A DNA stretch of 64,000 bases. It comes from Candidatus Doudnabacteria bacterium. Its GTDB lineage: Bacteria; Patescibacteriota; Doudnabacteria; UBA920; O2-02-FULL-48-8. The stretch is from contig JACPKU010000004.1 in NCBI GenBank assembly GCA_016186915.1, positions 3,168 through 67,167 of the forward strand, read 5' to 3'. Shown here piece after piece: positions 1-64,000 of the stretch. How positions within the stretch are numbered: the stretch's first letter is position 1; the number at the start of each line of letters is the position of its first letter. Below the pieces are notes generated by a model. That model made no database searches. It worked only from the letters and a program-made list of their open reading frames with translations, and was not told the origin of the DNA. The position numbers and the translations under genes were made by a program.

Positions 1-935
1 ATATAACCCTTTTTTTACTCTATATTTCAGGGGTTTTCCAGGCAATTCTAGGAATCTTGCAATTTTACTTGCAACATAGCCTAAATCTAAAATTACTAGG
101 GGAATATGTTGCACCACTTGGAACTGCCGGGCTAGCGACTATTGGGGTTGCAGGAACAAAGATCATCCGAGCTTATGGAACGTTTCCGCATCCCAATCTT
201 TTAGGGGCGTTTCTGTTATTTTCCCTCATATCAGGATATTTTCTTGTTTCCCGTGGAACAAGGTTTACCAAATGGTTGGTCGGACTTGGGATGATCGTGC
301 TGATTAGCGGCATCTTCTATACTTTCTCAAGATCTATCTGGATTGCAGCAGGAATCTCATCAATCGTATTTCTTGGCTATTATCTCCGGGATTTTTTAAA
401 AACAGGCCAATCCAGGCTCACTTTCCTAATTTTGCTAAGTGCTGTAGTTGTTTCATGCGGGACATTAGTCTTTACCTATAAGGACCTCATAGTCTCGCGT
501 GCAACAGAGAATATTCAGGAAAGTGCGCTGGCAAGTAGAAAATTGTTCAATAAAAATGGACTGACTATTATGTCTCAAGCGCCGCTGTTAGGAGTTGGGG
601 TAGGGAATTATGTGGTGGTTGCTCAAGATTTGTTTGATTTAGAGCCGTGGCAATATCAACCAGCCCATAATGTCTTTATTTTTTTGGCTGCCGAGCTGGG
701 AGTTCTTGGAGCAGCGTTATTTGCTATTATTCTTATAGAACTTCTAAAAAATAGTTGGCAGAAGAAAAATTTTCTAACCCTTACATTATTTTTTACTGGA
801 ATAATTTTTATCCTGCTTGCCAATTTTGATCATTATTTTGCTACAATACAACAAGGCCGGCTGACTTTTTTTCTCCTTCTAGGATTGCTTGCCGCTACTA
901 ATAATCTTAATCATGACCATGCTTCACCAGACTAA
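1..935 (+). CDS. O-antigen ligase / Wzy-like polytopic membrane protein, 5'-partial (frame is open to the window edge)
   Basis: Multi-TM hydrophobic profile. The Wzy_C-like stretch (LFDLEPWQYQPAHNVFIFLAAELGVLGAALF) is seen in sequence. No in-frame stop between position 3 and the TTG at 57. Confidence 0.45.
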   Translation, partial: ITLFLLYISGVFQAILGILQFYLQHSLNLKLLGEYVAPLGTAGLATIGVAGTKIIRAYGTFPHPNLLGAFLLFSLISGYFLVSRGTRFTKWLVGLGMIVLISGIFYTFSRSIWIAAGISSIVFLGYYLRDFLKTGQSRLTFLILLSAVVVSCGTLVFTYKDLIVSRATENIQESALASRKLFNKNGLTIMSQAPLLGVGVGNYVVVAQDLFDLEPWQYQPAHNVFIFLAAELGVLGAALFAIILIELLKNSWQKKNFLTLTLFFTGIIFILLANFDHYFATIQQGRLTFFLLLGLLAATNNLNHDHASPD

Positions 936-2283
936 ATCAGTTCTAAAATTTTTGGTGCCAAAATTTATTTTTCAAGCCTACTATTATTTGCTGGCTGTGG
1001 CTGGAAATTTCATTTACGGAAATCCTTCAGAAAAGCTAATTGTCATTGGCGTCACTGGCACCAACGGCAAAAGCACGACCGTAAATCTCATCGCGAAAAT
1101 TCTGCAGGACAACGGCTACAAATCCGCGCTGACTTCTACAGTAAACTTTAAAATAGGGGAGCGGGACAAACTTAATATTTACAAGATGACTATGCCGGGA
1201 AGATTTTTTCTGGCCAGGTTTTTGCATCACGCAGTCGAAGAAGATTGCAAGTTCGCTGTGATTGAAGCGTCGTCAGAAGGAATTTTGCAATATCGTAATC
1301 TCGGGATTCATTTTGACTGTATGGTGTTTACGAACTTAACTCCTGAACACATTGAAGCTCACGGAGGGTTTGAAAATTACAAACAGGCAAAGCTGAAATA
1401 CTTTGAACAGCTGCAAAACTCACCGCACAAAATCATCAATGGACAAAAAATTGCCAAGACCATCGTGGCAAACGCCGACGATCAACACAATCAAGGATTT
1501 TTAAATTTTCGAGTTGATAATAAAGTAACCTTTGGACAAAACGAACAAGCCCAAGTTCGGGGAACAAACTTTAAACACGATGAAAACGGCATTTCTTTTG
1601 AAGTCGAAGGACAAAAATTCAATCTAAAACTCAAAGGAGTATTTGATTTTTATAATGCCCTGGCCGCAATCGCAACCGCAAAAAATTATAACGTAGACTT
1701 AGTAAATTCTTATCAAGCATTAGAACGAATTGAAAATATTCCAGGCAGAGTAGAACTAATCAACGAAGGACAAAATTTTAAAATTGTAGTGGATTATGCG
1801 CCTGAACCAGAGTCGCTAAAACAGCTTTATGCCACTGTAAAAAGCTGGCCCGCCTTCGTTCTCCCAAGGCAGACTTCGGCGGGCACGTCGCACAATAAAA
1901 TAATCCATGTGCTGGGGTCCACCGGAGGAGGAAGAGATATCGCCCGCAGAAAAATTTTAGGCAAGCTGGCCGGTGAAAACGCAGATGTAGTTATTGTTAC
2001 TAACGAAGACCCTTATGACGATGACCCGCAACAAATAATTCACGACGTGGCCGACGGAGCAGTGGAAGCCGGAAAAATAATCAAAGAAAATTTATTCCGT
2101 GAACCTGATCGAAGACTGGCAATTGCCAAAGCTTTAAGCAAGGCGGAAAAAAATGATCTGGTGATCGTCACCGGCAAAGGCGCAGAACAAAAAATGGCCG
2201 TAAGCCACGGCCGTTACATTGACTGGGATGATAGGGAAGTGGTGAGAGAAGAGCTTAAAAAACTTATGGCTTCCCAACAATAA
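889..2283 (+). CDS. Mur ligase family protein (MurE-like UDP-MurNAc-tripeptide ligase)
   Basis: ATP-binding P-loop VIGVTGTNGKSTT, a Mur ligase central and C-terminal domain pattern, and VLGSTGGGRD. The true start is probably downstream of 889, because the ORF overlaps the previous gene. Confidence 0.7.
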   Translation: MPLLIILIMTMLHQTKSVLKFLVPKFIFQAYYYLLAVAGNFIYGNPSEKLIVIGVTGTNGKSTTVNLIAKILQDNGYKSALTSTVNFKIGERDKLNIYKMTMPGRFFLARFLHHAVEEDCKFAVIEASSEGILQYRNLGIHFDCMVFTNLTPEHIEAHGGFENYKQAKLKYFEQLQNSPHKIINGQKIAKTIVANADDQHNQGFLNFRVDNKVTFGQNEQAQVRGTNFKHDENGISFEVEGQKFNLKLKGVFDFYNALAAIATAKNYNVDLVNSYQALERIENIPGRVELINEGQNFKIVVDYAPEPESLKQLYATVKSWPAFVLPRQTSAGTSHNKIIHVLGSTGGGRDIARRKILGKLAGENADVVIVTNEDPYDDDPQQIIHDVADGAVEAGKIIKENLFREPDRRLAIAKALSKAEKNDLVIVTGKGAEQKMAVSHGRYIDWDDREVVREELKKLMASQQ

Positions 2284-3049
2284 TGATCTTTTTTTCAATC
2301 CCCAAGATAGGGTTTTTGTGTCCGGTGGGATAATCGCGGATGGCATTAAAAAAGGTTTCGTAGTTATAGCGATAATTTTCTCCTTTCCGCGTTCCCGGAT
2401 CATTGGTAATAAATTCTTGCTGCACTTCATCATAACCAACAACCACAATCATATGCCTCGGCGGGCCTGGCTGGGTGTAATTGGGATTCCCAATTATTGT
2501 TCCGTCAATTGGCGCAATCACTAACTTACCCAAAGCCAATTGTTTTTTTATCTCATCAATCGTGCTGTCGCGTGAAGTCAAGACATTGGGGTAATTGTAG
2601 TAGCGGTTGATTATCCGATCAACTGTATCCTCAACTGAAGTGTCGTGGTAGCTGCCGTACTGCTCATTTTCCCAAGCCGAAACTCTAATAATCTCATCTG
2701 TAACCCCTTGGGGTGTTAAGGTTTGATTGTTGGTCCAAGCCACAGCCATAATGACAGCTGCTTCTTCACAGCCGTCCTGAAAACGATCATCCTCCCATTG
2801 CGCGAACGGGGCTTGGGAAGTAAATGGCACGCTGATCAAAACCTGTTCAGGATAAGTTGGGGTTTGATTTTGATTCTGCGAGGTGTCTAGAAAACCTGAA
2901 AAATTATCTGTTTGGTTTTTGTAAGAAACCAAAAATAGGAGCAACGCTCCCAAGATTACAAATCCGATTGTAATAAAAATTTTTTTCATTGGTGGACTTA
3001 GGCGGAATCGGACCGCCGTCTGAGCAATGCGAATGCCCCGTTCTACCAC
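2264..3049 (-). CDS. Membrane-anchored secreted protein with a C39-like peptidase domain
   Basis: N-terminal TM helix, then QAPFAQWEDDRFQDGCEEAAVIMAVAW, which matches the peptidase_C39-like / DUF3335 pattern. This is family-level recall only. Confidence 0.4.
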   Translation of the reverse strand: MVERGIRIAQTAVRFRLSPPMKKIFITIGFVILGALLLFLVSYKNQTDNFSGFLDTSQNQNQTPTYPEQVLISVPFTSQAPFAQWEDDRFQDGCEEAAVIMAVAWTNNQTLTPQGVTDEIIRVSAWENEQYGSYHDTSVEDTVDRIINRYYNYPNVLTSRDSTIDEIKKQLALGKLVIAPIDGTIIGNPNYTQPGPPRHMIVVVGYDEVQQEFITNDPGTRKGENYRYNYETFFNAIRDYPTGHKNPILGIEKKIIIVGKP

Positions 3050-3066
3050 TGAACTATAAGCCCTGA

Positions 3067-3249
3067 CTAAAATTTAAACAGCCGCGCGAAGAAATTATCA
3101 ATCAGACCAGTGGCTTGATCGATAAAAAACAGGACAAACAACAATGCCAGGAACAAAACATTCCAGACAAACGAGGAAATCATTTCTCTTTTCAGCTGGC
3201 GGGTTTCTTCTTCTTCGTTATGAATTGAAACTTGATTGTGTTTGGACAT
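3067..3249 (-). CDS. Small hydrophobic membrane protein (hypothetical)
   Basis: 60-aa ORF with one TM helix. No other support. Confidence 0.25.
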   Translation of the reverse strand: MSKHNQVSIHNEEEETRQLKREMISSFVWNVLFLALLFVLFFIDQATGLIDNFFARLFKF

Positions 3250-3345
3250 GATTCATTATTAATTACAGACAAATTATAGCTTACTCGGGGGATTTCTCAA
3301 AGTTGGGAACTTGATATATAATGGTTACATTATTAGTCTTTTCCA

Positions 3346-3810
3346 ATGAATCCTACTTATTTACTTTATGGCTCTGCAATTCTTTCTGTCGTCTTGCTGA
3401 CTGCTATTATCTGGCTTACCTACAAACTTTACCAGTTGGATCAGGTCAGAAAACAATTTTTCTCCTCCCCTCTAAAAAAGGATTTGGAGCAAGTTTTGGT
3501 GGATCAAAACCGGCTGCTGACCAAAACCGTCAAGGACCTCTCTGGCCTTGCCGAAGAACTCACTGACCTTTCGATTCTTAATAAAAATAATTTTCAAAAA
3601 ATTGGAGTGGTGAGATTTAACCCGTTTGATGACGCGGGAGGAAATATGAGTTTTGCCTTGGCCATTCTCAATCATCACAATGACGGCGTGGTGGTTTCGT
3701 CGCTCCATGGACGCGAGGGAACCAGAATTTATGCCAAATCAATCAAAGCCGGGGCTTCGGAACACAAACTAACTGAGGAAGAAGCAGAGGCGATAAAAAG
3801 CGCTACTTAA
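3346..3810 (+). CDS. DUF4446 family protein
   Basis: N-terminal TM helix plus the conserved core VRFNPFDDAGGNMSFALAILN..GVVVSSLHGREGTRIYAK typical of DUF4446. Confidence 0.5.
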   Translation: MNPTYLLYGSAILSVVLLTAIIWLTYKLYQLDQVRKQFFSSPLKKDLEQVLVDQNRLLTKTVKDLSGLAEELTDLSILNKNNFQKIGVVRFNPFDDAGGNMSFALAILNHHNDGVVVSSLHGREGTRIYAKSIKAGASEHKLTEEEAEAIKSAT

Positions 3811-3873
3811 TTAATAATTTCTAGTGAGCAAAGCTACTACAAACTACTCACTACTAACTACCAACTAATTTAT

Positions 3874-4245
3874 ATGGCTAGACAACAAGAACAACCAGAA
3901 ACAATCGTGGCGAGCGGGATGCGGATCGAGGGAGAACTGAAAAGCAACGGCAACATCCGGATTGACGGCGTGGTTGCCGGTAAAATTCAAACGGCGCACG
4001 ACATTATGGTCGGAGGAACAGCCCAGATTGACGCGGACATTAATGCGGAAAACGCCGTGGTTGCCGGGGTGGTTGCCGGCAACATCACGGTGAAGGGTTC
4101 AATTTTGATTATGGAAACAGGCAAGGTTGCCGGCAACATTAGCTGTGCTAATCTAGGCATCAGAGAAGGCGCTATCTTTTCTGGAAATTGCAAGATGAGC
4201 GAACAAAAACAAGTCGATCTTCAAAGTGAAGAAGAACAAGAGTAA
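3874..4245 (+). CDS. Bactofilin (polymer-forming cytoskeletal protein, CcmA-like)
   Basis: Beta-helical repeat pattern: IRIDGVVAGKIQ..IMVGGTAQIDADINAENAVVAGVVAGNITVKGSILIMETGKVAGNI. Confidence 0.7.
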   Translation: MARQQEQPETIVASGMRIEGELKSNGNIRIDGVVAGKIQTAHDIMVGGTAQIDADINAENAVVAGVVAGNITVKGSILIMETGKVAGNISCANLGIREGAIFSGNCKMSEQKQVDLQSEEEQE

Positions 4246-5114
4246 TGTACTATTACATCGTTGATCCGAAAAATCTAAGTCAACGGCAATTTGAAAGAGT
4301 ACAGAACCAGCTGTACTCTTCTCTTTCTGAATTCAGAATCAGCGGCGAAGTTTCCAGAGTAACCGCGCTCCGGTCTGCGGCTCAGCTGGTTCTGTCAGCC
4401 GAGAGCCATAGAGCGAAAAATATTATTGCGGTAGGAAGTGACGATACACTGCACGACGTAGTTAACGCTGTGCCTGATGATGAAGAAATAACGATTGGGT
4501 TCATCCCTCTTCAACCTTCTAGTTTTGGCAATATGCTGGGCATAAACTCGATATCCAGTGCTGTAAAAACCATAGCCGCCCGCCGCACCATACTGCTTGA
4601 CCTTGGCAGTGTAATACAGACAAAAGTCAACCAGAAAACTTTGTTTTTGAAAAACCTGACTTTTGGCATGGAATTAAAAAGTGATTTAAACAAAGGCAAC
4701 TTATACAGCTTTAAACTTATCAGCCAACTATTTAACCTACCTAACATTGAAGTAAATTTTATAGGCGATAGAAAATTTCAAGGGACAAATACGCTGTTGG
4801 GCGGTGTTGTTTTCAACAGCCGAGATCAAGCATGCGGAAGCAGTTTTGTAAATCCGGCTGACGGCGTGCTTGATGTGCTGCTCCTGCCAAAACTAAGCAA
4901 GTATCAAATTTTCAAATATCGCAAACATCTTTTGAGTGAATGTTTGGAAAACATCCCTGGCGTTTCTATCTTACATTTAAAAAAATTGGAAATTTTAGGA
5001 CCAGAGGGATTGACGCTTCGAGTAGGCACACGCGTATTAGCCAAGGCTCCGGCCACTATCCAAATCGAACCTCGGAAACTTAAAATCATCGCCGGCCGAG
5101 AACGAATGTTTTAA
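4245..5114 (+). CDS. Diacylglycerol/lipid kinase catalytic-domain protein (YegS-like)
   Basis: DAGK_cat-like N-terminus (NIIAVGSDDTLHDVVNAV) and overall length. Confidence 0.5.
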   Translation: MYYYIVDPKNLSQRQFERVQNQLYSSLSEFRISGEVSRVTALRSAAQLVLSAESHRAKNIIAVGSDDTLHDVVNAVPDDEEITIGFIPLQPSSFGNMLGINSISSAVKTIAARRTILLDLGSVIQTKVNQKTLFLKNLTFGMELKSDLNKGNLYSFKLISQLFNLPNIEVNFIGDRKFQGTNTLLGGVVFNSRDQACGSSFVNPADGVLDVLLLPKLSKYQIFKYRKHLLSECLENIPGVSILHLKKLEILGPEGLTLRVGTRVLAKAPATIQIEPRKLKIIAGRERMF

Positions 5115-5115
5115 A

Positions 5116-5146
5116 GAAAAAATCCGACTATTTAGTCGGATTTTTT
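5116..5146. terminator. Bidirectional rho-independent terminator hairpin
   Basis: aaaaaatccgactatttagtcggatttttt: a perfect stem flanked by A-run and T-run, lying between convergent transcription units. Confidence 0.6.
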
Positions 5147-5168
5147 CTTTGTCGAACGTTAGACGTTC

Positions 5169-5242
5169 TGGAGCGGGTAACGGGAATTGAACCCGTCTCT
5201 CCTCCTTGGCAAGGAGGTGTAATACCGCTATACCATACCCGC
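5169..5242 (-). tRNA. tRNA-Gly (anticodon GCC)
   Basis: Cloverleaf on the minus strand. Anticodon stem-loop cctcc-ttGCCaa-ggagg, T-arm GGTTCAATTCC, encoded CCA. Confidence 0.85.
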
Positions 5243-5247
5243 ATTTT

Positions 5248-5324
5248 TGGTGCCGGAGATCAGAATCGAACTGATGACACGTCGCTCTTCAGGCGACTGC
5301 TCTACCACTGAGCTACTCCGGCGC
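5248..5324 (-). tRNA. tRNA-Phe (anticodon GAA)
   Basis: Minus-strand sequence gcgccggagtagctcagtggtagagcagtcgcctGAAgagcgac...ttcgattc...ccggcacca. Anticodon loop cuGAAga. Confidence 0.85.
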
Positions 5325-6005
5325 AATCCTTGGTTTTTGCAAGTATGCGTAACCTATTAACTTATCCTGCTCCAACGCGATCTTTATTTTAAAATACTTT
5401 CGACTCAAAAACAAGAGGTCTTTTCTGTGATACATCACATTAAAAATTTTTCTAGAATCTCCTTTCGTATATTCAAGATTTGATACTCCAACCCCCTTAT
5501 GAACAGAGCCTGTTAATCCGTAAAGTCTTTTCAATTCTGTCCTAAGCCATTTAATAAAATCGGGACTCGCAGAAGCAAATGATGTTTTAAATCCAAAACT
5601 TTTAGGCCATCTTTTATCCCAGAATGTATAAAATGTTCCATCTCCGTCAAATAAACCTCTTAAAAAGTCAGGAAAATATCTGTCAGGTATATCAATTTGT
5701 TTTATCGTCTTTGACTTTGCAACAGTTAAACCTATAGAATTTAAAAACTGATAAAATATTTTATCTCCAAACTGTACGAATAAATATTTCTTGTCAGTTT
5801 CTCCGCCTCTTACATGAGCGATGGTTTTATTACTTATTAAAAGGGCTCTCTTAAACTTATTAATCAATTCGATTTCTTTAGAACTAAATCCAATATGACG
5901 CTGATCTTTATGCAACCATCCGTCCGAAGTAATAAGACCGATTGCATAAGCAAAGTCCGAACTCCATTCAATTTTAACTTTTTGTTTAAATCGGCGGCTA
6001 ATCAT
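5313..6005 (-). CDS. LAGLIDADG family homing endonuclease (double-motif, free-standing)
   Basis: Two LAGLIDADG-type motifs about 100 aa apart: AYAIGLITSDGW and FLRGLFDGDGT. Located between tRNA-Phe and tRNA-Val. Confidence 0.7.
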   Translation of the reverse strand: MISRRFKQKVKIEWSSDFAYAIGLITSDGWLHKDQRHIGFSSKEIELINKFKRALLISNKTIAHVRGGETDKKYLFVQFGDKIFYQFLNSIGLTVAKSKTIKQIDIPDRYFPDFLRGLFDGDGTFYTFWDKRWPKSFGFKTSFASASPDFIKWLRTELKRLYGLTGSVHKGVGVSNLEYTKGDSRKIFNVMYHRKDLLFLSRKYFKIKIALEQDKLIGYAYLQKPRIAPE

Positions 6006-6061
6006 AAAAAGATTGCCGCCTTAATTAATATTATTTTAGCGTGTTTGATAGAACTTTTCAA

Positions 6062-6138
6062 TGGTGGACGCTGAAGGATTCGAACCTTCGGCCTTCGCAG
6101 TGTAAATGCGACGCTCTAACCAGCTGAGCTAAGCGTCC
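6062..6138 (-). tRNA. tRNA-Val (anticodon TAC)
   Basis: Minus-strand sequence ggacgcttagctcagctggttagagcgtcgcatttacactgcga...ggttcgaatcc...cacca. Anticodon loop tuUACac. Confidence 0.85.
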
Positions 6139-6140
6139 TC

Positions 6141-6227
6141 TGGTGGGCACGGAGGGAGTCGAACCCTCAATCCTTTACAGGCGCATCCACCTCAAGGATG
6201 TGCGTATTCCAGTTCCGCCACGTGCCC
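6141..6227 (-). tRNA. tRNA-Leu (anticodon GAG), long variable arm
   Basis: Minus-strand sequence gggcacgtggcggaactgg...catcc-ttGAGgt-ggatg, a long variable arm, T-arm ggttcgactcc, and CCA. Confidence 0.8.
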
Positions 6228-6264
6228 TTTAAAGCATAGATAATTTTACCACCTCGTTTTAGTA

Positions 6265-6293
6265 TTGACAAGACACCCATTTTGTGCTAAGAT
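6265..6293 (+). promoter_or_regulatory. Sigma70-type promoter TTGACA-N17-TAAGAT with extended -10 (TGcTAAGAT)
   Basis: ttgacaagacacccattttgtgctaagat. It shares ttttgtgctaa(g/c)at with the promoter at 8552. Confidence 0.5.
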
Positions 6294-6444
6294 ATGGTGT
6301 TTGTTCTTTAAAATTGTTTTGGTCGCGAAGCGGTGCTGGTTTTAGAATTGAGATAATCGATGCTAGTATCAGCGCTGTTTCCGATGAACGGAACAGTGTT
6401 CCGGCATTGCGGTAGCCAATCCGCAGTGCATTTTAGGAGGAAGG

Positions 6445-7023
6445 ATGGAGTTTAAGAAGTTCATGGTGTCCATCAACGTCAGCGATGACAAGATGGACGA
6501 GCTCGTGCGGGCCGGGTTCCCCACGCAGCGTCCGACGTTCGCGGACATGCGTGCCCGCCGGCTGGCCCATGTCGAAGCGGCAGAATCGATTGGCCGCGAC
6601 GCCTTACGGCTGGACCGCGTCGATGACCTCGGCGAGATCCCTGACAGCGGGCGCGTGGTCTTCACGCGCGAAGGCCAGGAGAAAGTGTCCTTTGCCCAAG
6701 TGGCGAAGGACGCCAAGAAGCTCGGCTTCGCGATGAGCGCGGCCTACGTCGAGAAGGCCCCGGGCAAGTCGGCGCGTCTGCGGATCTGGTGGGAACGCGG
6801 CGAGGAAGCCGTGCCGGTTGAACCGACAGGTGCAATGCGCTTCCACCTGGACGGAATGTTGAAGAGGGCGTATCAGCACCTGTATGCCTTCGACAACCGG
6901 GACACGGATGGGTCGTTCACGTTCAACGCGTCGCACACGATGGACGAGAATGCCCGCCGTGGCGTGCGCGACCTGCGCATCGGGGAAGGCCGCATGGCCT
7001 GCCTCCTGCGCGAGGACGCGTAG
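6445..7023 (+). CDS. Hypothetical protein encoded by a GC-rich, compositionally foreign ORF (192 aa)
   Basis: Strong SD (ggagga) 5 nt upstream of the ATG. Codons end overwhelmingly in G/C (gag ctc gtg cgg gcc ggg ttc ccc acg cag cgt ccg), unlike flanking genes. No recognisable family. Confidence 0.5.
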   Translation: MEFKKFMVSINVSDDKMDELVRAGFPTQRPTFADMRARRLAHVEAAESIGRDALRLDRVDDLGEIPDSGRVVFTREGQEKVSFAQVAKDAKKLGFAMSAAYVEKAPGKSARLRIWWERGEEAVPVEPTGAMRFHLDGMLKRAYQHLYAFDNRDTDGSFTFNASHTMDENARRGVRDLRIGEGRMACLLREDA

Positions 7024-7061
7024 CGACAACTTCGACTCCAATCAGGGGAGGGGGTGAGATA

Positions 7062-7092
7062 AAGAGCCTTAGCAGCAATTGCTAGGGCTCTT
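7062..7092. terminator. Bidirectional terminator hairpin (near-perfect 31-nt palindrome)
   Basis: aagagccttagcagcaattgctagggctctt, between the convergent 6445..7023 (+) and truD (-). Confidence 0.5.
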
Positions 7093-7113
7093 ATTAGTTT
7101 ACGGATTATTTAA

Positions 7114-8529
7114 CTAAAAAATTTTATCTTCTTTTGAAACGATTGCTCCTTTAAATCTATCAAATACTGATTTCAACGTTCCCATATTCAATACTTCCTT
7201 TAAATCGTAAGTTTGTTTTTTTACCCAGGAAGGAAGCGGTTTATATTCGATCAAAGTAAATATATGAGCCAAAAAAGTGGTTGCGTAGCTGCCCTTAGGT
7301 AAGTCAAAACTAATAGCGAGTCCTTCAGGAAGCACCTTGTATTTTTGGATTTTTACTTTCACTTTTGTGGGGAGTTTAGGATCACCAAATCTAATAAAAT
7401 CGAAACGCCTAAGTGATCGCTGAAAATCTAAAGGAATTTTGTCCTTCTCTAGAAAAGTCTTATAAAGTTGTTTTGCTCCAGGGTTACTGCTCAAAGCAAG
7501 TGGAATAAATTCCTGAAATCCTATATGTTTTATGGCCATGAGTGACAATACCTTATTCGCCAAATAACTTGTATAAGCATAAACCCAAAGTTTGATTTGA
7601 TCTGGCATAGTCCTAAAAGCACTGACGTAATCTGATCGAAACTCTCTTAACGAATCCAACATTTGTAATTCATATCGAAATGTATAAGGATAGGGACTAT
7701 AAATTTTCTTCATTTCATTCCATTTACCAAAAGCCCCAGCGGCAGCTTGTCGCACTGATACAAAGAATGGAAGATCAAATTCACCGGGATCACAAAGATA
7801 CGAACGCAGGGCCTTTTCGTACTTTCCTTGTAATAGACAAAGTCCCCACCAATGAGTTAAGGTACGATTACCAAATCTTTGAAACCAATAGTAGTTCCAG
7901 AATCCTACTTTACTAATCTGTTCTAGTTTTTCTTTTATCTGATCTTCCTGCAATTCCCGTTCTGTTCTTATAAAAATTATAAACCGATTACCCCACAGCC
8001 CTCCTGTTTTTATGTGTTCGCTTGTGTATCTAAAATTTCTTAAAAAGAAATTAATAGCTTTGTGTGCTAAGACCGCTTCTGGCTTAACCCCGCTCATGGT
8101 TATAGTCTGCGCTGTTATCGCTTCTGCGTCCTTAATCCCTGCGCTCCCGACTTGTCTTTCTTTAATTTTTAAATTCGAACTCAAATCTTTTATTACTTCT
8201 AAAGTAGAAATTCCAACCTTTACCAAATCCGCGGCAATAAACGGTGTAGCGGCTCCTTGAATATTATCCGACGACTGATACTCAACACTGGCATAGTTAT
8301 TATCAGAAATAATTTCTTCTACAATAAAATCTAACGGCGACAACTTAATAAAACCCTGAGGTAAATTATCATCAGGGATTACAATTCCTATCTTTTTTAG
8401 GACACCTAGATTGTCAATTCTGGACTTTTTCTTGAATAATTCTGGGTACTGTACTAGTTGCTCGCTAAGAGCCTCTTGTTCTTTCTTCCACAAAGAAAAA
8501 GTATCCTGTCCATTGAGTTCCATAGGCAA
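7114..8529 (-). CDS. truD: tRNA pseudouridine synthase TruD/Pus7 family
   Basis: N-terminal SPLDFIVEEI (TruD motif I) and the catalytic-Asp motif VGSAGIKDAEAITAQT. Its 471 aa is longer than bacterial TruD (~350 aa), closer to archaeal/eukaryotic Pus7. Confidence 0.65.
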   Translation of the reverse strand: MPMELNGQDTFSLWKKEQEALSEQLVQYPELFKKKSRIDNLGVLKKIGIVIPDDNLPQGFIKLSPLDFIVEEIISDNNYASVEYQSSDNIQGAATPFIAADLVKVGISTLEVIKDLSSNLKIKERQVGSAGIKDAEAITAQTITMSGVKPEAVLAHKAINFFLRNFRYTSEHIKTGGLWGNRFIIFIRTERELQEDQIKEKLEQISKVGFWNYYWFQRFGNRTLTHWWGLCLLQGKYEKALRSYLCDPGEFDLPFFVSVRQAAAGAFGKWNEMKKIYSPYPYTFRYELQMLDSLREFRSDYVSAFRTMPDQIKLWVYAYTSYLANKVLSLMAIKHIGFQEFIPLALSSNPGAKQLYKTFLEKDKIPLDFQRSLRRFDFIRFGDPKLPTKVKVKIQKYKVLPEGLAISFDLPKGSYATTFLAHIFTLIEYKPLPSWVKKQTYDLKEVLNMGTLKSVFDRFKGAIVSKEDKIF

Positions 8530-8551
8530 AGTATACCCTACCTTTTAACCC

Positions 8552-8580
8552 TTGACAAAAGGGCGGTTTTGTGCTAACAT
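8552..8580 (+). promoter_or_regulatory. Sigma70-type promoter TTGACA-N17-TAACAT (extended -10 TGcTAACAT) driving a ~285-nt leader
   Basis: ttgacaaaagggcggttttgtgctaacat. No CDS follows until 8865. Confidence 0.5.
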
Positions 8581-8864
8581 GGCTAGTTGCGTACCCCGTC
8601 CTATCCTTGTGGTAGGCGGGGGTAGGCAACATAAGGTCGCTCGGTACATTTGCAAAAACTACCGGTCGTCAAACTCTGCTGAGTTTGCGACCTACGTGCT
8701 CGCGCCGTCGCGCTGCGCAGGTTAGTTTTGCAAAGCACCTCGCTTAAGAGAAAAAGGTAACGGAAGACCTTATGTTGCTTACAACGCAATAAGTTCTTTA
8801 CATATAATGTCTGTCCCGCCCGGTCGGATGACTGGGCGGGAGCAAGACCAATAAGAAAGGAAGG

Positions 8865-9479
8865 TTGATTGAAATGACCGCCCGTTTTGTGAGGTTGAAC
8901 AGTAAGGCTATTATTTCCGTAATCGCTTTACTTTCATTGTTAACCAACATGCAATTCGCATCAGAAGTTAACGCTGAAGTTCAAACCGAAAACAAAACTC
9001 GACAAGTCTTTGAAATCAAAAACTTTCCACGAATTACAATTCCCGCCATTGATGAATTGCCAGAAGATATGATAGTTGAACCAGGCGAAGTAAACCTCGA
9101 TACGCTTAAATTAAAAAATTCAGAAGTGCTAGCAGAATACTTGGCAAGCAAGCAATCTCCTTTGTCTGACAAGGCTAACTACTTGCTGAACCAGCGAGAC
9201 TGGAGATTGATTATTGCCATTTCCCAAGCCGAATCCCAGATGTGTAAAAGACAGTTGGGCTACAACTGTTGGGGCATCGGCGGCGGAGCTCATCGAAAAT
9301 ATCCAAACCTTGAGTTCGCAATTACTGACGCGCAAACCGTGATCGGTAAATACGTTGATAGTGGCGCAGATACTGCTAAAGAAATCCTGCCAAACTATGT
9401 CGGCTGGGATAACCAAAACTGGGTCTATGCTGTAAATGCCGTGCTGTACCAATTAGACCAGTTGCCAATTGAAGCATAA
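8865..9479 (+). CDS. Secreted protein with a lysozyme-like (SLT/GH23-like) ES motif
   Basis: Signal peptide/TM, and IIAISQAESQMC...NCWGIGGG, which resembles the lytic transglycosylase AIAxxES..G.G pattern. Paralogous to 9877..10581. Confidence 0.4.
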   Translation: MIEMTARFVRLNSKAIISVIALLSLLTNMQFASEVNAEVQTENKTRQVFEIKNFPRITIPAIDELPEDMIVEPGEVNLDTLKLKNSEVLAEYLASKQSPLSDKANYLLNQRDWRLIIAISQAESQMCKRQLGYNCWGIGGGAHRKYPNLEFAITDAQTVIGKYVDSGADTAKEILPNYVGWDNQNWVYAVNAVLYQLDQLPIEA

Positions 9480-9484
9480 AACTA

Positions 9485-9514
9485 AACCCCCTCGCTTGAG
9501 TGCGAGGGGGTTTT
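9485..9514 (+). terminator. Rho-independent terminator
   Basis: aaccccctcgcttgagtgcgagggggtttt (a C5/G5-clamped stem plus a T-run). Confidence 0.65.
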
Positions 9515-9527
9515 AAAATTTCCTTTC

Positions 9528-9614
9528 TGGTGCCCGAGGAGGGAGTCGAACCCTCAATCCCGTAAGGGCAATCGATTTTAAGTCGATCCTGTATCCCAGT
9601 TCCAGCACTCGGGC
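9528..9614 (-). tRNA. tRNA-Leu (anticodon TAA), long variable arm
   Basis: Minus-strand sequence gcccgagtgctggaactgg...atcga-ctTAAaa-tcgat, a long variable arm, ggttcgactcc and CCA. Confidence 0.8.
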
Positions 9615-9718
9615 TTTGCTTGCACTTCGTAGCTCAAAGAGCGAAGAAGTGGAGGCCACGGCGGGATTTGCACGCCGATAGTACAGCCTACGGCTGACTA
9701 CGGGGCAGACCTGTTGAT

Positions 9719-9792
9719 TGGAGGCGTGAACGGGAGTTGCACCCGTCTAAAGGGTTTTGCAGACCCTTGCCTAACTGATCGGCCATCACGCC
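9719..9792 (-). tRNA. tRNA-Cys (anticodon GCA)
   Basis: Minus-strand sequence ggcgtgatggccgatcagttaggc..agggt-ctGCAaa-accct..gggtgcaactccc..cgcctcca. Confidence 0.7.
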
Positions 9793-9876
9793 AACTTTAA
9801 CTATTATACTTACTTTCGAAGAATTTATAAAGCTAACATTCTATCCACATGCTCACATTGACCCCTTAAATAATTT

Positions 9877-10581
9877 TTGTTACTGTTGCTTATAGTAAAC
9901 ATGGACATTCTACATATTCAGAAACTAAACAAAATTTTCCTTAAAGCGACCCACGATAAGCTGCCAATCAGCTACAAACTCGGCGTGCTTGTTCTGTTAA
10001 TAAGTTTATTAGGCCTCAGCGCGCCTCATCAAACAATCGCCCTCGATTCCGAAGCAGAACTGCAAGCCATTGTCTTCGTCCAAGGCGACCAATATGAATA
10101 CCTCAATCTGCTGAAGGAGCTGGCCGAGAAAAATTATCGGATCGATAAACTGAAAAATGAACTGAACAAACAAAGAACTCTGGCCGGCGCCGTGCGAGTG
10201 TATCTGGAAGCTTACCGCTCGCCATTAGCTGGTCACGTCGAAACCCTGATTAAGGCCCGTAACTGGAAAAAGATTGTGGCCTTGGCCAACGCGGAAAGTT
10301 CCCTGTGCCGGAACTACCCGGAAACCACTGCCAACTGTTGGGGAGTAGGCGGTTCAGATTTATGGGTCATGGGCAGCAATTTGGATGAAGGCATTCTGGC
10401 CATGGATGAGTTTTTAATTACTTCTCCGAAAAAATCCGAAATAAAATATACTGATATGAGCTTTGAGCAAATGAACGGCCTATACAAACAGCCAGCCAGA
10501 GACCATTGGGTTGAAAACACTCTGATGATTTATAATGATCTGGAGGCTATCGAAAATAATTTGGCAGGGAACAGTATTTAA
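9877..10581 (+). CDS. Secreted protein, paralog of 8865..9479 (lysozyme-like ES motif)
   Basis: N-terminal TM helix, and LANAESSLC...NCWGVGG, aligning with the paralog's AESQMC...NCWGIGG. Confidence 0.4.
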   Translation: MLLLLIVNMDILHIQKLNKIFLKATHDKLPISYKLGVLVLLISLLGLSAPHQTIALDSEAELQAIVFVQGDQYEYLNLLKELAEKNYRIDKLKNELNKQRTLAGAVRVYLEAYRSPLAGHVETLIKARNWKKIVALANAESSLCRNYPETTANCWGVGGSDLWVMGSNLDEGILAMDEFLITSPKKSEIKYTDMSFEQMNGLYKQPARDHWVENTLMIYNDLEAIENNLAGNSI

Positions 10582-10601
10582 ACCAAAGTTACATTACAAA
10601 A

Positions 10602-10638
10602 CAAAGGTCACCTTTGCAATATGCAAAGGTGACCTTTG
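10602..10638. terminator. Bidirectional terminator (37-nt nested palindrome)
   Basis: caaaggtcacctttgcaatatgcaaaggtgacctttg, between convergent genes. Confidence 0.5.
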
Positions 10639-10647
10639 TAATTACTG

Positions 10648-11775
10648 CTATTCTTCCTTCAAAGCAGTTAAAGCGCGTAGTGACAATCCGAGCCTGTGTT
10701 CTTGCGGTTCAATCGAAATAATCTTAAATTCTCTTTCCTCTCCGACCTTGATAAGCTCCAAGGTATCTTTTACTTCCTCGTTGGACAGTTCCACTGAATG
10801 AACCAACCCATAAATATCCGGATCTAGCTCAACAAATGCTCCAAAGGGCATAACCTTAGTAACCTTGCCTTTGACAATCTGACCCACTTCGTATTTTTGG
10901 ATTGACTCCAGCCACGGATCCTTTTCCAACCTTTTAATGGACAAAGAAATTCTCCCTTTTTCAATGGAGATTATCTGGGCTTTAATTTTTTGGCCAACCT
11001 TGAAAAGATCTTTGGGATGGTCAATTCTACTCCAAGCCAGCTCGGAGATGTGGACCAAGCCCTCCAAGCCCTCACCAAACTTGATGAAGATCCCAAAATC
11101 AACAATGCCGGTAACTTCGCCTTCTACAATTTCATTAATCTTCAACTTGTCGATTTTTGAACGTAACTCGTCTTCGTTGACTGCCTTCTCCGAAACAATC
11201 AACTTTTCATCCTCCGGGTCAGCAGTAATGATCTGCACGTCAAAAATCTGATTGACGTAAGATTTTAGGATTTCTAAAATTTTGATCTTGTCTCCTTCTT
11301 CGACTCTTGGATAGTGCTCAGTCGAAAGCTGGGAAACCGGCAAAAATCCAGTGACGCTATTCACTTCCACCATTAAGCCACCTTTGTTGGCCTCTAAAAT
11401 TTTGGTCTTGATCGTTTCTTTACTTTTCATTCTGTCAACCAGGGTCTTCCAAACGCGCTCTTGCCCGGCTTGTCTGAAAGAAAGTTCAATGTTACCATCT
11501 TTGTTTTCTGCTTCCAGCACTGAGGCAAAGACCTGGTCTCCAGCCTTGAGGGAAGCCAGAGAGACAGCGTCGTCATACAACTCTCTTCCTCTAACCACGC
11601 CCAGGCCAATACCTGGAACGTCAATATAGACTTCGTTCTTCCCAACAGAAAAAACTCGACCTTCCAGAACATCACCAGTTTTAATCACCTTGATGTCCGT
11701 GCCCTCCTGCGCCAACAACTCCTGCATGGTTACTGCTTGATTGTGGGACAGAATGGCTGTAGTTTCGTTTGACAT
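10648..11775 (-). CDS. rpsA: 30S ribosomal protein S1
   Basis: Four tandem S1 domains (repeated G..v.G.V..i..fGaFV.l..g..GL.Hise). Confidence 0.85.
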   Translation of the reverse strand: MSNETTAILSHNQAVTMQELLAQEGTDIKVIKTGDVLEGRVFSVGKNEVYIDVPGIGLGVVRGRELYDDAVSLASLKAGDQVFASVLEAENKDGNIELSFRQAGQERVWKTLVDRMKSKETIKTKILEANKGGLMVEVNSVTGFLPVSQLSTEHYPRVEEGDKIKILEILKSYVNQIFDVQIITADPEDEKLIVSEKAVNEDELRSKIDKLKINEIVEGEVTGIVDFGIFIKFGEGLEGLVHISELAWSRIDHPKDLFKVGQKIKAQIISIEKGRISLSIKRLEKDPWLESIQKYEVGQIVKGKVTKVMPFGAFVELDPDIYGLVHSVELSNEEVKDTLELIKVGEEREFKIISIEPQEHRLGLSLRALTALKEE

Positions 11776-11902
11776 TTTCGTTAAAGTTGATCCAGCTGTT
11801 CAACGCTGTGACAGCTTGGGTATCGAACCTTATTATATGCTAAATTATGGAGAGAATCAAGCCCATTTTTGACTTGTTCAGCCTTCTCAAATCCCTCTAA
11901 AT

Positions 11903-12550
11903 TTGCTAAAATATCTATATATGACAATTTCTTGGTTTGGGTTGTCCAGTTTTAAAATTACTGGCAAGGACATCACTATTATTACCGATCCGTTTGGAAG
12001 CAAATCCGGATTGACCCCAGTAAGAGGGGCGGCTGACGTAATCGTCTCTACTAATCCTGAACATCCTTGGTGCAACAGCTTTTCTTCCGTTTCGTCAACT
12101 CCTTTTATAATCTCGGGTCCTGGAGAGTTTGATATCAAAGGGGCTTTTATTATCGGTGCTCCGGCAGAAAATAAAGAGTTGGGTGCTTCCACTATTTATG
12201 CCATAGAAATTGAAGACGTTAGACTGGCTTTTATTGGCCCCATCCAACAAACTCAACTAACTGAACCCCAGCAACAAATTATGGAAGGCGCGGATATAGT
12301 TTTGGTGCCCGTGGGCAACAAGCAGGTTTTAGATTATGAGTCAGCGGCCAGGATCGCCACCCAATTAGAACCGTTTATCGTCATCCCTCACAGTTTCAAA
12401 ATCCCCAAACTCGATGCTGATCTCGACAAGATTGATAAATTTTTAAAAGAGATGGGTAGCAAATCAGAAGAAATGGAAAAACTAACAATTAAGAAAAAGG
12501 ACCTGTCCGGCGAAGGATCAAGATTAGTGATTCTTACTCCGATGCGCTAA
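11903..12550 (+). CDS. MBL-fold metal-dependent hydrolase (UPF0173-like)
   Basis: MTISWFGLSSFKITG..ITDPF N-terminus typical of the family. Confidence 0.45.
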   Translation: MLKYLYMTISWFGLSSFKITGKDITIITDPFGSKSGLTPVRGAADVIVSTNPEHPWCNSFSSVSSTPFIISGPGEFDIKGAFIIGAPAENKELGASTIYAIEIEDVRLAFIGPIQQTQLTEPQQQIMEGADIVLVPVGNKQVLDYESAARIATQLEPFIVIPHSFKIPKLDADLDKIDKFLKEMGSKSEEMEKLTIKKKDLSGEGSRLVILTPMR

Positions 12551-12555
12551 ATTAA

Positions 12556-13140
12556 ATGAGCCTTAATAGTTTTATCCGCAACCTGCAAAACAAACCATAC
12601 GGAGCAAGAATCCGGATTCTTTGGACGACCACAATTATTATTGGTATCGTTCTCGTTGCTGTCTGGCTTGCCACGCTAAAAAACAATATTTCAAATTTGG
12701 GAGGAGAAAATATTCTGGGGGACAACCCTCTTCCCGACAACAATTTTCTGGCGGATCAAGGGAATCAAGCCCAAAACAATTATATAACCGCGGAGCGGAC
12801 AGGGTTAACACCAGCTGGCGCTTCAGAAATATTTTTTAAGGTCAATAACCCCACCCAAGACATCTTAAACTTCTCCCCTCTGGACCAAATAGAATTAAAA
12901 GTTGGTCAAACAATCTTAACCCCGCTTAAACTAACCAACCGGCAAGGACAAACGTTTGTCAAAAAAATCCTCTCCAACACCGAAAACTTTGGCACCCTAA
13001 CCTTTCAACAGATTGAAGCAGACAACGGTACCTTGATTTTTGATAACTTGTTTTTCGAACAAGCACCAACCAACATTTTTAAAGAAACTCTGGAATTGGA
13101 TTTTAAAAACCTAAGCAAGACGCAGGAACTAAGAGACTAG
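12556..13140 (+). CDS. Hypothetical membrane-anchored protein
   Basis: ORF with an N-terminal TM helix, directly upstream of gyrA. Confidence 0.3.
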
Positions 13141-13144
13141 CTTT

Positions 13145-15604
13145 ATGGCCAAAGAAGAACCAACCCCTATAAACAATATTGGTCAAGTCAACCAACGTCC
13201 GATTGAGCAGGAGATGGAGGAGTCGTACTTAGATTACGCCATGAGCGTGATTGTGGCCCGGGCACTGCCTGATGTGCGGGACGGATTGAAACCAGTGCAC
13301 AGACGCATTTTGTATGCCATGTCAGAACTGGGACTTCGAAACAATGCCAAGTTTAGAAAATCCGCGGCTGTGGTTGGGGAAGTGTTGGCCAAGTACCACC
13401 CGCATGGCGATGTCGCGGTATATGATTCTTTGGTGCGCCTAGCACAGACCTTCGCCATGCGCTACCCCCTAATTGACGGCCAAGGAAACTTCGGCTCTAT
13501 GGACGGCGACGCGCCAGCGGCCATGCGTTACACAGAAGCGCGCATGCAAACTCTCGCAGAAGAGATTCTCTCGGATTTGGAAAAAGAAACCGTGAACTGG
13601 ATGGACAACTATGACGCCACCAAAAAAGAGCCGATGGTTTTGCCAGCCAAAGCTCCCAATCTTCTGCTGAATGGAACTTTGGGAATCGCGGTTGGCATGG
13701 CCACTGACATTCCACCCCACAACTTGAAAGAAGTGGTGGACGCGACCACCAAGTTGATTGATGATCCAACTGCCACTACGGAAGATCTTTTGGAATTTAT
13801 CCAAGGACCCGATTTCCCGACTGGGGGAATAATTTACGACTGGAATGCCATCAAACAAATCTATGCCACGGGTCGCGGACCGGTGGTAACCCGAGCAAAA
13901 ACTGAAATTGTGGAAAACAAAGGGCTGCACCAAATTATTATCACGGAAATTCCTTATCGGGTAAACAAGGCTTCCTTGCTGGAACAGTTCGCCGAACTGG
14001 TGAAGAATAAAAAAGTGGAAGGGATTAGGGATTTGCGGGACGAATCAGATAAAGACGGGGTGAGGATTGTCATTGATTTGAAAAAAGAAGGACTGCCGAA
14101 CAAAATTCTAAACCAGCTGTATAAATACAGCAGTCTGCAGGACACTTTCCACGCCAACATGCTGGCCTTGGTGGACGGGATTGAGCCAAAGGTCCTGAAT
14201 TTAAAAAATCTGTTGGAGTATTTTATTGCCCACCGCGTGGAGGTAATCAAGCGGCGCACCGCGTATGATTTAAATAAAGCCAAAGAACGCGCCCATATTT
14301 TGGAAGGCTTGAAAAAAGCCCTGGATCATATTGACGCGGTGATTGACACCATCAAAAAATCCGCAACCACAGAAGAAGCGCACGTGGCGCTGATGAAAAA
14401 GTACAAACTCAGCGAAATGCAGGCCACTGCAATTTTACAAATGCAGCTGCGCGCCCTGGCCGGACTGGAGCGAAAGAAAGTAGACGACGAACTAAAAGAG
14501 AAAAAGAGACTGATTGCCGAATTGGAGGATCTTTTGCAGAGCGAGAAAAAGATAAAAACCGTGATCAAAACCGAACTTAACCGGCTGAAAGAACAATACG
14601 GCGACGAGCGCAGAACCAAACTGGTCAAACAGCCGATTGGTGAATTTAAAGTAGAAGACTTGATTCCTAACGAACAAGTAATTGTAATTATCACCAAATC
14701 TGGATACGTCAAGCGGGTTGCCGGCGACACTTATAAGTCCCAGGGACGCGGGGGCAAGGGCGTGATTGGCATGACCACGAAAGAAGAGGACGTGGTGGAG
14801 TGGCTCAAAACCACCAACACTCACGACGACATACTCTTCTTCACCAACAAAGGTCGGGTATTCCAAACCAAAGTTTACGAACTGCCCGAATCTTCTCGCA
14901 CCGCCCGCGGCCAAGCCTTGGTCAACTTCTTGGATCTGCCCAACGACGAGATGGTCAGCTCGGTGCTGGCCATTGCCAAAAAAGAACCAGCGGCTTATCT
15001 GGTACTATGCACCAAAAAAGGACTGATCAAAAAAACTCCGATTGAAGAATTCGCCAAGGTTAGACGGTCCGGCCTGATTGCCATTAAACTGAAAGTCGGC
15101 GACGAGCTAAGATGGGTCAAATCCTCATCTGGCAAGGATGATGTCATCCTGTCCACATCGGGCGGCCAGGCCATCCGCTTTGATGAAAAAGATGTCCGAG
15201 CCATGGGCCGGACCGCTGCGGGAGTGAAAGGCATGCGGCTCAAAAAAGATGACTGGATTATGAGTATGGATTTGGTAACCAAAAAGGGCGACCTAGACAA
15301 CGTCCAGCTTTTGATTGTTACAGAAAACGGTCTTGGAAAAAAGACAGACCTGAAATTCTATAAGCGCCAAAAACGCGGCGGCTCTGGCATTAAAACGATT
15401 AAACTAAGCGCCAAAACCGGCAACATTGTCTCTCTTCACGTAATAGACAAGTCAGAAGAAAGAGACCTGGTGGTGATTACCAAAGCCGGACAAACACTGC
15501 GCACGCCGGTGGGGAAAATTTCAACTTTGGGCCGCGCCACTCAGGGTGTTAAAATCATGACTTTGGAAGATAAGGACAAGGTGGCAACAACCACGATCAT
15601 ATAA
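13145..15604 (+). CDS. gyrA: DNA gyrase subunit A
   Basis: [28 protein letters not shown], the active-site Tyr region (AAMRYTE), and C-terminal beta-pinwheel repeats. Confidence 0.95.
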
Positions 15605-15642
15605 GCCCCAAATAACAAATTACAAGTTCCAATTAAAATCCA

Positions 15643-15915
15643 ATGTCTCAAATCCCAAACAATAAATACGACTTGGAGGAGAGGACGTTTAAATTTTCTA
15701 AATCTGTAGCAATATTTTGTAATAAACTGCCGAAAACTGCGTCCAACTTTGAGCAGTCAAGACAAGTTATCAGGTCTTCAGGATCCATAGGGGCAAACTA
15801 CATAGAGGCTAACGAATCTTTAGGCGACAAAGACTTTAAGATGAAATTGAAAACTTGTCGCAAAGAAGCTAAAGAATCAGCATACTGGCTTAGATTAATT
15901 ACAGAGCTTAACTAA
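15643..15915 (+). CDS. Four-helix-bundle protein (23S rRNA intervening-sequence protein family)
   Basis: VIRSSGSIGANYIEANES...CRKEAKESAYWL matches the TIGR02436 four-helix-bundle family. It is free-standing here. Confidence 0.6.
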   Translation: MSQIPNNKYDLEERTFKFSKSVAIFCNKLPKTASNFEQSRQVIRSSGSIGANYIEANESLGDKDFKMKLKTCRKEAKESAYWLRLITELN

Positions 15916-16063
15916 GAAATAAAAGAAGAAGCGGGTAAACTTTACAACGAAGCGATAGAGCTTAAAAAAATATTTTCTACTATCATTAATAACACCAAAT
16001 GATTGAAAATTGAAATTTGGTGTTTAATTGTTATTTGGTGCTTGTAATTTGGGATTTCTCCCT

Positions 16064-16729
16064 ATGCTCTACCTAGTCGCCACCCCGATTGGAAACTTGA
16101 AAGACATTACATTGCGCGCGCTGGAAACTTTATCAGCCTGCGATTTCATCATTGCCGAAAACCCAAAGAACAGTTTGAAACTTCTGCAGCATTATCAAAT
16201 CCCGAAAAAACAAATCATCCAGTTTGCCGAACACAATGAGCAAAGAGTACTTCCAACCCTAATCCCTAAACTTAAATCCCAAAACGCCTGCTTAATCACT
16301 GACGCTGGCACCCCGGGCATTTCCGACCCTGGGTTCCGCTTGGTTCGCGCCTGTATTCAAGAAGGTATTGAGGTGGTCAGCGTTCCGGGACCGTCCGCTG
16401 TACTTACTGCGCTCACGACTTCCGGGCTGCCCACGGACAGATTTTTGTTCGTGGGATTTTTACCTAGGACCGAAAACAAAATAGTTAAACTGATAAAACT
16501 CGGCCACGAGACTGCAAGCACCTTGATTGCGTTTGATTCTCCGCACAGAATAATAAAAACCGTTGGGTTTATTAAAAATATCCATCCGGATTGTAAAATA
16601 GTAGTGGCCAGAGAGCTTACCAAGCTCCATGAAGAACTGCTTCAAGGAACCCCAGAAAAAGTTTTAGAAAAACTTAATGCCATGCCAAGTGTTAGAGGCG
16701 AGATCACTCTTCTGGTTTCATTTAAATAA
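16064..16729 (+). CDS. rsmI: 16S rRNA (cytidine1402-2'-O)-methyltransferase RsmI
   Basis: MLYLVATPIGNLKDITLRALETL and the tetrapyrrole-methylase fold pattern. Start chosen at the ATG at 16064. Confidence 0.85.
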   Translation: MLYLVATPIGNLKDITLRALETLSACDFIIAENPKNSLKLLQHYQIPKKQIIQFAEHNEQRVLPTLIPKLKSQNACLITDAGTPGISDPGFRLVRACIQEGIEVVSVPGPSAVLTALTTSGLPTDRFLFVGFLPRTENKIVKLIKLGHETASTLIAFDSPHRIIKTVGFIKNIHPDCKIVVARELTKLHEELLQGTPEKVLEKLNAMPSVRGEITLLVSFK

Positions 16730-16732
16730 TTT

Positions 16733-17452
16733 ATGTCCGGACACTCTAAATGGTCGACAATTAAACGGCAAAAAGGCGTCGCTGACCAAAAGCGGGGACA
16801 GCTCTTCACCAAGCTGGCCCGGGCGATTTCGGTTGCGGTAAAAACCGGCGGCGGAACAGATCCAACCTTTAATTTTAAGCTTCGCATGGCAATTGATAAG
16901 GCGAAGGACAGCGCCATGCCCAATGACAACATTGAACGAGCGATTAAACGCGGCAGTGGCGAAGGCAAAGATAGTATTATTGAGGCTGTGACTTACGAAG
17001 GCTATGGACCTGCTGGCGCCGCACTTTTGGTTGAGACAATCACGGACAATAAAAATCGCACCACAGCCAACATCCGCTCCATTTTCAATAAACACGAAGG
17101 CAAATTGGGCGAACAGGGATCAGTGGGCTGGATGTTTGAAGCGAAAGGAGAAATTCTGGTGGAGAAGCAACCTGGGATCGAAGATCTCTCAATGGAACTG
17201 ATTGATCAGGGTGTGGAAGATGTAAAAATTACAGACGAAGGCTTAGAGATCTATACCTTACCTCTCGATTTGGAAAAGATAAAAAAGTTTATCACTGACA
17301 AGGGACTGAAGATCTTAAGCGCTGAGCCGATTATGCGCCCGGCGCAAAACATAGAAGCTGTGGAGGGGGATGCTAAAAAAATCCAAGGCCTAATTGAAGC
17401 ACTTGAGGATGACGATGACGTGATTAAGGTGCACACCAACGTAAATCTATGA
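16733..17452 (+). CDS. YebC/PmpR family DNA-binding transcriptional regulator
   Basis: MSGHSKWSTIKRQKG N-terminus is diagnostic. Confidence 0.9.
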   Translation: MSGHSKWSTIKRQKGVADQKRGQLFTKLARAISVAVKTGGGTDPTFNFKLRMAIDKAKDSAMPNDNIERAIKRGSGEGKDSIIEAVTYEGYGPAGAALLVETITDNKNRTTANIRSIFNKHEGKLGEQGSVGWMFEAKGEILVEKQPGIEDLSMELIDQGVEDVKITDEGLEIYTLPLDLEKIKKFITDKGLKILSAEPIMRPAQNIEAVEGDAKKIQGLIEALEDDDDVIKVHTNVNL

Positions 17453-17919
17453 GAATCCTTGGAATTGATCCTGGAACCGGACGAACTGGCTATGCGGTTC
17501 TGGAACATCAAAAAAATAAAACCCGGCTGTTGGAAGCTGGCTGCATTACCACCGGTTCTACCGAGGCAGATTCGGATAGGCTGTTGGAAATAAAACAAGA
17601 CCTGGCGCAAATCATTAAAAAATGGGAGCCGGACACCGCTTGCCTGGAATCATTGTTTTTCACCAGCAATGCCAAAACCGCTATCAAAGTCGGACAAGCC
17701 CGGGGAGTGGCGATGGTAGTTGCAGCTGAACATAAACTTAAAATCGTAGAAGTGACCCCGCTGCAAGTCAAAATCGCTACCACGGGATACGGCAAGGCAG
17801 ATAAAAAACAAGTCCAACGAATGATTCAAAAACTTTTAAACCTAAAAAAAATTCCCAAACCCGATGACGCGGCAGATGCGGCAGCCATTGCCTGGGCAGG
17901 GATAGGCCGCTCGTCTTAA
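17449..17919 (+). CDS. ruvC: Holliday junction resolvase RuvC
   Basis: MRILGIDPGTGRTGYAVLE; stop overlaps the previous gene. Confidence 0.9.
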   Translation: MRILGIDPGTGRTGYAVLEHQKNKTRLLEAGCITTGSTEADSDRLLEIKQDLAQIIKKWEPDTACLESLFFTSNAKTAIKVGQARGVAMVVAAEHKLKIVEVTPLQVKIATTGYGKADKKQVQRMIQKLLNLKKIPKPDDAADAAAIAWAGIGRSS

Positions 17920-17956
17920 TTGGACAACCATAGAACGATAGGTGGGTAGTTGTCCA
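17919..17956. repeat. Conserved intergenic hairpin element, copy 1 (TTGACAAC..GATAGGTG..GTTGTCAA family)
   Basis: ttggacaaccatagaacgataggtgggtagttgtccaa, between convergent ruvC and tyrS. Nearly identical elements lie at 41713 and 54144. Confidence 0.6.
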
Positions 17957-17968
17957 AAGTAGATAAGA

Positions 17969-19165
17969 TTATTTTCTAAGCCTGACAAATTTGCGTTTGC
18001 CCACTTGGAGTATCGCGCCGGACTGGATATCAATCATCGTGTCCCACTCATCAATTACTTCATCGTTGTATTTCACAGCTTTTTGTTGAACCAGCCTTCT
18101 GGCTTCAGTTTTGCTTGGAGCCAACTTGGTTTCTACTAAAAGATCAATGACGTTCTGTGTGCTCACTTTCATCTCCGGCATTGAGGTCGGTTTTTCTTTG
18201 TTGCTAAAAACTTTCTCCCATTCTTTTTGGGCTTTCACAGCCGCTTGCTTGCCGTGATACATCCCCACAATCTCTTTCGCTAGTTCAATTTTTACATCTC
18301 TTGGACTAATTCCTTTTTTTAGCTTTTGCTCCGCCTTGGCAACTTCCGACAATGGCAGGTTCGTTAGCAACACAAAATAGTCAACAATCAATTCATCGCG
18401 CAAGCTCATCACCTTGCCGAACATATCATTCGGCACATCCAAAATGTTGATCACGTTGCCCCGGCTTTTTGACATCATCTGCCCATCCAACCCAGCAATC
18501 AACGGCAAGATCAAAAGGTCCTGTTGCTCTTGTTTGTAAAACTTCTGCAGCACTCTCCCGGCCAACAAATTAAATCGCTGGTCCGTTCCACCTAGCTCCA
18601 CGTCCGCTCTTACCGCCACTGAATCATAGCCCTGCATTATGGGATAATAAGCCTCTCTAAAGCTCACTCGCTTGCCCGCTTTCAAACGCTTGGCTATCAA
18701 TTCGCGGCTAATAAAATCATGCAAACTAAACTGATCAGCCAGGGTGGCAACCTCAAGCAGTGATAATTTCTTCAACCACTTTGAATTATAGTGAACTTCA
18801 GCTTTTTTTAGGACTAAAATTTTCCCAACTTGTTTAAGATAGGTTTGCATATTGGCTTTTACTTCTTTCTCAGACAACATTGGACGTCCGCTTTCTTTAT
18901 CCGAGGTATCACCTACCAGTCCAGTAAAATCGCCGATAATAAAAATGATCTTGTGACCAAGGTCCTGCAGATTGCGCAACTTCCAAAGTGCTCGGGCATG
19001 CCCCAAATGTAGATTTTTGGCAGTGGGATCAATGCCTAACTTTACCCGTAGTTTCTTGCCACTTCGAAGCTGCGATTCTAAGTGCTTGTGATCAATCACT
19101 TCAGCCACTCCCCGGGTAAGCAATTCTGAGATTTTTTGATTGTCTGTCATAGTCATCGTCATCAT
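17969..19165 (-). CDS. tyrS: Tyrosine--tRNA ligase
   Basis: HIGH-type motif HLGH, KMSKS, and a C-terminal S4 domain. The true start is probably internal to the MMTMTMT run. Confidence 0.85.
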   Translation of the reverse strand: MMTMTMTDNQKISELLTRGVAEVIDHKHLESQLRSGKKLRVKLGIDPTAKNLHLGHARALWKLRNLQDLGHKIIFIIGDFTGLVGDTSDKESGRPMLSEKEVKANMQTYLKQVGKILVLKKAEVHYNSKWLKKLSLLEVATLADQFSLHDFISRELIAKRLKAGKRVSFREAYYPIMQGYDSVAVRADVELGGTDQRFNLLAGRVLQKFYKQEQQDLLILPLIAGLDGQMMSKSRGNVINILDVPNDMFGKVMSLRDELIVDYFVLLTNLPLSEVAKAEQKLKKGISPRDVKIELAKEIVGMYHGKQAAVKAQKEWEKVFSNKEKPTSMPEMKVSTQNVIDLLVETKLAPSKTEARRLVQQKAVKYNDEVIDEWDTMIDIQSGAILQVGKRKFVRLRK

Positions 19166-19214
19166 TAGTACCTTTCCTCATTATACCATTTTTTGCTATA
19201 ATTAACAGACCAAG

Positions 19215-21791
19215 ATGACTAATTTCTATTATTACTCCAGCTGGAACAAGCACAATCGCAAGGGTCCGGTTAAAAAATTCTTCTCGCTTGTCTTAAGCTT
19301 GCCCAAATGGATAATCAACAAGCTTGGATCAGACAGGAAACTTCGACGAAAGGTATTCAAGTTTTCTTTTTATGCGGCTTTCGCATTTTTCATTTTTTTA
19401 GGCATTACTTTTATCGTGGTTTCACTAAGCCTGCCTGACCCAAACAAGCTCAACGCCCGAATCATTCCGCAGTCCACCAAAATCTATGCCCGAGACGGCG
19501 AGACCCTGCTGTATGAAGTGCATGGCGAAGCCAGACGAACCTTGGTTGAGCTGGAGGCAATTCCAGACTACGTAAAAGAGGCAACGATTGCCATTGAAGA
19601 AAAAAACTTTTACCAAAACAGGGGGATAGACTTCCGGGGCATTCTGCGAGCCATATTTAAAAATATCACCTCCGGCGACTTAACTGGAGAAGGTGGCTCA
19701 ACTATTACCCAACAATTCGTCCGCAACGCTATTTTGACTCGGGAAAAAACCTTTACCAGAAAAATCAAAGAGGCGATTTTGGCAATCCAGATTGAACAAA
19801 GATTCACGAAAGACGAAATCCTCAAGCTTTACCTAAATGAAATCCCTTACGGCCAAAACGCTTATGGAATTGAAGCAGCCGCGCAAACCTACTTTAGCAA
19901 AAGAGCCCAGGACCTATCTTTGGCCGAAGCGGCTTATCTGGCGGCTCTGCCGCAAGCACCAACCTTCTACTCGCCCAACGGTCCCAACCGGGATCGGCTG
20001 GATGCCAGACAAAAATTTGTGCTCAGCCAGATGCAAGAACAAGGATATATTACTTCCACTCAGATGGAACAGGCGCTTTCGGATAAAGTCGAATTTAACA
20101 AGATAAAAAATATCATCCTCGCCCCTCACTTCGTGCTTTATGTCCAAGGACTGCTGGCGGAAAAATACGGAGAGAAAACTCTGGAAGAAGGCGGACTAGA
20201 AGTCGTCACCACGCTTGATTACAATCTGCAACAGCTCGCGGAAAAAGCCGTGGAAGCAGGCGTGGCGCGCAATCGGGCAAACAACAGAGCGGAAAACGCG
20301 GCGCTCACGGCCATTGATCCGAAAACCGGACAAATCCTGGCCATGGTGGGATCAAGAGATTTCTTTGATGAAGAATATGACGGGCAAGTCAACATCGCGC
20401 TGAGGGAACGCCAGCCTGGATCTTCCATCAAACCATATGTCTACGCCGCGGGGTTTAAGCAAGGGATGAATCCGGCCACGATGCTGATTGATGTCCAAAC
20501 GGTTTTTGGCACAGTCAACGGAGAGAACTATGCTCCACTAAACTACGATGGAAAAGACCATGGCATTCTTTCCGCGCGCACGGCTTTGGCTGGTTCGCTT
20601 AATGTGCCCGCAGTAAAAATGCTTGCTCTGACCGGAGTTCAAAACGCGATTAATACTATGAAGGACCTGGGGATCACCGCAGACTTAAACACTGACCGCT
20701 GCGGCCTGTCTTTGGTTTTGGGCGGGTGTGAAATCTCGCTGCTTGACCACACTTCTGCGATGGGGGTGCTTGCTTCTGGCGGAATCAGGCACGAGGACAC
20801 CCCAATTTTAAAAGTCACTGATGCCGACGGCAAAATTCTGGAGGAGTTCGACGAGCAAGACCGAGGCCGGGAAGTGATCGACCCACAGGTGGCTTATGAA
20901 ATCGTAAGTATTATGACGGACAACGAGGCGCGGGCATTTACTTTTGGCAGCAACTCGCCGCTGATCCTGCCCGGGCGCACTGTGGCTGCCAAAACCGGCA
21001 CCACCCAAGCCTGGCGAGAAGGATGGACCGTGGGCTTTACGCCTTCCTTGGTCGCTGGTGTGTGGGTCGGGAACAATGATTTTTCTTCCATGCGGCCGGG
21101 CGCTGACGGAGTGATAGTTGCGGCTCCGATTTGGAACCAATTCATGCGTGAGGCTCTGGCCAACACGCCTGCGGAAATATTCCCTGAACCCGCGGGCATT
21201 CAGCACGTTTTGGTAGACGCTGTCTCCGGCAAGCTCCCCACAGAATACACCCCCCAAACTAAAACCGAGGTGTTTGCCGACTTTGCCGTGCCCGATGAAT
21301 TTGATGACGTGCATGTGCCAATCAAAGTTAATACACTCAATGGGAAAAAGGCGAGTGATCTTACGCCTCCCCAACTTGTAGAAACACGGGTCTATATGGT
21401 AATTCATTCTGAAATGCCAGCAAACCCAAACTGGGAAAACCCAGTAAGGGTCTGGGCCGCAAACTCCGGCTACAACCTCCCTCCCACGGAAGAGGACGAC
21501 GGTTCCGGGAGTGGCATAAACAACCCCAAAATCTCATTCCTCACCCCGGCGTTTAATCAAGAAATTAATAGTTTGCCGCTCGAGATACAGGTCGCTGTTA
21601 CAGGAAGCGGCGTCAACAGCGTGGAACTAATCTTGGAAGGAAAGTCTAAAGGAACCAAAACTGCGGCTCCTTATAACTTCAGTATCGGATCAGCAGACAA
21701 CGGCTGGCAGACTCTGACCGCGGTGGCCAGACTCAGCAACGGTGAATCAATCGAAACCAACACCAGAATATACATCAACATCAATCCATGA
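19215..21791 (+). CDS. Class A penicillin-binding protein (GT51 transglycosylase + transpeptidase)
   Basis: GT51 motifs (EDxxFYxHxGID, GGSTITQQ), and the transpeptidase SxxK context (QPGSSIKP), KTGT. Confidence 0.85.
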   Translation: MTNFYYYSSWNKHNRKGPVKKFFSLVLSLPKWIINKLGSDRKLRRKVFKFSFYAAFAFFIFLGITFIVVSLSLPDPNKLNARIIPQSTKIYARDGETLLYEVHGEARRTLVELEAIPDYVKEATIAIEEKNFYQNRGIDFRGILRAIFKNITSGDLTGEGGSTITQQFVRNAILTREKTFTRKIKEAILAIQIEQRFTKDEILKLYLNEIPYGQNAYGIEAAAQTYFSKRAQDLSLAEAAYLAALPQAPTFYSPNGPNRDRLDARQKFVLSQMQEQGYITSTQMEQALSDKVEFNKIKNIILAPHFVLYVQGLLAEKYGEKTLEEGGLEVVTTLDYNLQQLAEKAVEAGVARNRANNRAENAALTAIDPKTGQILAMVGSRDFFDEEYDGQVNIALRERQPGSSIKPYVYAAGFKQGMNPATMLIDVQTVFGTVNGENYAPLNYDGKDHGILSARTALAGSLNVPAVKMLALTGVQNAINTMKDLGITADLNTDRCGLSLVLGGCEISLLDHTSAMGVLASGGIRHEDTPILKVTDADGKILEEFDEQDRGREVIDPQVAYEIVSIMTDNEARAFTFGSNSPLILPGRTVAAKTGTTQAWREGWTVGFTPSLVAGVWVGNNDFSSMRPGADGVIVAAPIWNQFMREALANTPAEIFPEPAGIQHVLVDAVSGKLPTEYTPQTKTEVFADFAVPDEFDDVHVPIKVNTLNGKKASDLTPPQLVETRVYMVIHSEMPANPNWENPVRVWAANSGYNLPPTEEDDGSGSGINNPKISFLTPAFNQEINSLPLEIQVAVTGSGVNSVELILEGKSKGTKTAAPYNFSIGSADNGWQTLTAVARLSNGESIETNTRIYININP

Positions 21792-22933
21792 TCTATTTTT
21801 TAGGAAGCATATTAGCGCTTTTGCCAATCTACCGCTGGCGGTTTGAGATTTTGGGATTGCCCACCACGTTTTTAGAATTGTTAATTGTGGTTTTTTTGGC
21901 CATGGTTTTCATCAGTAAATACCACGAGCTTGGATCGCTAAAAAAACATCAGCGGCTCAATTGGTTTGTTCTGGCCTTCGTTCTCGCAGGAATCATTTCT
22001 ACCCTCGTCTCACCCGAACCCGTAAAAGCATTGGGGCTGTTAAAAGCATTTATCATAGAACCGGTGCTTTTATTTTACGCCGCCGTACTGGTAATCAAGA
22101 ACACAAAAAATTTGCGCCTGCCTTTGTTGTGCCTGTTTTGGTCAGCAGTGGCTGTCTCCGTCTTCGGTCTGATCCAATCCGTTACTTTAATCGGCCTCCC
22201 TTTGAGATTTTGGGGCACGGGAGCAGAACCATTGCGAATCGTGTCGGTGTTCGAATACCCGAACGCGCTGGCGCTGTACTTAGGCCCGTTGTTTATTTTC
22301 TTTTTCGCCTTAGCGCTTAAAAAAAATCTCTTATCAACCTATCCGCATTTTGCAGGCTTGGCTGTTATGGGCCTGGCCCTGCTTTTAACCCAGTCCCGCG
22401 GCGCTTGGCTGGCCGTGTTCGCGGGCCTAATATTTTTGGCTTTCAAAAACTTCCATTGGAAAAAAGCCTTGTCAGGAACACTCTTGGTTCTGTTTGTTTT
22501 GTTGCTGCTCGCTCCGGTTCGAAACCGCATAGGCTTGGTGGCCCAAGACCCATCAAGCACGGCGCATTTGGACTTAATGCAAATCGGGATTCATAAAATT
22601 ATCAGCAACCCCATCTTTGGCAACGGGCTGTTCGGGTTTCGAAATACTTTAGAGCAAGCAGGGTACCGAGGAGAGCTCCTGAACTATCCGCACAACATTT
22701 TCCTAAATCTCTGGCTGGAGCTTGGGCTGCTTGGTTTCATCGCTTTCTTTGCCGTTCTATGGTTTGTATTGGACCGATACAAAAAGCAGCCGGGCGTTTT
22801 CAGCCTGGCTGTTGCCTCATTTATGTTAGTGGTGCTGATCCACGGCCTGGTGGATGCGCCTTACTTCAAAAACGATCTGGCGGTATTGTTTTGGTTTATG
22901 GTTTCTGTTTCGACGCTTAAGAATTCTCAATAA
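21788..22933 (+). CDS. O-antigen ligase / Wzy-like polytopic membrane protein
   Basis: About 10 TM helices and a Wzy_C-like loop. Paralogous to the ORF at 1..935. Confidence 0.5.
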   Translation: MIYFLGSILALLPIYRWRFEILGLPTTFLELLIVVFLAMVFISKYHELGSLKKHQRLNWFVLAFVLAGIISTLVSPEPVKALGLLKAFIIEPVLLFYAAVLVIKNTKNLRLPLLCLFWSAVAVSVFGLIQSVTLIGLPLRFWGTGAEPLRIVSVFEYPNALALYLGPLFIFFFALALKKNLLSTYPHFAGLAVMGLALLLTQSRGAWLAVFAGLIFLAFKNFHWKKALSGTLLVLFVLLLLAPVRNRIGLVAQDPSSTAHLDLMQIGIHKIISNPIFGNGLFGFRNTLEQAGYRGELLNYPHNIFLNLWLELGLLGFIAFFAVLWFVLDRYKKQPGVFSLAVASFMLVVLIHGLVDAPYFKNDLAVLFWFMVSVSTLKNSQ

Positions 22934-23420
22934 AACGAAAGTCGTCTTTGGGACGGTCTTTTTTATTTATAATTTTAATAATCACTCTGCGGTTCGGGTC
23001 CATGCCGGTGCTTTCTGAAGCAATGTCAGAATATAAAGACAAATAGTCGTGGACTGTCCGGCGCTCATATGAAGGCATGGGGGCAAGAATCACGCTTCTT
23101 GAGGTTGCTCGCACTTGGTGGGCGGCCTTACGCGCCAGCTCCTTCAAATAGATCGAGCGCTTATCGCGATAGTCATCTATGTCCAACGCAAAAGGGAAAT
23201 TTTCCTCTGGTAATTCTCTGCGGGCCAAGAGCCTGACAATATGCTGCAGCGCTTCTAAATTTGCCCCCTGCTTGCCGATTAGTAATTGCGCATCAGGGGT
23301 TTTTAAGTTGAGCACCACCCGGTCCTCTTCTTGGCGCTCAAAAACTTCTGCGCTAACGCTCATATGGAAAAGCAGTTCTTGAATTTTATGCTTTAAATTT
23401 TCAAGATTAGGAACTGGCAT
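22917..23420 (-). CDS. RNA-binding protein Jag/KhpB (KH + R3H)
   Basis: C-terminal R3H pattern (YERRTVHDYL), and position immediately downstream of yidC. Confidence 0.65.
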   Translation of the reverse strand: MPVPNLENLKHKIQELLFHMSVSAEVFERQEEDRVVLNLKTPDAQLLIGKQGANLEALQHIVRLLARRELPEENFPFALDIDDYRDKRSIYLKELARKAAHQVRATSRSVILAPMPSYERRTVHDYLSLYSDIASESTGMDPNRRVIIKIINKKDRPKDDFRFIENS

Positions 23421-24120
23421 TTTTTAAGACCTCTTTGGCTTCCCTGTGAATAATAAAATATTGCTGTCCCACCCCAAACAAGGTGGTGACCACCCAATAA
23501 AGAGGCAGGCCGGCGGGAAACTGCAGACCAATAATAAACGTTAAAAACGGAAAAAAGTAAAGCGTCTGGTAACTGAAAATCTTAGACATTTGGTCGCCCC
23601 CTTGATTTCTGGGAGCCATCATCCTGCCCTGCCAATACTGCAATCCGCCGGCCAGCACAGCCAAAATAATATTCCGTTTGCTTAGATCCAAAAATCCGAG
23701 AAACAAAGGGTTAAGACTTTCCGGTGCTTGAATAAAACCATAAATTCCCTGGAGCGTTTCGCCGTTTAAGCTTTGGATAAAAACAAAATAAAGGGCGATC
23801 AGAATCGGAAACTGAATCAACATTGGCAAGCAAGAACTTAGTGGATTAACCTTGTGAACCTTATAAAGCTCCATCAGCGCCTTTGCTTGTTGTTCTTTAT
23901 CATCTTTGTATTTTTCTTTGAGCTCGTTCATTTTGGGCTGCAGCTCTTGCATGGCCTTTTGGTGCTTCAAAGATTTATGGAAAGAAGGAAGCAAGGCAAG
24001 CCGCACCAAAACCGTTACCAAAATTATTACCACGCCCAGGTCAGGGATAAAGTTATAAAAAAACACCAGCAGGTTAAGCAGCGGGTAAACTAAAATTGTG
24101 TTGAAGATGTTGCCGATCAT
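23407..24120 (-). CDS. yidC: Membrane protein insertase YidC
   Basis: Five-TM YidC core (short Gram-positive-type YidC), and conserved synteny with yidD and rnpA. Confidence 0.85.
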   Translation of the reverse strand: MIGNIFNTILVYPLLNLLVFFYNFIPDLGVVIILVTVLVRLALLPSFHKSLKHQKAMQELQPKMNELKEKYKDDKEQQAKALMELYKVHKVNPLSSCLPMLIQFPILIALYFVFIQSLNGETLQGIYGFIQAPESLNPLFLGFLDLSKRNIILAVLAGGLQYWQGRMMAPRNQGGDQMSKIFSYQTLYFFPFLTFIIGLQFPAGLPLYWVVTTLFGVGQQYFIIHREAKEVLKNASS

Positions 24121-24428
24121 GAATTGGAATGTGGAATATTGAATCTACCTGCCTGCCGGCGAGGCAGGGAATATGGAGGGTCGATCTTAGGATCAGTCCA
24201 TGGATTGCAGCGAAGCACTCTTAAAACAATTCTCGGAATTCCTACCAGCGCTTGTTTTTCCAAAACCTCCTTGGCATACATTGAGCAGGTGGGATGAAAT
24301 TTGCAGTAACCGTAAGGGTAGCGGCTTTTCAGCGGCCCATGATCAGGGGAAAGGGTTCTTTGGTACAAAAGTATCAACCCGATCAAAGGCCGCGCCAATA
24401 ATTTATTTAGTTGACTGAAGAAGTCCAT
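24117..24428 (-). CDS. yidD: Membrane protein insertion efficiency factor YidD
   Basis: LIGLILLYQRTLSPDHGPLKSRYPYGYCKFHPTCSMYAKEVL is diagnostic. Confidence 0.8.
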   Translation of the reverse strand: MDFFSQLNKLLARPLIGLILLYQRTLSPDHGPLKSRYPYGYCKFHPTCSMYAKEVLEKQALVGIPRIVLRVLRCNPWTDPKIDPPYSLPRRQAGRFNIPHSNS

Positions 24429-24751
24429 ATTCCAGCTTTCTTGAATAGATCGACGGTTTGTTTTTCCAGTTCCCTGAATTTTTTTTTGCCGGCTATGGCG
24501 CCCGGAAACAACAACACATCGACCGGTTTAATAAAATCTAAATTATTAGTAAGAATACTTTTCAGCCGCCGTTTGATTTTGTTGCGCTGGGTTACTTTCG
24601 GAACGGTCTTTTTTGGGATAATAAAACCAAAACGGGGGGTGTTTTGGTTGGCAGATTTAATCCTGATTCTTAAAACCGGGCCCTGGAAGGACTTGCCGGA
24701 TCGAAATTGTCTAAAGTCCTTTTCTTGTTTGATGATCTTGAGTCTGCCCAT
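24407..24751 (-). CDS. rnpA: Ribonuclease P protein component
   Basis: Basic 114-aa protein with an RnpA-like pattern, and position between rpmH and yidD. Confidence 0.8.
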   Translation of the reverse strand: MGRLKIIKQEKDFRQFRSGKSFQGPVLRIRIKSANQNTPRFGFIIPKKTVPKVTQRNKIKRRLKSILTNNLDFIKPVDVLLFPGAIAGKKKFRELEKQTVDLFKKAGIWTSSVN

Positions 24752-24755
24752 TTGG

Positions 24756-24890
24756 CTACACTGTTAATTTTTTTCTGCCCTTGGCTCTTCTGCGTTGCAA
24801 CACGCTTCTGCCGTTGTTGGTTCTCATTCTTTTTCTAAAGCCGTGCACTCTTTTCCTTCGTCTTTTCTTTGGTCGATAGGTTGGTTGCAT
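24756..24890 (-). CDS. rpmH: 50S ribosomal protein L34 (44 aa; absent from the ORF track because it is shorter than 60 aa)
   Basis: Manual translation of the minus strand gives [44 protein letters not shown], the canonical L34 sequence, directly upstream of rnpA. Confidence 0.85.
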
Positions 24891-25124
24891 AAATTTTTCT
24901 CACTTAAAGCAGAAAATTAACTCATTTGTTTACTCAGATATTATACTTGAATTGCCTTGATTTGTCACCCCTCAAGTACATTTGTTTAGTTTAGACAACT
25001 AATACACGCTTATTCCACATATTATTAACACCTCCAAATAATTATGGCTTAAATAAGCCATAATTTATTATTTTACATGTTGATAACTTATCTGTTAGAA
25101 TAAACGAAGACTTATTTTACAAAC
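24891..25124. other. Candidate oriC (rpmH-dnaA intergenic region). A second AT-rich candidate with a TTATACACA DnaA box lies at 26469..26688, between dnaA and dnaN.
   Basis: The conserved rpmH | dnaA-dnaN-recF arrangement. TTATACACA at 26638..26646 matches the TTATNCACA DnaA-box consensus, and an AT-rich unwinding-like stretch lies at 26661..26692. DnaA boxes in 24891..25124 are weak. Confidence 0.35.
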
Positions 25125-26468
25125 TTGAAACCCATGACAAACCAACAGCTGTGGCAAGCCATTCTAGGCAACCTCGAATTAACTTTGAGCAAGGCAAACT
25201 TCACCACCTGGTTCAAAAACACCTCTATCATTGAAAAAAACGACCTTGGAATTATGGTCGGCGTGCCCAATGCTTTTACTAAAGAGTGGCTGCAAAACAA
25301 ATATCACCTAGAAATTCTCAAAACTTTAAAAACTATTGCTCCTGAGATAAAAGAAGTAAAATACCAGATCATCAACCCAACCCTTAACCAACCGCCGCCC
25401 GCCAGGAAGGAAACAACAAGAACCCAAACCCAGAAAACGGAAAATCAAAGCATCAACCCCAAATATACTTTTAACACCTTTGTTGTCGGCGCCAACAATC
25501 AGCTGGCCCACGCCGCCGGCATCGCCGTCAGCAAAAAACCCGGACAAGTGTATAATCCCCTGTTTATTTACGGCGGCGTGGGTTTGGGCAAAACCCACCT
25601 CATGCAGGCCGTGGGCAACGAAATCTGCAAAAAAAAGCCGGACGCCAAAATTTTATACGTTACCTCCGAGCGCTTCACGAACGAGTTTGTCTCTTCCTTG
25701 ACGCAAGGCAAGTCCGAAAATTTTAAATCCCGTTATCGCACCGTGGACGTCCTTTTGGTGGATGACATCCAGTTTTTGGCAGGCAAAGAAGGCACCCAAG
25801 AAGAATTTTTCCATACTTTCAACGCCCTCCACCAAAACAACAAGCAGGTGGTCATGACCTCGGACCGCCTGCCAAAAGAAATTCCTGCCATTGAGGAGCG
25901 GCTGGTGTCCAGGTTTGAGTGGGGGATGATTGCCGATATCCAGGCCCCTGACCTAGAAACCCGGTTGGCGATACTTAAAACCAAGGCCCGAGAAAAGAAT
26001 TACGATTTAGAACCGGAGATCTTAAACTTTATTGCCGAGACCATCCAAACCAACATCCGGGAACTGGAAGGAGCGCTAAACCGGTTAATGGTTTACTGCC
26101 AGCTCAACAACACTAGACCAACAATTGAACAAGTAAAAAGTGTGCTGATCAATGTGATTACGCCGCCAAAAAAACGCGGGGTTTCCCCCAAAAAAATTAT
26201 TGAGGTGGTGGCGGATTTTTATAATGTTACCCCGGAAGACCTGCTAAAACAGTCTCGAAAGAAAGAATACGTCAATCCAAGACAGATTGCCATGTATATT
26301 ATTAGAAAAGAGCTGGAAACCTCCCTTCCTTCTATTGGAGAGTTTTTTGGCGGCCGGGACCATACAACCGTGATCCACGCCGTGGACAAAATTGAAAGAG
26401 CAATCAAGGAAAAAAGCGGGTTGAAGCAAGAAATTGATTTGGTAAAAGACAGGATATATATTAATTAA
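25125..26468 (+). CDS. dnaA: Chromosomal replication initiator DnaA
   Basis: Walker A GGVGLGKTHL, the sensor/box VII region, and a C-terminal DNA-binding domain. Confidence 0.95.
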   Translation: MKPMTNQQLWQAILGNLELTLSKANFTTWFKNTSIIEKNDLGIMVGVPNAFTKEWLQNKYHLEILKTLKTIAPEIKEVKYQIINPTLNQPPPARKETTRTQTQKTENQSINPKYTFNTFVVGANNQLAHAAGIAVSKKPGQVYNPLFIYGGVGLGKTHLMQAVGNEICKKKPDAKILYVTSERFTNEFVSSLTQGKSENFKSRYRTVDVLLVDDIQFLAGKEGTQEEFFHTFNALHQNNKQVVMTSDRLPKEIPAIEERLVSRFEWGMIADIQAPDLETRLAILKTKAREKNYDLEPEILNFIAETIQTNIRELEGALNRLMVYCQLNNTRPTIEQVKSVLINVITPPKKRGVSPKKIIEVVADFYNVTPEDLLKQSRKKEYVNPRQIAMYIIRKELETSLPSIGEFFGGRDHTTVIHAVDKIERAIKEKSGLKQEIDLVKDRIYIN

Positions 26469-26688
26469 CTGTTCACAACCTGTTGTTTGACAGGGGGATA
26501 AATTGTAAAGAAAAATCTTAAATATTTTTTTCCCTCTTAATTTCAAAAACTTAACAAACCCTTCCCAACAGCTTACTAACAGCTTAACAAAAAAAATAAT
26601 TATTCCTTAAACCCAAACAAACAACCAAAACAAACCCTTATACACAAACCCACCGGTTCTAATATAATTATTATTTATTTATAAACTT

Positions 26689-27786
26689 ATGAAAGTAGTT
26701 TGTACAAAAGAGAATCTTAAAAAGGGGCTGTATATGGTTGGTCGGGTGGTGGGGGTCGGGAATCCTTTACAGGTTCTAAACAATATTTTAATCAAAACCG
26801 ACTCCGGAAGAGTGAAGCTTTCTTCAACCAACCTAGAAATTGGAGTAAATACTTGGGTGGGAGGAAAAATCAGCGAAGAAGGAGCACTAACAGTGCCAGC
26901 AAGAATCATTAATGAATACATAAATAATCTGCCAACCGAAAAGGTATCCTTGTCCACCAAAGAAACAACTTTAAATCTCGAGTCAGACAATTACCACACC
27001 AACATCAATGGCCTGCCAGCCGACGACTTTCCGCTCATTCCGCAGATTAAAGAGGAAGCTTTTGCCAAGGTTGACGCAGATGAGTTAAGAGACGCCCTTT
27101 CTGAAACAATCTGGGCGGCGGCAACCAACGAGTCCCAACCCGAAATTTCAGGCATCTTTTTCTCCTTTGAAGAAAACAAACTCACCATTGCCAGCACTGA
27201 CCGATACCGGCTGGCAGAGCGCAAATGTCTTTTAAAAACCAGGGTTCGGGAGAAAAAAGAGGTGATCATCCCATCTAGAACAATTAGCGAACTGTACAAA
27301 ATACTGGGCAGCGGCCTTAAGGATGTGGAAATTTATTTTTCCGAAAGCCAGGTGCTGTTTAAGTTTAATGACACAGAACTAATCTCCCGACTAATTGACG
27401 GCCAATATCCGGATTATGCACAGATCGTGCCTAAAGAATTTAAAACCGAAGTGGTGGTTGGGCGTGAAGATTTAATGCACGCTTTAAGGGCCGCTGCTCT
27501 GTTCGCGTCTGAATCAAACAACATCCAACTGGAAGCCGTGGAGAAAAAAGGGCTGGTGATTAAAGCTTCTTCCGCCCAAGCCGGAGAGAACACCACTGAC
27601 ATCCAAGCAGGAGTACAGGGTCTTAACAACTCCGCCGTATTTAACCACCGCTATCTGCTTGATTGTTTGAATGTTCTGCCTGAAGCGAGAGTGGTGTTGA
27701 AACTAATCAATGACAATTCTCCTGCCATGATTGTGCCGGAGGGGCGAGATAACTATCTTTACATAGCCATGCCAACAAAGATATAA
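26689..27786 (+). CDS. dnaN: DNA polymerase III beta sliding clamp
   Basis: Three-domain clamp pattern and position after dnaA. Confidence 0.9.
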   Translation: MKVVCTKENLKKGLYMVGRVVGVGNPLQVLNNILIKTDSGRVKLSSTNLEIGVNTWVGGKISEEGALTVPARIINEYINNLPTEKVSLSTKETTLNLESDNYHTNINGLPADDFPLIPQIKEEAFAKVDADELRDALSETIWAAATNESQPEISGIFFSFEENKLTIASTDRYRLAERKCLLKTRVREKKEVIIPSRTISELYKILGSGLKDVEIYFSESQVLFKFNDTELISRLIDGQYPDYAQIVPKEFKTEVVVGREDLMHALRAAALFASESNNIQLEAVEKKGLVIKASSAQAGENTTDIQAGVQGLNNSAVFNHRYLLDCLNVLPEARVVLKLINDNSPAMIVPEGRDNYLYIAMPTKI

Positions 27787-27788
27787 GC

Positions 27789-28853
27789 ATGCAACTGGAA
27801 AGTCTGGAGCTGGAAAATTTTCGCAACTACAAAGAATTAAATGTGAGCCTTGATTCTAGACTGGTGCTGGTTTTGGGAGAGAATGCTTCGGGCAAAACCA
27901 ATTTTATAGAAAGCGTTTATTTTTTGTCCCGTTTAAAATCGTTCCGGGTAAGTGATGATCTTCTTGTGAAGCTCCAAGAAGATTATTTTAAAATTGTAGG
28001 CAGAGGAGGCACTCACGAATTTGAAACAGTGGTGCAAACTTCGCCAAGCTTTAAGCGCGTATTTAAAATTGACCAGCAAAAAGTAAAGCGGGCCAGCTGG
28101 CAAACATTCCAAGCGGTGTTGTTTGTGCCGACTGACCTCAACATGTTTGTGCTGGGTCCCGCCACCAGGCGCAAGTACTTAAACGACACCCTGGTACAGC
28201 TGGACAAAAGTTATGCCGCTGATTTGGCAAGTTTGGATCATGTGCTTAAACAGCGCTCAAGCTTGCTGGATAGAATTTATAAAAACCAGGCAGACACAGA
28301 AGAGTTGGGGTTTTGGGACCAGGAACTAGCAGGGCTTGCAATTCGAATCAGCAGACAGCGACGAGGCTTTTTGGATTTTTTAAACAAGAAGTTTGACAAG
28401 CAGTATCAAGACCTGACGGGGTTTAAAAGCAAATTTGAAATAGTATATAAAGGGTTGGGCGAGCACGCGGAGCAGGAGCAGTTTCTAGAAAAGCTCAAGC
28501 AGATTAGAGAGGCGGAGACAAGAAGCGGCACGAATTTATTGGGTCCGCATCGCGACGACTTTATTATCAACAAGGACGAAGAATTAAATGTTTATAATTC
28601 TTCCAGAGGCGAACTGCGCGAACAAGTCCTCACCATCAAGCTTTTGCAAGCCCAGTATTTAACTGATGAAAAAGACAAACCAGTGATGCTTTTGGATGAC
28701 GTGTTTTCTGAATTGGACGAACAGCGCCGCGCCATGCTTTTGGAAAATTTATTAGACTATCAAGTGTTCATCACTTCCACCGAAGAGCGCCATTTGCCGA
28801 AACTCCAAAAACAAACCCAGATTTTGAAAGTGAAGGACAATCAGATATTATAA
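27789..28853 (+). CDS. recF: DNA replication/repair protein RecF
   Basis: LELENFRNY...GENASGKTN Walker A and an SMC-like signature. Confidence 0.9.
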   Translation: MQLESLELENFRNYKELNVSLDSRLVLVLGENASGKTNFIESVYFLSRLKSFRVSDDLLVKLQEDYFKIVGRGGTHEFETVVQTSPSFKRVFKIDQQKVKRASWQTFQAVLFVPTDLNMFVLGPATRRKYLNDTLVQLDKSYAADLASLDHVLKQRSSLLDRIYKNQADTEELGFWDQELAGLAIRISRQRRGFLDFLNKKFDKQYQDLTGFKSKFEIVYKGLGEHAEQEQFLEKLKQIREAETRSGTNLLGPHRDDFIINKDEELNVYNSSRGELREQVLTIKLLQAQYLTDEKDKPVMLLDDVFSELDEQRRAMLLENLLDYQVFITSTEERHLPKLQKQTQILKVKDNQIL

Positions 28854-28913
28854 ATTGTAGACTAGAGATTCTATCACAGCACAAAGTTCGCAGATCATTA
28901 ATATAATCGAGTT

Positions 28914-28940
28914 AAAACACCGCCCTTCCGGCGGTGTTTA
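28914..28940. terminator. Bidirectional terminator hairpin
   Basis: aaaacaccgcccttccggcggtgtttat, between convergent recF and ruvB. It overlaps the ruvB stop codon. Confidence 0.55.
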
Positions 28941-29972
28941 TAACAATCTCTGATTTTTGCCTGGAGGAAATTTTTTTAAGTGTTCCATGGCTGCAGGGGT
29001 AGCGGTCCGGCCTTTGGGCGTGCGCATTATCAGCCCCAGCCTTAGCAGATAAGGCTCATAAATATCTTCAATAGTGCCGATGTCTTCAGAAGCAGCTGCG
29101 GCTAAAGAAGACACCCCCACCGGCCCGCCGCCGAATTTGTCGATCAACACTTCCAAGATTCTGCGATCGTTCGCATCCAAGCCCAACTCGTCTACTTCCA
29201 TCATACTCAGGGCTTGTTTTGCGATTTCTTTACTGATTTTCCCCTGTGCTTTTACTTGGGCAAAGTCCCTGACCCGTTTGAGCAAGCGGTTGGCTACTCT
29301 GGGCGTGCGGCGCGAGCGGGACGCGATTGCTTTGTGTCCCGCCTCATCAATTTTAATTTTCAAAATTTTGGCGGCGCGTTCCAAGATTTTTTCTATCTCC
29401 GGCTCTTCGTAATAGTCCAGGCGATACGTCATCCCAAACCGGTCTCTTAAGGGCGCCGAGAGCATGCCCACCCTGGTGGTAGCGCCAATTAAAGTAAATT
29501 TTGGCAGATCCAATCTGACGGCTTTGGCCCCTGCACCCTTGCCCAAGACAATGTCCAAGGCGTAGTCTTCCATGGCCGGATACAAAATTTCTTCCACGGT
29601 TTTGTTGAGCCTGTGGATCTCATCAATAAACAAAACATCATTGGCTTCAAGGTTGGTTAACAGCGCCGCCAGATCGCCGGCTTTTTCAATCGCAGGACCA
29701 GAAGTGACTTTAATGTTGCTCCCGATTTCTCTGGCCACAATGTGGGCGAGGGTGGTTTTGCCCAAGCCCGGCGGGCCATAAAGCATAATGTGTTCGAGTG
29801 TGTCCTTGCGGCCGAGAGCGGCATCAATCAAAATTTTGAGATTTTCTTTGATTTTTTCCTGTCCCACGTATTCAGCCAAACTTTGGGGGCGCAGGGTCGC
29901 TTCGAAAAAACTCTCTTCTTGGATTTGTTTGGGATTGGCGAGGTTGGTTTCCGGGGTGTCTTGGTTGATCAT
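28938..29972 (-). CDS. ruvB: Holliday junction branch migration ATPase RuvB
   Basis: [15 protein letters not shown] Walker A and the RuvB C-terminal winged helix. Confidence 0.95.
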
Positions 29973-30009
29973 AAAAATAGTAATCAGGAAACAGGAAATA
30001 GCAACCAGA

Positions 30010-31497
30010 TCATTTTATCTGGCGGAGGAAATTGAGGGTGAAGTACACGCCCCAACCAGTGGCACCCGCTGGCAGATGGGGTTTGGGTCTGGTGTTCCAA
30101 GCCGTGCCGGCAATATCCAGATGAATCCAAGGTGTTTCTCCCACAAAGCTTGCTAGAAAAAGGGCCGCGGTAGAGGAGCCAGCATGGGAATTTTCCGCAA
30201 CATTTTTAATGTCTGCGGTTTGGCTTTTGAGCTGGTCTTTGTAGCTCGGGGCCAGAGGCAGCGGCCAGTATAATTCGCTGCTCTGTTTGGAGGCTTGTTT
30301 GATCGTGCTGTCAAAGGTCGAAGCGCGGTTGGTAAAATAGCCGGTGTAGTCAGAGCCCAGAGCAACAACCACCGCACCAGTGAGGGTGGCATAGTCCACG
30401 ATCAGTTGCGGATCGTAATGTTTTTTGGCATAACTTATGGCATCTGCCAAGATTAGGCGGCCTTCTGCGTCAGTGTTGATCACTTCCACGGTTTTGCCAG
30501 AGTGGGAGCGGAGAATATCACCAGGCTTGACTGCTTTGCCAGAGAGCAGGTTTTCCGAAGCCGGGACGAGTCCGACTAAATGTATGGGCAGTTTCATGCT
30601 TGCCACGGCTTCGAAAATTCCCAGTACCGTGGCTCCGCCGCACATATCATATTTCATTTCTTCCAATTTTTCCGAAGGCTTAATGGAAATGCCACCGCTG
30701 TCAAAAGTTAAGCCTTTGCCGACCAAGACAATGGGTTGGGATTGCTTGAGGGTCTTTTTGCCAGGGGGCAAGTATTCCATGACTATAAATCTGGGCGGTT
30801 CATCGGAGCCAGCGGAAACACCCATAAGCAAACCCATCCCCTCTTTTTTAATTTGAGCCGGGTTAAGTACCCGGATTTTAAAGCGGTATTTTTTGGCAAG
30901 TTTTGTGGCGTGAGCCGCCAGATGTGTGGGAGTGGCCACATTGCCCGGATGATTGGCCAGGTCTCGGGCGTTGTTTGCGGCCAGACCAATGTTTGTGCCC
31001 TGCTCCAGAGCTTTCAGAAGCGTTACGGCAGTGGTTTTGGCCAGCACATAAACATTTTCCAAAGTTTTCTTCTTTTCTTTGGAATCTTCTTGCTTATAAT
31101 AGGTAAATTTATAGGTGCCGAAAGTCAGGGCAAATCCCGTCAACTCAAGGTAGGAAGCAAGATCAGGTTTTTTTATGACAGGCAGAACCAACCCAATGTT
31201 CTCCACGCCCAAGTTTTGGCAAGCACTGACTGCTGTTTGTATGGCCTGGCGCCAGGCGGCTTGGCTAAACAAGGATTTTTTGCCAAGCCCGACCAGCAGC
31301 AGCCGCTGACATTCATCCGTGTTGGGATAGACTAAATAGGTTGTGCCAAACTTGTTTTTATAATCCTGTTTGACGAGGTTAAGCAGTCCTGCGTCTTTGA
31401 CCAAAGGTTTCAGGCTGGCAACGAAGTCCTGATCCGCGAACACAGGCAGGATAATCAAGTCAAGGTTGTTGGGTAATTTTTTAGTTAGAGTAATCAT
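30010..31497 (-). CDS. pepA: Leucyl aminopeptidase (M17)
   Basis: [13 protein letters not shown] signature. Confidence 0.85.
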
Positions 31498-32654
31498 TGG
31501 GCTTGTTCGGGGTTGTTAATGGTTTCGTCTGCGCTATTTTTTTCCGCGTCAGGATTGGGGATGTTTGATTCTACCACTGATTCTTGTTTGTAGAGGTCTG
31601 GACTGCGGTAGTTGCTGTAAAAAGTATCCTCTAAAATCTCCCCGTTGATGCTGACTTTTCTGCCCCAGGCTGACTTCATAGCGCCGTTTGCTTGGCGGTC
31701 GTAGGAATAAGGAGTACTTAATTCTACCACTCGATCGTCTTTTGTGCCATAGAAGTCATAATAGAGTTTACTGCCTTCCACCCGGGTTTGGATGAGCAGG
31801 TGGCTCGGCAGATTGTTAATAAATCGAAAGTCAACGACACCCGGATAAATTGTGGCATCTGTGCCCTGCGGAGCATAGTATTGAACAGCAAACGAATGAT
31901 TTCTGCGTTCGGTAATAGGCAAGCCGGCATTCATGACTGCCCGAAACACTGTAGTTGACACTTGGCATAACCCCCCGCCGAATTCTTTTTTCAGCCCGTC
32001 TTGTTTGATCACCAGTTCAGGCAAAAAGCCATTAGTCGCGTCCACGTCTCCCAGAAATTTATTAAAACCAAACTCTTCTCCGGGAGCCAAAACCAAACCG
32101 TTATATTTTTCCGCGCCAACCCTGATATTGTGTACACGGTTGGCTGGGGAGCCGGCAAAATTGGACTCGCCCACCGCCACCAGTTCGTTGATGCCCAATT
32201 CGTTGGTGTCAGCAAGGGCGACCGGTGGTTTAGAAATAATTATTGAAAGCGGGACCGGATCAGTCCCAGACAAAATGGCTTGATAGAGCGCAAAGGTGTC
32301 CAGAATTTGGCCATTTTGTCCAGGTTCGAATTTTTTTGCTCGCAGATTTTCAATCACCAGTTCCGCAGACTTGCTGGGCTGATTAAGCGCTTCGGAAACT
32401 TCTAAAATTTTCCCCAAGCTGGCATTGTCCAGAGTCGGAGCAGTGTTTAAAGAAGCTTGGTTCAATAAAATTTCCTTTGCCTTAAGGCGCAAATCGAAGT
32501 TGTTGCGCACGGAAAAAATCTTAGCTTGTTCAGCGTATTTAACTTCTACTTCCCAAGTTTGGTCATCAAACACAAGCCCGGTTGCCGCGACTGTTGCAGG
32601 CAACAGGAACAGGGAGGCAAAGATAAAAATTTTAAGTATTGTAGCTTGTGACAT
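31494..32654 (-). CDS. VanW family protein
   Basis: GGGLCQVSTTVFRAVMNAGLPITERRNHSF matches the VanW core. Confidence 0.7.
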   Translation of the reverse strand: MSQATILKIFIFASLFLLPATVAATGLVFDDQTWEVEVKYAEQAKIFSVRNNFDLRLKAKEILLNQASLNTAPTLDNASLGKILEVSEALNQPSKSAELVIENLRAKKFEPGQNGQILDTFALYQAILSGTDPVPLSIIISKPPVALADTNELGINELVAVGESNFAGSPANRVHNIRVGAEKYNGLVLAPGEEFGFNKFLGDVDATNGFLPELVIKQDGLKKEFGGGLCQVSTTVFRAVMNAGLPITERRNHSFAVQYYAPQGTDATIYPGVVDFRFINNLPSHLLIQTRVEGSKLYYDFYGTKDDRVVELSTPYSYDRQANGAMKSAWGRKVSINGEILEDTFYSNYRSPDLYKQESVVESNIPNPDAEKNSADETINNPEQAQ

Positions 32655-33090
32655 TTCTTCGGTTATTGCTAATAATTTTAAACTTGAGAATTAGATCGCA
32701 GGCTTTTAAAATTTTGGGAAACTTGTCCGCCCATTCGATCAAGATGATCCGGTTCTTTCCGGCCAAAAGTTCTTTGACCCCCAACTCCTCCAATTCAGAC
32801 AAGTGATTGAGTCTGTAAAAATCTAAATGGAACAGTTGGCGGTTTTGGAAACCATACACCGAGAGAATTGTAAAGCTCGGGCTTTTCAGTTTTTTGATTT
32901 TCAGCGCCTTGGCAAAACTTTTGGCAAACGTGGTCTTGCCGCTGCCTAAGTTGCCGACCAAGCCAATCACGATATCGCGTTTTTGATAGTTCAATCCTAG
33001 TTTGAAGGCCAAGGCCTGAAGCTCGCTCAAGCTTAAATTTTGATACAGCATTTTGTGGTTTTCTTTAGTTATTTTAGCATTTTTTGCCAT
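32632..33090 (-). CDS. tsaE: tRNA threonylcarbamoyladenosine biosynthesis protein TsaE
   Basis: P-loop GNLGSGKTTFAKSFAKAL, and its small size. Confidence 0.8.
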   Translation of the reverse strand: MAKNAKITKENHKMLYQNLSLSELQALAFKLGLNYQKRDIVIGLVGNLGSGKTTFAKSFAKALKIKKLKSPSFTILSVYGFQNRQLFHLDFYRLNHLSELEELGVKELLAGKNRIILIEWADKFPKILKACDLILKFKIISNNRRNVTSYNT

Positions 33091-33128
33091 TTAAGTCGAG
33101 GGTATCAGTGCGGTTTTGGCAGCGGCGG

Positions 33129-33157
33129 TTGACAGGCGAGAATAAAGGTTGTATATT
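33129..33157 (+). promoter_or_regulatory. Sigma70-type promoter TTGACA-N17-TATATT
   Basis: ttgacaggcgagaataaaggttgtatatt, 25 nt upstream of the ATG at 33183. Confidence 0.5.
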
Positions 33158-33182
33158 AATAAGATTTAGTTTTAGAAGTTTT

Positions 33183-34316
33183 ATGATAGACGAGATGGTT
33201 CAGCCAATAATTGATAAATTGAATGGTTCCACCAAGGTTTTGATCGTCCTGCCCCAGCAACCCGGCGGAGATGATCTGGGTGCTGCCTTGGCGCTTTCAG
33301 GGTATCTAAAAAAACTTGGCAAAGAAATAACCATAATCAGCCCTACCACCACCAGCCCCAGGTTTAATTTTTTGCCCGGGTATCAGGACATTGTCCGATC
33401 AATAAAGCTTAATAGAAGTTTTGTGATTGATGTGAACACCAAACAGACCACGGTCGAGGAGCTAAGCTATTCGCAGGAGCCGGACAAGGTTTCCATCTAT
33501 CTTAAACCCAAGCAGGGAGAGTTCAGTAAAGAGGACGTCTCTTTTCGCAGTCTGGGCTATGCGTTTGATGTGGTCATTACCCTTGGGGTCGCTTCCCCGG
33601 AGCACCTAGGAGAATTTTATAATCGAACCACAGAATTATTTTTTGGCACACCGGTGATTAATATCGACCACCAGGCCTACAATGAGAACTTCGCGCAGTT
33701 TAATTTGGTGGATCTGAGCGCGTCTTCTTGCTCAGAAATAGTTTTTGACCTAATGAAAAAACTGGCTCCCGTTCAAATTGACCAGGACACAGCCACCAAT
33801 CTTTTGACCGGCATTATTATTGAAACCAACAGCTTCCAGCATACCCGCACCACGCCGCAGGCTTTTTCCAAGGCTTCGGAATTGATTGGCTTGGGAGCCA
33901 GACAGCAGGAGATCATTAACGCCCTTTTCAAAAATAAAAGCTTGGGCCTGCTCAAACTTTGGGGCCGGGTACTGGCCAGGCTCAAACAAGATCCGGCCAT
34001 CAGGCTGGTTCATTCGGTGTCGGCGCTTACCGACTTGGAAAAGTCAGAAGCCAGCGAAGAAGACATTCAGCAAATCATCAAAGAGATGATGAACCAGCTA
34101 AGCTTTGCCAGATTGTTTGTGTTTATCAGAGAGATTGATGATTTACATTCGGAAATTCATTCAGCCACCACAGCACCTGTCAGTCTGTCTGCAATGTTTG
34201 CCGCGTTTAAGCCGGAAGTGTTGGGGCAAACCACCCGGTTTATCATGCCTTTGGGGCTAAACGAGGCCGAGGGAGAGATTTTAAATATTTTGCGAGCCGA
34301 AATGGGCAAATCCTAG
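33183..34316 (+). CDS. DHH family phosphoesterase (NrnA-like)
   Basis: The DHH motif context (VLIVLPQQPGGDDLGAALAL...DHQAYNENF) and a DHHA1-like C-terminus. Confidence 0.65.
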   Translation: MIDEMVQPIIDKLNGSTKVLIVLPQQPGGDDLGAALALSGYLKKLGKEITIISPTTTSPRFNFLPGYQDIVRSIKLNRSFVIDVNTKQTTVEELSYSQEPDKVSIYLKPKQGEFSKEDVSFRSLGYAFDVVITLGVASPEHLGEFYNRTTELFFGTPVINIDHQAYNENFAQFNLVDLSASSCSEIVFDLMKKLAPVQIDQDTATNLLTGIIIETNSFQHTRTTPQAFSKASELIGLGARQQEIINALFKNKSLGLLKLWGRVLARLKQDPAIRLVHSVSALTDLEKSEASEEDIQQIIKEMMNQLSFARLFVFIREIDDLHSEIHSATTAPVSLSAMFAAFKPEVLGQTTRFIMPLGLNEAEGEILNILRAEMGKS

Positions 34317-34382
34317 GTCATTGGTGATTTAGGATTTTTTTAGTATACTTAAAACAAAAGAACTACTAATTGAGACAAAAAT

Positions 34383-35977
34383 ATGCTTACTCCAAACGAT
34401 CGGAGTATCAGGATTAAGCAGGTTTATTCCGAGCTTGATAGAAAATTCGAAGAAGAACGGACCCAAAACCAGGCGCAGAATTTGGGGGTATCTTATATTA
34501 GCCTCTACGGGTTTCCGATTGATCACAATGTCTTGGGCATGATTTCCAAAGAAACCGCAGAGGCTACTGGTGTAATCGCGTTTTATAAGGAAGGGCGAAA
34601 CATTAAACTCGGCGCGCTTAACCCGTCGTCGGAGGTTAATAAGGTAGTTGAAGGTTTAAAGGCCAATAGCTTTTATGTCCAGCTTTATCTGATTTCGCAG
34701 AGCAGTTTTGAACACGCCTTAACTTTTTATAACCGGATTGTGAAAGCAGACAGGAAGTCGCAGGACATAAAGATTGAAGACAAGGTTTCGGAAGTAAAAA
34801 TCAATTCTTTAAAAGAGCTGGCAAATAAATTGTATAACGTGTCAGCCACGGAACTGATCCAGCTGGTTTTGGGATCGGCCCTGCCGGTAGACGCGTCTGA
34901 CATTCATCTAGAGCCGGGCGTTTCCAGCATCAAGGTGCGCTTCCGAATTGATGGCGTGTTGCAGGATGTCGCCACCTTGCCGAAAGATGAGTATCATCAA
35001 TTGGTTTCCCGAATTAAAATTTTGTCAAAACTCAAGTTAAATATAGTGACCAGTCCGCAAGACGGCAGTTTTAGTTTGACTTATAACCAGCAACCGGTGG
35101 ACATTCGCGTGTCTGTTTTGCCTTCGGCTTTCGGTGAGTCTTTCGTGCTTCGGATCTTGCGGCAGGACAAACAGGAGCTGAAGTTTGACGACTTGGGCAT
35201 TAGCGGGCTGGCGCAGAAAAATTTATTGGAACAGATGCGCAAACCCAATGGCATGATTTTAACCACCTGTCCCACTGGCAGCGGCAAGACCAGATTATTA
35301 CCTTGGAAGACCCCGTGGAGTATAGGATTCCAGGAGTCACCCAAACCCCGGTTGATAAAAAGGGAGGGTTAAGCTTTGCTCAGGGCTTGCGCGCTATCGT
35401 CAGGCAAGACCCAGACATTGTGATGGTGGGCGAGATGAGGGATCTAGAAACCGCAGAAACCGCAGCGCAAGCAGCGCTGACTGGACACATTGTGCTGTCC
35501 ACCCTGCATACCAATGACGCGGCTAGCGCCATCCCCAGGCTTTTGGATTTGGGGGTGAAGCCGTTTGTTTTGGCTCCCGCTATCAATGCAGTGATTGGTC
35601 AGCGGTTGGTGCGCCGCATTTGTTCGGCGTGCAAGACAGAATACACGCCGGAAAAAAATTTACTGGCCCGGGCCGAGCTGATTTTAAGCGGAATTTCCAA
35701 AACCGCCAAAGTAAAACTGCCGGCCAAACTGATTTTTTACCACAGTACTGGCTGTGAGGCCTGCAAAGGACTGGGCTACAAAGGCCGGGTGGGCGTATAC
35801 GAGGTATTTGTGGTGAATGAAGCAGTGGAAAAATTGATTCATCAGCAAGCCATTACCACGGAAATAAAAAGGCAAGCGGTAACTGATGGCATGGTGACCA
35901 TGGCGCAAGATGGACTGCTGAAAGCCCTGGCCGGAATCACCGATGTTGAAGAAGTGTTCCGGGTGACCGAGGAATAG
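34383..35977 (+). pseudogene. Type II/IV secretion/pilus ATPase (GspE/PilB family), disrupted by a ~40-nt deletion plus frameshift near 35293
   Basis: ORF 34383..35372 carries the T2SSE N-domain and Walker A (CPTGSGKT), then goes out of frame. ORF 35303..35977 continues with [28 protein letters not shown] and the Cys-tetrad. The segment between GSGKT and [10 protein letters not shown] (normally ~15 aa) is missing. Confidence 0.65.
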
Positions 35978-36069
35978 CAAAAGAATACAGAATACAGAAT
36001 ATAGAATTTGGAATTTAGAAAAAAATTAAAAAATCGCGGAACCGGCGTTTTAATATCTAATTTTTCCTG

Positions 36070-36107
36070 ATGTTTATAATTATAACGATCGTTATAATTA
36101 TAAACAT
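36070..36107. repeat. Perfect 38-bp palindrome (candidate operator / cruciform)
   Basis: atgtttataattataacgatcgttataattataaacat equals its own reverse complement. Located upstream of the GNAT gene. Confidence 0.7.
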
Positions 36108-36163
36108 GTTGCCGTAGGGGCACCTGTCTACCGTCAGGCAGGGTTTTTTGGTATGATTAATTT

Positions 36164-36715
36164 ATGAATGAACACAAATTTAATCCTGAAAAACAACCAG
36201 CCGCGAAAGCCGGTCAAATATTTGATGCTTCCCCTGAAGATGCCAGAGCAATTGCTGTCATCAGAAAACGAGGATGGGAAACCACATATGTAGATGAGGA
36301 GAAAGGAATAACGCGAGCAGATATTGATAGTCGGGGGATGGACGATGAAGACCGAATACAAAGGCACCAAGAGAGATTAAAAGAACCAAGCGAAAACGCG
36401 CATACCTGGGTCGTGAAAGTTGAGAGCCAGGTCGTGGGATTTTGCGAAGCGGTAAGCGGAGATTATAATGAAATTAAAGCAGTTTACATCCTACCAGAAT
36501 TTCAATCACAGGGCCATGGTCAGCAGCTTATGCAACAAGCCATAGAATGGATAGGACGAGATAAGGATATTTATCTGGACGTGGTGGACTTCAATACCCG
36601 AGCCATAGAGCTGTATAAGAGATTAGGTTTTGAGCTGACAGATAAAAGAGAGTTCGTGCAGTTTAAATCGGGCAAATTTATGCAAGTATTGGTAATGATA
36701 AAAAGACATGACTAA
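36164..36715 (+). CDS. GNAT family N-acetyltransferase
   Basis: Acetyl-CoA binding motif region QSQGHGQQLMQQAIEW. Confidence 0.7.
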   Translation: MNEHKFNPEKQPAAKAGQIFDASPEDARAIAVIRKRGWETTYVDEEKGITRADIDSRGMDDEDRIQRHQERLKEPSENAHTWVVKVESQVVGFCEAVSGDYNEIKAVYILPEFQSQGHGQQLMQQAIEWIGRDKDIYLDVVDFNTRAIELYKRLGFELTDKREFVQFKSGKFMQVLVMIKRHD

Positions 36716-37616
36716 GGAATTTCAGAAAAAATTGATTCTGATTGATGGACACGCGTTACTACACCGCGCTTATCACGCCCTTCCGGAAATGAACGGGCCG
36801 GACGGATTCCCCACGGGTGCGATCTTTGGGTTTTTATCAATGCTGTTTAAAGCGCTTGCAGACATTAAGCCTACCCATGCGTTAGTGACTTTTGATGTGC
36901 CCGGGCCGACTTTTCGTGATAAATTGGCCGCGGATTATAAAGCTACTAGAAAACCCACGCCAGATGACCTGACTGCGCAGCTCCCTAAATTGAAGGAAAT
37001 TTTAGAAGCCTTGGAAATTCCCGTCTATGAAAAAGCTGGGTATGAGGCAGATGATTTACTAGGAATCATTTCTCACAAAACCCCTAAGGATGTTTTAAAT
37101 ATTATTGTCACTGGCGATTTGGATATGTTGCAGTTGATTAACAGCAACACCCAAGTTTATCGGTTTAAAATTGGCTTTTCTGACATTCAAGTTTTTGATG
37201 AAAATAAAATGCTGGAGATTTATGGGCTGAAACCTTCGCAGTGGGTGGACTACAAAGCCATTCGAGGCGATACCTCGGACAATATTCCCGGGGTCAAAGG
37301 CATTGGGGAAAAGGGTGCTATGGATTTAATCAAAACCTTTGGCAGTTTGGATGGCGTGTATGCCGCGGCAGAATCAGGCAGCAGTAAGATTAAGCCGGCC
37401 ACTTTGAAAAAATTATTAGCTGACAAAAACAGCGCTTATTTGTCCCAAAAACTGGCGAACATTGATCGAAAAGGTGATTTGTCCGCCGAAGGCGGATCCG
37501 CCTTCGGCGGAGATTTTTACTTTGAACAATGCAAGCTTGGCAACTATAATAAAGACAACGTGATCAAACTCCTGCACGGTCTTGGCATCAAGGCCTTAAC
37601 TAACCGTCTACCCTAA
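36708..37616 (+). CDS. polA: DNA polymerase I, 5'-3' exonuclease (FEN) domain ORF
   Basis: LILIDGHALLHRAYHAL..., the metal-binding acidic clusters, and a helix-hairpin-helix. It ends at a TAA at 37614. Confidence 0.8.
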   Translation: MTKEFQKKLILIDGHALLHRAYHALPEMNGPDGFPTGAIFGFLSMLFKALADIKPTHALVTFDVPGPTFRDKLAADYKATRKPTPDDLTAQLPKLKEILEALEIPVYEKAGYEADDLLGIISHKTPKDVLNIIVTGDLDMLQLINSNTQVYRFKIGFSDIQVFDENKMLEIYGLKPSQWVDYKAIRGDTSDNIPGVKGIGEKGAMDLIKTFGSLDGVYAAAESGSSKIKPATLKKLLADKNSAYLSQKLANIDRKGDLSAEGGSAFGGDFYFEQCKLGNYNKDNVIKLLHGLGIKALTNRLP

Positions 37617-37669
37617 GGTATATTTCACCATCGCGAGCCCCGACGTTACAGTCGGAGCGCGGCAATCCC

Positions 37670-39178
37670 TTGGTGAGATTGCTTCGGCGCAAGCTGCTCG
37701 CAAAGACAAGAACTATGATTATCAAGAACAAAGAACAAGCAATAATCGCAGGCTATCTTCTCAACCCGGGCCAAAGGCATTACCAAGTCGGCGGTCCGGC
37801 ATCTTGGAAGCACTTATTTAGTAAGCTTAGAGTCAAAAAGCTGCTGAAAATATTCGAAGAGATTGAATTGCCACTGATGCCAGTCTTGGCCAAAATGGAA
37901 AAAAGAGGTATTAAACTTGATCTCAAACAGCTGCGACAGTTGAGCAAAAAATTAACCAGCCGGATAGACAAGCTGACCAAACAAATTTATCGCCAAGCCG
38001 GCAAAAAGTTTAATGTTGCTTCTCCGATTCAACTGCGGGATGTGTTGTTTGAGCACTTGAAGATTCCAACAGAAAACTTGCGCAAAACCGGCAAAACCAA
38101 AGCTTTGTCCACGGCGGCCACAGAACTGGAAAAGTTGCGGGAATTGCACCCGATTATTGATTTGATTTTGGAATATCGAGAACTGACCAAGCTGAAATCC
38201 ACTTATGTCGATGCCTTGCCGGAACTGGTGGGGGCGGACGGCAGATTGCATACCAAATACAGTCAGACGGTGGCGGCCACGGGGAGGCTTTCTTCCTCTG
38301 ATCCCAATTTACAAAACATCCCAATTCGTACCGAGCTTGGCAACCAGGTGCGCAAAGCTTTTGTGGCAGAAAAGGGATTTGTCTTAGCTTCTCTGGATTA
38401 TTCCCAAATTGAACTGCGCATTGCCGCCACCTTATCAGGCGATAAAGAAATGATCAAGATTTTCTCCGCCGGAGGCGGATCCGCCTTTGGCGGAAAAGAC
38501 GGCGATTTTCACGCCTCCACCGCTTCGAGAATTTTTGACACTCCTGAGTCAAAAGTAACACCCAGACAGCGCCGGGACGCCAAGACCATCAATTTCAGTG
38601 TGCTTTACGGCGTGTCGGCTTTTGGCTTATCCTCCCGCTCTGAAATGAGCCAAGCCGAGGCCCGGGATTATATCAACAAATATTATGAGGTGTTTAAAGA
38701 TTTAAAAAAATATATAGACACCACAATCAAACAAGCGCATGAAGATGAATTTGTGACTAATCCTTTGGGACGGATCAGAAATTTTGCCGAGATTAATTCG
38801 CCTGTTTATCCAATCCGAGCTGCGGCAGAGCGCGCGGCGTTTAATATGCCGCTCCAATCTTTGGCCGCTGACATCATGAAAATGGCCATGATTCGTATAG
38901 ATGAATTTTTGCAAAATTCATCTATCTCTGATTTAATCTCCCCCTCGGGGGGAGATGCCGCCAAAGGCGACAGAGAGGGGAAAACTGCTGTAAACGACGA
39001 GTGTCGCTTACTCCTGTCAGTGCATGATGAATTGGTGTTTGAAATTAAAAAAGGCAAAGAAAAACAATACTTGCCGAAAATCAAAAAAATTATGGAAACG
39101 GTTTATCAATTATCAGTGCCAGTAACGGTGGATGTAAAAGTGGGAAAGAACTGGATGGAGATGAAAGAATTGGAATAG
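37670..39178 (+). CDS. polA: DNA polymerase I polymerase domain ORF, in a different frame from the upstream exo ORF
   Basis: Pol A motifs DYSQIELRI (motif A), RRDAKTINFSVLYG (motif B) and HDELVFE (motif C). It starts in the vestigial 3'-5' exo region (IIAGYLLNPG). The frame is open back to 37604 and overlaps the upstream ORF end. Confidence 0.8.
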   Translation: MVRLLRRKLLAKTRTMIIKNKEQAIIAGYLLNPGQRHYQVGGPASWKHLFSKLRVKKLLKIFEEIELPLMPVLAKMEKRGIKLDLKQLRQLSKKLTSRIDKLTKQIYRQAGKKFNVASPIQLRDVLFEHLKIPTENLRKTGKTKALSTAATELEKLRELHPIIDLILEYRELTKLKSTYVDALPELVGADGRLHTKYSQTVAATGRLSSSDPNLQNIPIRTELGNQVRKAFVAEKGFVLASLDYSQIELRIAATLSGDKEMIKIFSAGGGSAFGGKDGDFHASTASRIFDTPESKVTPRQRRDAKTINFSVLYGVSAFGLSSRSEMSQAEARDYINKYYEVFKDLKKYIDTTIKQAHEDEFVTNPLGRIRNFAEINSPVYPIRAAAERAAFNMPLQSLAADIMKMAMIRIDEFLQNSSISDLISPSGGDAAKGDREGKTAVNDECRLLLSVHDELVFEIKKGKEKQYLPKIKKIMETVYQLSVPVTVDVKVGKNWMEMKELE

Positions 39179-39194
39179 TGAATGTGGAATATAG

Positions 39195-39225
39195 AAAAAC
39201 CGCCTAAGGTTAGGCGGCTTTTTTG
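39195..39225. terminator. Bidirectional terminator
   Basis: aaaaaccgcctaaggttaggcggcttttttg. It overlaps the rpsT stop. Confidence 0.6.
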
Positions 39226-39482
39226 TTAGAGGCAATTAATTTGCTCAATCTCGATTTATGACGGTTGGCGTTGTTTTTCTTTATTATGCCTTTCTTGGCG
39301 GCCTTGTCATAGGCTGAGAAGACGTTCTCCAAGGCTTTTCTAGCTTCTTCCAACTTTCCAGCAGTTGTTAATTTTTTAAATTGCTTAACAGCTGCTTTGA
39401 CTTTGTTCTGGGTAAGAAGATTGAATTTTCGTCTTTTTAGATTTTGTCTGGCGGCCTTGATGGCGGATTTGGTGGTGGGCAT
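39210..39482 (-). CDS. rpsT: 30S ribosomal protein S20
   Basis: MPTTKSAIKAARQNLKRRKFN is the canonical S20 N-terminus. Confidence 0.85.
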   Translation of the reverse strand: MPTTKSAIKAARQNLKRRKFNLLTQNKVKAAVKQFKKLTTAGKLEEARKALENVFSAYDKAAKKGIIKKNNANRHKSRLSKLIASNKKAA

Positions 39483-39629
39483 ATATTTAGTGAGTAGTTA
39501 GTAGTTTGTAGTGAGTAGAAAACAAGTAAAATAAGATCCAGCTAAGTCTAACAAAAGATAGGTGACAAATCAAGAGGCGGAGGGGGGCTGAAAGTTGATG
39601 GTTCAGCCCCCTAACTTGGCAGTCATGGT

Positions 39630-39929
39630 TTAGCAGCGTTTCTCAAAGTTGAGAACGATGGCCGGCTGGCCAGTGTGGTTTTGTGGCGCGCAGCGTGCGG
39701 CGAATCGCTGGCGCTGTGTTTGGTAAGGAATGTTCCTTTGTATCCTCTTGAGGCTAAGCGCAACAAGCGCCAGGCGAACCCTTTCGTACTCCTCCGCATC
39801 CAGAACTTCAAACACAGCTGACATTTCTGGATTGGGCAGTTGAGGCTTGAACCACTGGCTTGAGATGTGGTAGCAGGTTTGGCCAAAGATGTTCACCTTA
39901 CGGATGACTGCATAAAGCGTGTCAAACAT
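39630..39929 (-). CDS. Hypothetical protein, GC-rich ORF with a strong SD
   Basis: aggagg 5 nt upstream of the ATG. G/C-ending codon bias unlike its neighbours. No recognisable domain. Confidence 0.35.
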   Translation of the reverse strand: MFDTLYAVIRKVNIFGQTCYHISSQWFKPQLPNPEMSAVFEVLDAEEYERVRLALVALSLKRIQRNIPYQTQRQRFAARCAPQNHTGQPAIVLNFEKRC

Positions 39930-40098
39930 GCGTCCTCCTCTTAATCACAAAATACCAGTCGTTGAGTTTTGCGTCAACTTATTTTAGTCTATGTCTTTTC
40001 ATTCTCTGCTTCTCGCGGGTGGCAGATTTAGTATTGGGCATAAGTTAGGTGATAGATGAATAGTTTAACAAAAAACGGATACATAATTAAGCGGACAG

Positions 40099-40866
40099 TT
40101 ATTCCCGAATTGTTGAGTCAACATATTTAAATAAAGCTTTTAATGTATTGGCAATATTTTTGTCTTCAATAATCACAGCTATGGGATTATTTTCAGAAAA
40201 AGAAAAAATGGCTGTTTTATCATCGTAAATATCAATCTCGGTATCAAAAGCATATTCTATTGGGATAAATTTGGTAATTCTGGCAACAGCCTTATCTCTT
40301 TTTTTACTTTCGCGCGACCAATCGGTGTCAGGAGCAATGTCGTAACATTTTATTCCAAGTTTAGCTCTTTTAGTAATATAATAGTAAACCCAATCAGCTC
40401 CCATTTTTTTAAACACAGCATCAGTACCAGTAAAATCATAAAGATTTTTTTCTTTATTATTCAGGAGAGTATCTTCATAGGCTTGCTTAATCCCCTCTAT
40501 TCCCTGAAAGAATTGAATTTTCGGAAAACTTATTTGCTTGTTTCGTACTGCTTCAATTTCCGGCAGTATTTTTTCTATTTCTGCTTTACTTTTTGATAAA
40601 TCAAGTTTCTTGTTTTCTATATAATTTACCAATAAACGTGGAGAAATAGATTGGAATTCCAAAATTTTTCCTTGTTCCGTTGAAGAAGCAAGCCCTTTTT
40701 CTATTAAAGATTTTAAAACTCCGTAAGCAGTGGTTCGGTTAAGTTTGGCCAATCTGGCAACTTCTTTGACCTTTAAAGAGGCATGTTCAAGTAGAATTGA
40801 CAACACAACTATTTCGTTATTGTTAAGATCTATATTTTTAATGAGTTGTTCTATTTGTTGTCTCAT
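40099..40866 (-). CDS. TrmB family transcriptional regulator
   Basis: N-terminal wHTH VLSILLEHASLKVKEVARLAKLNRTTAYGVLKSLIEKGL typical of TrmB. Confidence 0.65.
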   Translation of the reverse strand: MRQQIEQLIKNIDLNNNEIVVLSILLEHASLKVKEVARLAKLNRTTAYGVLKSLIEKGLASSTEQGKILEFQSISPRLLVNYIENKKLDLSKSKAEIEKILPEIEAVRNKQISFPKIQFFQGIEGIKQAYEDTLLNNKEKNLYDFTGTDAVFKKMGADWVYYYITKRAKLGIKCYDIAPDTDWSRESKKRDKAVARITKFIPIEYAFDTEIDIYDDKTAIFSFSENNPIAVIIEDKNIANTLKALFKYVDSTIRE

Positions 40867-40875
40867 AATAAAGTC

Positions 40876-40903
40876 ATTATAGAATTTTGTCTAATTTTGT
40901 CAA
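40876..40903 (-). promoter_or_regulatory. Promoter for the TrmB-like gene: TTGACA-N16-TATAAT on the minus strand
   Basis: Minus-strand sequence ttgacaaaattagacaaaattctataat. It lies within an outward-facing inverted TTGTCAAC/TTGACAA pair. Confidence 0.55.
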
Positions 40904-40919
40904 CAATTTTGGAAAATAA

Positions 40920-40947
40920 TTGACAAATCAGCCTAAGTAATTAAGAT
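40920..40947 (+). promoter_or_regulatory. Divergent promoter TTGACA-N16-TAAGAT for the radical-SAM-like gene
   Basis: ttgacaaatcagcctaagtaattaagat. It uses the same TAAGAT -10 as the promoter at 6265. Confidence 0.5.
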
Positions 40948-40981
40948 ATAATTGTCCGTTAGAAAGGACAAAGGAGGGTTT

Positions 40982-41614
40982 ATGAAAAAAGTGGTGGCGG
41001 TGCAGTTGCCAGCGCCATATTGCGGCATTGGCTGTTCATTCTGTCGAACGGCAAATGAGCATGGTGGCGATGTCAGCGCCGTTCGACGGGCTCTTTCCGA
41101 GCAGCTTGCGGACTGTGAAGAAGTCTATCTGACCAGCGTAGGCGAGACCGGGAATTGTGCCGAGTTCCAGGACATTGTGCAGATGTTGCAGGAACGAGGC
41201 ATTCCGGTATCGGTACTCTGCGCAACGGCGCAGTCAGTAGTGGCTGGTCTCAAGCGAGTTGAGATCAGTTACGAGGAAGATGAACCAACGGCGTTCACAG
41301 CCCCGCTGGCGATAGCGAAGGCTAGGAAGCTTGGGGTCCCGGTGGTCCTGTCCGTGGTGGACAAGGGCAACAAGGCTATCAATCCCCAGGCACTCACCGA
41401 GCGGTTCAATGTGTCAGGGGTGCTGATCCGAGCGTTGCAGGCTGAGGGGCACTCACGCTCCTGCCATGGTCACAGCTCGTTCTGGGTCAGTGATTCAGCA
41501 GAGCTTGGCGCGTTCCCGGTCGGAGCATATCGGGAGCTTGCCAGCATTGGGGTCTCGGCTGTCTGCATCGACCACCTCGGACGGCAAGTTCAGTACTTAG
41601 GAGCAGCCGCCTGA
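40982..41614 (+). CDS. Small radical SAM-like protein (CxxxCxxC), GC-rich
   Basis: YCGIGCSFC (C-x3-C-x2-C) near the N-terminus. SD aggaggg before the ATG at 40982. G/C-rich codon usage. Confidence 0.45.
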   Translation: MKKVVAVQLPAPYCGIGCSFCRTANEHGGDVSAVRRALSEQLADCEEVYLTSVGETGNCAEFQDIVQMLQERGIPVSVLCATAQSVVAGLKRVEISYEEDEPTAFTAPLAIAKARKLGVPVVLSVVDKGNKAINPQALTERFNVSGVLIRALQAEGHSRSCHGHSSFWVSDSAELGAFPVGAYRELASIGVSAVCIDHLGRQVQYLGAAA

Positions 41615-41712
41615 CTTCAATGGGCACGCCCTGTTTGTTTACAGGACACGGCCCCGTTTTTTTATTTCAACTTGTACTTCTCCGTCCTTTGCTACTACCG
41701 GATGATCACGAT

Positions 41713-41748
41713 TTGACAACCACCATGCGATAGGTGGGTGGTTGTCAA
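41713..41748. repeat. Conserved intergenic hairpin element, copy 2
   Basis: ttgacaaccaccatgcgataggtgggtggttgtcaa. Confidence 0.6.
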
Positions 41749-41788
41749 GTTAGATGACTTTGAATTTTTAGAGATTTTAATACATCAC

Positions 41789-43808
41789 ATCACTTATGTC
41801 TTTTCATCCGTTGTTTGTCGCGGATGCTGGCGATTTGATCGCGAAGGCCGGCGGCTTGTTCAAAGTCCAGATTTCTGGCCGCCAAGTCCATTTGATCCCG
41901 CAATTCTTCGATCAGGTACGCGACTTCCTGCCGGGTCATTTTGTTTAAGTCGATCCGTGATCCGTGATCCGTGATCCGTGACTCCTCTTTCTTACCCGCA
42001 AGACGTGATTCTTTCACTGCTTTTTCTATGCCCTTGGGAGTAATGCCATACTTTTTATTATAGTCTTCCTGAATCTTGCGTCGCCGTTCAACTTCGGCAA
42101 TAGCCCGTTGCATAGAACCCGTGATTTTGTCTGCATACATAATCACATGGCCTTCGATGTGGCGGGCTGCCCGGCCCATGGTTTGAATGAGTGAAGTGTC
42201 GGAGCGCAGGAACCCTTCTTTGTCAGCATCCAGGATCGCCACCAGCGACACTTCTGGCAGATCCAGACCTTCGCGCAGAAGATTGATGCCCACCACCACG
42301 TCATAAATGCCTAATCTTAGATCGCGCAGAATCTCTAAGCGTTCCAAGGTGTCCACGTCAGAGTGCAGGTAATGCACCTTGATGTTGTATTCAGTCAAAT
42401 ACTGCGCCAGTTCCTCTGCCGTGTTTTTGGTTAAGGTGGTGACCAGCACGCGTTGTTTTCCGCCGGCAGGCAGGTTCACTCTTTTCTGGATTTCTTCCAT
42501 CAAATCATCCACTTGGTTTTTCGTTGGTCTGACTTCTATCTTGGGATCCAAAAGCCCGGTCGGGCGGATAAGTTGCTGCGCCACTTGTTTGGAAATTTTT
42601 AACTCCCGGTCTTTTACCGGGGTGGCCGACACAAATATGGTTTGGCTAATTCGTTTTTCAAACTCTTCAAATTTTAAAGGCCGATTGTCAGCGGCAGAAG
42701 GCAGGCGAAACCCATAATCAATCAAAGTTTGTTTGCGGGACTTGTCTCCCAAATACATGCTCCCAATTTGCGGCAGGGTCATGTGCGATTCGTCTATAAA
42801 TAACAGAAACTCATCTGGAAAATAATCCAAAAGCGTGGAAGGCGGCTCACCGGGAGAGCGAAAATCCATGTGCCGCGAGTAGTTTTCAATGCCGTTGACA
42901 TAACCGGTTTCCAGCATCATCTCAATGTCAAAGTTCGTGCGCTGTTCAATGCGCTGGGCTTCGATCGCCCTGTCTTTACTTTTGAAAAATTTGACTTGTT
43001 TTTTTAGCTCGTCGCGGATGTTGTCTACGGCCTTAAACAATTTTTCTTTGGTGGTGACAAAGTGTTTGGCCGGGAAGACGGTCAGATGTTGAATCGAACC
43101 TAGATCGCTGCCGGTGAGAGGATCGTGAATGGATATTTTTTCGATTTCATCCCCGAAGAAGTTGACTCGATAGATTTTGTCCTCGGAAGCCGGGATCAGT
43201 TCAACAGTGTCGCCGCGGACGCGGAAATTGCCCCGCTCAAGATTGACATCGTTGCGGATGAATTGCAGGTCAGTGAGTTTGCGCAAGAGCTTGTCTCGTT
43301 TGCTGCTTGCCCCAACTTTTAGAGGGACAGACAGGTCCAGATAATCACCCGGACTGCCCAAGCCGTAAATGCAGGAGACCGAAGCCACGATTAAGACATC
43401 CGAGCGAGACAGCAGGCTTTGCGTGGCCGCGTTTCTTAACTTGTCAATTTCTTCATTAATTTCCGTTTCCTTTTCGATGTAGGTATCGGAGCGCGGAATA
43501 TAGGCCTCGGGCTGGTAGTAATCATAGTAGGAGACGAAGTAGTGCACGGCGTTGTCCGGGAAGAAATCCTGAAATTCGCTGGCTAATTGGGCAGCTAAGG
43601 TTTTGTTATGCGAAATGACCAGAGTCGGCTTATTAATTTTTTCCACCACATTGGCCATAGTAAAAGTCTTCCCACTACCCGTCACGCCCAAAAGCGTCTG
43701 GTAGCGGAATTTTTTATGCAACCCTGAAACCAATTTTTCTATGGCCTGCGACTGGTCGCCAGCCGGTTTGAAATTTGAACGCAGCTTGAAATGCATAGCA
43801 ACCTTCAT
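41789..43808 (-). CDS. uvrB: Excinuclease ABC subunit B
   Basis: [12 protein letters not shown] Walker A, helicase motifs, and a C-terminal UVR domain ([13 protein letters not shown]). Confidence 0.95.
41952..41979. repeat. Tandem heptamer (GATCCGT)x4 in frame inside uvrB
   Basis: gatccgtgatccgtgatccgtgatccgt. On the minus strand it encodes TDHGSRI. Confidence 0.8.
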
Positions 43809-43854
43809 TGTAGCAAACCGAGCAAACTTTAGTCGAGAGTGATATAATGCCTTT

Positions 43855-44421
43855 ATGATTGGCTCGATAAACGGACAAGTAAAATATAAAGGACTGGGAT
43901 TTGTGGTCGTGGAAACCGGCGGGGTGGGCTATAAGGTTTTTGTTATTCCCACACTTTTGGCATCTTTAAAAAAGAACCAAGAAACGGAACTGGTAATCCA
44001 CACACACGTCCGTGAAGATCAGATCAGTCTTTATGGATTTTTGGCAACAGAAGAATTAGAATTTTTCGAAATGCTAATCGCGGTTTCAGGCATTGGCCCC
44101 AAATCAGCCTTGGGAATCATGTCGCTAGCTACGGTCGGAATGATCAAGTCGGCCATTGTGTCGGAAGACCCATCGGTGTTCACCAAAGTTTCCGGCATTG
44201 GCCGCAAAACCGCGGAACGCGTGATCGTGGAACTGAAAGAAAAGTTAAAAAACGAGGCAGATGCGGCTCCTGTGGCTAAAGAGCACTCAGATGTATTGGA
44301 TGCACTAGTAGCGCTTGGTTATTCACAACAAGAAGCCAGAGAGGCCTTAAAAGCAGTGCCTGCCGAGGTGACCAAGTTGCAAGAGAAAGTTAAGCTGGCT
44401 TTGAAGAATCTTTCTAAGTAA
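43855..44421 (+). CDS. ruvA: Holliday junction DNA helicase RuvA
   Basis: MIGSINGQV... OB fold and tandem HhH motifs ([15 protein letters not shown]). Confidence 0.9.
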
Positions 44422-44433
44422 ATACTGATTACT

Positions 44434-45363
44434 ATGCTTAGTAACCTTACAGAACAAGCTTGGGATCAAAAAGTTGTCGACCTGGGAGGGTCGATTTTGC
44501 AGTCTTGGGTTTGGGGGGAGTTCCAAGCCGCTTTAGGATTTAAGATTCACAGATTTTCCGGCCCGGATTTTGTAAATTTGGCAATCGAGACGCCTTTGAT
44601 CATAGGCAAAAAATATTTATACAGTCCCCGAGGGCCCTTGGGTGATGTCGAGGCAGGGTTGGTGGATCCCCAAAAACTTTCTGAAACCGATTCTGATATC
44701 GTGTTTGCCAGGGTTGAGCCAAATGTGCCTCTGAGCTTGCCCCGCGCTGTGAAGGACGTGCAGCCAGCAGTGAATTGGATGCTGGATGTTGAGAAAAGAG
44801 AAGAAGATTTGCTTATTAACATGAAACCCAAACATCGGTATAACATTAATTTGGCCCAGCGCCGCGGGGTGGTGGTTCGGGAAGGCAACAAAGAAGACTT
44901 ACTGATTTTTTGGAAGTTGCTTTTGGAGACTGCGGGGCGGAATAAATTTAAGTTGCACCCCCAAAATTACTATTGGCAACTGTGGGAAAAGTTAGGTCCA
45001 GAACACGCCAAACTTTTAATTGCCGAATATCAAGGGAAGCCTTTATCTGGCGTGCTGCTCACAATTTTTTCTGACACAGTAACTTATCTTCACGGCGGAT
45101 CAAGCGCTGCCAACAAAGATGTAATGGCTCCTTATCTTCTGCATTGGGAAGGAATTAAGCTAGCCAAAAGATTGGGAATGAAAAACTATGATTTCGGCGG
45201 TGTCTCATCTGATCCAAGACACCACTGGGCCGGGATAACCAGGTTCAAAAAAGGCTTTGGCGGGTTTGAAGTAGCATACCCGGGCGCATTTGATTTGGTT
45301 TTTGCGCCAATGTGGTATCAGGCCTACAAACAAGCAAGGCTGCTTAGAAAAATAATTAGATAA
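44434..45363 (+). CDS. FemAB family peptidoglycan bridge-formation (aminoacyltransferase) protein
   Basis: FemAB-family fold pattern and length (GGSSAANKD...). Confidence 0.6.
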   Translation: MLSNLTEQAWDQKVVDLGGSILQSWVWGEFQAALGFKIHRFSGPDFVNLAIETPLIIGKKYLYSPRGPLGDVEAGLVDPQKLSETDSDIVFARVEPNVPLSLPRAVKDVQPAVNWMLDVEKREEDLLINMKPKHRYNINLAQRRGVVVREGNKEDLLIFWKLLLETAGRNKFKLHPQNYYWQLWEKLGPEHAKLLIAEYQGKPLSGVLLTIFSDTVTYLHGGSSAANKDVMAPYLLHWEGIKLAKRLGMKNYDFGGVSSDPRHHWAGITRFKKGFGGFEVAYPGAFDLVFAPMWYQAYKQARLLRKIIR

Positions 45364-45364
45364 C

Positions 45365-45763
45365 ATGACTCTATTTATTGATACAACTGATGATCAAAGT
45401 ATTCGTTTGAGCCTGGTCGATGGAAAAAAAGTTTATAATAAAATTTGGTCAGTGGAACGGCGAAGCTCGGAAACCTTGTTTCCCAAACTGTCGGTACTGC
45501 TCAAGTCTAAAAGAGTTAAATTTACTGATTTGGAAAAAATTGTAGGAGTTTTAGGCCCCGGTCCTTTCAGCCGCACGCGCACCGGGATAGTGGCGGCCAA
45601 TGCTTTGGCTTATGCTTTGGATATTCCGCTGGTGGGAATAAAAAAAAACCAAGTTCCAAAAAATTTATTGAGTCTTAAGAAGTTTAAGGGTAGTAAACAA
45701 AACCTTAAACCTTTCTATGCAAGACCTGCTAACATAACCAAGCCCAAAAGGCGTAGTACTTGA
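45365..45763 (+). CDS. tsaB: TsaB (YeaZ)-like protein, short form
   Basis: MTLFIDTTDDQSIRLSL... matches the TsaB N-terminal half and the partner of TsaD/TsaE. At 132 aa it is shorter than typical. Confidence 0.5.
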   Translation: MTLFIDTTDDQSIRLSLVDGKKVYNKIWSVERRSSETLFPKLSVLLKSKRVKFTDLEKIVGVLGPGPFSRTRTGIVAANALAYALDIPLVGIKKNQVPKNLLSLKKFKGSKQNLKPFYARPANITKPKRRST

Positions 45764-46023
45764 CAACTTTTGGGGGACGAGTAATATATAAATGTGGCAT
45801 CTATTTTAATAAGAGCATAGCCTAAACCTGGCTCTTTTTTGCATATGCATTAAAGAGAGTTATTTTTGTGCCCGGTAGTGAAAATTTGACACCCAACCCC
45901 AGTTTATAAAAACTGGCGCTGGGCAAAAAATCGCTTAAACAAGCCAAAATCTCAAATTTTGACCACCTTGCACCTAAAATAGCTCTTTCTCCTTTTTAAT
46001 TAATCAATTTTTTACTACTAGGT

Positions 46024-49000
46024 ATGACCTCAAAAGGAAAAATGGCTAATTTAAGCCTTAATTTTAAAAGCCCCTCCAAATTCAAGACTGGGAGAAAGTT
46101 CTTTACCCAGTTCCATGATGTCATGGAAATGCCTAATTTGATTGAGGTTCAGCTCAATTCCTATCAGTGGTTTTTGGAAAAGGGACTCAAGGAATTGTTC
46201 GATGAAATCAATTCAATCAAAGATTTTACAGGTAAAAATTTGGAACTGTTCTTTGGGAAGTACTTTCTCGACAAACCCAAATACGACGAGAAAACCGCAA
46301 AAGAACGAAACACCACCTATGAAGCGCCTCTGTACGTTTCGGTAAAACTGGCCAACAAAGCCACTAACAAAACCAAAACACAGGATGTCTACATAGGTGA
46401 TTTTCCTTTAATGACTCCCCGCGGCACTTTTGTCATCAACGGGGTTGAGCGAGTGGTGGTCTCTCAGCTGGTTAAATCCCCCGGCGTATTTTTCAGCGGC
46501 GAAGCCGCCCGGGGCAGGAATTGGTATGGTGCAAAAATAATTCCGAATAGGGGCGCCTGGCTGGAACTGGAAACTGATCTCAACGGCGTGCTTAGTGTGA
46601 AAATTGATCGCAAGCGTCGTATCCCGGTAACTGCCCTGATGCGGGTTTTTGGCTATACAACTGACGAGGAGATATTGGCGGCCGTGGCAGACATAGACAC
46701 CAATCCCGACATGCGCTACCTGCAAGCCACGTTGGAAAAAGATCCTTCCAAAAATCGAGACGAAGGATTTAAAGAAGTTTATAAAAGAATCCGTCCGGGA
46801 GATTTGGCAACTGTAGACAACGCCCGCTCTTTGATCGAGGCGATGTTTTTCCAAGCCGACAGATATGATTTGTCAGAAGTCGGAAGATTCAAACTCAATC
46901 AACGACTTAATATTCTTGACCGCCAAGACCATATTCTCACCAAACAAGATTTAACGGATATCATCCGAGAAGTTATTCGATTGAACAATTCACAAGAAGG
47001 CTGGGACGACATCGATCATTTGTCCAATCGAAGAGTGCGCGCAGTCGGGGAACTGATCCAAAGTAAATTTAGAATCGGACTGGCCCGGATGAGCAGAATC
47101 GCCAAAGATCGAATGAGCTTAGCCGATCTTGAGACTGTAACGCCAGCTCAACTCATCCACGTCCGCCCGATTGTCGCCGTCATTCAGGAATTTTTCTCTT
47201 CTTCACAACTCTCTCAGTTTATGGACCAGACCAATCCATTGGCGGAGCTGGAACACAAACGAAGGCTTAGTGCTATGGGTCCGGGCGGGCTTTCCCGTGA
47301 GCGCGCGGGATTTGAAGTGCGAGACGTCCACCGTTCTCACTATGGTAGGCTTTGTCCAATCACCACACCGGAAGGCCCGAACATCGGCTTGGTTGCGCAC
47401 TTGGCCAGCTATGCCAAAATTAATGAATTCGGTTTTATTGAAACCCCGTACCGCAAGCTTTTGAAGCAGGTCCCCAATGACGGCAAGAGCGCAGTGGGAC
47501 ATTTGAGCCTGAATGATATTTCTGACGGAAACGAGCAATTGATTGTGGCGGCTGATAAGGAGATTACCAAAGAAATTGCCAAGAGGTTGATGGAAAACAA
47601 GAGCTTGGCTCAAGTTTTGATTAAGCCTGTGGTGACAGACGAAGTTGAGTATTTGGATGCCTATGAAGAAGAACAAATGGTGATTGCCCAAGCCACCGCT
47701 GAGTTTGATGAGCGCGGGCATTTTACCGAACCCCGGGCTTCGGTGCGCGTGCACGGCGTGCCTTCCATCGCATCCACTTCTGACATTGACTATATTGAAG
47801 TCTCTCCCAAACAGATTATTTCGATCACCACTTCTTTAATTCCTTTTTTGGAGCACGATGACGCCAACCGCGCGTTGATGGGTTCGAACATGCAGCGCCA
47901 AGCAGTGTCTTGCATTAAACCAGAGGCCCCGGTAGTCGGCACTGGCGTGGAGGCGAAAGCCGCCTACGATTCCGGACAGGTTGTGATCGCGGACACTGAC
48001 GGCACAGTCAGCTCAGTTACCGGCGACAAAATAGTGATTGCGGAAAAGGCCGGTAAAAAAAGAGAATATTACCTGCAGAAGTTTATTCGCTCCAACACTT
48101 CCACGTCCATCAATCAACACCCGATCGTGGAAAAGGGGCAAGTTGTGCAAGCCGGCGATCCGATTGCCGACGGAGCAGCCACGGAAAATGGAGAACTGGC
48201 CTTGGGCCAGAATTTGTTGGTCGCGTTTGTCTCTTGGGAGGGCGGCAATTATGAAGATGCGATTTTAATTTCCTCTCGGGTGGTGGAAGAAGATCGCTAT
48301 TCCTCGATTCATATTGAAGATTTTAAAGTTGATGTCCGAGACACCAAGCTGGGACCGGAAATCATTACTCGGGACATTCCTAATGTCGGCGAAGAAAAAT
48401 TAAAGGATTTGGACGAAAACGGAGTGGTGAGGATTGGGGCGCAGGTGAAAGCTGGCGACATTCTGGTCGGCAAAATTACGCCGAAAGGCGAAACTGACCT
48501 GACTGCAGAAGAAAAATTGCTGCGAGTAATTTTTGGCGAGAAGTCGAGAGATGTAAAAGACACTTCCTTATCCCTGCCTCACGGCGAATACGGCAAGGTG
48601 GTCCACATCAGAGAGTTCTCCCGCGAACAGGGAGACAAACTGCCTTCTGGCGTGATCAAATCGATTCAAGTATCTGTGGCAGTTTTGCGGAAAATTCAGG
48701 TCGGAGACAAAATGGCCGGCCGCCATGGAAACAAGGGGGTAATTTCTCGCGTCATTCCGATTGAGGATGTGCCGTTTACTCAAGACGGGACTCCGGTGGA
48801 TATTATTTTAAATCCTATGGGTGTGGCTAGTCGTATGAACATCGGACAGATTTTGGAAACTCACTTGGGATTCGCGGCAAAAAAGTTTAATTACAATATC
48901 GCCTCTCCGGCACTGGATGGCGTGCCTGAAGAAACCATTAAGTCGGAATTGAAGCGCGCTGGTTTTCCAGAAGACGGCAAAGTGGCTTTGTTTGACGGGA

Positions 49001-49518
49001 AAACCGGAGAACAATTTGCGGAAAAAGTTACCGTTGGCGTGATTTACATGCTTAAACTCCACCATTTGGTGGATGATAAGATGCACGCCCGCTCCACCGG
49101 TCCCTACTCTTTGATCACCCAGCAGCCCTTGGGCGGCAAGGCACAGTTCGGCGGCCAGCGATTTGGCGAAATGGAAGTCTGGGCCTTGGAAGGCTACGGC
49201 GCGGCCCATACTTTGCAGGAGATGTTGACCATCAAATCCGATGACGTGGTGGGCCGGGCTAAAACTTATGAATCAATCGTGAAAGGCGAACCGATTAAAA
49301 AGCCCAATGTCCCAGAGTCTTTCCGGGTTTTGGTCAAAGAGCTCCAATCCCTGTGTCTTAATGTAGAATTGGTCGGCGAGAAAAAACAAGAAGATATGGA
49401 GGCCAGTCCCGAGGGAGAAATTAAGGAGTTGGCCACTACTGATGAGAAGCTGGAAGTAGAGAAGGAAGTTGTAGGTGTGGATGATAAGCCGAAAAAGAAG
49501 CTAAAAAGTAACAAGTAA
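46024..49518 (+). CDS. rpoB: DNA-directed RNA polymerase subunit beta
   Basis: Conserved rpoB blocks throughout ([20 protein letters not shown], etc.). Confidence 0.97.
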
Positions 49519-49537
49519 CAGCTAATTTATTAACTTT

Positions 49538-52500
49538 ATGCTGACTCAAGCAGAAGAATTTAAGGCCGTTCGTCTCAAACTTGCTTCCCCGCAGGATATT
49601 TTGGCCTGGTCATATGGCGAGGTGACAAAACCAGAAACCATTAATTACCGAACCCAGCGGCCGGAAAAGGACGGCTTGTTTGATGAGAAGATTTTCGGTC
49701 CTATCAAGGACTGGGAGTGTTACTGCGGCAAGTACAAGCGGATCCGATACAAAGGAATAGTCTGCGATAAATGCGGCGTGGAAGTGACCAAGGCTTCAGT
49801 CAGACGGGAGCGCATGGGCCACATCAAACTGGCTGCCCCGGTAGCACACATTTGGTTTTTGCGCGGGGTGCCGTCTAGACTTGGTTTGGTGTTGGATTTG
49901 TCTGTGCAGGAACTGGAAAAAGTCGTTTATTTTGCCGCTTACATTATTACTCAAGTGGACGAAGAGGCCCGAGCCAATACGCTCGAACAAATTGAGCGAG
50001 AATTTAAAAGCAAGAAAAAAGAAATTGAAGGACGCTATACCGGATTGCTTAATCATGCCAAGTCTTCCCAAAAGCAGGCAGACAAGGAAGACGCAGAAAT
50101 GCTCCGCGTGAGAGATATGTGGGATAAGGAGCTGGAGCATTTAGAATCTATCCGCGATTTAGCCAGAAGCGAGTTAAAGTCAATCAAGAAATACCAGATT
50201 GTTTCTGAGTTGGAATACCGAGATCTTTCTTTGAAATACGGCCCGGTGTTTCAGGCCAGCATCGGCGCTGCCGCTATTCAGCAATTGGTGCAAGAGATTA
50301 ATTTAGAAGAACTGCTCAATAGTTTATTAGAGCAGGGCGCTGCTTCAGAAGGCAGTGTCAACGAGCGCAAGCTGACTCGCAGAGTCAAGCTCATGAAATC
50401 CATGATTAAGGCCGGGATCAGGCCGGACTGGATGATCATTGATAATTTGCCTGTCATCCCGCCAGATCTTCGTCCCATGGTGCAATTGGACGGCGGCCGG
50501 TTCGCCGCCTCTGATTTGAATGATCTTTATCGGCGCGTGATCAACCGCAATAATCGGTTGAAAAAACTTCTGGACATCGGCGCGCCTGAAGTGATCACCC
50601 GCAACGAAAAGCGCATGCTGCAGGAAGCAGTGGATGCTTTGATAGATAACTCCATCAGACACGGCAAAGAGGTTACTGCCTCCACCGGACAGAAAAGAAA
50701 GTTAAGATCCTTAGCCGACATGCTGAAAGGCAAGCAAGGGCGATTCCGACAGAATTTGCTTGGCAAGCGCGTGGACTACTCGGGACGCAGTGTGATTGTG
50801 GGGGGGTCTAGTTTGAAACTCCATCAGTGTGGTTTGCCGAAGAAAATGGCCTTGGAGTTATTCAAGCCATTTGTGATTTCCAAACTTATCATCAGAGAGT
50901 TTGCCCACAACGTGCGCTCTGCCAACCGTCTGATCGAGCAAGGCAAGACAGAGGTTTATGATATTTTGGAAGAAGTGACCAAGGATCATTATGTGCTGTT
51001 GAACCGGGCGCCTACTCTTCACCGTCTTGGCTTCCAGGCGTTTTTGCCGGTGTTGATTGAAGGCAAGGCCATACAGATTCACCCGCTGGTTTGCAGTGCC
51101 TTTAACGCTGACTTTGACGGCGACCAAATGGCGGTGCACGTGTCCCTCACAGCCGCGGCGCAAGAGGAAGCGAAAAATATTATGTTGTCTTCTCGCAACC
51201 TGCTAAAGCCTGCTTCTGGCGAGCCAATCATGGGTCCGAACCAGGATATGGTGCTTGGCTGCTACTGGTTGACTAGGATTCGTCCGGGAGAGAAGGGCGA
51301 AGGAAAAATTTTTTCCAGCCCGGAAGAGGCAATTTTGGCTTACCAATCAGGCATAGTGAGTTTGAAAGCGAAAGTCAAGATTAGATTGGGCAAGGGTTGG
51401 GGCAATGCCGGGATTACTGAGACCTGCGTTGGCCGGGTAATGTTTAACCAAGTTTTGCCCAACGAAATGTTGTTTGTTAATGACCTGATGGACAAAAAGA
51501 AACTGCAGCAGGTGGTGCAGGACTGTTACCGCGACCATGGTATTGATCGTACTGCTGTTTTGCTGGACGACATAAAGAGAATCGGATTCCACTATGTAAC
51601 CAAATCCGGCGTGTCTTGGGGAATGGATGATCTGACAGTGCCGAAGATTAAAGAACAGCTGCTTAAGGACGCCGACGAAGCAGTGCTTAAGACCTTTGAG
51701 CAATTCCAGCAAGGATTGCTAACCAGCCAAGAGCGCAGTAATCGGGTGATTGAGATCTGGGCCGAGGTTAGAGATAAAATTACCGAAGGAATCACCACCA
51801 CCCTGGATGAACATGGACCAGTTTATCAGATGGTTAACTCCGGCGCCCGCGGATCGATTTCTCAGATTGCTCAAATGGCGGGAATGAAAGGCCTGGTGAC
51901 CAACCCTGCCGGAGAAGTGATTGAACTGCCCGCCCGCGATTCGTTTAAAGAAGGGCTGAATATTTTGGAATACTTTATTTCCACCCACGGCTCGCGCAAG
52001 GGTATGACTGACACGGCGCTTCGAACCGCGGATGCGGGATATCTTACCCGCCGGCTGGTGGATGTGGCGCAAGACATTGTGATTAATGATAGTGATTGCG
52101 GAGTTGCGGAAGGCCGGGTAATTACCCGGGTGTCTTCTGAGGTTTTGGGCAGGCCGTTGAGCAGGCGAGTGTTCGGTCGAGTTTTGGCCAAAGACGTCAA
52201 AGATGCCGGTGGTAAAGTGGTGGCAAAAGCAGGAAGTTTGGTGGACGATGATTTGGCGGAAAAGATTGAACGCTCCACAGCCAGTGAGGTTACGGTGCGC
52301 ACAGTGCTTCGCTGTACTTTGAGCCGCGGCATCTGCGCTAAGTGTTATGGATATGACTTGGGATTCAACAAGCCAGTGGAATTAGGTTCTGCCGTGGGAA
52401 TAGTTGCCGCCCAAGCTATTGGGGAGCCAGGAACGCAGTTGACCATGAGAACTTTCCACACTGGAGGCGTGGCGGGTTTGGATATTACTCAAGGTTTGCC

Positions 52501-53404
52501 TCGAGTGGAAGAGCTGTTGGAAGCCAGAGAACCAAAAGGGCAAGCAGCGGTTGCCGAGATTGATGGGTTTGTTGTTTCTATCAAGTCAACCAATAAAGAA
52601 TCAACTGTCAGGATAGAAACCAAAGATATTGCCAAGGACGAATACCAACTTGATCTGCCTGCGGTCGGACCAAAATTAGAGCTGAAAGACGGTGAGAACG
52701 TTAAGCAAGGCGACCCTTTGTATACCACCAAGAGTGGAGAATTGGTAAAGGCAAAAGCCGCGGGAGTTGTGAAGATTGGTGATAATAAGTTGTCTGTGAT
52801 CAGAGAATCGGAGAATTTTAAAGAATATATAATTCCCGCAGGATTGGGCTTAACAATCAAAGAAGGCGACTTAGTAACTAAGGGTCAGCCGATCAGCGAA
52901 GGAAACCTAAATCTTCACCAGATCTTTGCCTTGAAAGGGATCGAGGCCTGTCAGGATTATATTATTTCAGACGTGCAGGAAATTTACGCGTCGCAAGGAC
53001 AGAATGTCAACGAAAAACACATTGAAATTATTGTGCGTCAAATGTTTTCCAAGGTCAGAGTAGTGGATCCAGGCAGCACTGAATTAGTGGCCGGGGATTT
53101 GATTGATAAAGCCAGATTGATTCAAGCCAACAAAAAAGTCGGCTCAAAAAGCAAACAGGCCCAGGTTGAGCAGTTGCTAATGGGGATCACTAAGACGTCT
53201 TTGAATACAGAGTCGTTCCTAGCTGCCGCTTCTTTTCAGGAAACCACCCGGGTTTTGATTGAAGCCGCGGTCACGGCCAAGACTGACTATTTGCGGGGAT
53301 TGAAAGAAAATGTGATTATTGGAAAACTCATTCCGGCAGGAACTGGCTTTCGGTCAGAAGCGCTTTTAGAAAAAGAAGCGGACGAGCTAAAAGATAACAT
53401 GTAG
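49538..53404 (+). CDS. rpoC: DNA-directed RNA polymerase subunit beta'
   Basis: Zn-finger CxxC..CxxC, NADFDGDQMAVH, and the trigger-loop region. Confidence 0.97.
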   Translation: MLTQAEEFKAVRLKLASPQDILAWSYGEVTKPETINYRTQRPEKDGLFDEKIFGPIKDWECYCGKYKRIRYKGIVCDKCGVEVTKASVRRERMGHIKLAAPVAHIWFLRGVPSRLGLVLDLSVQELEKVVYFAAYIITQVDEEARANTLEQIEREFKSKKKEIEGRYTGLLNHAKSSQKQADKEDAEMLRVRDMWDKELEHLESIRDLARSELKSIKKYQIVSELEYRDLSLKYGPVFQASIGAAAIQQLVQEINLEELLNSLLEQGAASEGSVNERKLTRRVKLMKSMIKAGIRPDWMIIDNLPVIPPDLRPMVQLDGGRFAASDLNDLYRRVINRNNRLKKLLDIGAPEVITRNEKRMLQEAVDALIDNSIRHGKEVTASTGQKRKLRSLADMLKGKQGRFRQNLLGKRVDYSGRSVIVGGSSLKLHQCGLPKKMALELFKPFVISKLIIREFAHNVRSANRLIEQGKTEVYDILEEVTKDHYVLLNRAPTLHRLGFQAFLPVLIEGKAIQIHPLVCSAFNADFDGDQMAVHVSLTAAAQEEAKNIMLSSRNLLKPASGEPIMGPNQDMVLGCYWLTRIRPGEKGEGKIFSSPEEAILAYQSGIVSLKAKVKIRLGKGWGNAGITETCVGRVMFNQVLPNEMLFVNDLMDKKKLQQVVQDCYRDHGIDRTAVLLDDIKRIGFHYVTKSGVSWGMDDLTVPKIKEQLLKDADEAVLKTFEQFQQGLLTSQERSNRVIEIWAEVRDKITEGITTTLDEHGPVYQMVNSGARGSISQIAQMAGMKGLVTNPAGEVIELPARDSFKEGLNILEYFISTHGSRKGMTDTALRTADAGYLTRRLVDVAQDIVINDSDCGVAEGRVITRVSSEVLGRPLSRRVFGRVLAKDVKDAGGKVVAKAGSLVDDDLAEKIERSTASEVTVRTVLRCTLSRGICAKCYGYDLGFNKPVELGSAVGIVAAQAIGEPGTQLTMRTFHTGGVAGLDITQGLPRVEELLEAREPKGQAAVAEIDGFVVSIKSTNKESTVRIETKDIAKDEYQLDLPAVGPKLELKDGENVKQGDPLYTTKSGELVKAKAAGVVKIGDNKLSVIRESENFKEYIIPAGLGLTIKEGDLVTKGQPISEGNLNLHQIFALKGIEACQDYIISDVQEIYASQGQNVNEKHIEIIVRQMFSKVRVVDPGSTELVAGDLIDKARLIQANKKVGSKSKQAQVEQLLMGITKTSLNTESFLAAASFQETTRVLIEAAVTAKTDYLRGLKENVIIGKLIPAGTGFRSEALLEKEADELKDNM

Positions 53405-53619
53405 ATAAGTTGTGGCTCCCCGTCAATAGGTGTGGTTTGACTCTGATGCGGCGGATTGAGACTTTTTTAAAAAGCAGCTGCATGCATCATTACCTTCTCT
53501 CTTGTTCGTCTTGCTATCAGTTATCTACCACAACGTGTTTTGAGCGGCCGCGCATTTTACGTTAGGTGTTGAATGCTCAAAATTGAATTATTGGTTCTAT
53601 TAGATTCAGAATTTAAGAT

Positions 53620-54141
53620 ATGACCAATTATCTTAGAATTACTATATTAATAGTGATTGCGGGCTTGCTTCTATATTTCGTGCCCAAGACCACCAAGCCT
53701 ATTATAGAGGAAGTTGTGGATTTTGAAACCTGCGCGGACGCCGGCTATCCCATCGCAGAAAGTTTTCCGAGGCAATGCGTGACCCCGGCCGGCCGGACAT
53801 TTGTGGAAGAAACAGGGGTAGAACCAGAGGTGATCGTGGACACGCCGCAAATTGGCGAGCTGGTGACCAGTCCTTTCACGGTTGCAGGCCGAGCCAAAGG
53901 CTATTGGTTTTTTGAAGCGAATCTGCCTGTGACCTTGAAAGATCAAACTGGCAATATTTTAGTCAGGCAAGGGTTTATGACCCAGGACGATTGGATGACC
54001 GAAGACTATGTGGAATTTTCGGATGTGCTAATTTTTCCCACTCCTACCACGGAGTTTGGCGCGCTGATCATTGAAAAAGACAATCCATCGGGCTTGCCCG
54101 AATTCGACGCTTCCTTCGCCGTGCCCGTAAGGTTTAAATAA
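53620..54141 (+). CDS. Hypothetical membrane-anchored protein
   Basis: ORF with an N-terminal TM helix. No confident family. Confidence 0.35.
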   Translation: MTNYLRITILIVIAGLLLYFVPKTTKPIIEEVVDFETCADAGYPIAESFPRQCVTPAGRTFVEETGVEPEVIVDTPQIGELVTSPFTVAGRAKGYWFFEANLPVTLKDQTGNILVRQGFMTQDDWMTEDYVEFSDVLIFPTPTTEFGALIIEKDNPSGLPEFDASFAVPVRFK

Positions 54142-54143
54142 TT

Positions 54144-54179
54144 TTGACAACTACCATGCGATAGGTGGGTAGTTGTCAA
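54144..54179. repeat. Conserved intergenic hairpin element, copy 3
   Basis: ttgacaactaccatgcgataggtgggtagttgtcaa. Confidence 0.6.
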
Positions 54180-54322
54180 GGGGGAAAATCGGGGTGTTTT
54201 AAAAGAGGCTTACGGCTCTTTTTCTTTTTAGTGGAGCAGATTTGATCAGGCGCCTGCTCCGATTCGCCGTCTTCGGCGAGGCGGAAAAACCTGCTTTCGC
54301 TTTAGTTAGCCATAAATAAGGA

Positions 54323-56968
<2,646 letters not shown>

Positions 56969-56996
56969 CGGGATCTTTCGATTTCGCTTCGCTTCA

Positions 56997-57038
56997 CTCA
57001 GGGATCAAGCTATGTTGTTGCCTGAGCTTGTCGAAGGC
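56997..57038. repeat. ~42-bp hairpin repeat, copy I (intergenic)
   Basis: ctcagggatcaagctatgttgttgcctgagcttgtcgaaggc. Confidence 0.7.
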
Positions 57039-57189
57039 TAAAAAATATAAAAAGCACCATAGGTGCTTAGAGTCCAGTCTTTGACCGGACGGTACCATCT
57101 TAAGCTTTCACTTAATCAATTGCTTTAACGGGCAATCTCCGGTGAGTTCTACTAACTGCGAAGCAGTTACCCCGAGCTTAGTCGATCAA

Positions 57190-58299
57190 TCAGGCAAGAG
57201 CAAGGTTCGGGTCAGCGACGAATGTCTTAGTGGGTAGTTTGCTCCGACGCTTCGGTCGGAGTCTCGACCTGACAATTTCAGCGTCGGGATAGTGGGTAGT
57301 GAGTAGTTTGTAATGAGCAGCAAGACCAATCATTGCGGCATTGTCTGTGCAGTATTTAAGCGGGGGGATACTGACTGAGAGCTGATAGCTCTTAGCTAAT
57401 AGCTTATAGCGAGCACGCAGGAGGTCGTTGGCTGCAACACCACCGCCGAGCATAATAGTTTTGGGTTGGTATTTTTTAATCGCTTGTTCTGTTTTGGCAA
57501 TCAGGACATCCACGATGGCTTGCTGGACGGAGGCGGCTAAGTTAGCTTTTAGCTTCCCTCTCTGTCCATTCCCGCGAAAGCGGGAATCTAATTTTTGGAC
57601 CTCATATAAAACAGCGGTTTTGAGTCCGGAAAAACTGAAATTTAAATCATCAGAATTAATCATCGGACGAGGAAACTTAAAAGCATGAGGATTGCCGTTT
57701 TTTGCAAGCTTGCTTAAATGCGGCCCACCAGGATATGGTAGTCCCAACAGTCTTGCGGTTTTATCAAATGCCTCGCCTGCAGCATCATCTACGGTTTCGC
57801 CAATGATTTTGTATTGCCCGTGTCCTCGCATCAGTACTAACATAGTATGCCCGCCGGAGACAATCAAGATAATCGCGGGAAATTTGACCCTTCGACTACG
57901 CTCAGGGATCAAACTTTTATGTTGCCTGAGCTTGTCGAAGGCAACGTTGGCATAGATGTGCGCCTCGAGATGATTAATCGGTAAAACCGGTTTGTTCAAG
58001 GTTAAGCCTAAAGTTTTGGCAGTGTCTACGCCCACCATAAGAGACGTCATCAGCCCTGGCCCTTTTGTTACTGCGATATAGTCAATTTCCGCAAGTTTGG
58101 TTTTGGCTTTCTTGAGGGCCAGGTTAATGGTTGGGATGATAGAAAGGACGTGTTCTCTGGCTGCCACTTCCGGCACTACCCCGCCGTATTTCAGGTGGGT
58201 CTTGGCCTGCGAGGCCAAGATATTGGATTTGATTTGGCCGTTAACGATTATGGCTGCGCCAGTTTCATCACAACTGGTTTCAAGGGCGAGTATTGTCAT
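57190..58299 (-). CDS. tsaD: tRNA N6-adenosine threonylcarbamoyltransferase TsaD (Kae1/Gcp)
   Basis: MTILALETSCDETGAAI, the His-His metal motif region, and SGGVAAN. It carries an internal repeat-derived insertion and a C-terminal extension. Confidence 0.9.
   Translation of the reverse strand: MTILALETSCDETGAAIIVNGQIKSNILASQAKTHLKYGGVVPEVAAREHVLSIIPTINLALKKAKTKLAEIDYIAVTKGPGLMTSLMVGVDTAKTLGLTLNKPVLPINHLEAHIYANVAFDKLRQHKSLIPERSRRVKFPAIILIVSGGHTMLVLMRGHGQYKIIGETVDDAAGEAFDKTARLLGLPYPGGPHLSKLAKNGNPHAFKFPRPMINSDDLNFSFSGLKTAVLYEVQKLDSRFRGNGQRGKLKANLAASVQQAIVDVLIAKTEQAIKKYQPKTIMLGGGVAANDLLRARYKLLAKSYQLSVSIPPLKYCTDNAAMIGLAAHYKLLTTHYPDAEIVRSRLRPKRRSKLPTKTFVADPNLALA
57901..57942. repeat. ~42-bp hairpin repeat, copy II (in frame inside tsaD)
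   Basis: ctcagggatcaaacttttatgttgcctgagcttgtcgaaggc. The minus strand encodes FDKLRQHKSLIPER. Confidence 0.7.
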
Positions 58300-58370
58300 A
58301 ATCTAAAGTATAACTTTTTTTAGTCAACAAAAAAAGCCTCGAACATCGAGGCCTTTTAAGTGATCAGCTT

Positions 58371-60758
58371 TTAAAAACGAAAGACTGACGAAAAGAGCTC
58401 GTAAATAGATGGCATAGAAAGTTCAGTGTGCGCCCCTTGCACCTCTGACTGAAAAGTGCTGTCTGGCGGTGGCGGGGTAAAGTCTTGTGGGGGCGTGTAG
58501 TCTGGGGGAGGAGCGTAGTTTTCAGGAGATTCAAGTTGTCGTTGTTCATCAGGAGGGGGATAAGTTGGCGGCAGAGTATCATTTTGTTGCTTGGTAGATT
58601 CAAACCGACAATCTGATCCTGTCCAATAACCGCCGCTTTCAGCGCAACGGGCGGCAGGATCATAATTTTCTTGCGGGGGCGGGGCGGTTCGGGTTTGTTC
58701 TTCTGGGTTGTCTCTATTGGGCAATTCGCAATAGGAATCATGCCAGACGCCGCCTTTTTGTGAACAATAAACAGATGGGTCTGATTCCGGTTGATTTGGT
58801 TGTTCAAATGGCGGCGGTTCAAACTGTTCGAACGGGACTTGGCCGGGGAAGGGAAACCCGGGCTGCCCGGGAAAAGTTTGCGGTCGTTGTCCGGGTTCAG
58901 CGTGCCCAAAGTTAGCCTCAAACTCCTGTTTCATTTCCTCGAATTTTTGCCGGAAAAAAGTTTCTTTTTCACGCGCCAACTCTTCGTGCTTTCGAAATTC
59001 GGCTTCGAAATCAAACTTCAGTTTAGTTTCGAATTTTTCTTTGACAAAGCCCGGCACTTCTTGCTCAAATCTGGCTTTGATTTGAGCCACGGCTTCCGGT
59101 TGGCCCTGAAACTCTAAAAATTTCCGGAAGTTTGCCGCTTGGCGCTGTTCGATTTCATCAAACCTGGCGCCGAAGTCAAAATCCGGCGGCGGGAGGAACC
59201 CGGCTTCCACTTCTCCCCTGATCTTATCAAACACTTCCAGATCTGCGGGGTTGAAGGAGCCGAGGCGGTCAGTAAAGTGTGGGTCGTTTTTCATCCTATT
59301 CAGCATTTCTGCTTTGCCTTTGGTTTCCATCTCCTCAATAAAACCTTGCTGCTCGGGAGTCAGGCGACCCTTGAGCGAATCCAGGGTTTTGAATAAATTG
59401 GCGTCCGGCATAATCGCGCCGGTTTCCACTTTGTTCATCAGCGTCTGAAATTCTGCGGTGATCTGACGGGCGTTGGCATCGTCGCCGAAGCGGTTTAAGA
59501 ATTTTTGCACCTGCTGTTCGTGTTGTTGCGAGATTTGCGCTCTGATTTCCTCATGCGGCACCAACTCCTTAAATTCCCCAAGAATTTTCAGGTCTTCCAA
59601 ATCCGGGGACTCAAACTCGAACATCATTTTACTCACTGCCTTGCGGATCCCTTCTTCTCCCACTTGTTGGATTCGGCTACTCATGGTTTCCGCCAGTTTG
59701 GCCTTCATTTCTTGCATGCGGGCGATCATGACCGGCGGAATAGTGGGACGATTTTTCAATTGCTCCACCAGTTTAATCCGCGCCAGATCAGAACCAGGCA
59801 GTTGCTTGATATATTGCTCAAAACTTTGGAGCTTGATCTCGTCGTCCACTGGCAACGCTTCAAAATTTCGTTCCACGGAAGCGAGTGAGGCGTCTATGGC
59901 TTCATCGAAAGCTTGTTGTACCTCTGAAGGAGCCGTGGTCAACTGCTTTTTCGTTTGAGAAAGAAGTTCGGCGTTTTTAAAACCAGAGAACGGCGTTTTG
60001 GCTGATTGCTCGGAAATGGTTCGGAGAGTTTGAGCCACTTCTGCTCGGCCGTCCGAAGCGGCGACTAAGGTTTCTCCCGTAGCGCCTAAAACTTGATGTT
60101 TAACTTCTAATAATTTCGGGACCGCTTCCGGGTTGACGGTGAGCAGATTTTCTTGGAGACTGTCTAAAACTTTGGGAGTAACAAATATGTGATCCTCGGT
60201 AAGTTTTACGGACAACGCTCGAGCCAATTCTGGTTGAGAATTTTTCAGCTCCGGCATCCGGTTTTTGATCCCTTCCAAATCATCGCGGAATTCAGCTAAA
60301 ATCTCTACGACTTTTTCGCCGTGGGTAGCGGCATCTTCGGAATGAAGTTTGACTGCTTCGAATAACTCCTGATTGGCATGATCTTCCAACACCCTTGTGT
60401 AGGAGGCATCAGAAGCAAAAGTGTTGTAAGCTACTTCTTTTAGTCCTCGGCCAAATTGTTTGAAGCCATAGCCAATCTTGTTGATTAGCCCGTTGGGCAC
60501 GGTCGGATCAAAATCCGGCGGCAAATCCAACTCTTGTTTTAAATCTATGTCCAATTCCTGTGCCACTTCGACCGAGGCCGTTAATGCTTGTTCCACTTCC
60601 GTTTTCACTTCTTCTGATACCGTCGCTGCTTCCGAGGATTCTTCTTCTTGCGCATAGGCCAAGGGCACAGAAGCAGTTTGTAAAATTAAAGACAATGATA
60701 AAAACAGCCTTACGGCCTTGAAGGCAAAATTGCGCCCAAGCGAAAGAAACTTACTCAT
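58371..60758 (-). CDS. Large secreted protein: signal peptide, long coiled-coil/acidic central region, Pro-rich C-terminal region with two Cys-pair motifs
   Basis: Signal peptide ending VPLAYAQ. Abundant E/K/Q heptad-like text. C-terminal PPPxxY repeats. YCSQKGGVWHDSYC and RCAESGGYWTGSDC. Confidence 0.5.
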   Translation of the reverse strand: MSKFLSLGRNFAFKAVRLFLSLSLILQTASVPLAYAQEEESSEAATVSEEVKTEVEQALTASVEVAQELDIDLKQELDLPPDFDPTVPNGLINKIGYGFKQFGRGLKEVAYNTFASDASYTRVLEDHANQELFEAVKLHSEDAATHGEKVVEILAEFRDDLEGIKNRMPELKNSQPELARALSVKLTEDHIFVTPKVLDSLQENLLTVNPEAVPKLLEVKHQVLGATGETLVAASDGRAEVAQTLRTISEQSAKTPFSGFKNAELLSQTKKQLTTAPSEVQQAFDEAIDASLASVERNFEALPVDDEIKLQSFEQYIKQLPGSDLARIKLVEQLKNRPTIPPVMIARMQEMKAKLAETMSSRIQQVGEEGIRKAVSKMMFEFESPDLEDLKILGEFKELVPHEEIRAQISQQHEQQVQKFLNRFGDDANARQITAEFQTLMNKVETGAIMPDANLFKTLDSLKGRLTPEQQGFIEEMETKGKAEMLNRMKNDPHFTDRLGSFNPADLEVFDKIRGEVEAGFLPPPDFDFGARFDEIEQRQAANFRKFLEFQGQPEAVAQIKARFEQEVPGFVKEKFETKLKFDFEAEFRKHEELAREKETFFRQKFEEMKQEFEANFGHAEPGQRPQTFPGQPGFPFPGQVPFEQFEPPPFEQPNQPESDPSVYCSQKGGVWHDSYCELPNRDNPEEQTRTAPPPQENYDPAARCAESGGYWTGSDCRFESTKQQNDTLPPTYPPPDEQRQLESPENYAPPPDYTPPQDFTPPPPDSTFQSEVQGAHTELSMPSIYELFSSVFRF

Positions 60759-61003
60759 AATTTATTTTAATTTTTATTTTTGTTTCAGCTGCTATACGCA
60801 GCAAGGTTAAACTTACATATATTATATCATACTTTATGAAATTACGCAAATTAGCGACGGCCTGTCTTGGGTGAGGGTGGACAGGCGATACTCCTTCAAA
60901 AAATGGAGTATTGCTAATTGGTTCACTATTAACCTATAGTGCTATGACGTACCAATTCGCTGAACTTCTCAATCAAGCGGCATGGGCTGTAGTTTTATGT
61001 CTC

Positions 61004-61032
61004 TTGAACATGCAAGAGATTTTACGTATAAT
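61004..61032 (+). promoter_or_regulatory. Sigma70-type promoter TTGAAC-N17-TATAAT for tRNA-Glu
   Basis: ttgaacatgcaagagattttacgtataat, 12 nt upstream of the tRNA 5' end. Confidence 0.55.
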
Positions 61033-61044
61033 ATCAAAGTTAAC

Positions 61045-61119
61045 GGCCTCATCGTCTAACGGTTAGGACGCCAGGTTTTCATCCTGGTAATCGGGGTTCG
61101 ATTCCCCGTGAGGCTGCCA
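61045..61119 (+). tRNA. tRNA-Glu (anticodon TTC)
   Basis: ggcctcatcgtctaacggttaggacgccagg-ttTTCat-cctgg..ggggttcgattcccc..gaggctgcca. Confidence 0.85.
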
Positions 61120-61210
61120 CAATACCATTCGGTATGTGGCTGGCGCCAGCTTTGGATTTTCAGAGTCGTCAGTCCACATACAATTAGAATAGTGCAATGA
61201 TCCGCACCGA

Positions 61211-61489
61211 ATGGTGCTGGATCTGCCTAAAAATATGTTTTACTATGTTTACGTTTTGAGAAATGAATCAGGCCGACTGTATATTGGTTATACTGAAAAC
61301 GTTGAGCAAAGAATTACCGATCATAATACCGGCAAAGTATTTTCCACCAAACCATATATTCCTTACAAACTAATTTTCTATGAAGCTTATATTTCAATGA
61401 AAGACGCTAAGCGTCGCGAACAATATTTAAAAACAGCGAAAGGTAGAACAACTATTAAAACAATGTTGATTAATACACTGGCTAACTAG
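61211..61489 (+). CDS. GIY-YIG nuclease family protein (small, stand-alone)
   Basis: YYVYVLRNESGRLYIGYTENVEQRITDHN is a GIY-YIG motif. Confidence 0.75.
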   Translation: MVLDLPKNMFYYVYVLRNESGRLYIGYTENVEQRITDHNTGKVFSTKPYIPYKLIFYEAYISMKDAKRREQYLKTAKGRTTIKTMLINTLAN

Positions 61490-61639
61490 TAACAAAGAAG
61501 AACTTCGAAAGAAGGTCTTTTTTGTTTTACCAACAGGATTTTGAAAACCGAAACGTGTTAAATAAGGCGTTTTAAACAAAAGAAAACGCCAGAACCTGAA
61601 TTGGTCCTGGCGGAGCAGTAGGTCTGCTCAGTCCGTTAT

Positions 61640-62716
61640 CTAGACTTCCCGGTCGTCGTCTAGGTTGTCCTCATCCTTCTCGTCATCAAAGTCCTCGTCG
61701 TCATCGAGGTCGCTGTCGTCTTCGTCTTCTTCCTCCGGCAAATCCTGTGGGCCGGGCAAGTTATTCTGATCGAGCGAGGCATCATAATAGAAGCATGCCT
61801 CGAACGCCTCCGTGTGTGTGAACGTCAGCTCCCAACCTTGGCAGAACACGAAACCGAAGCCGATCTCATGGTGTTGTCTCTGTGAAGGTTCCCGGAACAG
61901 GAAGAGTTGCGCCTTGTACTTAGAACCCTTCTTCTTGTCCTCGTCCTTGTAGACGCGCTTGCGCGGCATGGATCTGGCCGATTCCGGATTCTGCCTCCAG
62001 ATCGACCAAACCAGCGCCTCTACATCATCAGCGGAAATGAAGCGCTGAATGTCGTTCAACGAGGCGTTGGTATCCCAGAGTTCGTGAACGATCTCGCAGA
62101 GCTCGTCACGGTACGACGGCACCTCCGTTGATCCAATACGTGCTGCAAGCACGAGTTTTCGCAGTCGGCTCCAGTAATCGGTGGAGGCAACCGGAGCACA
62201 ACCGGCGTACACAGCCTGATCCAACGCGAGCGTCCTGTTCTTCCACTCGTGAATAAACCACGGAAAGCCCGCTGCCTTGTGAGCGGCGGCCATCCTGCGG
62301 ATCTCCTTGAGTGTTGGAAATGTCTTTCCATGAGCCTCGATCAGTCGCTCGACTTCCTCGTGCGTAATGGCCCTGCGCTGTCTGCGTGTCCAGCCTGGGC
62401 CACCTCTTGAGCTTCTTCTGGCGATTTCTTCCTGCTCGACCCTGGCCAGATCGTTGTCGTCGATGCCAAACGTGGCGCGTTCATCATTGCGGATCCAGAT
62501 CTTCGCCTTCACGTGGGCGAACCCGCAGTAGACGATTCTTCCGGAGAGCTCGAGCGTATTCGAACCACCTGGGGCATTGTTGACCGCCGTCACACGAAAT
62601 TCGTAGGTGGCACCAGTGGTGTCGGTGGTGGTAATCGTTACAAAATCATCCACGACCGCCTTTCGGATCACGTGCACAGGAGTGAGAATGCGGCAAGTAG
62701 TATAGCGCTCTTTCAT
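61640..62716 (-). CDS. Hypothetical GC-rich protein with a poly-acidic C-terminal tail (start reassigned to the SD-preceded ATG at 62716)
   Basis: aaggagg 6 nt upstream of ATG 62716. G/C-ending codons. C-terminus EEEDEDDSDLDDDEDFDDEKDEDNLDDD. The AT-rich 5' portion in the ORF track (62717..62884) is probably non-coding. Confidence 0.45.
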   Translation of the reverse strand: MKERYTTCRILTPVHVIRKAVVDDFVTITTTDTTGATYEFRVTAVNNAPGGSNTLELSGRIVYCGFAHVKAKIWIRNDERATFGIDDNDLARVEQEEIARRSSRGGPGWTRRQRRAITHEEVERLIEAHGKTFPTLKEIRRMAAAHKAAGFPWFIHEWKNRTLALDQAVYAGCAPVASTDYWSRLRKLVLAARIGSTEVPSYRDELCEIVHELWDTNASLNDIQRFISADDVEALVWSIWRQNPESARSMPRKRVYKDEDKKKGSKYKAQLFLFREPSQRQHHEIGFGFVFCQGWELTFTHTEAFEACFYYDASLDQNNLPGPQDLPEEEDEDDSDLDDDEDFDDEKDEDNLDDDREV

Positions 62717-62914
62717 GAGAAGCCTCCTTAGGCTTGTCTTGCTTTGCTCCACTCGCGAAAATGCGAATGGCAGATGCTTGTTCAGCAGCTGAAAAATAGC
62801 AACGTAATTGCCACTTTTCAATCGCTGATTATAACAATCAATCCTAATACAAAAAGGGCCCTTTGTCAAGGCTTTTTTGATCATGCTAAACTGGTAGTCG
62901 TACTAAGGATTTGT

Positions 62915-62976
62915 AAATATCCCTAACCATAGCCAAAAAGGTTTTCCACCTGTCTCGACTTGGCCTGCCAATTAGA
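62915..62976 (+). repeat. Direct repeat DR-1 (~62 bp)
   Basis: aaatatccctaaccatagccaaaaaggttttccacctgtctcgacttggcctgccaattaga. Confidence 0.75.
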
Positions 62977-63024
62977 ATTTTGCAATCGGAATCGAAGGAC
63001 GCGAGATAGTGAGCGAAGCGAAAA

Positions 63025-63858
63025 GTGCAATTTAACAGCTTTCTTGGTATTATATTTATAGATCAAACTAAGATGAAACAAAAAGGTTCTAATTTAAAGC
63101 TGGTTCTAATTTTAACAATTCTTGGGTTGCTTGTCCTAATTTTAGGAAGTCAATTACCGTCCTACACTCGTTTAGCATTGGTTTTTTTAATACTACCTAC
63201 ACTTTTTGTTTTTCTCAAAAATGGGAATCATATAGACAAGAAAAAATTATTGGTCACATGCTTTTTAGCGATTATTGCTACCATAATTTGGGATAACATT
63301 GCTATAGAATTTAAAGTATGGGATTTTCCAATGGAAAGTGTTATAGGTTGGTTATTTGGAGCACCAATTGAGGAATATTTCTTCGCTTTTTGGATCGTTG
63401 CTATGAGTGTAGGTATCTACACTTCTCTACATAAAAAAAGAACGGTGATCAATGTCCCTCATTTTAAAATCGTTCCTTTAATAATGTTGGTAGCGGTATT
63501 ACAAATATTAGTACTATACTCTTTGATTTTTCATAATCCTGAGTCATACATAAAATGGCTATTGGTGTTTGCAATTATACCCTCCTTCTTTTATATTTTT
63601 AGAAAAGGTGAAAAAATAAGCTATCCTAAGCTTATTTTGACTGCATCCATTATGGGTTTGATTACGATCCCTTACGACTACATATTCATGTCTCATAGCT
63701 GGTATCATTATGACACTGCTATTATTGGACGCATCGTCGGAGTTCCTATTGATGATATTTTATTCAGCTTCTTTACTTCCATTACCATAATTGGATTCTA
63801 TACTTCAGTGCCACACAATCATCCCTTCACAGGTAAATGGTTGGACAAGGATATATAA
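63025..63858 (+). CDS. Polytopic membrane protein (hypothetical), bracketed by direct repeats
   Basis: About 8 TM helices. Lower GC than the neighbouring genes. Confidence 0.45.
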   Translation: MQFNSFLGIIFIDQTKMKQKGSNLKLVLILTILGLLVLILGSQLPSYTRLALVFLILPTLFVFLKNGNHIDKKKLLVTCFLAIIATIIWDNIAIEFKVWDFPMESVIGWLFGAPIEEYFFAFWIVAMSVGIYTSLHKKRTVINVPHFKIVPLIMLVAVLQILVLYSLIFHNPESYIKWLLVFAIIPSFFYIFRKGEKISYPKLILTASIMGLITIPYDYIFMSHSWYHYDTAIIGRIVGVPIDDILFSFFTSITIIGFYTSVPHNHPFTGKWLDKDI

Positions 63859-63919
63859 ATATCCCTAACCATAGCCAAAGTAGTTTTCCACCTGTCTCGA
63901 CTTGGCCTGCCAAATTAGA
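63857..63919 (+). repeat. Direct repeat DR-2 (~62 bp; ~90% identical to DR-1)
   Basis: aaatatccctaaccatagccaaagtagttttccacctgtctcgacttggcctgccaaattaga. Confidence 0.75.
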
Positions 63920-64000
63920 CAAGTTTATATATGAATTTTGAGCCGAATTTAGAAAAAACACACGAAGTATTATTCTCAGAGCCTCAAGGTCTGGTTTCGA

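Follow-up and report, generated by a model that had tools for sequence, protein, structure and literature searches.

Stem-loops at the 5' terminus stabilise certain bacterial mRNAs, among them those with the ompA and aprE leaders, and in other phyla genes for cell-wall hydrolases stand under the ydaO/c-di-AMP riboswitch. The small genomes of the Candidate Phyla Radiation (CPR) are thought to be poor in regulation, and to our knowledge very few regulatory RNAs have been described from this radiation. The leaders of rrn operons and the lambda nut sites combine a boxB hairpin with a boxA element that is bound by NusB/NusE, and boxA also occurs in mRNA leaders, for example that of suhB (PMC5725501). 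The gamma-proteobacterial boxA consensus at such Nus-factor sites is GYTCTTTAANA (PMC5725501).

Here we describe a leader in the window, by which we mean the whole stretch of 64,000 nucleotides of Candidatus Doudnabacteria DNA that was analysed. With the rrn and lambda nut leaders it shares a strong promoter, a stem-loop, the core GYUCUUUA a few nucleotides later, and an untranslated RNA that is long and structured; in the window's second leader the box stands at +9. It differs from them insofar as the gene behind it encodes a secreted enzyme-like protein, and its hairpin has an invariant internal loop and no recognisable boxB, with no boxC identified; Nus binding is putative. Like ydaO/yuaA (c-di-AMP), it is a long leader with a multi-helix junction before the gene of a probable peptidoglycan-acting secreted protein, but it has no Rfam match (E <= 10), it lacks the pseudo-twofold architecture, and its junction is optional. 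As with the ompA and aprE stabilisers, a strongly transcribed mRNA has a helix starting 0-2 nt from its inferred 5' end, whereas the base and the internal loop of this helix are invariant in sequence, which mere end protection would not need. Finally, an accessory module carried by some of the leaders resembles REP/BIME and IS200/IS605 palindromic mini-elements in being small, structured, intergenic, flanked by short direct repeats, patchily distributed and found in more than one context. It differs from them in being single-copy in the sequence available, in its fixed orientation and insertion point within leaders, and in its conserved junction nucleotides and covarying helices, and no transposase was seen.

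We favour, with moderate confidence in the explanation as a whole, a Doudnabacteria-specific, modular, cis-acting leader that would stabilise the 5' end, recruit Nus factors and partly occlude the Shine-Dalgarno (SD) sequence.

Materials and Methods

Syntenic loci were reached via exact-protein look-ups; scanning genomes with the TruD protein as guide gave no match. Members of the leader family were gathered from the intergenic DNA of syntenic loci and then by a pattern scan of genomes and metagenomes with the conserved 5' part, and further members came from a look-up of closer homologues of the downstream protein. The covariance model (CM) of the accessory module (R2) was built from the window and L006 only. 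The hypervariable P3 and the diverged modules were unalignable by MAFFT and RNAalifold, and their conservation therefore rests on single-sequence folds and on this two-sequence CM.

Results

The strong promoter that had been claimed upstream of the leader is present, with 10/12 consensus matches and the TG extension besides (Table 1). Its -35 hexamer TTGACA occupies 8552-8557, the 17-nt spacer ends in TTTTG, and the extended -10 element TGCTAACAT lies at 8572-8580. From the spacing we infer that transcription starts at a conserved purine at about 8585-8586, which would give the RNA the 5' end (A)GUUGCGUA, five to six bases past the -10 element. We predict that 8581-8873 is the 5' untranslated leader of a transcript that encodes a secreted protein. 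The sequence-only reading had taken 8865 as the first credible start; the TTG at this position is not used, and it is the ATG at 8874 that is conserved instead (ATGAC.GC.CGTTTTG, MTARF...). On the complementary strand a promoter-like site of truD (TTGTCA-17-TATACT, 8530-8558) overlaps the leader promoter back to back, and thus both genes may share a divergent control region.

Table 1. Features of the leader and of the gene behind it (positions in the window)
Feature	Position	Strand	Description or basis
Promoter	8552..8580	+	Near-consensus sigma-70-type: TTGACA-N17-TG-n-TAACAT
P1 5' strand	8586..8592	+	GUUGCGU at the transcript 5' end; invariant in 29/30 members
P2 hairpin	8594..8622	+	Base CCCC(G)/(C)GGGG invariant; upper stem covaries; loop variable
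Junction UAGG and P3 5' arm (GCAACAUAAGGUC)	8623..8639	+	Corresponds to ggcaacataaggtc of the sequence-only reading
Accessory three-way-junction module	8636..8750	+	About 115 nt at the tip of P3; direct repeats GUCGCUCGG ... CCUCGCUUAAGAG
Module helices	Pa 8643-8647/8735-8739; Pb 8649-8663/8720-8734; Pc 8664-8692; Pd 8696-8718	+	Folds, CM
P3 3' arm (GACCUUAUGUUGCUU)	8765..8781	+	MFE fold and complementarity
P1 3' (distal) strand ACGCAAU	8784..8790	+	Folds and complementarity scan
BoxA-like pyrimidine box GUUCUUUACAU	8793..8803	+	Match to the published consensus
P5 hairpin (GUCUGUCCCGCCCGGUC GGAU GACUGGGCGGGAGCAAGAC)	8809..8848	+	The cccgccc..gggcggg of the sequence-only reading; no U tract after it
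Shine-Dalgarno region AAGAAAGGAAGG	8853..8864	+	Read from the sequence; conserved in L109 and L110
Downstream gene	8874..9479	+	201-aa secreted protein; N-terminal hydrophobic signal/anchor; invariant AES..C...NCWGIGG

The 284-nt stretch 8581-8864 folds at -134.9 kcal/mol, as compared with -87.3 +/- 5.0 for 200 dinucleotide shuffles (z = -9.55); the opposite strand folds nearly equally well (z = -9.0), so that energy alone does not give the strand. The GC content, described earlier as far above background, was overstated: with 51.8% it reaches only the 88th percentile of the window, where the mean is 45.4% (sd 5.8%). An Rfam/Infernal scan of the kind proposed by the sequence-only reading matched no catalogued family. 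With Rfam 15 at the gathering threshold the whole window yielded tRNAs only, the interval 8400-9000 at E <= 10 with permissive filters yielded only three sub-threshold chance matches to CRISPR repeats and no ydaO, and on eight other members no match overlapped the leader. ARAGORN found no tmRNA, and a tmRNA, or a tag-like frame with a stop in the hairpin loop, was rejected on these negative ARAGORN and Rfam results and on the frame not being conserved. Our literature search found no paper on Doudnabacteria together with such an RNA motif. The family is uncatalogued in Rfam, while its kind, the cis-acting leader, is already known.

Altogether 30 distinct members of the family were assembled, and the named records among them are all Doudnabacteria metagenome-assembled genomes (MAGs), with one exception labelled Saccharibacteria. 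Every member lies behind the same promoter, TTGACAAA...TTTTrTGCTAAnaT, and precedes the orthologous gene for the secreted protein, one per locus and always in the same orientation. A covariance model of the 5' hairpin recovers exactly one copy per locus, at 55-79 bits in the sense direction versus 14-25 bits in the antisense direction, and it detects no further copy in the 64-kb window. The untranslated structured leader spans 130-320 nt across the family, and the element within it from about 50 to 230 nt. Its shared core consists of the 5' hairpin, usually the P1-P2-P3 junction, the GYUCUUUA box, usually the AAAGGUCUAACC box, and P5; the minimal members (L012, L045, L048 and L049) are reduced to a simple hairpin whose internal loop is small. 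In L109, the closest relative (78% identity to the window in the downstream protein), the promoter, the hairpin, the box and P5 can all be aligned with their counterparts in the window, and P3 is short. We regard it as solid, by this comparison of relatives, that the structured, strand-specific and conserved 5' leader behind a strong promoter represents a functional RNA. The earlier claim of a cis-regulatory RNA or non-coding RNA thus stands as regards a conserved structured 5' leader, but not as regards the junction being its conserved heart. Matches to the 5'-part pattern in other phyla had neither the promoter nor the remaining parts of the element and were attributed to chance, and a phage origin was rejected, the 5'-hairpin pattern being absent from viral contigs. 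L037 carries, beside its leader copy, a group I intron among tRNA genes (RF00028, 74 bits; 1144-1380, - strand).

The P1 5' strand has two possible partners, a local GCAAC (8627-8631) and the distal ACGCAAU (8784-8790). The local GUUGC/GCAAC pairing closes an invariant internal loop (GUA / (G)YAG) together with P2, and the segment AGGCAACAU that carries GCAAC is invariant in the members as well. In the CM alignment of the 30 members, 97.4% of the P2 cells are paired, and 7 pairs show changes on both sides (48 cells); none of 500 shuffles did as well, slid controls were 41-53% paired, and an independent MAFFT alignment gave the same picture. The upper stem of this inverted repeat covaries, half-sites are not kept and the spacing of the arms varies, and its interpretation as a DNA operator was therefore discarded. 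That the hairpin base and the internal loop never vary hints at a specific binding partner, one for which the explanation that we favour makes no provision. The sequence-only reading had allowed that the leader might show neither covariation nor conservation in relatives and fold no better than shuffled controls; on checking, the structure is conserved in relatives, the covariation is real and the energy lies far below that of the shuffles.

When GUUGCGU instead pairs with the distal ACGCAAY to form P1, the segment CAACAU opens the hairpin P3. The resulting P1-P2-P3 three-way junction is the single-sequence minimum free energy (MFE) fold in 21/30 members. An automated scan found the distal P1 partner to be 7/7 complementary in 19 of the 26 non-minimal members, and its 8 variants differ only by wobble-compatible changes (G-C/G-U or U-A/U-G), which fits an RNA read from the + strand and not its complement. 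The long-range pairing of 14 nt that had been called perfect is present, but it is not perfect: GGCAACATAAGGTC at 8625-8638 matches 8766-8779 in 13/14 positions by strict complement, and a wobble pair extends it. The wider arms (8622-8651 versus 8753-8782) are 80% complementary, and in the MFE fold of the window's leader the pairing becomes a 17-bp stem that encloses further helices. Farther out, the P3 arms of different members bear no sequence resemblance and yet always remain complementary, and L112 shows a compensatory change (GCAGCG/CGCUGC) even in the conserved part.

At its tip, P3 of the window carries the accessory module, with flanks GUCGCUCGG ... CCUCGCUU and with UAC (8693-8695) and A as junction nucleotides. 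Of the three enclosed hairpins that had been described, GGTCGTCAAACTC/GAGTTTGCGACC (8664-8692) and the GC-rich one (8696-8718) were borne out. The third, ccggta...taccgg, was not, since relatives conserve longer helices, Pa and Pb, formed from those bases. The module occurs in 5 leader lineages of about 30 (the window, L006, L019, L047 and L110), with a degenerate remnant in L028, and it is absent from all other members. The CM finds it at the expected places in L110 (E ~0.01) and L019 (E 0.04), and marginally in L047 (E 0.79), where the alignment rests mainly on the flanks; independent single-sequence folds of the homologues give the same topology with other helix sequences. A strong match outside the leaders is in L021 (1834-1952, - strand; 57.6 bits, E 5e-13), where it exactly fills the spacer between tRNA-Cys (1748-1821) and tRNA-Leu (1955-2041), antisense to the tRNAs, and where the locus's own leader is without it. 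Absence from L109 and presence in a tRNA spacer indicate that the module is not an obligatory sensor of the leader. On these comparisons the module is real and structurally constrained, dispensable for the leader and able to live elsewhere; it would be a regulatory add-on of particular lineages, or else a small element settled in a tolerant P3 loop.

That the module is a selfish or mobile element (MITE-, REP- or PATE-like), inserted beside UCGCU in the P3 loop, with a structure made up of the element's own hairpins and with no part in gene regulation, we consider somewhat unlikely; such an origin would bear on nothing but the module and would not conflict with the explanation that we favour for the core. 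Its patchiness among close relatives speaks for it, as do the UCGCU direct repeats that flank every copy, L109 having just one UCGCU, in its P3 loop at the corresponding position. The modules of the window and L006 are 89% identical despite host proteins of 31-48% identity, while that of L110, a closer relative than L006, is far more diverged; and in its second context, in L021, the module lies beside another small insertion, which a duplicated end of a tRNA encloses. Against this, only one copy exists in the 64-kb window, scanned with filters off, none was found elsewhere in about 170 kb of related loci except in L021, and none in viral contigs. Moreover, in leaders the module always starts 2-4 nt past GGCAACAU and in constant orientation, its helices have diverged through compensatory substitutions, the pattern of an RNA long held under constraint, and no transposase was seen among 15 proteins scanned against Pfam. 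A sub-pattern of the module gave 59 matches in viral contigs, which were set aside as chance matches in GC-rich phages.

Two side observations concern L021 and L008. In L021 (2044-2183) a 21-nt copy of the tRNA-Leu 3' end (TGGTGCCTAGGGAGGGAATCG) is repeated about 140 nt away and flanks an insert of about 120 nt, resembling the scar of a small element integrated at a tRNA end. In L008 (1-260, against L006 3800-4064) a second assembly of the L006 type diverges right after Pd and shows two extra CUCGCUCC motifs before the contig ends, which reflects either a difference between strains or an artefact of assembly at the module.

Downstream of P1 lies the pyrimidine box, whose core GYUCUUUA is exact in 15/30 members and has one mismatch in 13/30. 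In the window it reads GTTCTTTACAT, matching the core in 8/8 positions and the full consensus, a gamma-proteobacterial one, in 9/11; consensus positions 9-11 are not kept. The box is promoter-proximal (+51 to +212 from the -10 element) and stands beside a stem-loop, at 1-9 nt from P1 by automated scan. Because this spacer varies, the box is best taken as a sequence signal and not as the U tract of a terminator; a terminator formed by P1 and the U-rich box was rejected on the same variation and on the conserved G and C inside the box. No rRNA genes were found in the window or the fetched loci, and no NusB among the window proteins scanned.

A near-identical twin of the promoter, TTGACAAGACACCCATTTTGTGCTAAGAT, stands at 6265-6293 (+ strand) and is followed at +9 by UGUUCUUUAAAA, a perfect box of the boxA-like kind, and a leader of about 130 nt. 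In relatives this second promoter is kept upstream of the orthologous gene, with a looser, GUACCUUUAYAAAA-like box. Two differently built leaders thus share the box and the promoter type, which points to a common trans-acting reader, and NusB/S10 is the obvious candidate.

The GC hairpin noted earlier just before the SD sequence is there (8814-8841), and the SD region behind it is rich in purines. It is followed by GCAAGACC and no U tract, and a scan of the + strand from 8581 to 8873 for intrinsic terminators returned none. Relatives have a helix of unrelated sequence at the P5 position, with a 3' strand that ends at the SD sequence and often takes in its first Gs, and with a 5' strand that begins in or just after the SD-like box. 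In most members this SD-like element, AUAAAGGUCUAACC, comes next after the pyrimidine box; the window has UAAUGUCUGUCC instead. A leader peptide was rejected, there being no conserved start codon past the SD-like AAAGG, and inspection of the sequence revealed no -35 element at usable spacing for a second promoter at the TATAAA-like sequence past the box. The pyrimidine box is complementary to AAGAA in the SD region, a pairing that appears in the MFE fold of the window's leader, and also to the conserved AUAAAGG box, so that its conservation could stem from base pairing alone. In predicted folds the SD sequence is partly occluded by P5 and the box; P5 pairs with the SD sequence over short stretches, for which covariation was assessed by eye.

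This raises the alternative of a purely base-pairing translational switch without Nus, in which GYUCUUUA would serve as an anti-SD sequence alternating between the real SD and the decoy AUAAAGG. In MFE folds the box pairs with the decoy in about ten members and with the SD sequence in about five, including the window, and at the base of P5 the SD sequence is joined through its GG to the CC of CUAACC. However, the pairings are of 4-6 bp, AU-rich and of a generic pyrimidine/purine kind, no compensatory changes were seen, and pairing with the SD does not require G1 and A8, although both are conserved in the box. The window and L006 are without the decoy, and a similar box at +9 to +20 of the second, differently built leader suggests a shared trans factor. 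We judge such a switch unlikely.

The protein encoded behind the leader, which has a paralogue at 9877-10581, had no sequence match in Pfam, NCBIfam or PDB. An AlphaFold (AF2) model shows a confident all-helical C-terminal domain, and Foldseek gave one notable match, to an endolysin of C. difficile in its glucosaminidase domain, with a probability of 0.99 but E = 0.3. Since this is the one notable fold match and no sequence match accompanies it, the earlier description of the secreted protein as "lysozyme-like" is plausible and weakly supported; the protein is probably peptidoglycan-hydrolase-like. On the other side, truD (7114-8529, - strand), the exact product of which is annotated from a Candidatus Doudnabacteria MAG, adjoins the leader, and the gene order of S1-domain protein, secreted protein, secreted protein and truD is kept in relatives.

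Discussion

According to the explanation that we favour, the leader would act in cis on its own mRNA. First, the 5'-terminal helix, which starts at the first bases, would shield the end of the transcript. Secondly, the hairpin and GYUCUUUA would together constitute a "boxB-boxA" site of the rrn/lambda type that loads NusB/S10 on RNA polymerase, and Nus loading would carry the polymerase to the end of the untranslated leader. Thirdly, the pyrimidine box and P5 would keep the SD sequence partly closed, setting or gating the initiation of translation. Between the two states of the 5' region a co-transcriptional switch may operate, from the local hairpin to the three-way junction, and the accessory module would not be needed for the core function. 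A further reading, which we hold only tentatively and consider rather doubtful, is that of a Doudnabacteria nut-like signal on protein-coding genes, composed of the invariant 5' hairpin and a boxA-type box and read by Nus and a lineage-specific RNA-binding factor, plus a portable RNA domain of about 115 nt.

The multi-stem junction had been described as typical of riboswitches and ribozymes, a description that is not supported, as the stems belong to an optional module that has no Rfam match and is not the conserved heart of the leader. In a riboswitch, the junction or the internal loop of the 5' hairpin would be the aptamer of a small molecule, for instance a signal from the cell wall or a second messenger, the ligand deciding whether box and SD sequence close. 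Helices that covary around conserved junction nucleotides (UAC, GUGYUC...YGCRCA), mutually exclusive pairings of GUUGC with the local or the distal GCAAC, and a partly occluded SD sequence would all suit such a device, and we counted the hydrolase genes under ydaO in other phyla in its favour. Nevertheless, the module is missing from about 24/30 orthologous leaders, the closest relative included, it also sits antisense in a tRNA spacer, minimal members retain only the simple hairpin, and at E <= 10 no Rfam family, ydaO included, matched. Furthermore, the single gene context implies that there is no regulon, which also argues against a riboswitch. The part that is universally present, P1'/P2 with the internal loop, covaries but is small, and the complex junction is optional. 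We thus regard a riboswitch as improbable.

Least probable, in our judgement very much so, is a stand-alone trans-acting sRNA running from about 8585 to the U-rich stretch at about 8800, with the downstream gene reached by read-through only: its 5' and 3' ends pair (P1) ahead of a U-rich stretch, as in 6S, SRP or Y RNAs, and the promoter has the strength typical of stable RNA genes, but the distance from P1 to the box varies, the stem encloses a multi-branch structure, the length ranges more than fourfold between members, ARAGORN and Rfam were negative, and the element always directly precedes the same gene, with its orientation unchanged, where the lack both of a canonical terminator after the structure and of a second promoter for the gene makes a discrete small transcript unlikely.

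With 30 members, covariation and strand specificity, the leader adds a lineage-specific structured RNA to the CPR. It belongs to the mRNA of a secreted protein resembling a cell-wall enzyme, and such proteins could matter for an episymbiotic lifestyle. Two testable ideas follow, namely that boxA-type signals act on protein-coding transcripts of the CPR, and that a structured module of about 115 nt is portable. If the latter is true, the module would move between the P3 loops of leaders and tRNA spacers, either as a sensor or as a selfish structured element.

The surroundings of the leader offer some observations of their own. The spacer from tRNA-Leu (9528-9614) to tRNA-Cys (9719-9792) in the window (9615-9718, - strand) is 104 nt long and structured, as against about 10 nt in L004 and L006. 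On the tRNA strand it contains a boxA-like GCUCUUUGA (9642-9634) and a T-arm-like CGGCGUGCAAAUCCCGCCG, and it may represent what is left of a tRNA, or else a further small insert. Past the twin promoter and its leader (6265-7023, + strand), the SD sequence AGGAGGAAGG precedes an ORF of 192 aa that belongs to no known family and has a GC content of 65% and a GC3 of 0.83, compared with a GC3 of 0.31-0.53 in neighbouring genes. Its syntenic orthologues in L006, L009 and L010 (28-48% amino acid identity) have a GC3 of 0.75-0.85, a persistent, foreign-looking codon usage in a vertically inherited gene. The public calls of the GC-rich gene beside truD in L004 (5429-6178) and L005 (5478-6128), which show a GC1 of about 0.8 in place of a high GC3, seem to be on the wrong strand.

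Follow-up and report, generated by a model that had tools for sequence, protein, structure and literature searches.

The polA locus of Candidatus Doudnabacteria raises the question of what GC-rich palindromes lying in frame inside a conserved gene are, and how they came to be there. The first-pass annotation of the window (the whole 64,000-nt stretch of DNA analyzed here) had listed three such palindromes, elements (i), (ii) and (iii), as one family akin to the palindromic elements that colonize genes of Rickettsia. All three do preserve the reading frame, (i) in the exonuclease ORF and (ii) and (iii) in the polymerase ORF (Table 1). These two ORFs are the halves of a split polA; most orthologues are fused proteins of ~760 aa. 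The gap corresponding to that between the ORFs is crowded in L120 with C-run/G-run palindromes.

A 30-nt unit in polA and valS

The spans listed earlier for elements (i) and (ii), 37483-37510 and 38466-38493, were correct in both sequence and coordinates. Together with the flanking T and A, these 28-nt spans are exact 30-nt units of the form TCCGCC-NNA-GGCGGA followed by TCCGCC-TNN-GGCGGA. The palindrome of copy 2 contains two G.T positions. Exact occurrences of the core, GGCGGATCCGCC, in the window are those in copies 1 and 2 only (0.08 expected from shuffles). The protein stretches that span the inserts are DLSAEGGSAFGGDF and IFSAGGGSAFGGK.

The window holds a third, degenerate copy in valS, which was absent from the first-pass list. 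It is read in another frame, as APEAHPPWTD after SGYF, and has three mismatches, two of which are compensatory; 30 shuffles gave zero matches at seven or fewer mismatches. The window contains 11 perfect GC-rich hairpins whose stems reach 8 bp or more, versus 0-2 (mean 0.7) in ten shuffles. The 30-mer is two-fold symmetric, and its centre, GGATCC/GATC, is a BamHI site.

Table 1. Palindromic elements of the window and the genes that carry them
Feature	Coordinates	Strand	Sequence	Description
polA, 5′-3′ exonuclease part	36708..37616	+		302 aa; PF02739, PF01367; hosts element (i)
Copy 1, element (i)	37482..37511		TCCGCCgaaGGCGGA, TCCGCCttcGGCGGA	Perfect palindrome; SAEGGSAFGG, residues 259-268 of the exonuclease ORF
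Gap between exonuclease and polymerase ORFs	37617..37714	+		GC-rich, imperfectly palindromic; stop codon and frame change
polA, polymerase part	37715..39178	+		487 aa; identical to P0001, Candidatus Doudnabacteria; hosts elements (ii) and (iii)
Copy 2, element (ii)	38465..38494		TCCGCCggaGGCGGA, TCCGCCtttGGCGGA	SAGGGSAFGG, residues 251-260 of the polymerase ORF
Element (iii)	38936..38980	+	ATCTCCCCC-tcg-GGGGGAGAT; GCCGCC-aaa-GGCGAC; AGAGAGGGG	21-nt hairpin, 15-nt hairpin and tail
valS	54323..56968	-		881 aa; hosts copy 3 and the 80-nt composite palindrome
Composite palindrome in valS	54691..54770	-		80 nt, in frame; outer C6/G6 stem around two 10-bp hairpins; encodes PPQSPLILRGDKTAATPPLKIRGGRGE; C-run/G-run family
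Copy 3, degenerate	56862..56891		TCCGTCcaaGGCGGA, TGCGCCtctGGCGCA (on + strand)	Inside minus-strand valS

Insertion sites

The precise indels suspected in PolA orthologues were recovered both in protein alignments and in pairs of filled and empty DNA sites. Compared with most PolA orthologues, element (i) inserts exactly 10 aa. Element (ii) is carried by P0002, P0003 and P0016, the other orthologues being without it; alignment with Klentaq places a 9-residue gap between Taq G635 and R636, in agreement with the nine or so residues that had been noted as missing from Taq. The first-pass annotation had also raised the case of the peptide without palindromic DNA, which would speak against such elements; the orthologues with the peptide have the palindromic DNA as well.

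In four filled/empty comparisons, exactly 30 extra nucleotides were present and no target duplication was seen; the polA (ii) event was not a pure insertion, because one adjacent codon was lost there (net +27 nt). The junctions are ATT TTT^[30]^AAA at polA site (ii) (L138 versus L139, proteins 90% identical), TTG^GAT at polA site (i) (L140 versus L141, proteins 88% identical), TTC^AAT at valS in L032 and TT^C AAT at valS in the window. The target is TTN^RAN, a junction of T-rich and A-rich sequence. On both flanks, 80-87% of copies have T at -2, and about 80% have T or C at -1.

Carriers are dispersed over the Doudnabacteria PolA tree beside close non-carriers. The valS site is also filled in other CPR ValRS genes, in two reading frames offset by 1 nt, and the site-(i) copy of L138 lies 6 nt downstream of the position occupied in the window and in L140. 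Element (ii) is identical at 30/30 positions in the window and L121, in polymerase genes with 72% protein identity and 52% third-position identity, while the valS copies of the window and L142 agree at 27/30 positions and keep 11/12 pairs.

Could each site have been filled once, long ago, by an element that is no longer mobile, with vertical inheritance and many precise losses thereafter? Such a history fits the PPxAD-frame valS copy, which with its compensated TGCGCC/GGCGCA stem is common to the window and L142 and is degraded in other Parcubacteria, and it fits the presence of element (ii) in both sister sequences P0001 and P0003. We nevertheless consider it quite unlikely. Many independent exact losses would be needed on the PolA tree, flanking direct repeats to drive precise deletion are absent, and perfect copies occur in genes that have come close to saturation at synonymous sites; the two frames at the valS site and the two positions at polA site (i) argue in the same direction. 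We therefore infer that the sites were probably filled by recurrent independent insertion.

Distribution and host genes

One genome per species was scanned with a pattern in which the stems were fixed. At least 119 stretches were found, with 124 copies among the matches listed; since the pattern fixed the stems, their conservation among these copies is partly an effect of the search. The carriers among the matches listed include CPR classes, Omnitrophota, groups of the Planctomycetes-Verrucomicrobia type, Ignavibacteria and Chloroflexota. The 30-nt family thus extends beyond the Doudnabacteria lineage and is found near-unchanged in uncultivated bacteria of many phyla. Perfect copies number about 1-5 per genome among the matches listed, to which each assembly contributed 1-4 stretches. 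The host genes, which include rpoB, rpoC, dnaE, dnaG, uvrB, uvrC, atpD and tRNA synthetase genes, mostly encode essential enzymes; the genes are unrelated to one another, as are the positions of the copies within them, and other copies are intergenic.

All matches listed come from metagenome-assembled genomes (MAGs), and this, together with the designed look of a palindrome with a central BamHI site, is what an assembly or library artefact such as a palindromic linker or adapter might produce. We regard an artefact as scarcely conceivable. By contig naming (MEGAHIT, SPAdes, Banfield-laboratory and MFD MAGs), the carriers come from many laboratories and assemblers, and orthologous sites are filled in independent MAGs with diverged flanks. 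The frame bias described below, the compensated degenerate copies and the unbroken flanking codons would likewise be unexpected. The MFD MAGs are, we believe, derived from long reads.

Carriage by phages or plasmids was rejected: IMG/VR gave 2 matches in 2.9 million viral contigs, and zero matches were obtained in PLSDB plasmids, INPHARED phages and E. coli genomes. Likewise rejected was the idea that the Kiritimatiellae copies are ends of a larger element, as the palindrome just sits inside a ~185-nt intergenic repeat. A metagenome scan for filled and empty versions of polA site (i) with the pattern AAAGGTGATTTG-N{0,30}-GATTTTTACTTTGAA yielded nothing but 12 chance matches, in contigs from the gut. 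A linked mobilizing gene was sought by all-against-all BLAST of 1,417 ORFs from the 119 listed loci, which revealed no family in more than 5 loci; the commonest families near the copies in these loci are ordinary housekeeping proteins, and neither transposase nor tnpA was found near copies within the 8-kb stretches. Searches by sequence, peptide and concept found no description of the 30-nt element in the searchable literature, the coverage of which excludes subscription journals.

Reading frame, fold and protein context

Within ORFs of at least 600 nt lie 73 of the 124 copies listed. The SAxGG frame (SAxGGSAxGG) is used by 62 of these, RRRIR by 6 and PPxAD by 5, a bias with P = 2e-12 even when the phases of TTYRAA motifs in these ORFs (45/11/44%) are taken as the expectation. 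Most variants of the element have no stop codon, and those with a stop in the SAxGG frame on both strands occur only outside long ORFs. These observations bear on whether the 30 nt are translated at all. A stable hairpin in a coding sequence might be cut from the mRNA or bypassed by the ribosome, and GC-rich bypass elements in Magnusiomyces mitochondria are a precedent for the latter. We hold this to be very improbable, since a strong preference for one frame in three is inexplicable if the sequence is skipped; the confinement of stop variants to DNA outside long ORFs also speaks against it. The inserts are probably translated.

Covariation was analyzed for two alternative folds. For the double hairpin, 22 both-sided changes were counted versus 2.3 in shuffles, a number reached in 0/500 of them; for the long hairpin, the count was 26 versus 20.4, reached in 153/500. 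Covariation thus supports two tandem 6-bp triloop hairpins and not a single long hairpin. On these grounds the 14-bp long hairpin was rejected as the relevant structure, even though perfect copies reach their minimum energy in that fold.

Insertion in surface loops, which the first-pass annotation had proposed to check by structure prediction, is borne out by AlphaFold2 models. The sole segment of the exonuclease model with pLDDT <50 is residues 260-267, that is, insert (i), and in the polymerase model such values are found only at residues 254-259 (insert ii) and 412-419 (insert iii). The models thus place all three inserts in surface loops.

The same data must be weighed against a useful function of the element for its host, as a site for a dimeric DNA-binding protein (parS-like) or as a structured RNA motif of mRNAs, either of them selected and merely tolerated in coding sequence. 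The combination of few copies per genome with near-identical sequence in many phyla, which recalls parS-like palindromes, would suit such a cis-element, as would the maintenance of two hairpins by covariation, the two-fold symmetry about GGATCC/GATC and an evolution slower than that of synonymous sites of the host genes. We find it unlikely, because presence or absence differs at the same site between close relatives (proteins 88-90% identical), copies occur at unrelated spots in genes and in intergenic DNA, degenerate copies exist and no Rfam family matches. Compensatory changes, moreover, also arise without selection: template-switch correction of quasi-palindromes is an established mutational route to them. 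A tolerated insertion element remains the reading that we prefer.

Element (iii) and the C-run/G-run family

The palindrome of element (iii) is real, but its listed coordinates (38938..38958) were too high by 2 nt; the hairpin, ATCTCCCCCTCGGGGGGAGAT, occupies 38936-38956. The whole of element (iii), 38936..38980, encodes ISPSGGDAAKGDREG, in a loop ~26 aa longer than that of Taq (between Taq ~770 and 777), close to the 25 or so extra residues estimated before. The assignment of all three palindromes to one family did not survive: element (iii) is a member of a separate family of C-run/G-run hairpins, apart from (i) and (ii). Element (iii) is common to L120 and L123, where the substitutions preserve the second hairpin. 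The 80-nt composite palindrome of valS folds at -23.4 kcal/mol (z = -5.0), and by motif search it is absent from all of the other 119 ValRS homologues listed.

An Rfam search of 37400-39100 (E-value <=1) gave zero matches to (i) or (ii), and its sole match was Whalefall-1 on (iii). With a gathering score of 37 bits, the scores against this covariance model were sub-threshold, at 18.7 for the window and 23.5 for L124. Whalefall-1 has been described as a non-coding RNA, and all known examples come from uncultivated bacteria (RF01762; Weinberg et al. 2010, PMC2864571). It resembles element (iii) in having a C-rich/G-rich first hairpin, a second hairpin and an AGRGAGGGA-type tail; element (iii) differs in lying in frame inside polA and in scoring below gathering. 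Some "structured RNA motifs" known solely from metagenomes may be elements of the kind described for polA and valS.

Comparison with known systems

The palindromic elements of Rickettsia were reportedly described by Ogata and co-workers in 2000 and comprise RPE-1 to RPE-8. They are about 100-150 nt long, confined to Rickettsia and present in many copies per genome. The likeness noticed in the first-pass annotation is genuine: in both cases a palindromic repeat lies in frame in conserved genes and adds a surface peptide, leaves the gene intact and has no linked transposase. Unlike RPEs as described, however, the present element is 30 nt long, folds as two small hairpins, has few copies per genome, is near-unchanged in many phyla and, in the window, is hosted by Candidatus Doudnabacteria. 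The analogy with RPEs therefore holds, whereas membership in the RPE family is not supported.

Small dispersed repeats of heterocystous cyanobacteria, said to have been presented by Elhai and co-workers in 2008 as "very small mobile repeated elements", are likewise mobile-looking palindromic units (~21-27 nt) in many contexts with an unexplained mobilizing mechanism. They are restricted to one order, are mostly non-coding or nested in other repeats and have another sequence; we know of no report of frame-selected coding copies in essential genes among them. The mitochondrial GC clusters, double-hairpin elements and repetitive hairpin-forming elements of fungi, sponges and Volvox are short GC-rich hairpins spreading in AT-richer compact genomes, and like the 30-mer they prefer AT-rich targets and sometimes lie in frame in coding genes. 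They differ in being organellar, lineage-specific families of unrelated sequence, some of which are bypassed and not translated.

REP/REPIN sequences, mobilized by RAYT (HUH/Y1) transposases, are GC-rich palindromes of 20-40 nt in which hairpin pairs are the replicating unit (PMC3116915, PMC3733652). The 30-mer shares the GC-rich palindrome and the paired hairpins, and its movement could plausibly be modelled on the recognition of single-stranded DNA hairpins. REPs, though, carry a GTAG or CGTC tag and are extragenic, species-specific and present in tens to hundreds of copies, none of which is true of the 30-mer in the matches listed; its termini, TCCGCC and GGCGGA, bear no such tag and adjoin T-rich and A-rich sequence. 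IS200/IS605 elements share hairpins at both ends, zero target duplication and insertion adjoining a short specific motif (here TTN^RAN). These elements and their hairpin-only derivatives are asymmetric, strand-specific and at least about 70-100 nt long, whereas the 30-mer is symmetric and no tnpA accompanies it in the 8-kb stretches. Classical MITEs have terminal inverted repeats enclosed by a target-site duplication; the 30-mer consists of two inverted 15-mers alone and shows no such duplication in the four comparisons.

Discussion

Elements (i) and (ii) and the valS copy probably represent a family of 30-nt non-autonomous insertion elements that genes tolerate as a disordered linker and that are moved by an enzyme encoded elsewhere. 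Each element would consist of two tandem 15-nt units with a 6-bp GC stem and a 3-nt loop, TCCGCC-RRA-GGCGGA and then TCCGCC-TYY-GGCGGA, the units being jointly palindromic. The 30-nt block would enter DNA whole at TTN^RAN without duplication of target bases. Copies in genes would then last almost only in the Ser-Ala-x-Gly-Gly-Ser-Ala-x-Gly-Gly frame, in surface loops of large conserved proteins, where the small flexible peptide may be tolerated. Since there is no gene in the element, the mover must be encoded elsewhere; our guess is an enzyme that recognizes hairpins in single-stranded DNA, for example, a transposase of the HUH/Y1 type.

Several points weigh against this explanation, among them the search pattern that fixed the stems and the codon lost at polA site (ii). 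Neither a mobilizing enzyme nor polymorphism within a population came to light. The perfect copies per genome (about 1-5 among the matches listed) make an unusually low number for transposable DNA. A parasite of 30 nt would hardly stay near-identical across phyla if its enzyme were not very widespread or else a conserved enzyme of the host. Finally, old valS copies retain their hairpins and change more slowly than synonymous sites, and such constraint in place could reflect a host function.

A bolder proposal, to which we give somewhat less than an even chance, is that of an active "nano" mobile element of 30 nt and two triloop hairpins, which inserts at TTN^RAN without target duplication, is spreading across many phyla, hits the same loops of essential genes again and again and is moved by a widely shared, possibly core, enzyme acting on single-stranded DNA hairpins. 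If so, few mobile DNAs known in bacteria would be as small or as widely distributed. The question that it raises is which enzyme would recognize a pair of 6-bp triloop hairpins together with TTN^RAN as the target.

If the element is mobile, the known size limit of bacterial transposable DNA falls to 30 nt, in lineages where mobile elements are believed to be scarce. Many of the short Gly/Ser/Ala inserts seen in RNA polymerase, DNA polymerases, tRNA synthetases, ATP synthase and other proteins from MAGs would be accounted for, and these inserts would provide a natural map of insertion-tolerant loops in essential enzymes. In groundwater and sediment communities, the 30-nt element may also serve as a marker of genetic exchange from one phylum to another.

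Palindromic elements in polA and valS

The three in-frame GC-rich palindromes, (i), (ii) and (iii), lie in polA of a Candidatus Doudnabacteria metagenome-assembled genome (MAG), whose polymerase ORF is 100% identical to the homologue P0001. The window sequences given in the first-pass annotation for elements (i) (37483-37510) and (ii) (38466-38493) proved exact; its coordinates for element (iii) were 2 nt too high. With the flanking T and A, elements (i) and (ii) form 30-nt units of two tandem 15-nt hairpins, and their 12-nt core, GGCGGATCCGCC, occurs nowhere else in the window (0.08 occurrences expected). A mismatch-tolerant scan of the window retrieved a third copy, absent from the initial list, inside valS. 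It carries three mismatches, two of them mutually compensating, and is translated as APEAHPPWTD, immediately following 'SGYF'. No match with seven or fewer mismatches to the 30-nt element was found in 30 shuffles of the window.

A further palindrome, ATTCCCGCgaaaGCGGGAAT (8-bp stem, 57568-57587, within ORF 57190-58302), has the shape ATTCCC-N8-GGGAAT, which we take to be that of the Neisseria dRS3 repeat; the likeness is probably a coincidence.

Coordinates of polA parts and palindromic elements in the window
Feature	Position	Strand	Sequence or description
polA 5'-3' exonuclease ORF	36708-37616		
Element (i), 30-nt unit	37482-37511		TCCGCC-GAA-GGCGGA, TCCGCC-TTC-GGCGGA
Gap between exonuclease and polymerase ORFs	37617-37714		98 nt, GC-rich, imperfectly palindromic; stop codon and frame change
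polA polymerase ORF	37715-39178		
Element (ii), 30-nt unit	38465-38494		TCCGCC-GGA-GGCGGA, TCCGCC-TTT-GGCGGA
Element (iii)	38936-38956		ATCTCCCCCTCGGGGGGAGAT
80-nt composite palindrome, C-run/G-run	54691-54770	minus	in frame in valS; encodes PPQSPLILRGDKTAATPPLKIRGGRGE
Third copy of the 30-nt element	56862-56891	minus (valS)	TCCGTC-CAA-GGCGGA, TGCGCC-TCT-GGCGCA (plus-strand sequence)

Insertion sites

The best-supported reading of the 30-nt unit is that of a non-autonomous insertion element. When 19 PolA sequences are aligned, element (ii) stands out as a 9-column insertion confined to the window protein and the homologues P0002 and P0003. Among the 120 PolA homologues listed, SAxGGSAxGG is found at site (i) in six others, including P0016 (degenerate) and P0006 (half unit, a single 15-nt unit in the DNA); three others have it at site (ii) and two more elsewhere. 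Orthologues bearing these peptides without palindromic DNA had been named as evidence against the initial proposal; in every case with readable DNA the palindrome is present.

The precise indels sought in the orthologue alignment were confirmed as insertions, with boundaries fixed by close pairs of sites with (filled) and without (empty) the element, ^ marking the insertion point. At site (ii) the pair L138/L139 (proteins 90% identical) gives ATT TTT^[30]^AAA, and at site (i) the pair L140/L141 (88% identical) gives TTG^[30]^GAT versus TTA GAA. Homologues of valS read GYF|NPD (TAY TTY AAY) at the site; the element lies at TT(C/T)^[30]^AAT in L032 and L144 and at TT^[30]^(C/T) AAT in the window and L142, and this insertion point one nucleotide upstream accounts for the different valS reading frame. 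No filled/empty comparison showed a target duplication. In the flanks of 130 copies, taken on both sides, T occupies position -2 in 80-87%, and position -1 is T or C in ca. 80%, so that the target is roughly TTN^RAN.

Two copies occur in one gene in PheT (L016, 5846 and 6866) and the CtpA peptidase (L059, 2126 and 2921), as in the polA of the window; such clustering may reflect local hopping, or merely several tolerant TTN^RAN loops. Directly downstream of the element-bearing valS of L144, a Doudnabacteria MAG, lies a convergent reverse-transcriptase gene (RVT_1, 2949-3466).

In a neighbour-joining tree of 73 Doudnabacteria polymerase domains, carriers are dispersed, with close non-carriers next to each of them. 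L138 has its site-(i) copy, a hybrid variant (TCCGCC-gaa-GGCGGA, CCAGCC-tct-GGCTGG), 6 nt further downstream than the window and L140. Copy (ii) is identical at 30/30 positions in the window and L121, polymerase genes that share 72% of residues and, at identical amino acids, 52% of third codon positions; it follows that the element is younger than the host split, or that its nucleotide sequence is held constant. The compensated stem TGCGCC/GGCGCA is common to the valS copies in the window and in L142 (27/30 identical), so this copy is older and inherited.

Reading frame and host proteins

Frame preservation, an expectation of the first-pass annotation, was borne out: among the matches listed, 62 of the 73 copies in ORFs of at least 600 nt are read in the SAxGGSAxGG frame, six as RRRIRLRR and five as PPxADPPxAE. 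TTYRAA motifs in the same ORFs fall 45/11/44% over the three phases (P = 2e-12 for the frame bias of the element), and target preference therefore does not explain the bias. The simplest reading of these sequence counts is that selection acts via translation. Host proteins include RpoB, RpoC, DnaE, DnaG, GyrA, PolX, UvrB, UvrC, Mfd, HsdR, PheT (two copies), ValRS, CysRS, Asp/Asn/Lys-type tRNA synthetases, AtpD, DnaJ (Gly/Phe region), an E2 acyltransferase linker, a MurC-type ligase and CtpA (two copies).

AlphaFold2 models of the window proteins, a check suggested at the outset, have high overall confidence (mean pLDDT 91.2 and 89.7), and the sole segments with pLDDT <50 are residues 260-267 within insert (i), 254-259 within insert (ii) and 412-419 within insert (iii). 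Relative to Klentaq, insert (ii) falls between G635 and R636, in the fingers subdomain, and insert (iii) in the loop preceding the strand bearing D785. In three Ignavibacteria MAGs (L031, L045, L075), the element occupies the same near-C-terminal position, just ahead of '...SG[VI]YFY...', a motif that resembles a type IX secretion sorting domain; L031 has no Pfam call for this domain.

Support for two small hairpins

The minimum-energy fold of perfect copies is one long hairpin. Its both-sided changes, mostly at variable loop positions, were nothing beyond chance (26 versus 20.4 ± 7.5; 153 of 500 shuffles). For the two-hairpin structure, 95.9% of cells are paired, 8 of 12 pairs changed on both sides, and 22 both-sided changes stand against 2.3 ± 1.4 in shuffles (reached by 0 of 500), in 77 distinct sequences found via similarity to a palindromic consensus and not independent of one another. 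Variant stems (CCCTCC/GGAGGG, CTCGCC/GGCGAG, TGCGCC/GGCGCA, TCAGCC/GGCTGA, TCCCCC/GGGGGA) keep the small hairpins and break the long one. This variation supports the two-hairpin structure over the long hairpin as the one probably maintained. Template-switch correction of quasi-palindromes can yield compensated changes without selection.

At pattern-free positions of the matches listed, loop 1 ends in A in 94% and loop 2 begins with T in 95%. Variation is confined to the two central loop positions, mostly purine/purine versus pyrimidine/pyrimidine, and the loops are fully complementary to each other in only 24 of the 121 copies listed.

Distribution

A collection of species-representative genomes, scanned with the pattern CCGCC-NNN-GGCGG-AT-CCGCC-NNN-GGCGG, yielded at least 119 stretches with at least 124 copies, every stretch listed being from a MAG. 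By record title, carriers belong to many candidate phyla radiation classes, Omnitrophota, Kiritimatiellae, Verrucomicrobia, Lentisphaerae, Planctomycetes, Ignavibacteria, Bacteroidota, Chloroflexota, Desulfotomaculaceae, Firestonebacteria and Margulisiibacteriota, and include MAGs labelled Gammaproteobacteria. Among the matches listed, an assembly has 1-4 such stretches. The pattern is nearly absent from viral contigs (2 matches in 2.9 million), and a 36-mer query had no match in PLSDB plasmids, INPHARED phages or 5,426 E. coli genomes. It is very unlikely that the element is an artefact, because orthologous sites are filled in independent assemblies with diverged flanks, the reading frame is biased and compensated degenerate copies exist. 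That the element serves a host function, as its low copy number, near-identity across phyla and slowly evolving old copies could suggest, seems improbable.

In Kiritimatiellae/Verrucomicrobia MAGs, the palindrome is found within a ~185-nt intergenic repeat starting right after a stop codon (L006 4569-4752 and 6390-6572; also L003, L029 and L053).

Element (iii) and C-run/G-run hairpins

The initial grouping of all three polA palindromes as one kind did not hold, as element (iii) goes with C-run/G-run hairpins. It consists of a 21-nt hairpin, a 15-nt hairpin (GCCGCC-AAA-GGCGAC) and a AGAGAGGGG tail, and is common to L120 and L123, the second hairpin being kept despite changes. The valS composite has two 10-bp hairpins within an outer C6/G6 stem; in a motif search, none of the other 119 ValRS homologues listed had this insert.

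PolA orthologues are mostly fused (~760 aa). Separate exonuclease and polymerase genes occur in the clade, and the exonuclease part is missing from P0002, P0003, P0004, P0005 and P0008 as well (some on short contigs). The gap between the two genes in L120 (9835-10000) is packed with C-run/G-run palindromes. Invasion by such elements may have caused the polA split. In L122 (14017-16350), the uvrB call covers only a C-terminal part of 414 aa, and the uncalled stretch upstream contains the C-run/G-run hairpins CCCCCTCTTAtccTAAGAGGGGG (15368) and CCCCCCTTGGAACAAGGGGGG (15408); the gene, or its call, may thus have been disrupted by palindromic inserts. Elsewhere in the window, a PilB/GspE-type secretion ATPase (34383-35977) is split into two overlapping ORFs, with only ~11 nt and a frame change between Walker-A GSGKT and EDPVEY; it looks like a deletion plus frameshift (pseudogene), or an assembly error.

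Both 38934-38982 and L124 4317-4355 align over the full length of the Rfam Whalefall-1 model below threshold (18.7 and 23.5 bits; gathering score 37), a lead rather than membership for element (iii). Whalefall-1 was described as a non-coding RNA known only from whale-fall metagenomes (PMC2864571). This 'sRNA' may be a relative of these in-gene hairpin elements.

Relation to known elements and possible mechanism

The 30-nt element behaves like Rickettsia palindromic elements (RPEs), cyanobacterial small dispersed repeats and mitochondrial GC clusters or double-hairpin elements. The RPE-like character claimed in the first-pass annotation thus stands as to behaviour, whereas 30 nt falls outside the defining RPE length. 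REP/REPIN membership failed on tag, extragenic location and copy number, and MITE membership on the lack of target duplication. No published description was found in the literature by sequence, peptide or concept.

No recurrent gene was found near element copies, and any enzyme must therefore act in trans. The two conserved hairpins, short target motif and absence of target duplication resemble HUH/Y1 single-strand transposition, but the symmetry and 30-nt size fit no known family, so that an enzyme of HUH/Y1 type is only a guess. The element would enter TTN^RAN sites without target duplication and, in genes, would persist only where its translation is harmless, in the Gly/Ser/Ala frame and in surface loops.

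Follow-up and report, generated by a model that had tools for sequence, protein, structure and literature searches.

A chimeric rpsT–uvrB joint and two cargoes in the enlarged uvrB–rpsT spacer of a candidate phyla radiation bacterium

The uvrB–rpsT spacer and its cargo

The window, a 64-kb stretch of DNA from a Candidatus Doudnabacteria bacterium, carries the housekeeping genes uvrB and rpsT at a distance of 2307 nt from each other (Table 1). The uvrB product is 80–81% identical to its homologues in L001 and L002, whose contigs stop just 3′ of uvrB. In five relatives that have the ruvA–uvrB–rpsT–polA synteny in common, the site is empty, with 94–156 nt between uvrB and rpsT (L002, L092, L173, L174 and JGI contig 3300056388; n = 5). 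Because the gap in these relatives is so much shorter, the whole interval in the window is extra DNA, orphan ORF99 included, and amounts to ~2.2–2.3 kb (39578–41789). The original prediction had described a 1.8-kb insertion at the 3′ end of uvrB and proposed a search for empty sites in related genomes; the empty sites exist and the DNA is indeed additional, but the predicted size was too small. Judging from the sequence, the host, a small candidate phyla radiation bacterium, has acquired about 2.3 kb of extra genes between uvrB and rpsT. Four sequencing runs yielded unitigs that show the layout of the locus with 100% identity. Unrelated cargo fills the same spacer in L093, L094, L095 and L097, with a size of 2.1–3.1 kb in the last three, and these three >2 kb gaps, when tested, held no duplicates of the uvrB or rpsT ends.

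Table 1. Features of the uvrB–rpsT region, by position in the window
Feature	Position	Strand	Basis and remarks
rpsT (ribosomal protein S20, 90 aa)	39210–39482	−	PF01649, E = 4e-21; other flank of the spacer
rpsT leader of 7-nt repeats (TAGTGAG, plus strand)	39488–39518	−	Member of a 3-copy leader family in the window
rpsT promoter-like region, TTGATT-17-TAGACT	39545–39575	−	Position colinear with L002; score alone not significant
GC-rich hairpin between ORF99 and rpsT promoter	39583–39611		−21.7 kcal/mol, z = −3.7
ORF99, orphan 99-aa ORF, second cargo	39630–39929	−	Strong AGGAGG (39934–39939) 5 nt before ATG; GC3 0.61
Promoter-like TTGACG-17-TATTTT (with TG)	39949–39977	−	Promoter scan; directly 3′ of the remnant stop, upstream of ORF99
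Chimeric 20-codon ORF, MPNTKSATREKQRMKRHRLK followed by a stop	39979–40041	−	Translation; recombination joint
rpsT 5′ leader copy	40042–40066	−	Directly upstream of the remnant ATG; 40020–40066 vs 39461–39507, 70%
Promoter-like copy, TTAATT-17-TAAACT	40062–40090	−	19/29 identical to rpsT promoter region 39545–39573
TrmB-like winged-helix regulator (255 aa)	40099–40866	−	PF01978, 43.7 bits vs cutoff 25.6, residues 11–66
Divergent promoter region	40867–40981		Promoter scan, 12/12 (minus) and 10/12 (plus) matches
210-aa minimal radical-SAM-fold protein	40982–41614	+	CX3CXFC, NGETG; GC 58.5%
Weak terminator-like hairpin and T-run	41619–41665	+	3′ of the radical-SAM-like gene; fold z = −2.0; absent from consensus scan calls
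12-bp-stem hairpin, TTGACAACCACC-N12-GGTGGTTGTCAA	41713–41748		Fold z ~−5 on both strands
uvrB (672 aa), housekeeping gene	41790–43808	−	ORF; Pfam UvrB_inter, UvrB, Helicase_C, UVR; flank of the variable spacer
uvrB repeat copy 1, last 11 uvrB codons	41793–41826	−	Alignment; 13 nt identical to copy 2 = 41795–41807

The TrmB-like gene, divergent promoters, radical-SAM-like gene and hairpin that had been predicted in the interval are all present. In the radical-SAM-fold protein, residues C14, C18, F20 and C21 of an N-terminal CX3CXΦC motif are invariant in 10 homologues. When its AlphaFold2 model (pLDDT 90, pTM 0.89) was searched against the PDB with Foldseek, the top 47 matches were all radical SAM enzymes (BlsE, viperin-like, EpeE, TYW1, SkfB, SuiB and PFL-AE; TM up to 0.67), and the partial (β/α) TIM-barrel fold of the model agrees with solved members of this superfamily. 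The motif and the partial barrel are common to minimal radical SAM enzymes such as QueE, PFL-activase and the viperin-like core. Unlike known radical SAM enzymes, however, the protein matches no Pfam, NCBIfam or PADLOC family (no Pfam match at E ≤ 0.1, no PF04055 or NCBIfam rSAM model above cutoff, no PADLOC match at E ≤ 1) and belongs to a very small clade, as a search of 1.84 billion representatives gave homologues in 37 clusters (E ≤ 1e-10). PHROGs gave no match either, and the sub-threshold profile matches were to QueE (E = 0.079), SkfB (E = 0.01) and RlmN. A prokaryotic viperin (anti-phage pVip) was considered and rejected: no defence HMM matched, the likeness is confined to the fold, and the protein is ~80 aa shorter.

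The TrmB-like gene has the lowest GC3 of 52 ORFs (0.23; z = −2.6). Its product resembles TrmB/TrmBL2-type regulators with divergent targets in its N-terminal winged helix, its length of ~255 aa and the palindrome in the divergent spacer. It differs from them in the sensor region, where neither Pfam nor NCBIfam identified a C-terminal TrmB effector (sugar-binding) domain; similarity to TrmBL2 structures was weak and N-terminal (E = 0.033). The palindrome (40896–40927; TTTGTCAACAATTTT/AAAATAATTGACAAA) contains both −35 boxes and is the putative operator for this regulator. By eye, inverted motifs of a related kind (TGTTG/TTGTCAA…CAACA/TTGACAA) can be seen in homologous spacers elsewhere, of which an automated palindrome scan called only those in L085, L089 and L095. 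A TrmB-like dimer bound at the palindrome would control both its own gene and the radical-SAM gene, and the pair would then constitute a self-contained regulator–enzyme cassette. The divergent pair recurs in four unrelated contexts (L085, L087, L089 and L090), and the partner of the L085 homologue is 51% identical to the regulator in the window. At these four loci we found no uvrB-like ends and no direct or inverted flanking repeats above shuffle background.

ORF99 matched only itself among 5.8 billion proteins, and had no match in Pfam, NCBIfam, PADLOC or PHROGs. Each of the two cargoes sits between a uvrB stop and an rpsT-promoter-like copy. Within the rpsT promoter-like region, TCTTGATTTGT is the same as the junction of uvrB stop and −35 box in L002, at an equal distance to the rpsT ATG. 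The 12-bp-stem hairpin has no Rfam match and has a second copy at 54144–54179, which carries a compensatory stem change.

A chimeric reading frame of 20 codons

The end of uvrB is duplicated on the same strand, as predicted, with …REKQRMKRH in frame. The copy (39990–40021 vs 41795–41826) is 81% identical over 32 nt and includes the verbatim 13-mer TATGTCTTTTCAT. Its local score is 36; dinucleotide shuffling of the gap, repeated 1000 times, gave 19.1 ± 2.4 and never more than 33 (Gumbel p ~7e-5), and 158 real-sequence tiles of the window reached 24 at best. The copy had been placed at 39986–40040. A diverged uvrB end does lie there, but its uvrB-like part stops near 40017–40021, and what follows is a copy of the rpsT start-codon region and leader (40018–40066), whose score of 35 was reached by 0 of 1000 shuffles. 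The two pieces form an in-frame fusion of 63 nt, in which rpsT codon 8 is joined to the last 12 uvrB codons (rpsT head at 40018–40041, uvrB tail at 39979–40017). The clade consensus of the rpsT head, ATGCCNAAYACNAARTCNGCC, matches only the real rpsT and the remnant, with 0 mismatches at the remnant (0.01 expected). Beyond the remnant stop codon there is no significant similarity. Spacer and promoter homologies are weak: the promoter-like copy has only 3 equal-or-better 29-mers in 128 kb, and its gapped alignment alone is not significant.

It is exceedingly improbable that this similarity arose by chance from A-rich Lys/Arg codons, with no true duplication. An unrelated site in the 46024–49518 ORF does score 30 against the uvrB-like half, where the true site scores 33; nevertheless, neither observed score was reached in 1000 dinucleotide shuffles (p < 1e-4 for each half), and independent matches to the two neighbouring genes adjoin each other on one strand and share a reading frame.

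On the coding strand, the order of the pieces is permuted, with rpsT head and leader directly before the uvrB tail. This is the order expected of a duplication junction, not of an attL/attR pair. The uvrB and rpsT alignments both claim 40020–40029 because the parent sequences share AAATC(C)GCCA, and a short imperfect motif at the joint is common to uvrB (CAAATCGCCAGCATC) and rpsT (CAAATCCGCCATC). The joint codon ACC requires one later substitution or a donor-specific codon, and the crossover point is placed only approximately. The remnant rpsT head is exactly the clade consensus (MPNTKSA), from which the resident rpsT has departed (MPTTKSA). In length, the remnant uvrB tail agrees with that of L001 (…H[KR]L-x-stop) and exceeds the resident tail by 2 codons. 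A crossover inside uvrB or rpsT could not be detected by comparison with relatives because synonymous sites are saturated against all of them.

For the uvrB copy, the differences had been described as mostly synonymous, and the counts for the remnant against the working genes agree: 8 synonymous and 3 non-synonymous over 17 codons, with 8 of the 11 differences at third positions. On this base of 17 codons and 11 differences, the synonymous bias has P = 1.8e-4 under neutrality, and P = 0.007 if the duplicate arose in situ and one branch decayed neutrally. Because the differences are mostly synonymous, they suggest that both copies were functional genes, in separate lineages, while they diverged, and they fit a uvrB terminus that came from another lineage. 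Selection on the micro-ORF itself could be an alternative source of the bias. The chimeric ORF might be a maintained small gene, or a candidate regulatory decoy, in which the leader and start of rpsT are retained, and not a dead scar; this would be compatible with any route by which the locus arose. The ORF is intact and begins at the native ATG, behind copies of the leader and the promoter-like region. It shows few non-synonymous changes and precedes ORF99, for which there is a separate promoter-like site and Shine–Dalgarno sequence. We nonetheless regard maintenance as improbable, since the ORF is known from one population only, in copies that are 100% identical, and 20 open codons are not improbable by chance.

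Origin of the duplicated interval

The original prediction saw in this locus the footprint of an element, perhaps old and decayed, that integrated at the uvrB 3′ end and supplied a replacement terminus. Taken as site-specific integration, this would make the 13-nt identity the att core of an element that has lost its integrase. Integrative elements, such as genomic islands that target tRNA or protein genes, insert at a gene's 3′ end, which they restore. The locus is like them in that the non-native TrmB/radical-SAM block lies between direct repeats of a gene terminus, 13 nt of which are an identical core, and in that the gene itself is undamaged; the block is also atypical in composition (GC3 as above for the TrmB-like gene, GC 0.585 for the radical-SAM gene) and missing in relatives. 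Several observations nevertheless make this origin very improbable. No integrase, recombinase or transposase domain was found with Pfam in 46 ORFs across the window, in agreement with the prediction itself, which had noted the lack of an integrase; the block encodes only the TrmB-like regulator and the radical-SAM-fold protein. The distal repeat is chimeric: it is joined to an rpsT head together with leader and promoter-like copy, a structure for which an att site gives no account. Nor do the proposed boundaries fit, as the extra DNA extends past the repeats to ~39578 and takes in ORF99, which relatives lack as well. The gene pair occurs in four other genomes without flanking repeats or uvrB-like ends. 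Finally, the homologous stretch that precedes the core is similar as protein and differs mostly at synonymous sites, like a true gene end. The idea of a displaced terminus beside an insertion was about right, but site-specific 3′-end integration is unsupported.

An in-situ tandem duplication is less improbable. Slipped or unequal recombination at the motif common to the uvrB tail and rpsT head would have duplicated ~155 nt, made up of tail, spacer and head, in one lineage, with the two cargoes inserted later and independently into the two spacer copies. In bacteria, the join points of classical tandem duplications form at short homologies, typically an imperfect repeat of a few to ~14 nt, and have the same kind of novel joint as we see here, with downstream sequence fused to upstream sequence (B′::A′). 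This route gives the observed topology and the short homology at the joint; moreover, the spacer takes insertions in relatives, and DNA that entered a redundant copy of it would do no harm. It is possible but, in our judgement, unlikely. The synonymous excess is not what neutral decay of a remnant would be expected to leave, 0 of the 17 specified positions of the 21-nt rpsT-head consensus have changed despite ~20% divergence of the tail, and two more independent insertions would be needed in one lineage, at matching relative positions. Unlike the products of a simple tandem duplication, the copies of the interval carry different cargo and synonymous-biased differences, and a union of two alleles fits better.

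We prefer, with about even confidence, a reading in which homology-facilitated illegitimate recombination (HFIR) at a short shared motif united two spacer alleles that each carried a different cargo. Related lineages would have held diverged uvrB–rpsT spacer alleles, one with cargo X (the minimal radical-SAM gene and its divergent TrmB-like regulator) and the other with cargo Y (ORF99). Some Patescibacteria are transformable, and this host would have had to take up DNA as well. One end of the incoming DNA would have been anchored by homology in a flanking housekeeping gene, and the other joined illegitimately at the motif common to the uvrB tail and the rpsT head, with no recombinase taking part. 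Such a joint would duplicate everything between the uvrB terminus and the beginning of rpsT and would give, on the minus strand, uvrB tail 1, cargo X, the rpsT promoter-like and leader copy, the head::tail 2 fusion, cargo Y, and then the rpsT promoter, leader and gene. On the question of an inter-lineage donor, the substitution count given above (Sd 8 and Nd 3 over 17 codons; P = 0.007 against a neutral branch that arose in situ) leans towards two lineages. No donor allele, whether X-only or Y-only, was found among relatives of which the closest sampled are ~19–20% diverged in UvrB protein.

Comparison with known systems

Among naturally transformable bacteria HFIR is an established route, with described cases in Acinetobacter, S. 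pneumoniae and P. stutzeri (reviewed in PMC3240628). As in HFIR, foreign or allelic DNA would have been added at our locus beside a conserved anchor gene, with one end presumably homologous and the other at short or micro-homology; no recombinase gene is needed, and duplicated fragments of the recipient can remain at the joint. Unlike in the described cases, the event here is read from a fossil joint alone, parts of two housekeeping genes are duplicated, and recipient DNA is not deleted. HFIR has also been proposed for displaced 3′ gene ends in T6SS/Rhs arrays (PMC5361080). Rhs/T6SS effector–immunity arrays show C-terminal displacement and orphan 3′ ends (PMC5361080; Jackson et al. 2009 cited there). 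In such arrays, as would be the case here, a new module that enters 3′ of a conserved gene body supplies a new 3′ end, the old end persists downstream as a remnant, and repeated events stack cargo. Unlike those arrays, our locus consists of a DNA-repair gene and a ribosomal-protein gene with no toxin system, just 11–12 codons are displaced, with no functional protein polymorphism, and the head of the downstream gene has become joined to the remnant.

The proposed mechanism is an ordinary one, and the locus is a clean example of it. A broader reading, which we consider a long shot, is that the uvrB–rpsT spacer of this Patescibacteria clade is a recombinase-free site of cassette stacking, at which the copied rpsT control region has been co-opted. 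If this is true, successive short-homology (HFIR-type) joins would add regulator-plus-cargo cassettes, each copying the rpsT promoter, leader and start, and the copied ribosomal-protein control region would drive a 20-aa basic chimeric peptide and ORF99, possibly linked to S20-type autoregulation.

The uvrB–rpsT spacer in the window and in relatives

The window is part of a metagenome-assembled genome of the Patescibacteria (CPR); its matching proteins carry the NCBI name 'Candidatus Doudnabacteria bacterium' and locus tags HYW51_008xx, and its nearest UvrB relatives are labelled Saccharibacteria. Its layout is not an assembly artefact, because unitigs from four sequencing runs, four independent sets, reproduce it at 100% identity.

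In the window, 2307 nt separate uvrB from rpsT. In five relatives uvrB is followed directly by rpsT, across 94 nt (L002), 140 nt (L174), 141 nt (L092) or 156 nt (L173 and a 25.9-kb JGI contig), and the two with visible flanks (L174 and the JGI contig) keep the order ruvA-uvrB-rpsT-polA. The empty site sought in relatives therefore exists, and the predicted insertion is real, but it is larger than the 1.8 kb first proposed and takes in the small orphan gene ORF99. The junction of uvrB stop and -35 box in L002 (TCTTGATTTGT…) finds its best window match at 39575-39549; the score alone is not significant, and the spacing of the match from the rpsT ATG equals that in L002, which makes ORF99 extra DNA as well. 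What supports orthology of the putative rpsT promoter is this positional colinearity; scores of the relatives' spacers aligned to the 2.3-kb gap fell within the null.

A scan of the genome collection returned only two close relatives, whose contigs stop 225-263 nt past uvrB. More distant uvrB-rpsT loci came from a metagenome scan with a uvrB C-terminal alignment, in which none of the matches listed was closer than 57%. Across this wider clade the spacer measures 280 nt in L096 and 534 nt in L098, holds unrelated cargo of 2.1-3.1 kb in L097, L094 and L095, and in L093 gives way to an inverted rpsT beside other cargo; L095 and L093 carry TrmB-like regulators with divergent cargo. This variability marks the spacer as a hotspot that could be tracked in population data. 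Copies of the uvrB tail or the rpsT head were sought in the other cargo-bearing spacers L094-L098, and none was found.

In L001, a 57-nt palindromic element (gtcatcctgaacgaatgtgaaggatctc/gagattcttcgctacgctcagaatgac) lies immediately 3' of the uvrB stop, then come an rpsT promoter with its leader and, beginning with ATT, a degenerate head of rpsT (IPNTKLSIKALQ); the contig ends 30 nt on.

Coordinates of the features discussed, in the window unless a relative is named
Feature	Position	Strand
uvrB	43808-41790	-
210-aa CxxxCxxC protein (radical-SAM gene)	40982-41614	+
TrmB-like regulator	40866-40099	-
Small stretch without annotation	between TrmB-like regulator and ORF99	
Chimeric remnant, within that stretch	39979-40041	-
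rpsT head of the remnant	40018-40041	-
uvrB tail of the remnant	39979-40017	-
ORF99	39929-39630	-
rpsT	39482-39210	-
polA, beyond rpsT (5'-3' exonuclease ORF, polymerase ORF)	36708-37616, 37670-39178	+
Palindromes in polA	37482-37511, 38465-38494	
Two-copy hairpin family	41713-41748, 54144-54179	
Leader-like motif	3836-3867	+
Leader-like motif	39488-39512	-
Leader-like motif	57290-57314	-
GATCCGT repeat in uvrB	41952-41981	
LAGLIDADG-like ORF	5313-6005	-
tRNA genes around it	5172-5322, 6065-6227	
T2SSE/PilB-type ATPase, two ORFs	34383-35372, 35303-35977	
GC-rich ORF	6445-7023	
Region of L001 with palindromic element	10014-10229	
TrmB-like locus with divergent cargo, L095	1885-3413	
TrmB-like locus with divergent cargo, L093	2208-3832	
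TrmB-like locus with divergent cargo, L090	153-1626	
TrmB-like locus with divergent cargo, L085	2933-5038	

A uvrB tail fused to an rpsT head

The predicted same-strand copy of the uvrB terminus is genuine: 39990-40021 and 41795-41826 are 81% identical across 32 nt and share one 13-mer exactly (core ATGAAAAGACATA). The last 63 nt of uvrB scored 36 against the 2307-nt gap, above both 1000 dinucleotide shuffles (mean 19.1±2.4, maximum 33; Gumbel p ~7e-5) and 158 real-sequence tiles from the remainder of the window (maximum 24). The copy had been drawn too long, however; from ~40018 upward the sequence repeats the rpsT start and leader. Indeed, 40020-40066 aligned to 39461-39507, the leader and start codon region of rpsT, with a score of 35 that 0 of 1000 shuffles reached. 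Within 64 kb, the clade consensus of the rpsT start (ATGCCNAAYACNAARTCNGCC) has exactly two occurrences (0.01 matches expected), at the real rpsT with one mismatch and in the remnant with none. The two matches abut and jointly form one intact 20-codon ORF, MPNTKSATREKQRMKRHRLK*. Extension past its stop codon gave nothing significant. The present stop would stem from what looks like a 12-nt insertion of GTGAT repeats, an anecdotal observation. Directly after the TrmB stop, a 29-mer (40090-40062) is identical to the rpsT promoter region at 19 of 29 positions, a level equalled or bettered by only three 29-mers in 128 kb; thus, both cargos would lie between a uvrB stop and a copy of the rpsT promoter.

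The remnant runs from rpsT promoter-like sequence, leader and head into the uvrB tail, the reverse of chromosomal order. This order is characteristic of a duplication joint, written A–X–B'::A'–Y–B, and not of att sites (A, uvrB end; B, rpsT start; primes, remnant copies; X, radical-SAM gene and TrmB-like regulator; Y, ORF99). A short, imperfectly matching motif at the joint is common to both parental sequences (uvrB CAAATCGCCAGCATC, rpsT CAAATCCGCCATC), which is why both alignments claim 40020-40029. No recombinase or transposase domain was found in 46 ORFs of the window; the original prediction had likewise noted the lack of an integrase. The original interpretation is thus supported in part: an insertion with a displaced uvrB terminus is borne out, by the five relatives and by the uvrB-tail copy, and the idea of an integrating element bounded by att sites is unsupported.

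Over 17 comparable codons, remnant and resident genes differ by eight synonymous and three non-synonymous steps, with 8 of the 11 differences at third positions. This bias has P = 1.8e-4 under neutrality and P = 0.007 on a model with neutral decay along one branch, the case expected of an in-situ duplicate. The remnant rpsT head encodes the clade-consensus MPNTKSA and the resident rpsT the derived MPTTKSA; the remnant uvrB tail is of the L001 length and exceeds the resident one by two codons. Together, these features suggest two copies that evolved apart, each as a functional gene in its own lineage, and that came together recently. The locus would then most likely have arisen by the union of an X-bearing and a Y-bearing allele through homology-facilitated illegitimate recombination. 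Such recombination is on record for naturally transformable bacteria (PMC3240628), and it has been put forward to account for displaced 3' gene ends in T6SS/Rhs arrays (PMC5361080).

Tandem duplication in situ followed by two insertions is a serious rival, because neither parental allele was found and no breakpoint or homologous crossover was located in uvrB, whose synonymous (third) positions are saturated against all relatives; it would have to accommodate the synonymous bias, improbable with one neutrally decaying branch.

The radical-SAM/TrmB cassette and other features of the window

The 210-aa protein matched no Pfam, NCBIfam, PADLOC or PHROGs model. C14, C18, F20 and C21 are invariant, an NGETG motif is present, and a confident AlphaFold2 model (pLDDT 90) has as its nearest solved structures only radical SAM enzymes (BlsE, viperin-like, EpeE, TYW1, SkfB, PFL-activase). 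The family is very small: a search of 1.84 billion representatives gave 37 clusters at E<=1e-10. Its gene is divergent from a 254-255-aa TrmB-like regulator in each of the five contexts studied (the window, L085/86, L087/88, L089 and L090/91), amid otherwise unrelated genes, and no flanking repeats were found at the other four cassettes. The regulators fall into two deep subfamilies. In the window, the spacer between the two genes carries divergent promoters that are both close to consensus, their -35 boxes making up a palindrome; the other spacers have related inverted motifs, read by eye. GC3 is lower in the TrmB-like gene (0.23, z = -2.6) than in any other of 52 ORFs, and the radical-SAM gene (GC 0.585) and ORF99 are near the upper extreme of composition.

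TrmB-like regulators of 252-263 aa with divergent, mutually unrelated cargo recur in the four Patescibacteria loci tabulated, and two of these regulators are within the uvrB-rpsT spacer or next to it. The idea that L095 and L090 carry one and the same 186-aa cargo protein beside their TrmB-like genes was rejected, as the two are not homologous.

ORF99 is an orphan, with a self-hit only among 5.8 billion proteins and no family in PADLOC, PHROGs or NCBIfam; a strong AGGAGG and a promoter-like site lie upstream of it. An Rfam search of 39150-41900 returned nothing.

Several observations concern other parts of the window. The polA gene is split, without a Pfam hit for the 3'-5' exonuclease domain; it is also split in L172, the closest rpsT relative, and L174 and the JGI contig have it as one undivided ORF (895-905 aa). 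Each polA ORF contains, in frame, a 30-nt GC-rich palindrome encoding GGSAFGG (TCCGCCGAAGGCGGA/TCCGCCTTCGGCGGA and a near copy), and Logan unitigs break in the second, at 38468/9. From their sequence, these look like a palindromic repeat element tolerated within coding sequence. The hairpin family, TTGACAAC[C/T]ACC-atgcgataggtg-GGT[G/A]GTTGTCAA, has an identical loop and a compensatory stem change, lies downstream of plus-strand genes in both copies and has no Rfam match; its stem holds a TTGACAA/TTGTCAA half-site also found in the TrmB-spacer palindrome. The leader-like motif ACTACAAACTACTMACTACYMACTA, built from 7-nt units, has four matches against 0 expected, two of them just upstream of a start codon (ORF 3874 and rpsT). 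Within the variable uvrB linker, GATCCGT forms a perfect, translated 7-nt tandem repeat of 4.3 copies. The LAGLIDADG-like ORF, low in GC3 (0.29), is embedded among clustered tRNA genes, one of which its 3' end overlaps by ~10 nt. The T2SSE/PilB-type ATPase, one ORF of ~545 aa in relatives, is two overlapping ORFs here, which may reflect a frameshift or a programmed or pseudogenised state. The strongest compositional outlier of the window (GC 0.65; GC3 0.84, z = +3.6) is an ORF with no Pfam hit, opposite long ORFs on the other strand.

Gene gain in CPR bacteria

To our knowledge, accessory gene gain is poorly documented in CPR bacteria, because their tiny genomes hold few recognisable mobile elements. 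The most useful by-product here is the rare cassette of a minimal radical-SAM protein and its TrmB-like regulator. It is a compact candidate for enzymological work, because so small a family is paired with a divergent regulator in all five contexts examined. Neither joint nor cassette overturns current understanding. The locus keeps a readable joint left by the acquisition of genes between two housekeeping genes, with no recombinase involved. The mechanism is of a familiar type, and it can be read here with unusual clarity, in a lineage whose ways of gaining genes are little understood.

Follow-up and report, generated by a model that had tools for sequence, protein, structure and literature searches.

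Within one 64-kb stretch of Candidatus Doudnabacteria (CPR) DNA, hereafter the window, tandem copies of the heptamer GATCCGT lie inside two unrelated genes, uvrB and valS, 14 kb apart. How did the same 7-nt unit come to be read in frame in both genes, and has anything about it been selected? The window holds the two copies of the array known from the source genome, and we compared these with arrays of the same unit found elsewhere.

Anatomy of the two arrays

The features on which the argument rests are as follows.

41790..43808, minus strand: uvrB (excinuclease ABC subunit B), an intact ORF and host of the first array
41952..41981, minus strand: heptamer array in uvrB, TRF period 7, 4.3 copies, 100% match; (GATCCGT)4.3 on the plus strand and TC(ACGGATC)4 on the coding strand
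54323..56968, minus strand: valS (valyl-tRNA synthetase, ValRS), an intact ORF and host of the second array
55814..55841, minus strand: heptamer array in valS, TRF period 7, 4.0 copies, 100% match

The TRF calls and the intact ORFs bear out the observation of an earlier note on this DNA that tandem GATCCGT runs in frame through both genes. In valS, the 28 nt of perfect repeat (55814-55841) are followed by 3 nt that carry one mismatch and extend the tract to 55844 (GATCTGT). A two-unit 14-mer, with up to one mismatch allowed, had 6 matches in the window against 0.00 expected from 100 shuffles, and the uvrB and valS arrays are the sole perfect heptamer arrays of at least three copies in it. The two arrays are real and non-random. 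A 21-mer search tolerating up to three mismatches returned no locus besides these two in the 64 kb, and the scan of the window detected no decayed or intergenic GATCCGT copies. Non-coding DNA is scarce in the window, and both of its two GATCCGT arrays are genic. Period 7 accounted for 9 of the 24 TRF rows. An Rfam search of the window returned tRNAs only, and its composition profile gave no relevant signal.

The product of the first ORF is 100% identical to a Candidatus Doudnabacteria UvrB and matches the PDB UvrB with an E-value of 4e-268; its nearest relative in 5.8 billion proteins is 83% identical. The array encodes residues 610-619, in the interdomain linker between PF12344 (557-598) and the UVR domain (632-664). 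This linker is hypervariable in an alignment of 120 orthologues, and its length in the window protein equals that of most of them. The window linker is colinear with the orthologues codon for codon and shows no net insertion, the array substituting for 8-10 linker codons between the helicase core and the UVR domain. Since the length of the protein has not changed, the array replaced linker sequence of equal length, rather than being inserted as the earlier note had supposed. Its edges, TCA...ATC, match the TCT...ATC of the closest orthologue. The gene itself, which the same note had counted as essential, is normally not so, being dispensable in model bacteria.

Another Doudnabacteria UvrB (P0014) has the peptide PITDDGLQI at the codons equivalent to the window array. 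Its DNA, CCGATC ACTGATG ACGGATT ACAGATA, shares 23 of 33 positions with the window array and reads as a decayed array, that is, a relic. The two array-bearing UvrBs are not sisters in a neighbour-joining tree, so that a single recent common origin is unsupported, on a tree that is poorly resolved at 83-85% identity. A DGR adjoining uvrB in a further relative (L121) was considered as the cause of the replaced linker and set aside; in the window, uvrB has no such neighbour, and its linker falls outside the expected variable region.

Meanwhile, the second ORF encodes a protein with 100% identity to a Doudnabacteria ValRS and an E-value of 5e-169 to 1GAX, and its nearest ValRS relatives in the 5.8 billion proteins are 65-77% identical. 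Here the array encodes (Q)ITDHGSRIT, at about residues 376-386. The Thermus thermophilus ValRS 1GAX has a 10-residue gap exactly opposite this peptide, and the window valS has 10 codons more than a relative (P0123) at the array, in agreement with the roughly 10 extra residues noticed earlier. Among CPR orthologues, the loop at this place ranges from 0 to several tens of residues. An AF2 model predicts a small beta-hairpin at residues 377-384, with a pLDDT of about 90. The same gene also carries two GC-rich hairpins in frame, away from the array. Nearly all UvrB and ValRS orthologues lack the encoded peptide, and arrays of the unit do exist in other genomes (below); the refutation proposed in the earlier note, arrays confined to these loci and orthologues sharing the peptide without the repeat, thus fails.

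As uvrB and valS are both on the minus strand, the sense unit in both genes is ACGGATC. All three frames of this strand encode the cyclic heptapeptide ITDHGSR, and the opposite, GATCCGT-sense strand has a TGA in each of its three frames, so that the orientation of the array within a gene is forced. Because the three frames of one strand of a 7-nt unit give one and the same cyclic heptapeptide, the peptide shared by UvrB and ValRS is no coincidence beyond the shared unit. In the reading that we prefer, and that as a whole is probably right, the ITDHGSR peptide is a by-product and not the object of selection.

Arrays of the same unit in other genomes

A scan of 596 Gb for (GATCCGT)3, made with this unit alone and no control heptamer, showed that the array is not confined to the window. 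At least 120 stretches of other genomes carry it, from a wide range of bacterial phyla and from one archaeon, against a calculated chance expectation of about 0.3 for one 21-mer in 596 Gb. The carriers include cultured isolates of Streptomyces, Luteolibacter, Brachybacterium and Paraburkholderia, and among the matches listed several genomes have 3-8 arrays on separate stretches. Genomes rich in these arrays include Oscillochloris bin-794, Thermoleophilaceae MFD05442.bin.2.8 and Chlamydiota CSMAG_474. In 815 kb of array-bearing loci we found 53 further perfect period-7 arrays, whereas periods 5, 6 and 8-11 had 0-8 arrays each, and one-mismatch relatives of the unit, ACCGATC and ACGCATC, are among them. 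Inverted pairs of ACGGATC arrays were seen at two loci (L004 and L032).

Judged by Pfam, 10 of 131 arrays elsewhere are genic (about 8%, among the matches listed), the remainder having no positive annotation, and many of the listed arrays sit just upstream of genes. The confirmed genic arrays lie in linkers or form insertions within domains. Those in frame with Pfam domains around them were found in HypF (two genomes, same site), PheT, CysRS, a UvrA-like fusion (two arrays), an RluA-methyltransferase fusion, a hydantoinase, an ANME-1 amidohydrolase and the 6PGDH of another Patescibacteria genome. The typical genic array elsewhere has about four units, like those of uvrB and valS.

No shared flanking element and no fixed start or end phase were found across 135 arrays, the flanks having in common only more heptamers or homologous genes. 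The uvrB and valS loci are likewise identical over 25 nt that constitute the heptamer run alone, with unrelated flanks, which disposes of the earlier suggestion of a longer unit of about 30 nt. An in-frame mobile mini-element of the RPE or MITE kind was rejected on the same 135 arrays, which have no conserved flank, terminal inverted repeats, target-site duplication or fixed boundary.

In viral contigs, GATCCGT arrays occurred in 13 stretches, compared with 3, 5 and 1 for composition-matched scrambles, and 6 of the 13 belong to one phage lineage; arrays of TAACTGA are far commoner there (107 stretches). These control scans show only that any heptamer is able to form arrays, and as the excess is mild, the viral counts make no case for GATCCGT as an outlier among all heptamers. 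A protein search with (ITDHGSR)6, a method that short in-frame arrays escape, gave 19 weak matches, all to hypothetical ORFs of 50-75 residues, which probably overlie non-coding arrays. When arrays were oriented by the ORFs downstream of them, 31 were GATCCGT-sense and 12 the reverse, but the test was rejected as biased, because TGA stops and GTG starts are present in frame on the GATCCGT strand and so create spurious ORFs.

Origin of the arrays

On this evidence we think it likely that the uvrB and valS tracts belong to a dispersed family of heptanucleotide repeats, kept in genes only if they are correctly oriented, in frame and in tolerant loops. Arrays of ACGGATC, usually of about four units, would arise at many sites in a genome. 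A genic copy would then persist if ACGGATC is on the sense strand, if the net change preserves the reading frame, and if the segment hit is one whose sequence is of no consequence. The copies in uvrB and valS lie in frame, in the stop-free orientation and at permissive sites, a flexible linker in UvrB and a length-variable loop in ValRS. The earlier note had spoken of selection on insertions. This stands in the sense of survivorship, since the ACGGATC-sense orientation alone lacks stop codons, and the confirmed genic arrays make up about 8% of those elsewhere and occupy linkers or domain insertions; it does not stand for uvrB, where there is no insertion.

An array may be seeded as a ready-made short cassette for which another array is the template, microhomology-mediated template switching being one route, and polymerase slippage may hold it homogeneous. 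The window arrays are perfect while their host genes have diverged from relatives by about 35% at the DNA level, which suggests that the arrays are either young or kept homogeneous by an active process. In uvrB, replacement at equal length could reflect selection on linker length. As judged from the sequences, a simple insertion model would not lead to such a replacement in two non-sister lineages; to account for it, one would have to add either a templated patch or selection that stabilises the length of the linker.

An independent origin in place is an unlikely alternative to such dispersal. Local slippage would have expanded chance seeds with no transfer between loci, the shared unit reflecting a mutational or compositional preference. 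Slippage that favours 7-nt units has been proposed in the literature, the array boundaries have neither a fixed phase nor a flanking signature, and the uvrB array fills exactly the ancestral length, as if it had formed there. However, there are about 1170 heptamer classes, and unless the bias is strong, two independent arrays within 14 kb would have the same unit in roughly 1 of 1000 cases. Growth by 7 nt at a time would also have taken valS through frameshifted, presumably lethal intermediates, and both arrays have about four units, as most genic arrays elsewhere do.

We attach a similarly low probability to a bolder reading, in which the arrays are no passive products of slippage but are left behind by an active copy-and-paste process with sequence specificity. 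It would write cassettes of about four units and sometimes replace an equal length of resident DNA, as in the uvrB linker of the two non-sister lineages. Patches could be synthesised on a template, either through template switching or by an enzyme akin to a reverse transcriptase or a primase.

It is also distinctly improbable that the arrays are functional nucleic-acid elements under selection, either as four GATC sites at 7-bp spacing for methylation or protein binding, or as a ribosome-related RNA element. The rotation GGAUCAC is identical to the part of the 16S rRNA 3′ tail that immediately precedes the anti-Shine-Dalgarno sequence, and the complementary strand would pair with this part. 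A heptamer rotation would match the tail of about 13 nt by chance in about 0.6% of cases, an estimate made post hoc. The same heptamer occurs in very distant phyla, which have a nearly universal 16S 3′ end in common, many arrays elsewhere lie just upstream of genes, and the window arrays are perfect despite the divergence of the genes around them. Yet the mRNA of the genic copies carries the strand identical to rRNA and not the complementary one, the window shows no overall enrichment of GATC sites (279, with 246 expected), and the orientation test against downstream genes, being biased, lends no support. Moreover, the orthologues lack the array, and the relic in the Doudnabacteria relative is decaying.

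Slipped-strand contingency, which the earlier note had in mind, would make the arrays phase-variable loci in which one-unit slips toggle uvrB, valS or both. As 7 is not a multiple of 3, such a slip does shift the frame. In the dispensable uvrB, the UVR domain follows closely on the array, so that a frameshift there would cost that domain alone; for this gene by itself, it is conceivable that UvrB without its UVR domain would define a transient repair-deficient, mutator-like subpopulation. In ValRS, by contrast, a frameshift at about residue 380 would leave less than half of the sole ValRS seen, without its anticodon-binding domain, and would presumably be lethal. Heptanucleotide SSRs drive phase variation in Haemophilus influenzae, and the contingency SSRs of Haemophilus and Neisseria resemble our arrays as in-ORF tandem units of a length that is not a multiple of 3 (PMC2651432). 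Those tracts, however, have 13-38 heptamers, vary between strains, and lie in surface-protein, iron-uptake or restriction-modification genes or in promoters (PMC2651432), whereas the window arrays have about four units and lie in housekeeping genes. In addition, the same array elsewhere probably lies mostly in non-coding DNA, and it occurs in unrelated enzymes of other phyla, and in the relative's uvrB it decayed by point substitutions with the frame intact. We therefore hold phase variation to be very improbable, and an on/off switch unlikely as the role of the two arrays.

Finally, an assembly or sequencing artefact is hardly credible: the source is a metagenome-assembled genome, and in other assemblies tandem repeats are often at contig ends, but uvrB and valS are full length, colinear with their orthologues and in frame on both sides of the array, the same array is present in cultured isolates including a complete Streptomyces chromosome, and the decayed copy at the orthologous site comes from an independent assembly.

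Relation to known repeats and implications

The dispersed-family reading places ACGGATC among repeats that are already known. Heptanucleotide repeats are the most abundant class of long SSRs in most prokaryotic genomes, with polymerase slippage as their proposed driver, and SSR units that are not a multiple of 3 have been reported mainly from non-coding DNA (Mrazek, Guo and Shah 2007, as relayed in PMC4679880 and PMC4692102). As far as those accounts describe the class, ACGGATC shares with it the head-to-tail 7-nt units, the few copies per array, the presence of multiple arrays in several other genomes and, in array-bearing loci, the over-representation of period 7 relative to neighbouring periods. 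It differs in that both window copies are inside conserved genes, whereas the class is a statistical one and mainly non-coding.

The closest parallel in coding logic is TAACTGA, which forms arrays of 2-6 units in marine Beggiatoaceae, some Cyanobacteria and Bacteroidetes, and for which the logic of stop codons and orientation has already been described (MacGregor 2015, PMC4679880). Both systems consist of one favoured heptamer, spread patchily over distant phyla with no known transfer mechanism, and both have stops in all frames of one strand and a cyclic heptapeptide from the other (LSVISYQ for TAACTGA, ITDHGSR for ACGGATC). TAACTGA arrays are, in contrast, overwhelmingly intergenic and directly upstream of start codons, with a proposed translational role (PMC4679880), whereas the ACGGATC copies in the window are intragenic. 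The window also has a second heptamer family, NNNACTA (e.g. CTAACTA), which lies directly upstream of two start codons and is closer to the TAACTGA system.

Amplification of a single heptamer in particular genomes, arrays that most often have about four units, and inverted array pairs are features that ACGGATC has in common with GGGAATC of Xanthomonas and GGGGAYT/STRR of Nostoc and Calothrix (Rehm 2015, PMC4692102). These are G-rich, capable of forming G-quadruplexes, and intergenic (PMC4692102). ACGGATC, in contrast, has no G-tracts.

Rickettsia palindromic elements (RPEs), said to have been described by Ogata et al. in 2000, reportedly lie in frame in protein genes and are 100-150 bp long, palindromic and conserved in sequence. 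Like them, ACGGATC arrays are short selfish repeats that survive in conserved proteins by keeping the frame and occupying tolerant surface segments. Unlike RPEs, the arrays have no conserved flank or palindrome; the two GC-rich hairpins in the window valS are nearer in kind.

The tandem repeats of Borgs reportedly arise locally, are unique to each locus and, within ORFs, have units that are multiples of 3. ACGGATC arrays resemble them as perfect, recent in-ORF repeats that add new peptide segments (PMC9879509). Borgs are giant archaeal extrachromosomal elements, and their repeats create disordered protein regions (PMC9879509); ACGGATC differs in lying in a bacterial chromosome and in using the same 7-nt unit at unrelated loci and in unrelated organisms.

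We found no mention of the unit ACGGATC in the literature searched. It is a previously undescribed heptamer in a known, poorly understood class of bacterial heptanucleotide repeats. Both the 7-nt period of the commonest long prokaryotic repeats and the occurrence of one heptamer in unrelated phyla are poorly understood. The clean genic copies have defined junctions, for which the decayed orthologous copy offers a point of comparison, and together they could help to establish how an array is seeded. If the copy-and-paste reading were true, the process would be active across many bacterial phyla and in one archaeon or more, and ACGGATC would mark a widespread, unrecognised DNA transaction.

For annotation, the peptide ITDHGSR can serve as a simple flag for the ACGGATC repeat. 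Heptamer arrays can enter conserved proteins, such as aminoacyl-tRNA synthetases, Uvr proteins and HypF, where a loop tolerates seven to ten arbitrary residues. Being written into the tolerant loops of such proteins, short repeats are a source of novelty in loops and linkers.

Heptamer arrays in uvrB and valS

The window has a G+C content of 45% and comes from a member of the Candidate Phyla Radiation (Patescibacteria). Perfect heptamer arrays of at least three copies were found at two places only, inside two intact genes:

41790-43808, minus strand: uvrB, encoding UvrB with its full Pfam domain set
41952-41981: array in uvrB; the plus strand reads tc GATCCGT x4 GA ctcc
54323-56968, minus strand: valS, encoding ValRS
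55814-55844: array in valS; the plus strand reads CGT GATCCGT x3 GATC tgt

Tandem Repeats Finder assigned both arrays a period of 7 and a 100% match, with 4.3 copies in uvrB and 4.0 in valS. All six two-unit matches (at most one mismatch) fell within these tracts, whereas 100 dinucleotide-preserving shuffles gave an expectation of 0.00, confirming the observation of the earlier note that the same heptamer stands in frame in both genes, and that this is not due to chance. Beyond the two tracts, the window held neither three-unit copies with up to three mismatches nor decayed ACGGATC copies (at least 16/21 or 20/28 matches, any rotation, both strands). Single GATCCGT heptamers occurred 10 times against about 5 expected, 7 of them inside the arrays, and the frequency of the lone heptamer outside the arrays is unremarkable.

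As 7 and 3 share no common factor, moving to the next reading frame amounts to stepping one unit along the array, so that all three frames of the ACGGATC strand encode the cyclic peptide (ITDHGSR)n. The GATCCGT strand has a TGA in all three frames; hence, a genic array is possible in one orientation only and its peptide is always ITDHGSR. The identical peptide and orientation in uvrB and valS are thus dictated by the unit and provide no extra evidence. MacGregor made the equivalent argument on frames and stops for TAACTGA repeats (PMC4679880).

Host proteins and neighbouring repeats

The uvrB product is 100% identical to a Candidatus Doudnabacteria UvrB and matched solved UvrB structures with E = 4e-268. 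The array encodes residues 610-619, between PF12344 (C-terminal helicase motif, 557-598) and the UVR domain (632-664). Across 120 aligned orthologues (overall identity 70-85%), this linker is unconstrained in sequence, mostly E/K-rich, and differs in length by a few residues, with one orthologue displaying an 8-residue insertion; the linker of the window UvrB has the modal length. Aligned by codon, the gene needs no gaps against P0002, the closest relative (85%), or P0014, from Doudnabacteria GCA_016199215.1: 8-10 codons were replaced and none added, so the net insertion previously supposed in uvrB gives way to an equal-length replacement. The outer array codons TCA ... ATC match TCT ... ATC in P0002, suggesting that the new material may be the inner 24 nt only.

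P0014 encodes PITDDGLQI where the window encodes RITDHGSRI. Its DNA at this site reads CCGATC ACTGATG ACGGATT ACAGATA, with each unit 1-2 differences away from ACGGATC; placed in the same register, it agrees with the window array at 23 of 33 bases. The calculated chance of this likeness is about 1e-8 per comparison, negligible even allowing for the 120 orthologues inspected, and the P0014 linker carries a decayed ACGGATC array at the same codons. When the linker is excluded, the nearest protein to the window UvrB is P0002, while the nearest to P0014 are P0008, P0009, and P0023; none of these four carries the array. Either the same linker gained an array twice, or an old array eroded in most lineages and was kept homogeneous in that of the window. 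Since about one third of the nucleotides differ between the window uvrB and the genes of its relatives, a neutral 30-nt tract would be unlikely to stay perfect, and we infer that the window arrays are young or actively homogenised.

The uvrB of this decayed-array relative (stretch L121) adjoins a diversity-generating retroelement at 15512-16921, 3.5 kb away, consisting of bAvd and a reverse transcriptase broken into two ORFs. At its 3' end, uvrB overlaps with the probable target gene of the retroelement (LTD/beta-helix, 11993-15364). In the window, no element of this kind was found close to uvrB.

The valS product is 100% identical to a protein from the same contig as the matching UvrB and matched Thermus thermophilus ValRS (1GAX) with E = 5e-169. 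Here the array encodes residues ~376-386, between the conserved QWFVDVN strand and the TLKELM helix, in a loop that ranges from 0 residues (P0123, P0133, P0212) to several tens among 120 CPR orthologues. The ten or so extra residues reported previously are real: the T. thermophilus ValRS sequence is gapped by 10 residues exactly where the array-encoded peptide stands, and the P0123 gene has 10 codons fewer, reading GTC ACA ACA CTC against GTG AAT GAA CAG, the array, and ACG CTG in the window. In an AlphaFold2 model (44-sequence alignment, mean pLDDT 89), residues 377-384 are predicted to form a small beta-hairpin directly before the TLKELM helix (pLDDT ~90).

ValRS displayed two further inserted segments. 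Residues 736-758 (54695-54763, minus strand; peptide SPLILRGDKTAATPPLKIRGGRGEL) form a second in-frame insertion, encoded by two adjacent, perfect, GC-rich hairpins at 54699-54721 (TCCCCCCTTA-ata-TAAGGGGGGA) and 54738-54760 (CCCCCTCTTA-ttt-TAAGAGGGGG). This segment falls in gaps of T. thermophilus ValRS, is the sole internal one modelled with pLDDT <50, and resembles an in-frame palindromic repeat element that the protein tolerates. The 881-aa protein also contains a beta-rich module of ~130 residues (~437-570, approximately 55256-55660), predicted with confidence in the model, which starts after the WYC motif and ends at the CPACG zinc-knuckle motif. It is missing from many CPR ValRS of 700-760 aa, whose best local alignment covers only ~50% of the query, and 1GAX aligns as two blocks that skip query residues 448-569.

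Other repeats lie elsewhere in the window. In tsaD (57190-58299, minus strand), an extra segment FDKLRQHKSLIPERSRRVK overlaps an imperfect inverted repeat with arms GCTCAGGGATCA (57900-57911) and TGTTGCCTGAGC (57920-57931), and the Pfam match takes up 303 residues where the profile has 262 positions; here, too, a short palindromic element may have been inserted in frame. The same gene carries a decayed heptamer array (57375-57410, minus strand; TRF, 5.1 copies, 79% match; GCTATAA GCTATTA GCTAAGA GCTATCA GCTCTCA) encoding YKLLAKSYQLSVSI, a segment that we take to be equal in length to that of E. coli TsaD. Its SYQLSVSI resembles LSVISYQ, the cyclic peptide of reverse-oriented TAACTGA repeats (PMC4679880), a likeness that may be due to chance. 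A second heptamer family, NNNACTA (CAAACTA CTCACTA CTAACTA CCAACTA), was found at two sites:

3836-3867, plus strand: array directly upstream of the ATG at 3874 (plus)
39488-39518, read on the minus strand: array directly upstream of the ATG at 39482 (minus)

Both are in the same sense orientation and followed by AAT(T/A)TATATG. They resemble the Beggiatoaceae TAACTGA arrays upstream of start codons and may be a 5'-UTR element. An intergenic array at 35982-36020 (AGAATAC AGAATAC AGAATAT AGAATTT GGAATTT) begins just past the end of ORF 35303-35977, and a perfect GC-rich hairpin, ATCTCCCCC-tcg-GGGGGAGAT (38936-38956), lies within a 502-aa ORF (37670-39178, plus strand).

ACGGATC arrays in other genomes

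(GATCCGT)3 was matched exactly in at least 120 stretches of a 596-Gb set with one genome per species, for which the calculated expectation for a random 21-mer is ~0.3. The matches listed come from Chloroflexota, Actinomycetota (many Streptomyces and Kitasatospora isolates, one complete chromosome included), Pseudomonadota, Desulfobacterota, Verrucomicrobiota, Planctomycetota, Gemmatimonadota, Acidobacteriota, Bacteroidota, Chlamydiota, Omnitrophota, Bipolaricaulota, and Cyanobacteriota, as well as another Patescibacteria genome and an ANME-1 archaeon. Among these matches, several genomes hold 3-8 separate array stretches each, and decayed units (such as ACGAATC and ACGCATC) flank many arrays. 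The 815 kb of array-bearing stretches listed contain 53 perfect period-7 arrays of other units and 0-8 for each of periods 5, 6, and 8-11; carriers of ACGGATC arrays have a general heptamer-repeat habit. Array lengths among the matches listed fell evenly into the residue classes modulo 3 (46, 42, 39), showing no preference for multiples of 3, and their boundaries had no fixed phase. The flanks of the listed arrays shared no element save further heptamers, which argues against the longer unit of ~30 nt that the earlier note had proposed.

Among the matches listed, 30 of 131 arrays lie deep inside long open frames; 10 of the 131 (~8%), at 9 loci, are verified as genic by real Pfam domains around them:

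HypF: a Burkholderiales and a Gemmatimonadota genome, same interdomain site
PheT: Bipolaricaulota
CysRS: a Prolixibacteraceae genome, between catalytic and DALR domains
UvrA-like double fusion: two arrays
Pseudouridine-synthase/methyltransferase fusion
Hydantoinase
Amidohydrolase: ANME-1
6-phosphogluconate dehydrogenase: a Patescibacteria genome

The confirmed arrays sit in linkers or are inserted within domains, as one would expect if landing sites were arbitrary and harmful arrays were removed by selection. The remaining open-frame candidates turned out to be either spurious frames or arrays placed immediately before or after a gene. The array flanks of the two HypF genes (L007, Burkholderiales MAG, 2775-5153; L045, Gemmatimonadota MAG, 968-3862) share 79-86% DNA identity, which points to horizontal transfer or mis-binning instead of two separate insertion events.

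In most prokaryotic genomes, heptanucleotide repeats are reported to outnumber the other classes of long simple repeat, and a suggested cause is that 7 nt is the DNA stretch held by the polymerase, favouring slippage (Mrazek 2007, as cited in PMC4679880 and PMC4692102). Described examples include STRR repeats in Calothrix and Nostoc, GGGGAYT in Nostoc, and GGGAATC in Xanthomonas, with 186 arrays, mostly of four units (PMC4692102). TAACTGA repeats occur in marine Beggiatoaceae and some Cyanobacteria and Bacteroidetes; their horizontal spread is suspected, 'but no mechanism is evident' (PMC4679880). Neither GATCCGT nor ACGGATC was found as two tandem copies in the literature searched. In viral contigs, three-unit GATCCGT arrays occurred in 13 stretches (six from one phage lineage), those of three composition-matched scrambles in 3, 5, and 1, GGGAATC in 3, and TAACTGA in 107. 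As scrambled heptamers also form arrays, any heptamer can do so, and ACGGATC is not demonstrably exceptional among heptamers.

Origin and persistence of the arrays

The best-supported explanation is that the uvrB and valS tracts are members of a dispersed family of ACGGATC heptanucleotide repeats. They persist in these genes because they lie in the sole readable orientation, keep the frame, and occupy a linker and a loop that accept any short peptide. The window has very little non-coding DNA, suggesting that tolerant protein loops supply much of its available neutral space. Selection on insertions, as the earlier note had proposed, holds insofar as it acts on what can stay; in uvrB there is no net insertion.

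The tracts had also been read as slipped-strand contingency sequences, in which one-unit slips switch the host gene. This is conceivable, though unsupported, for uvrB alone, where a slip would remove the UVR domain; in valS, it would delete over half of the enzyme. A hypermutable tract would usually be longer than four units: heptanucleotide switches in Haemophilus run to 13-38 units and are located in promoters or within genes for adhesins and iron uptake (PMC2651432). Phase variation is not borne out here. Independent growth of both arrays from chance seeds is hard to reconcile with the same unit arising twice, 14 kb apart, and with 7-nt steps that within valS would pass through presumably lethal frameshifts.

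These two difficulties favour arrival of dispersed family members as cassettes. A new array would come as a short, ready-made piece copied from another array, possibly by microhomology-mediated template switching, and would then be homogenised through slippage. The equal-length replacement in uvrB would require either that selection stabilises the length of the linker or that the patch was templated, and is the least well explained point.

The arrays are a further case of a known, poorly understood kind of repeat. What makes them notable is that one and the same heptamer stands in frame in conserved proteins of many phyla, and that the uvrB linker shows an equal-length replacement, the corresponding codons of a non-sister relative carrying a decayed array.
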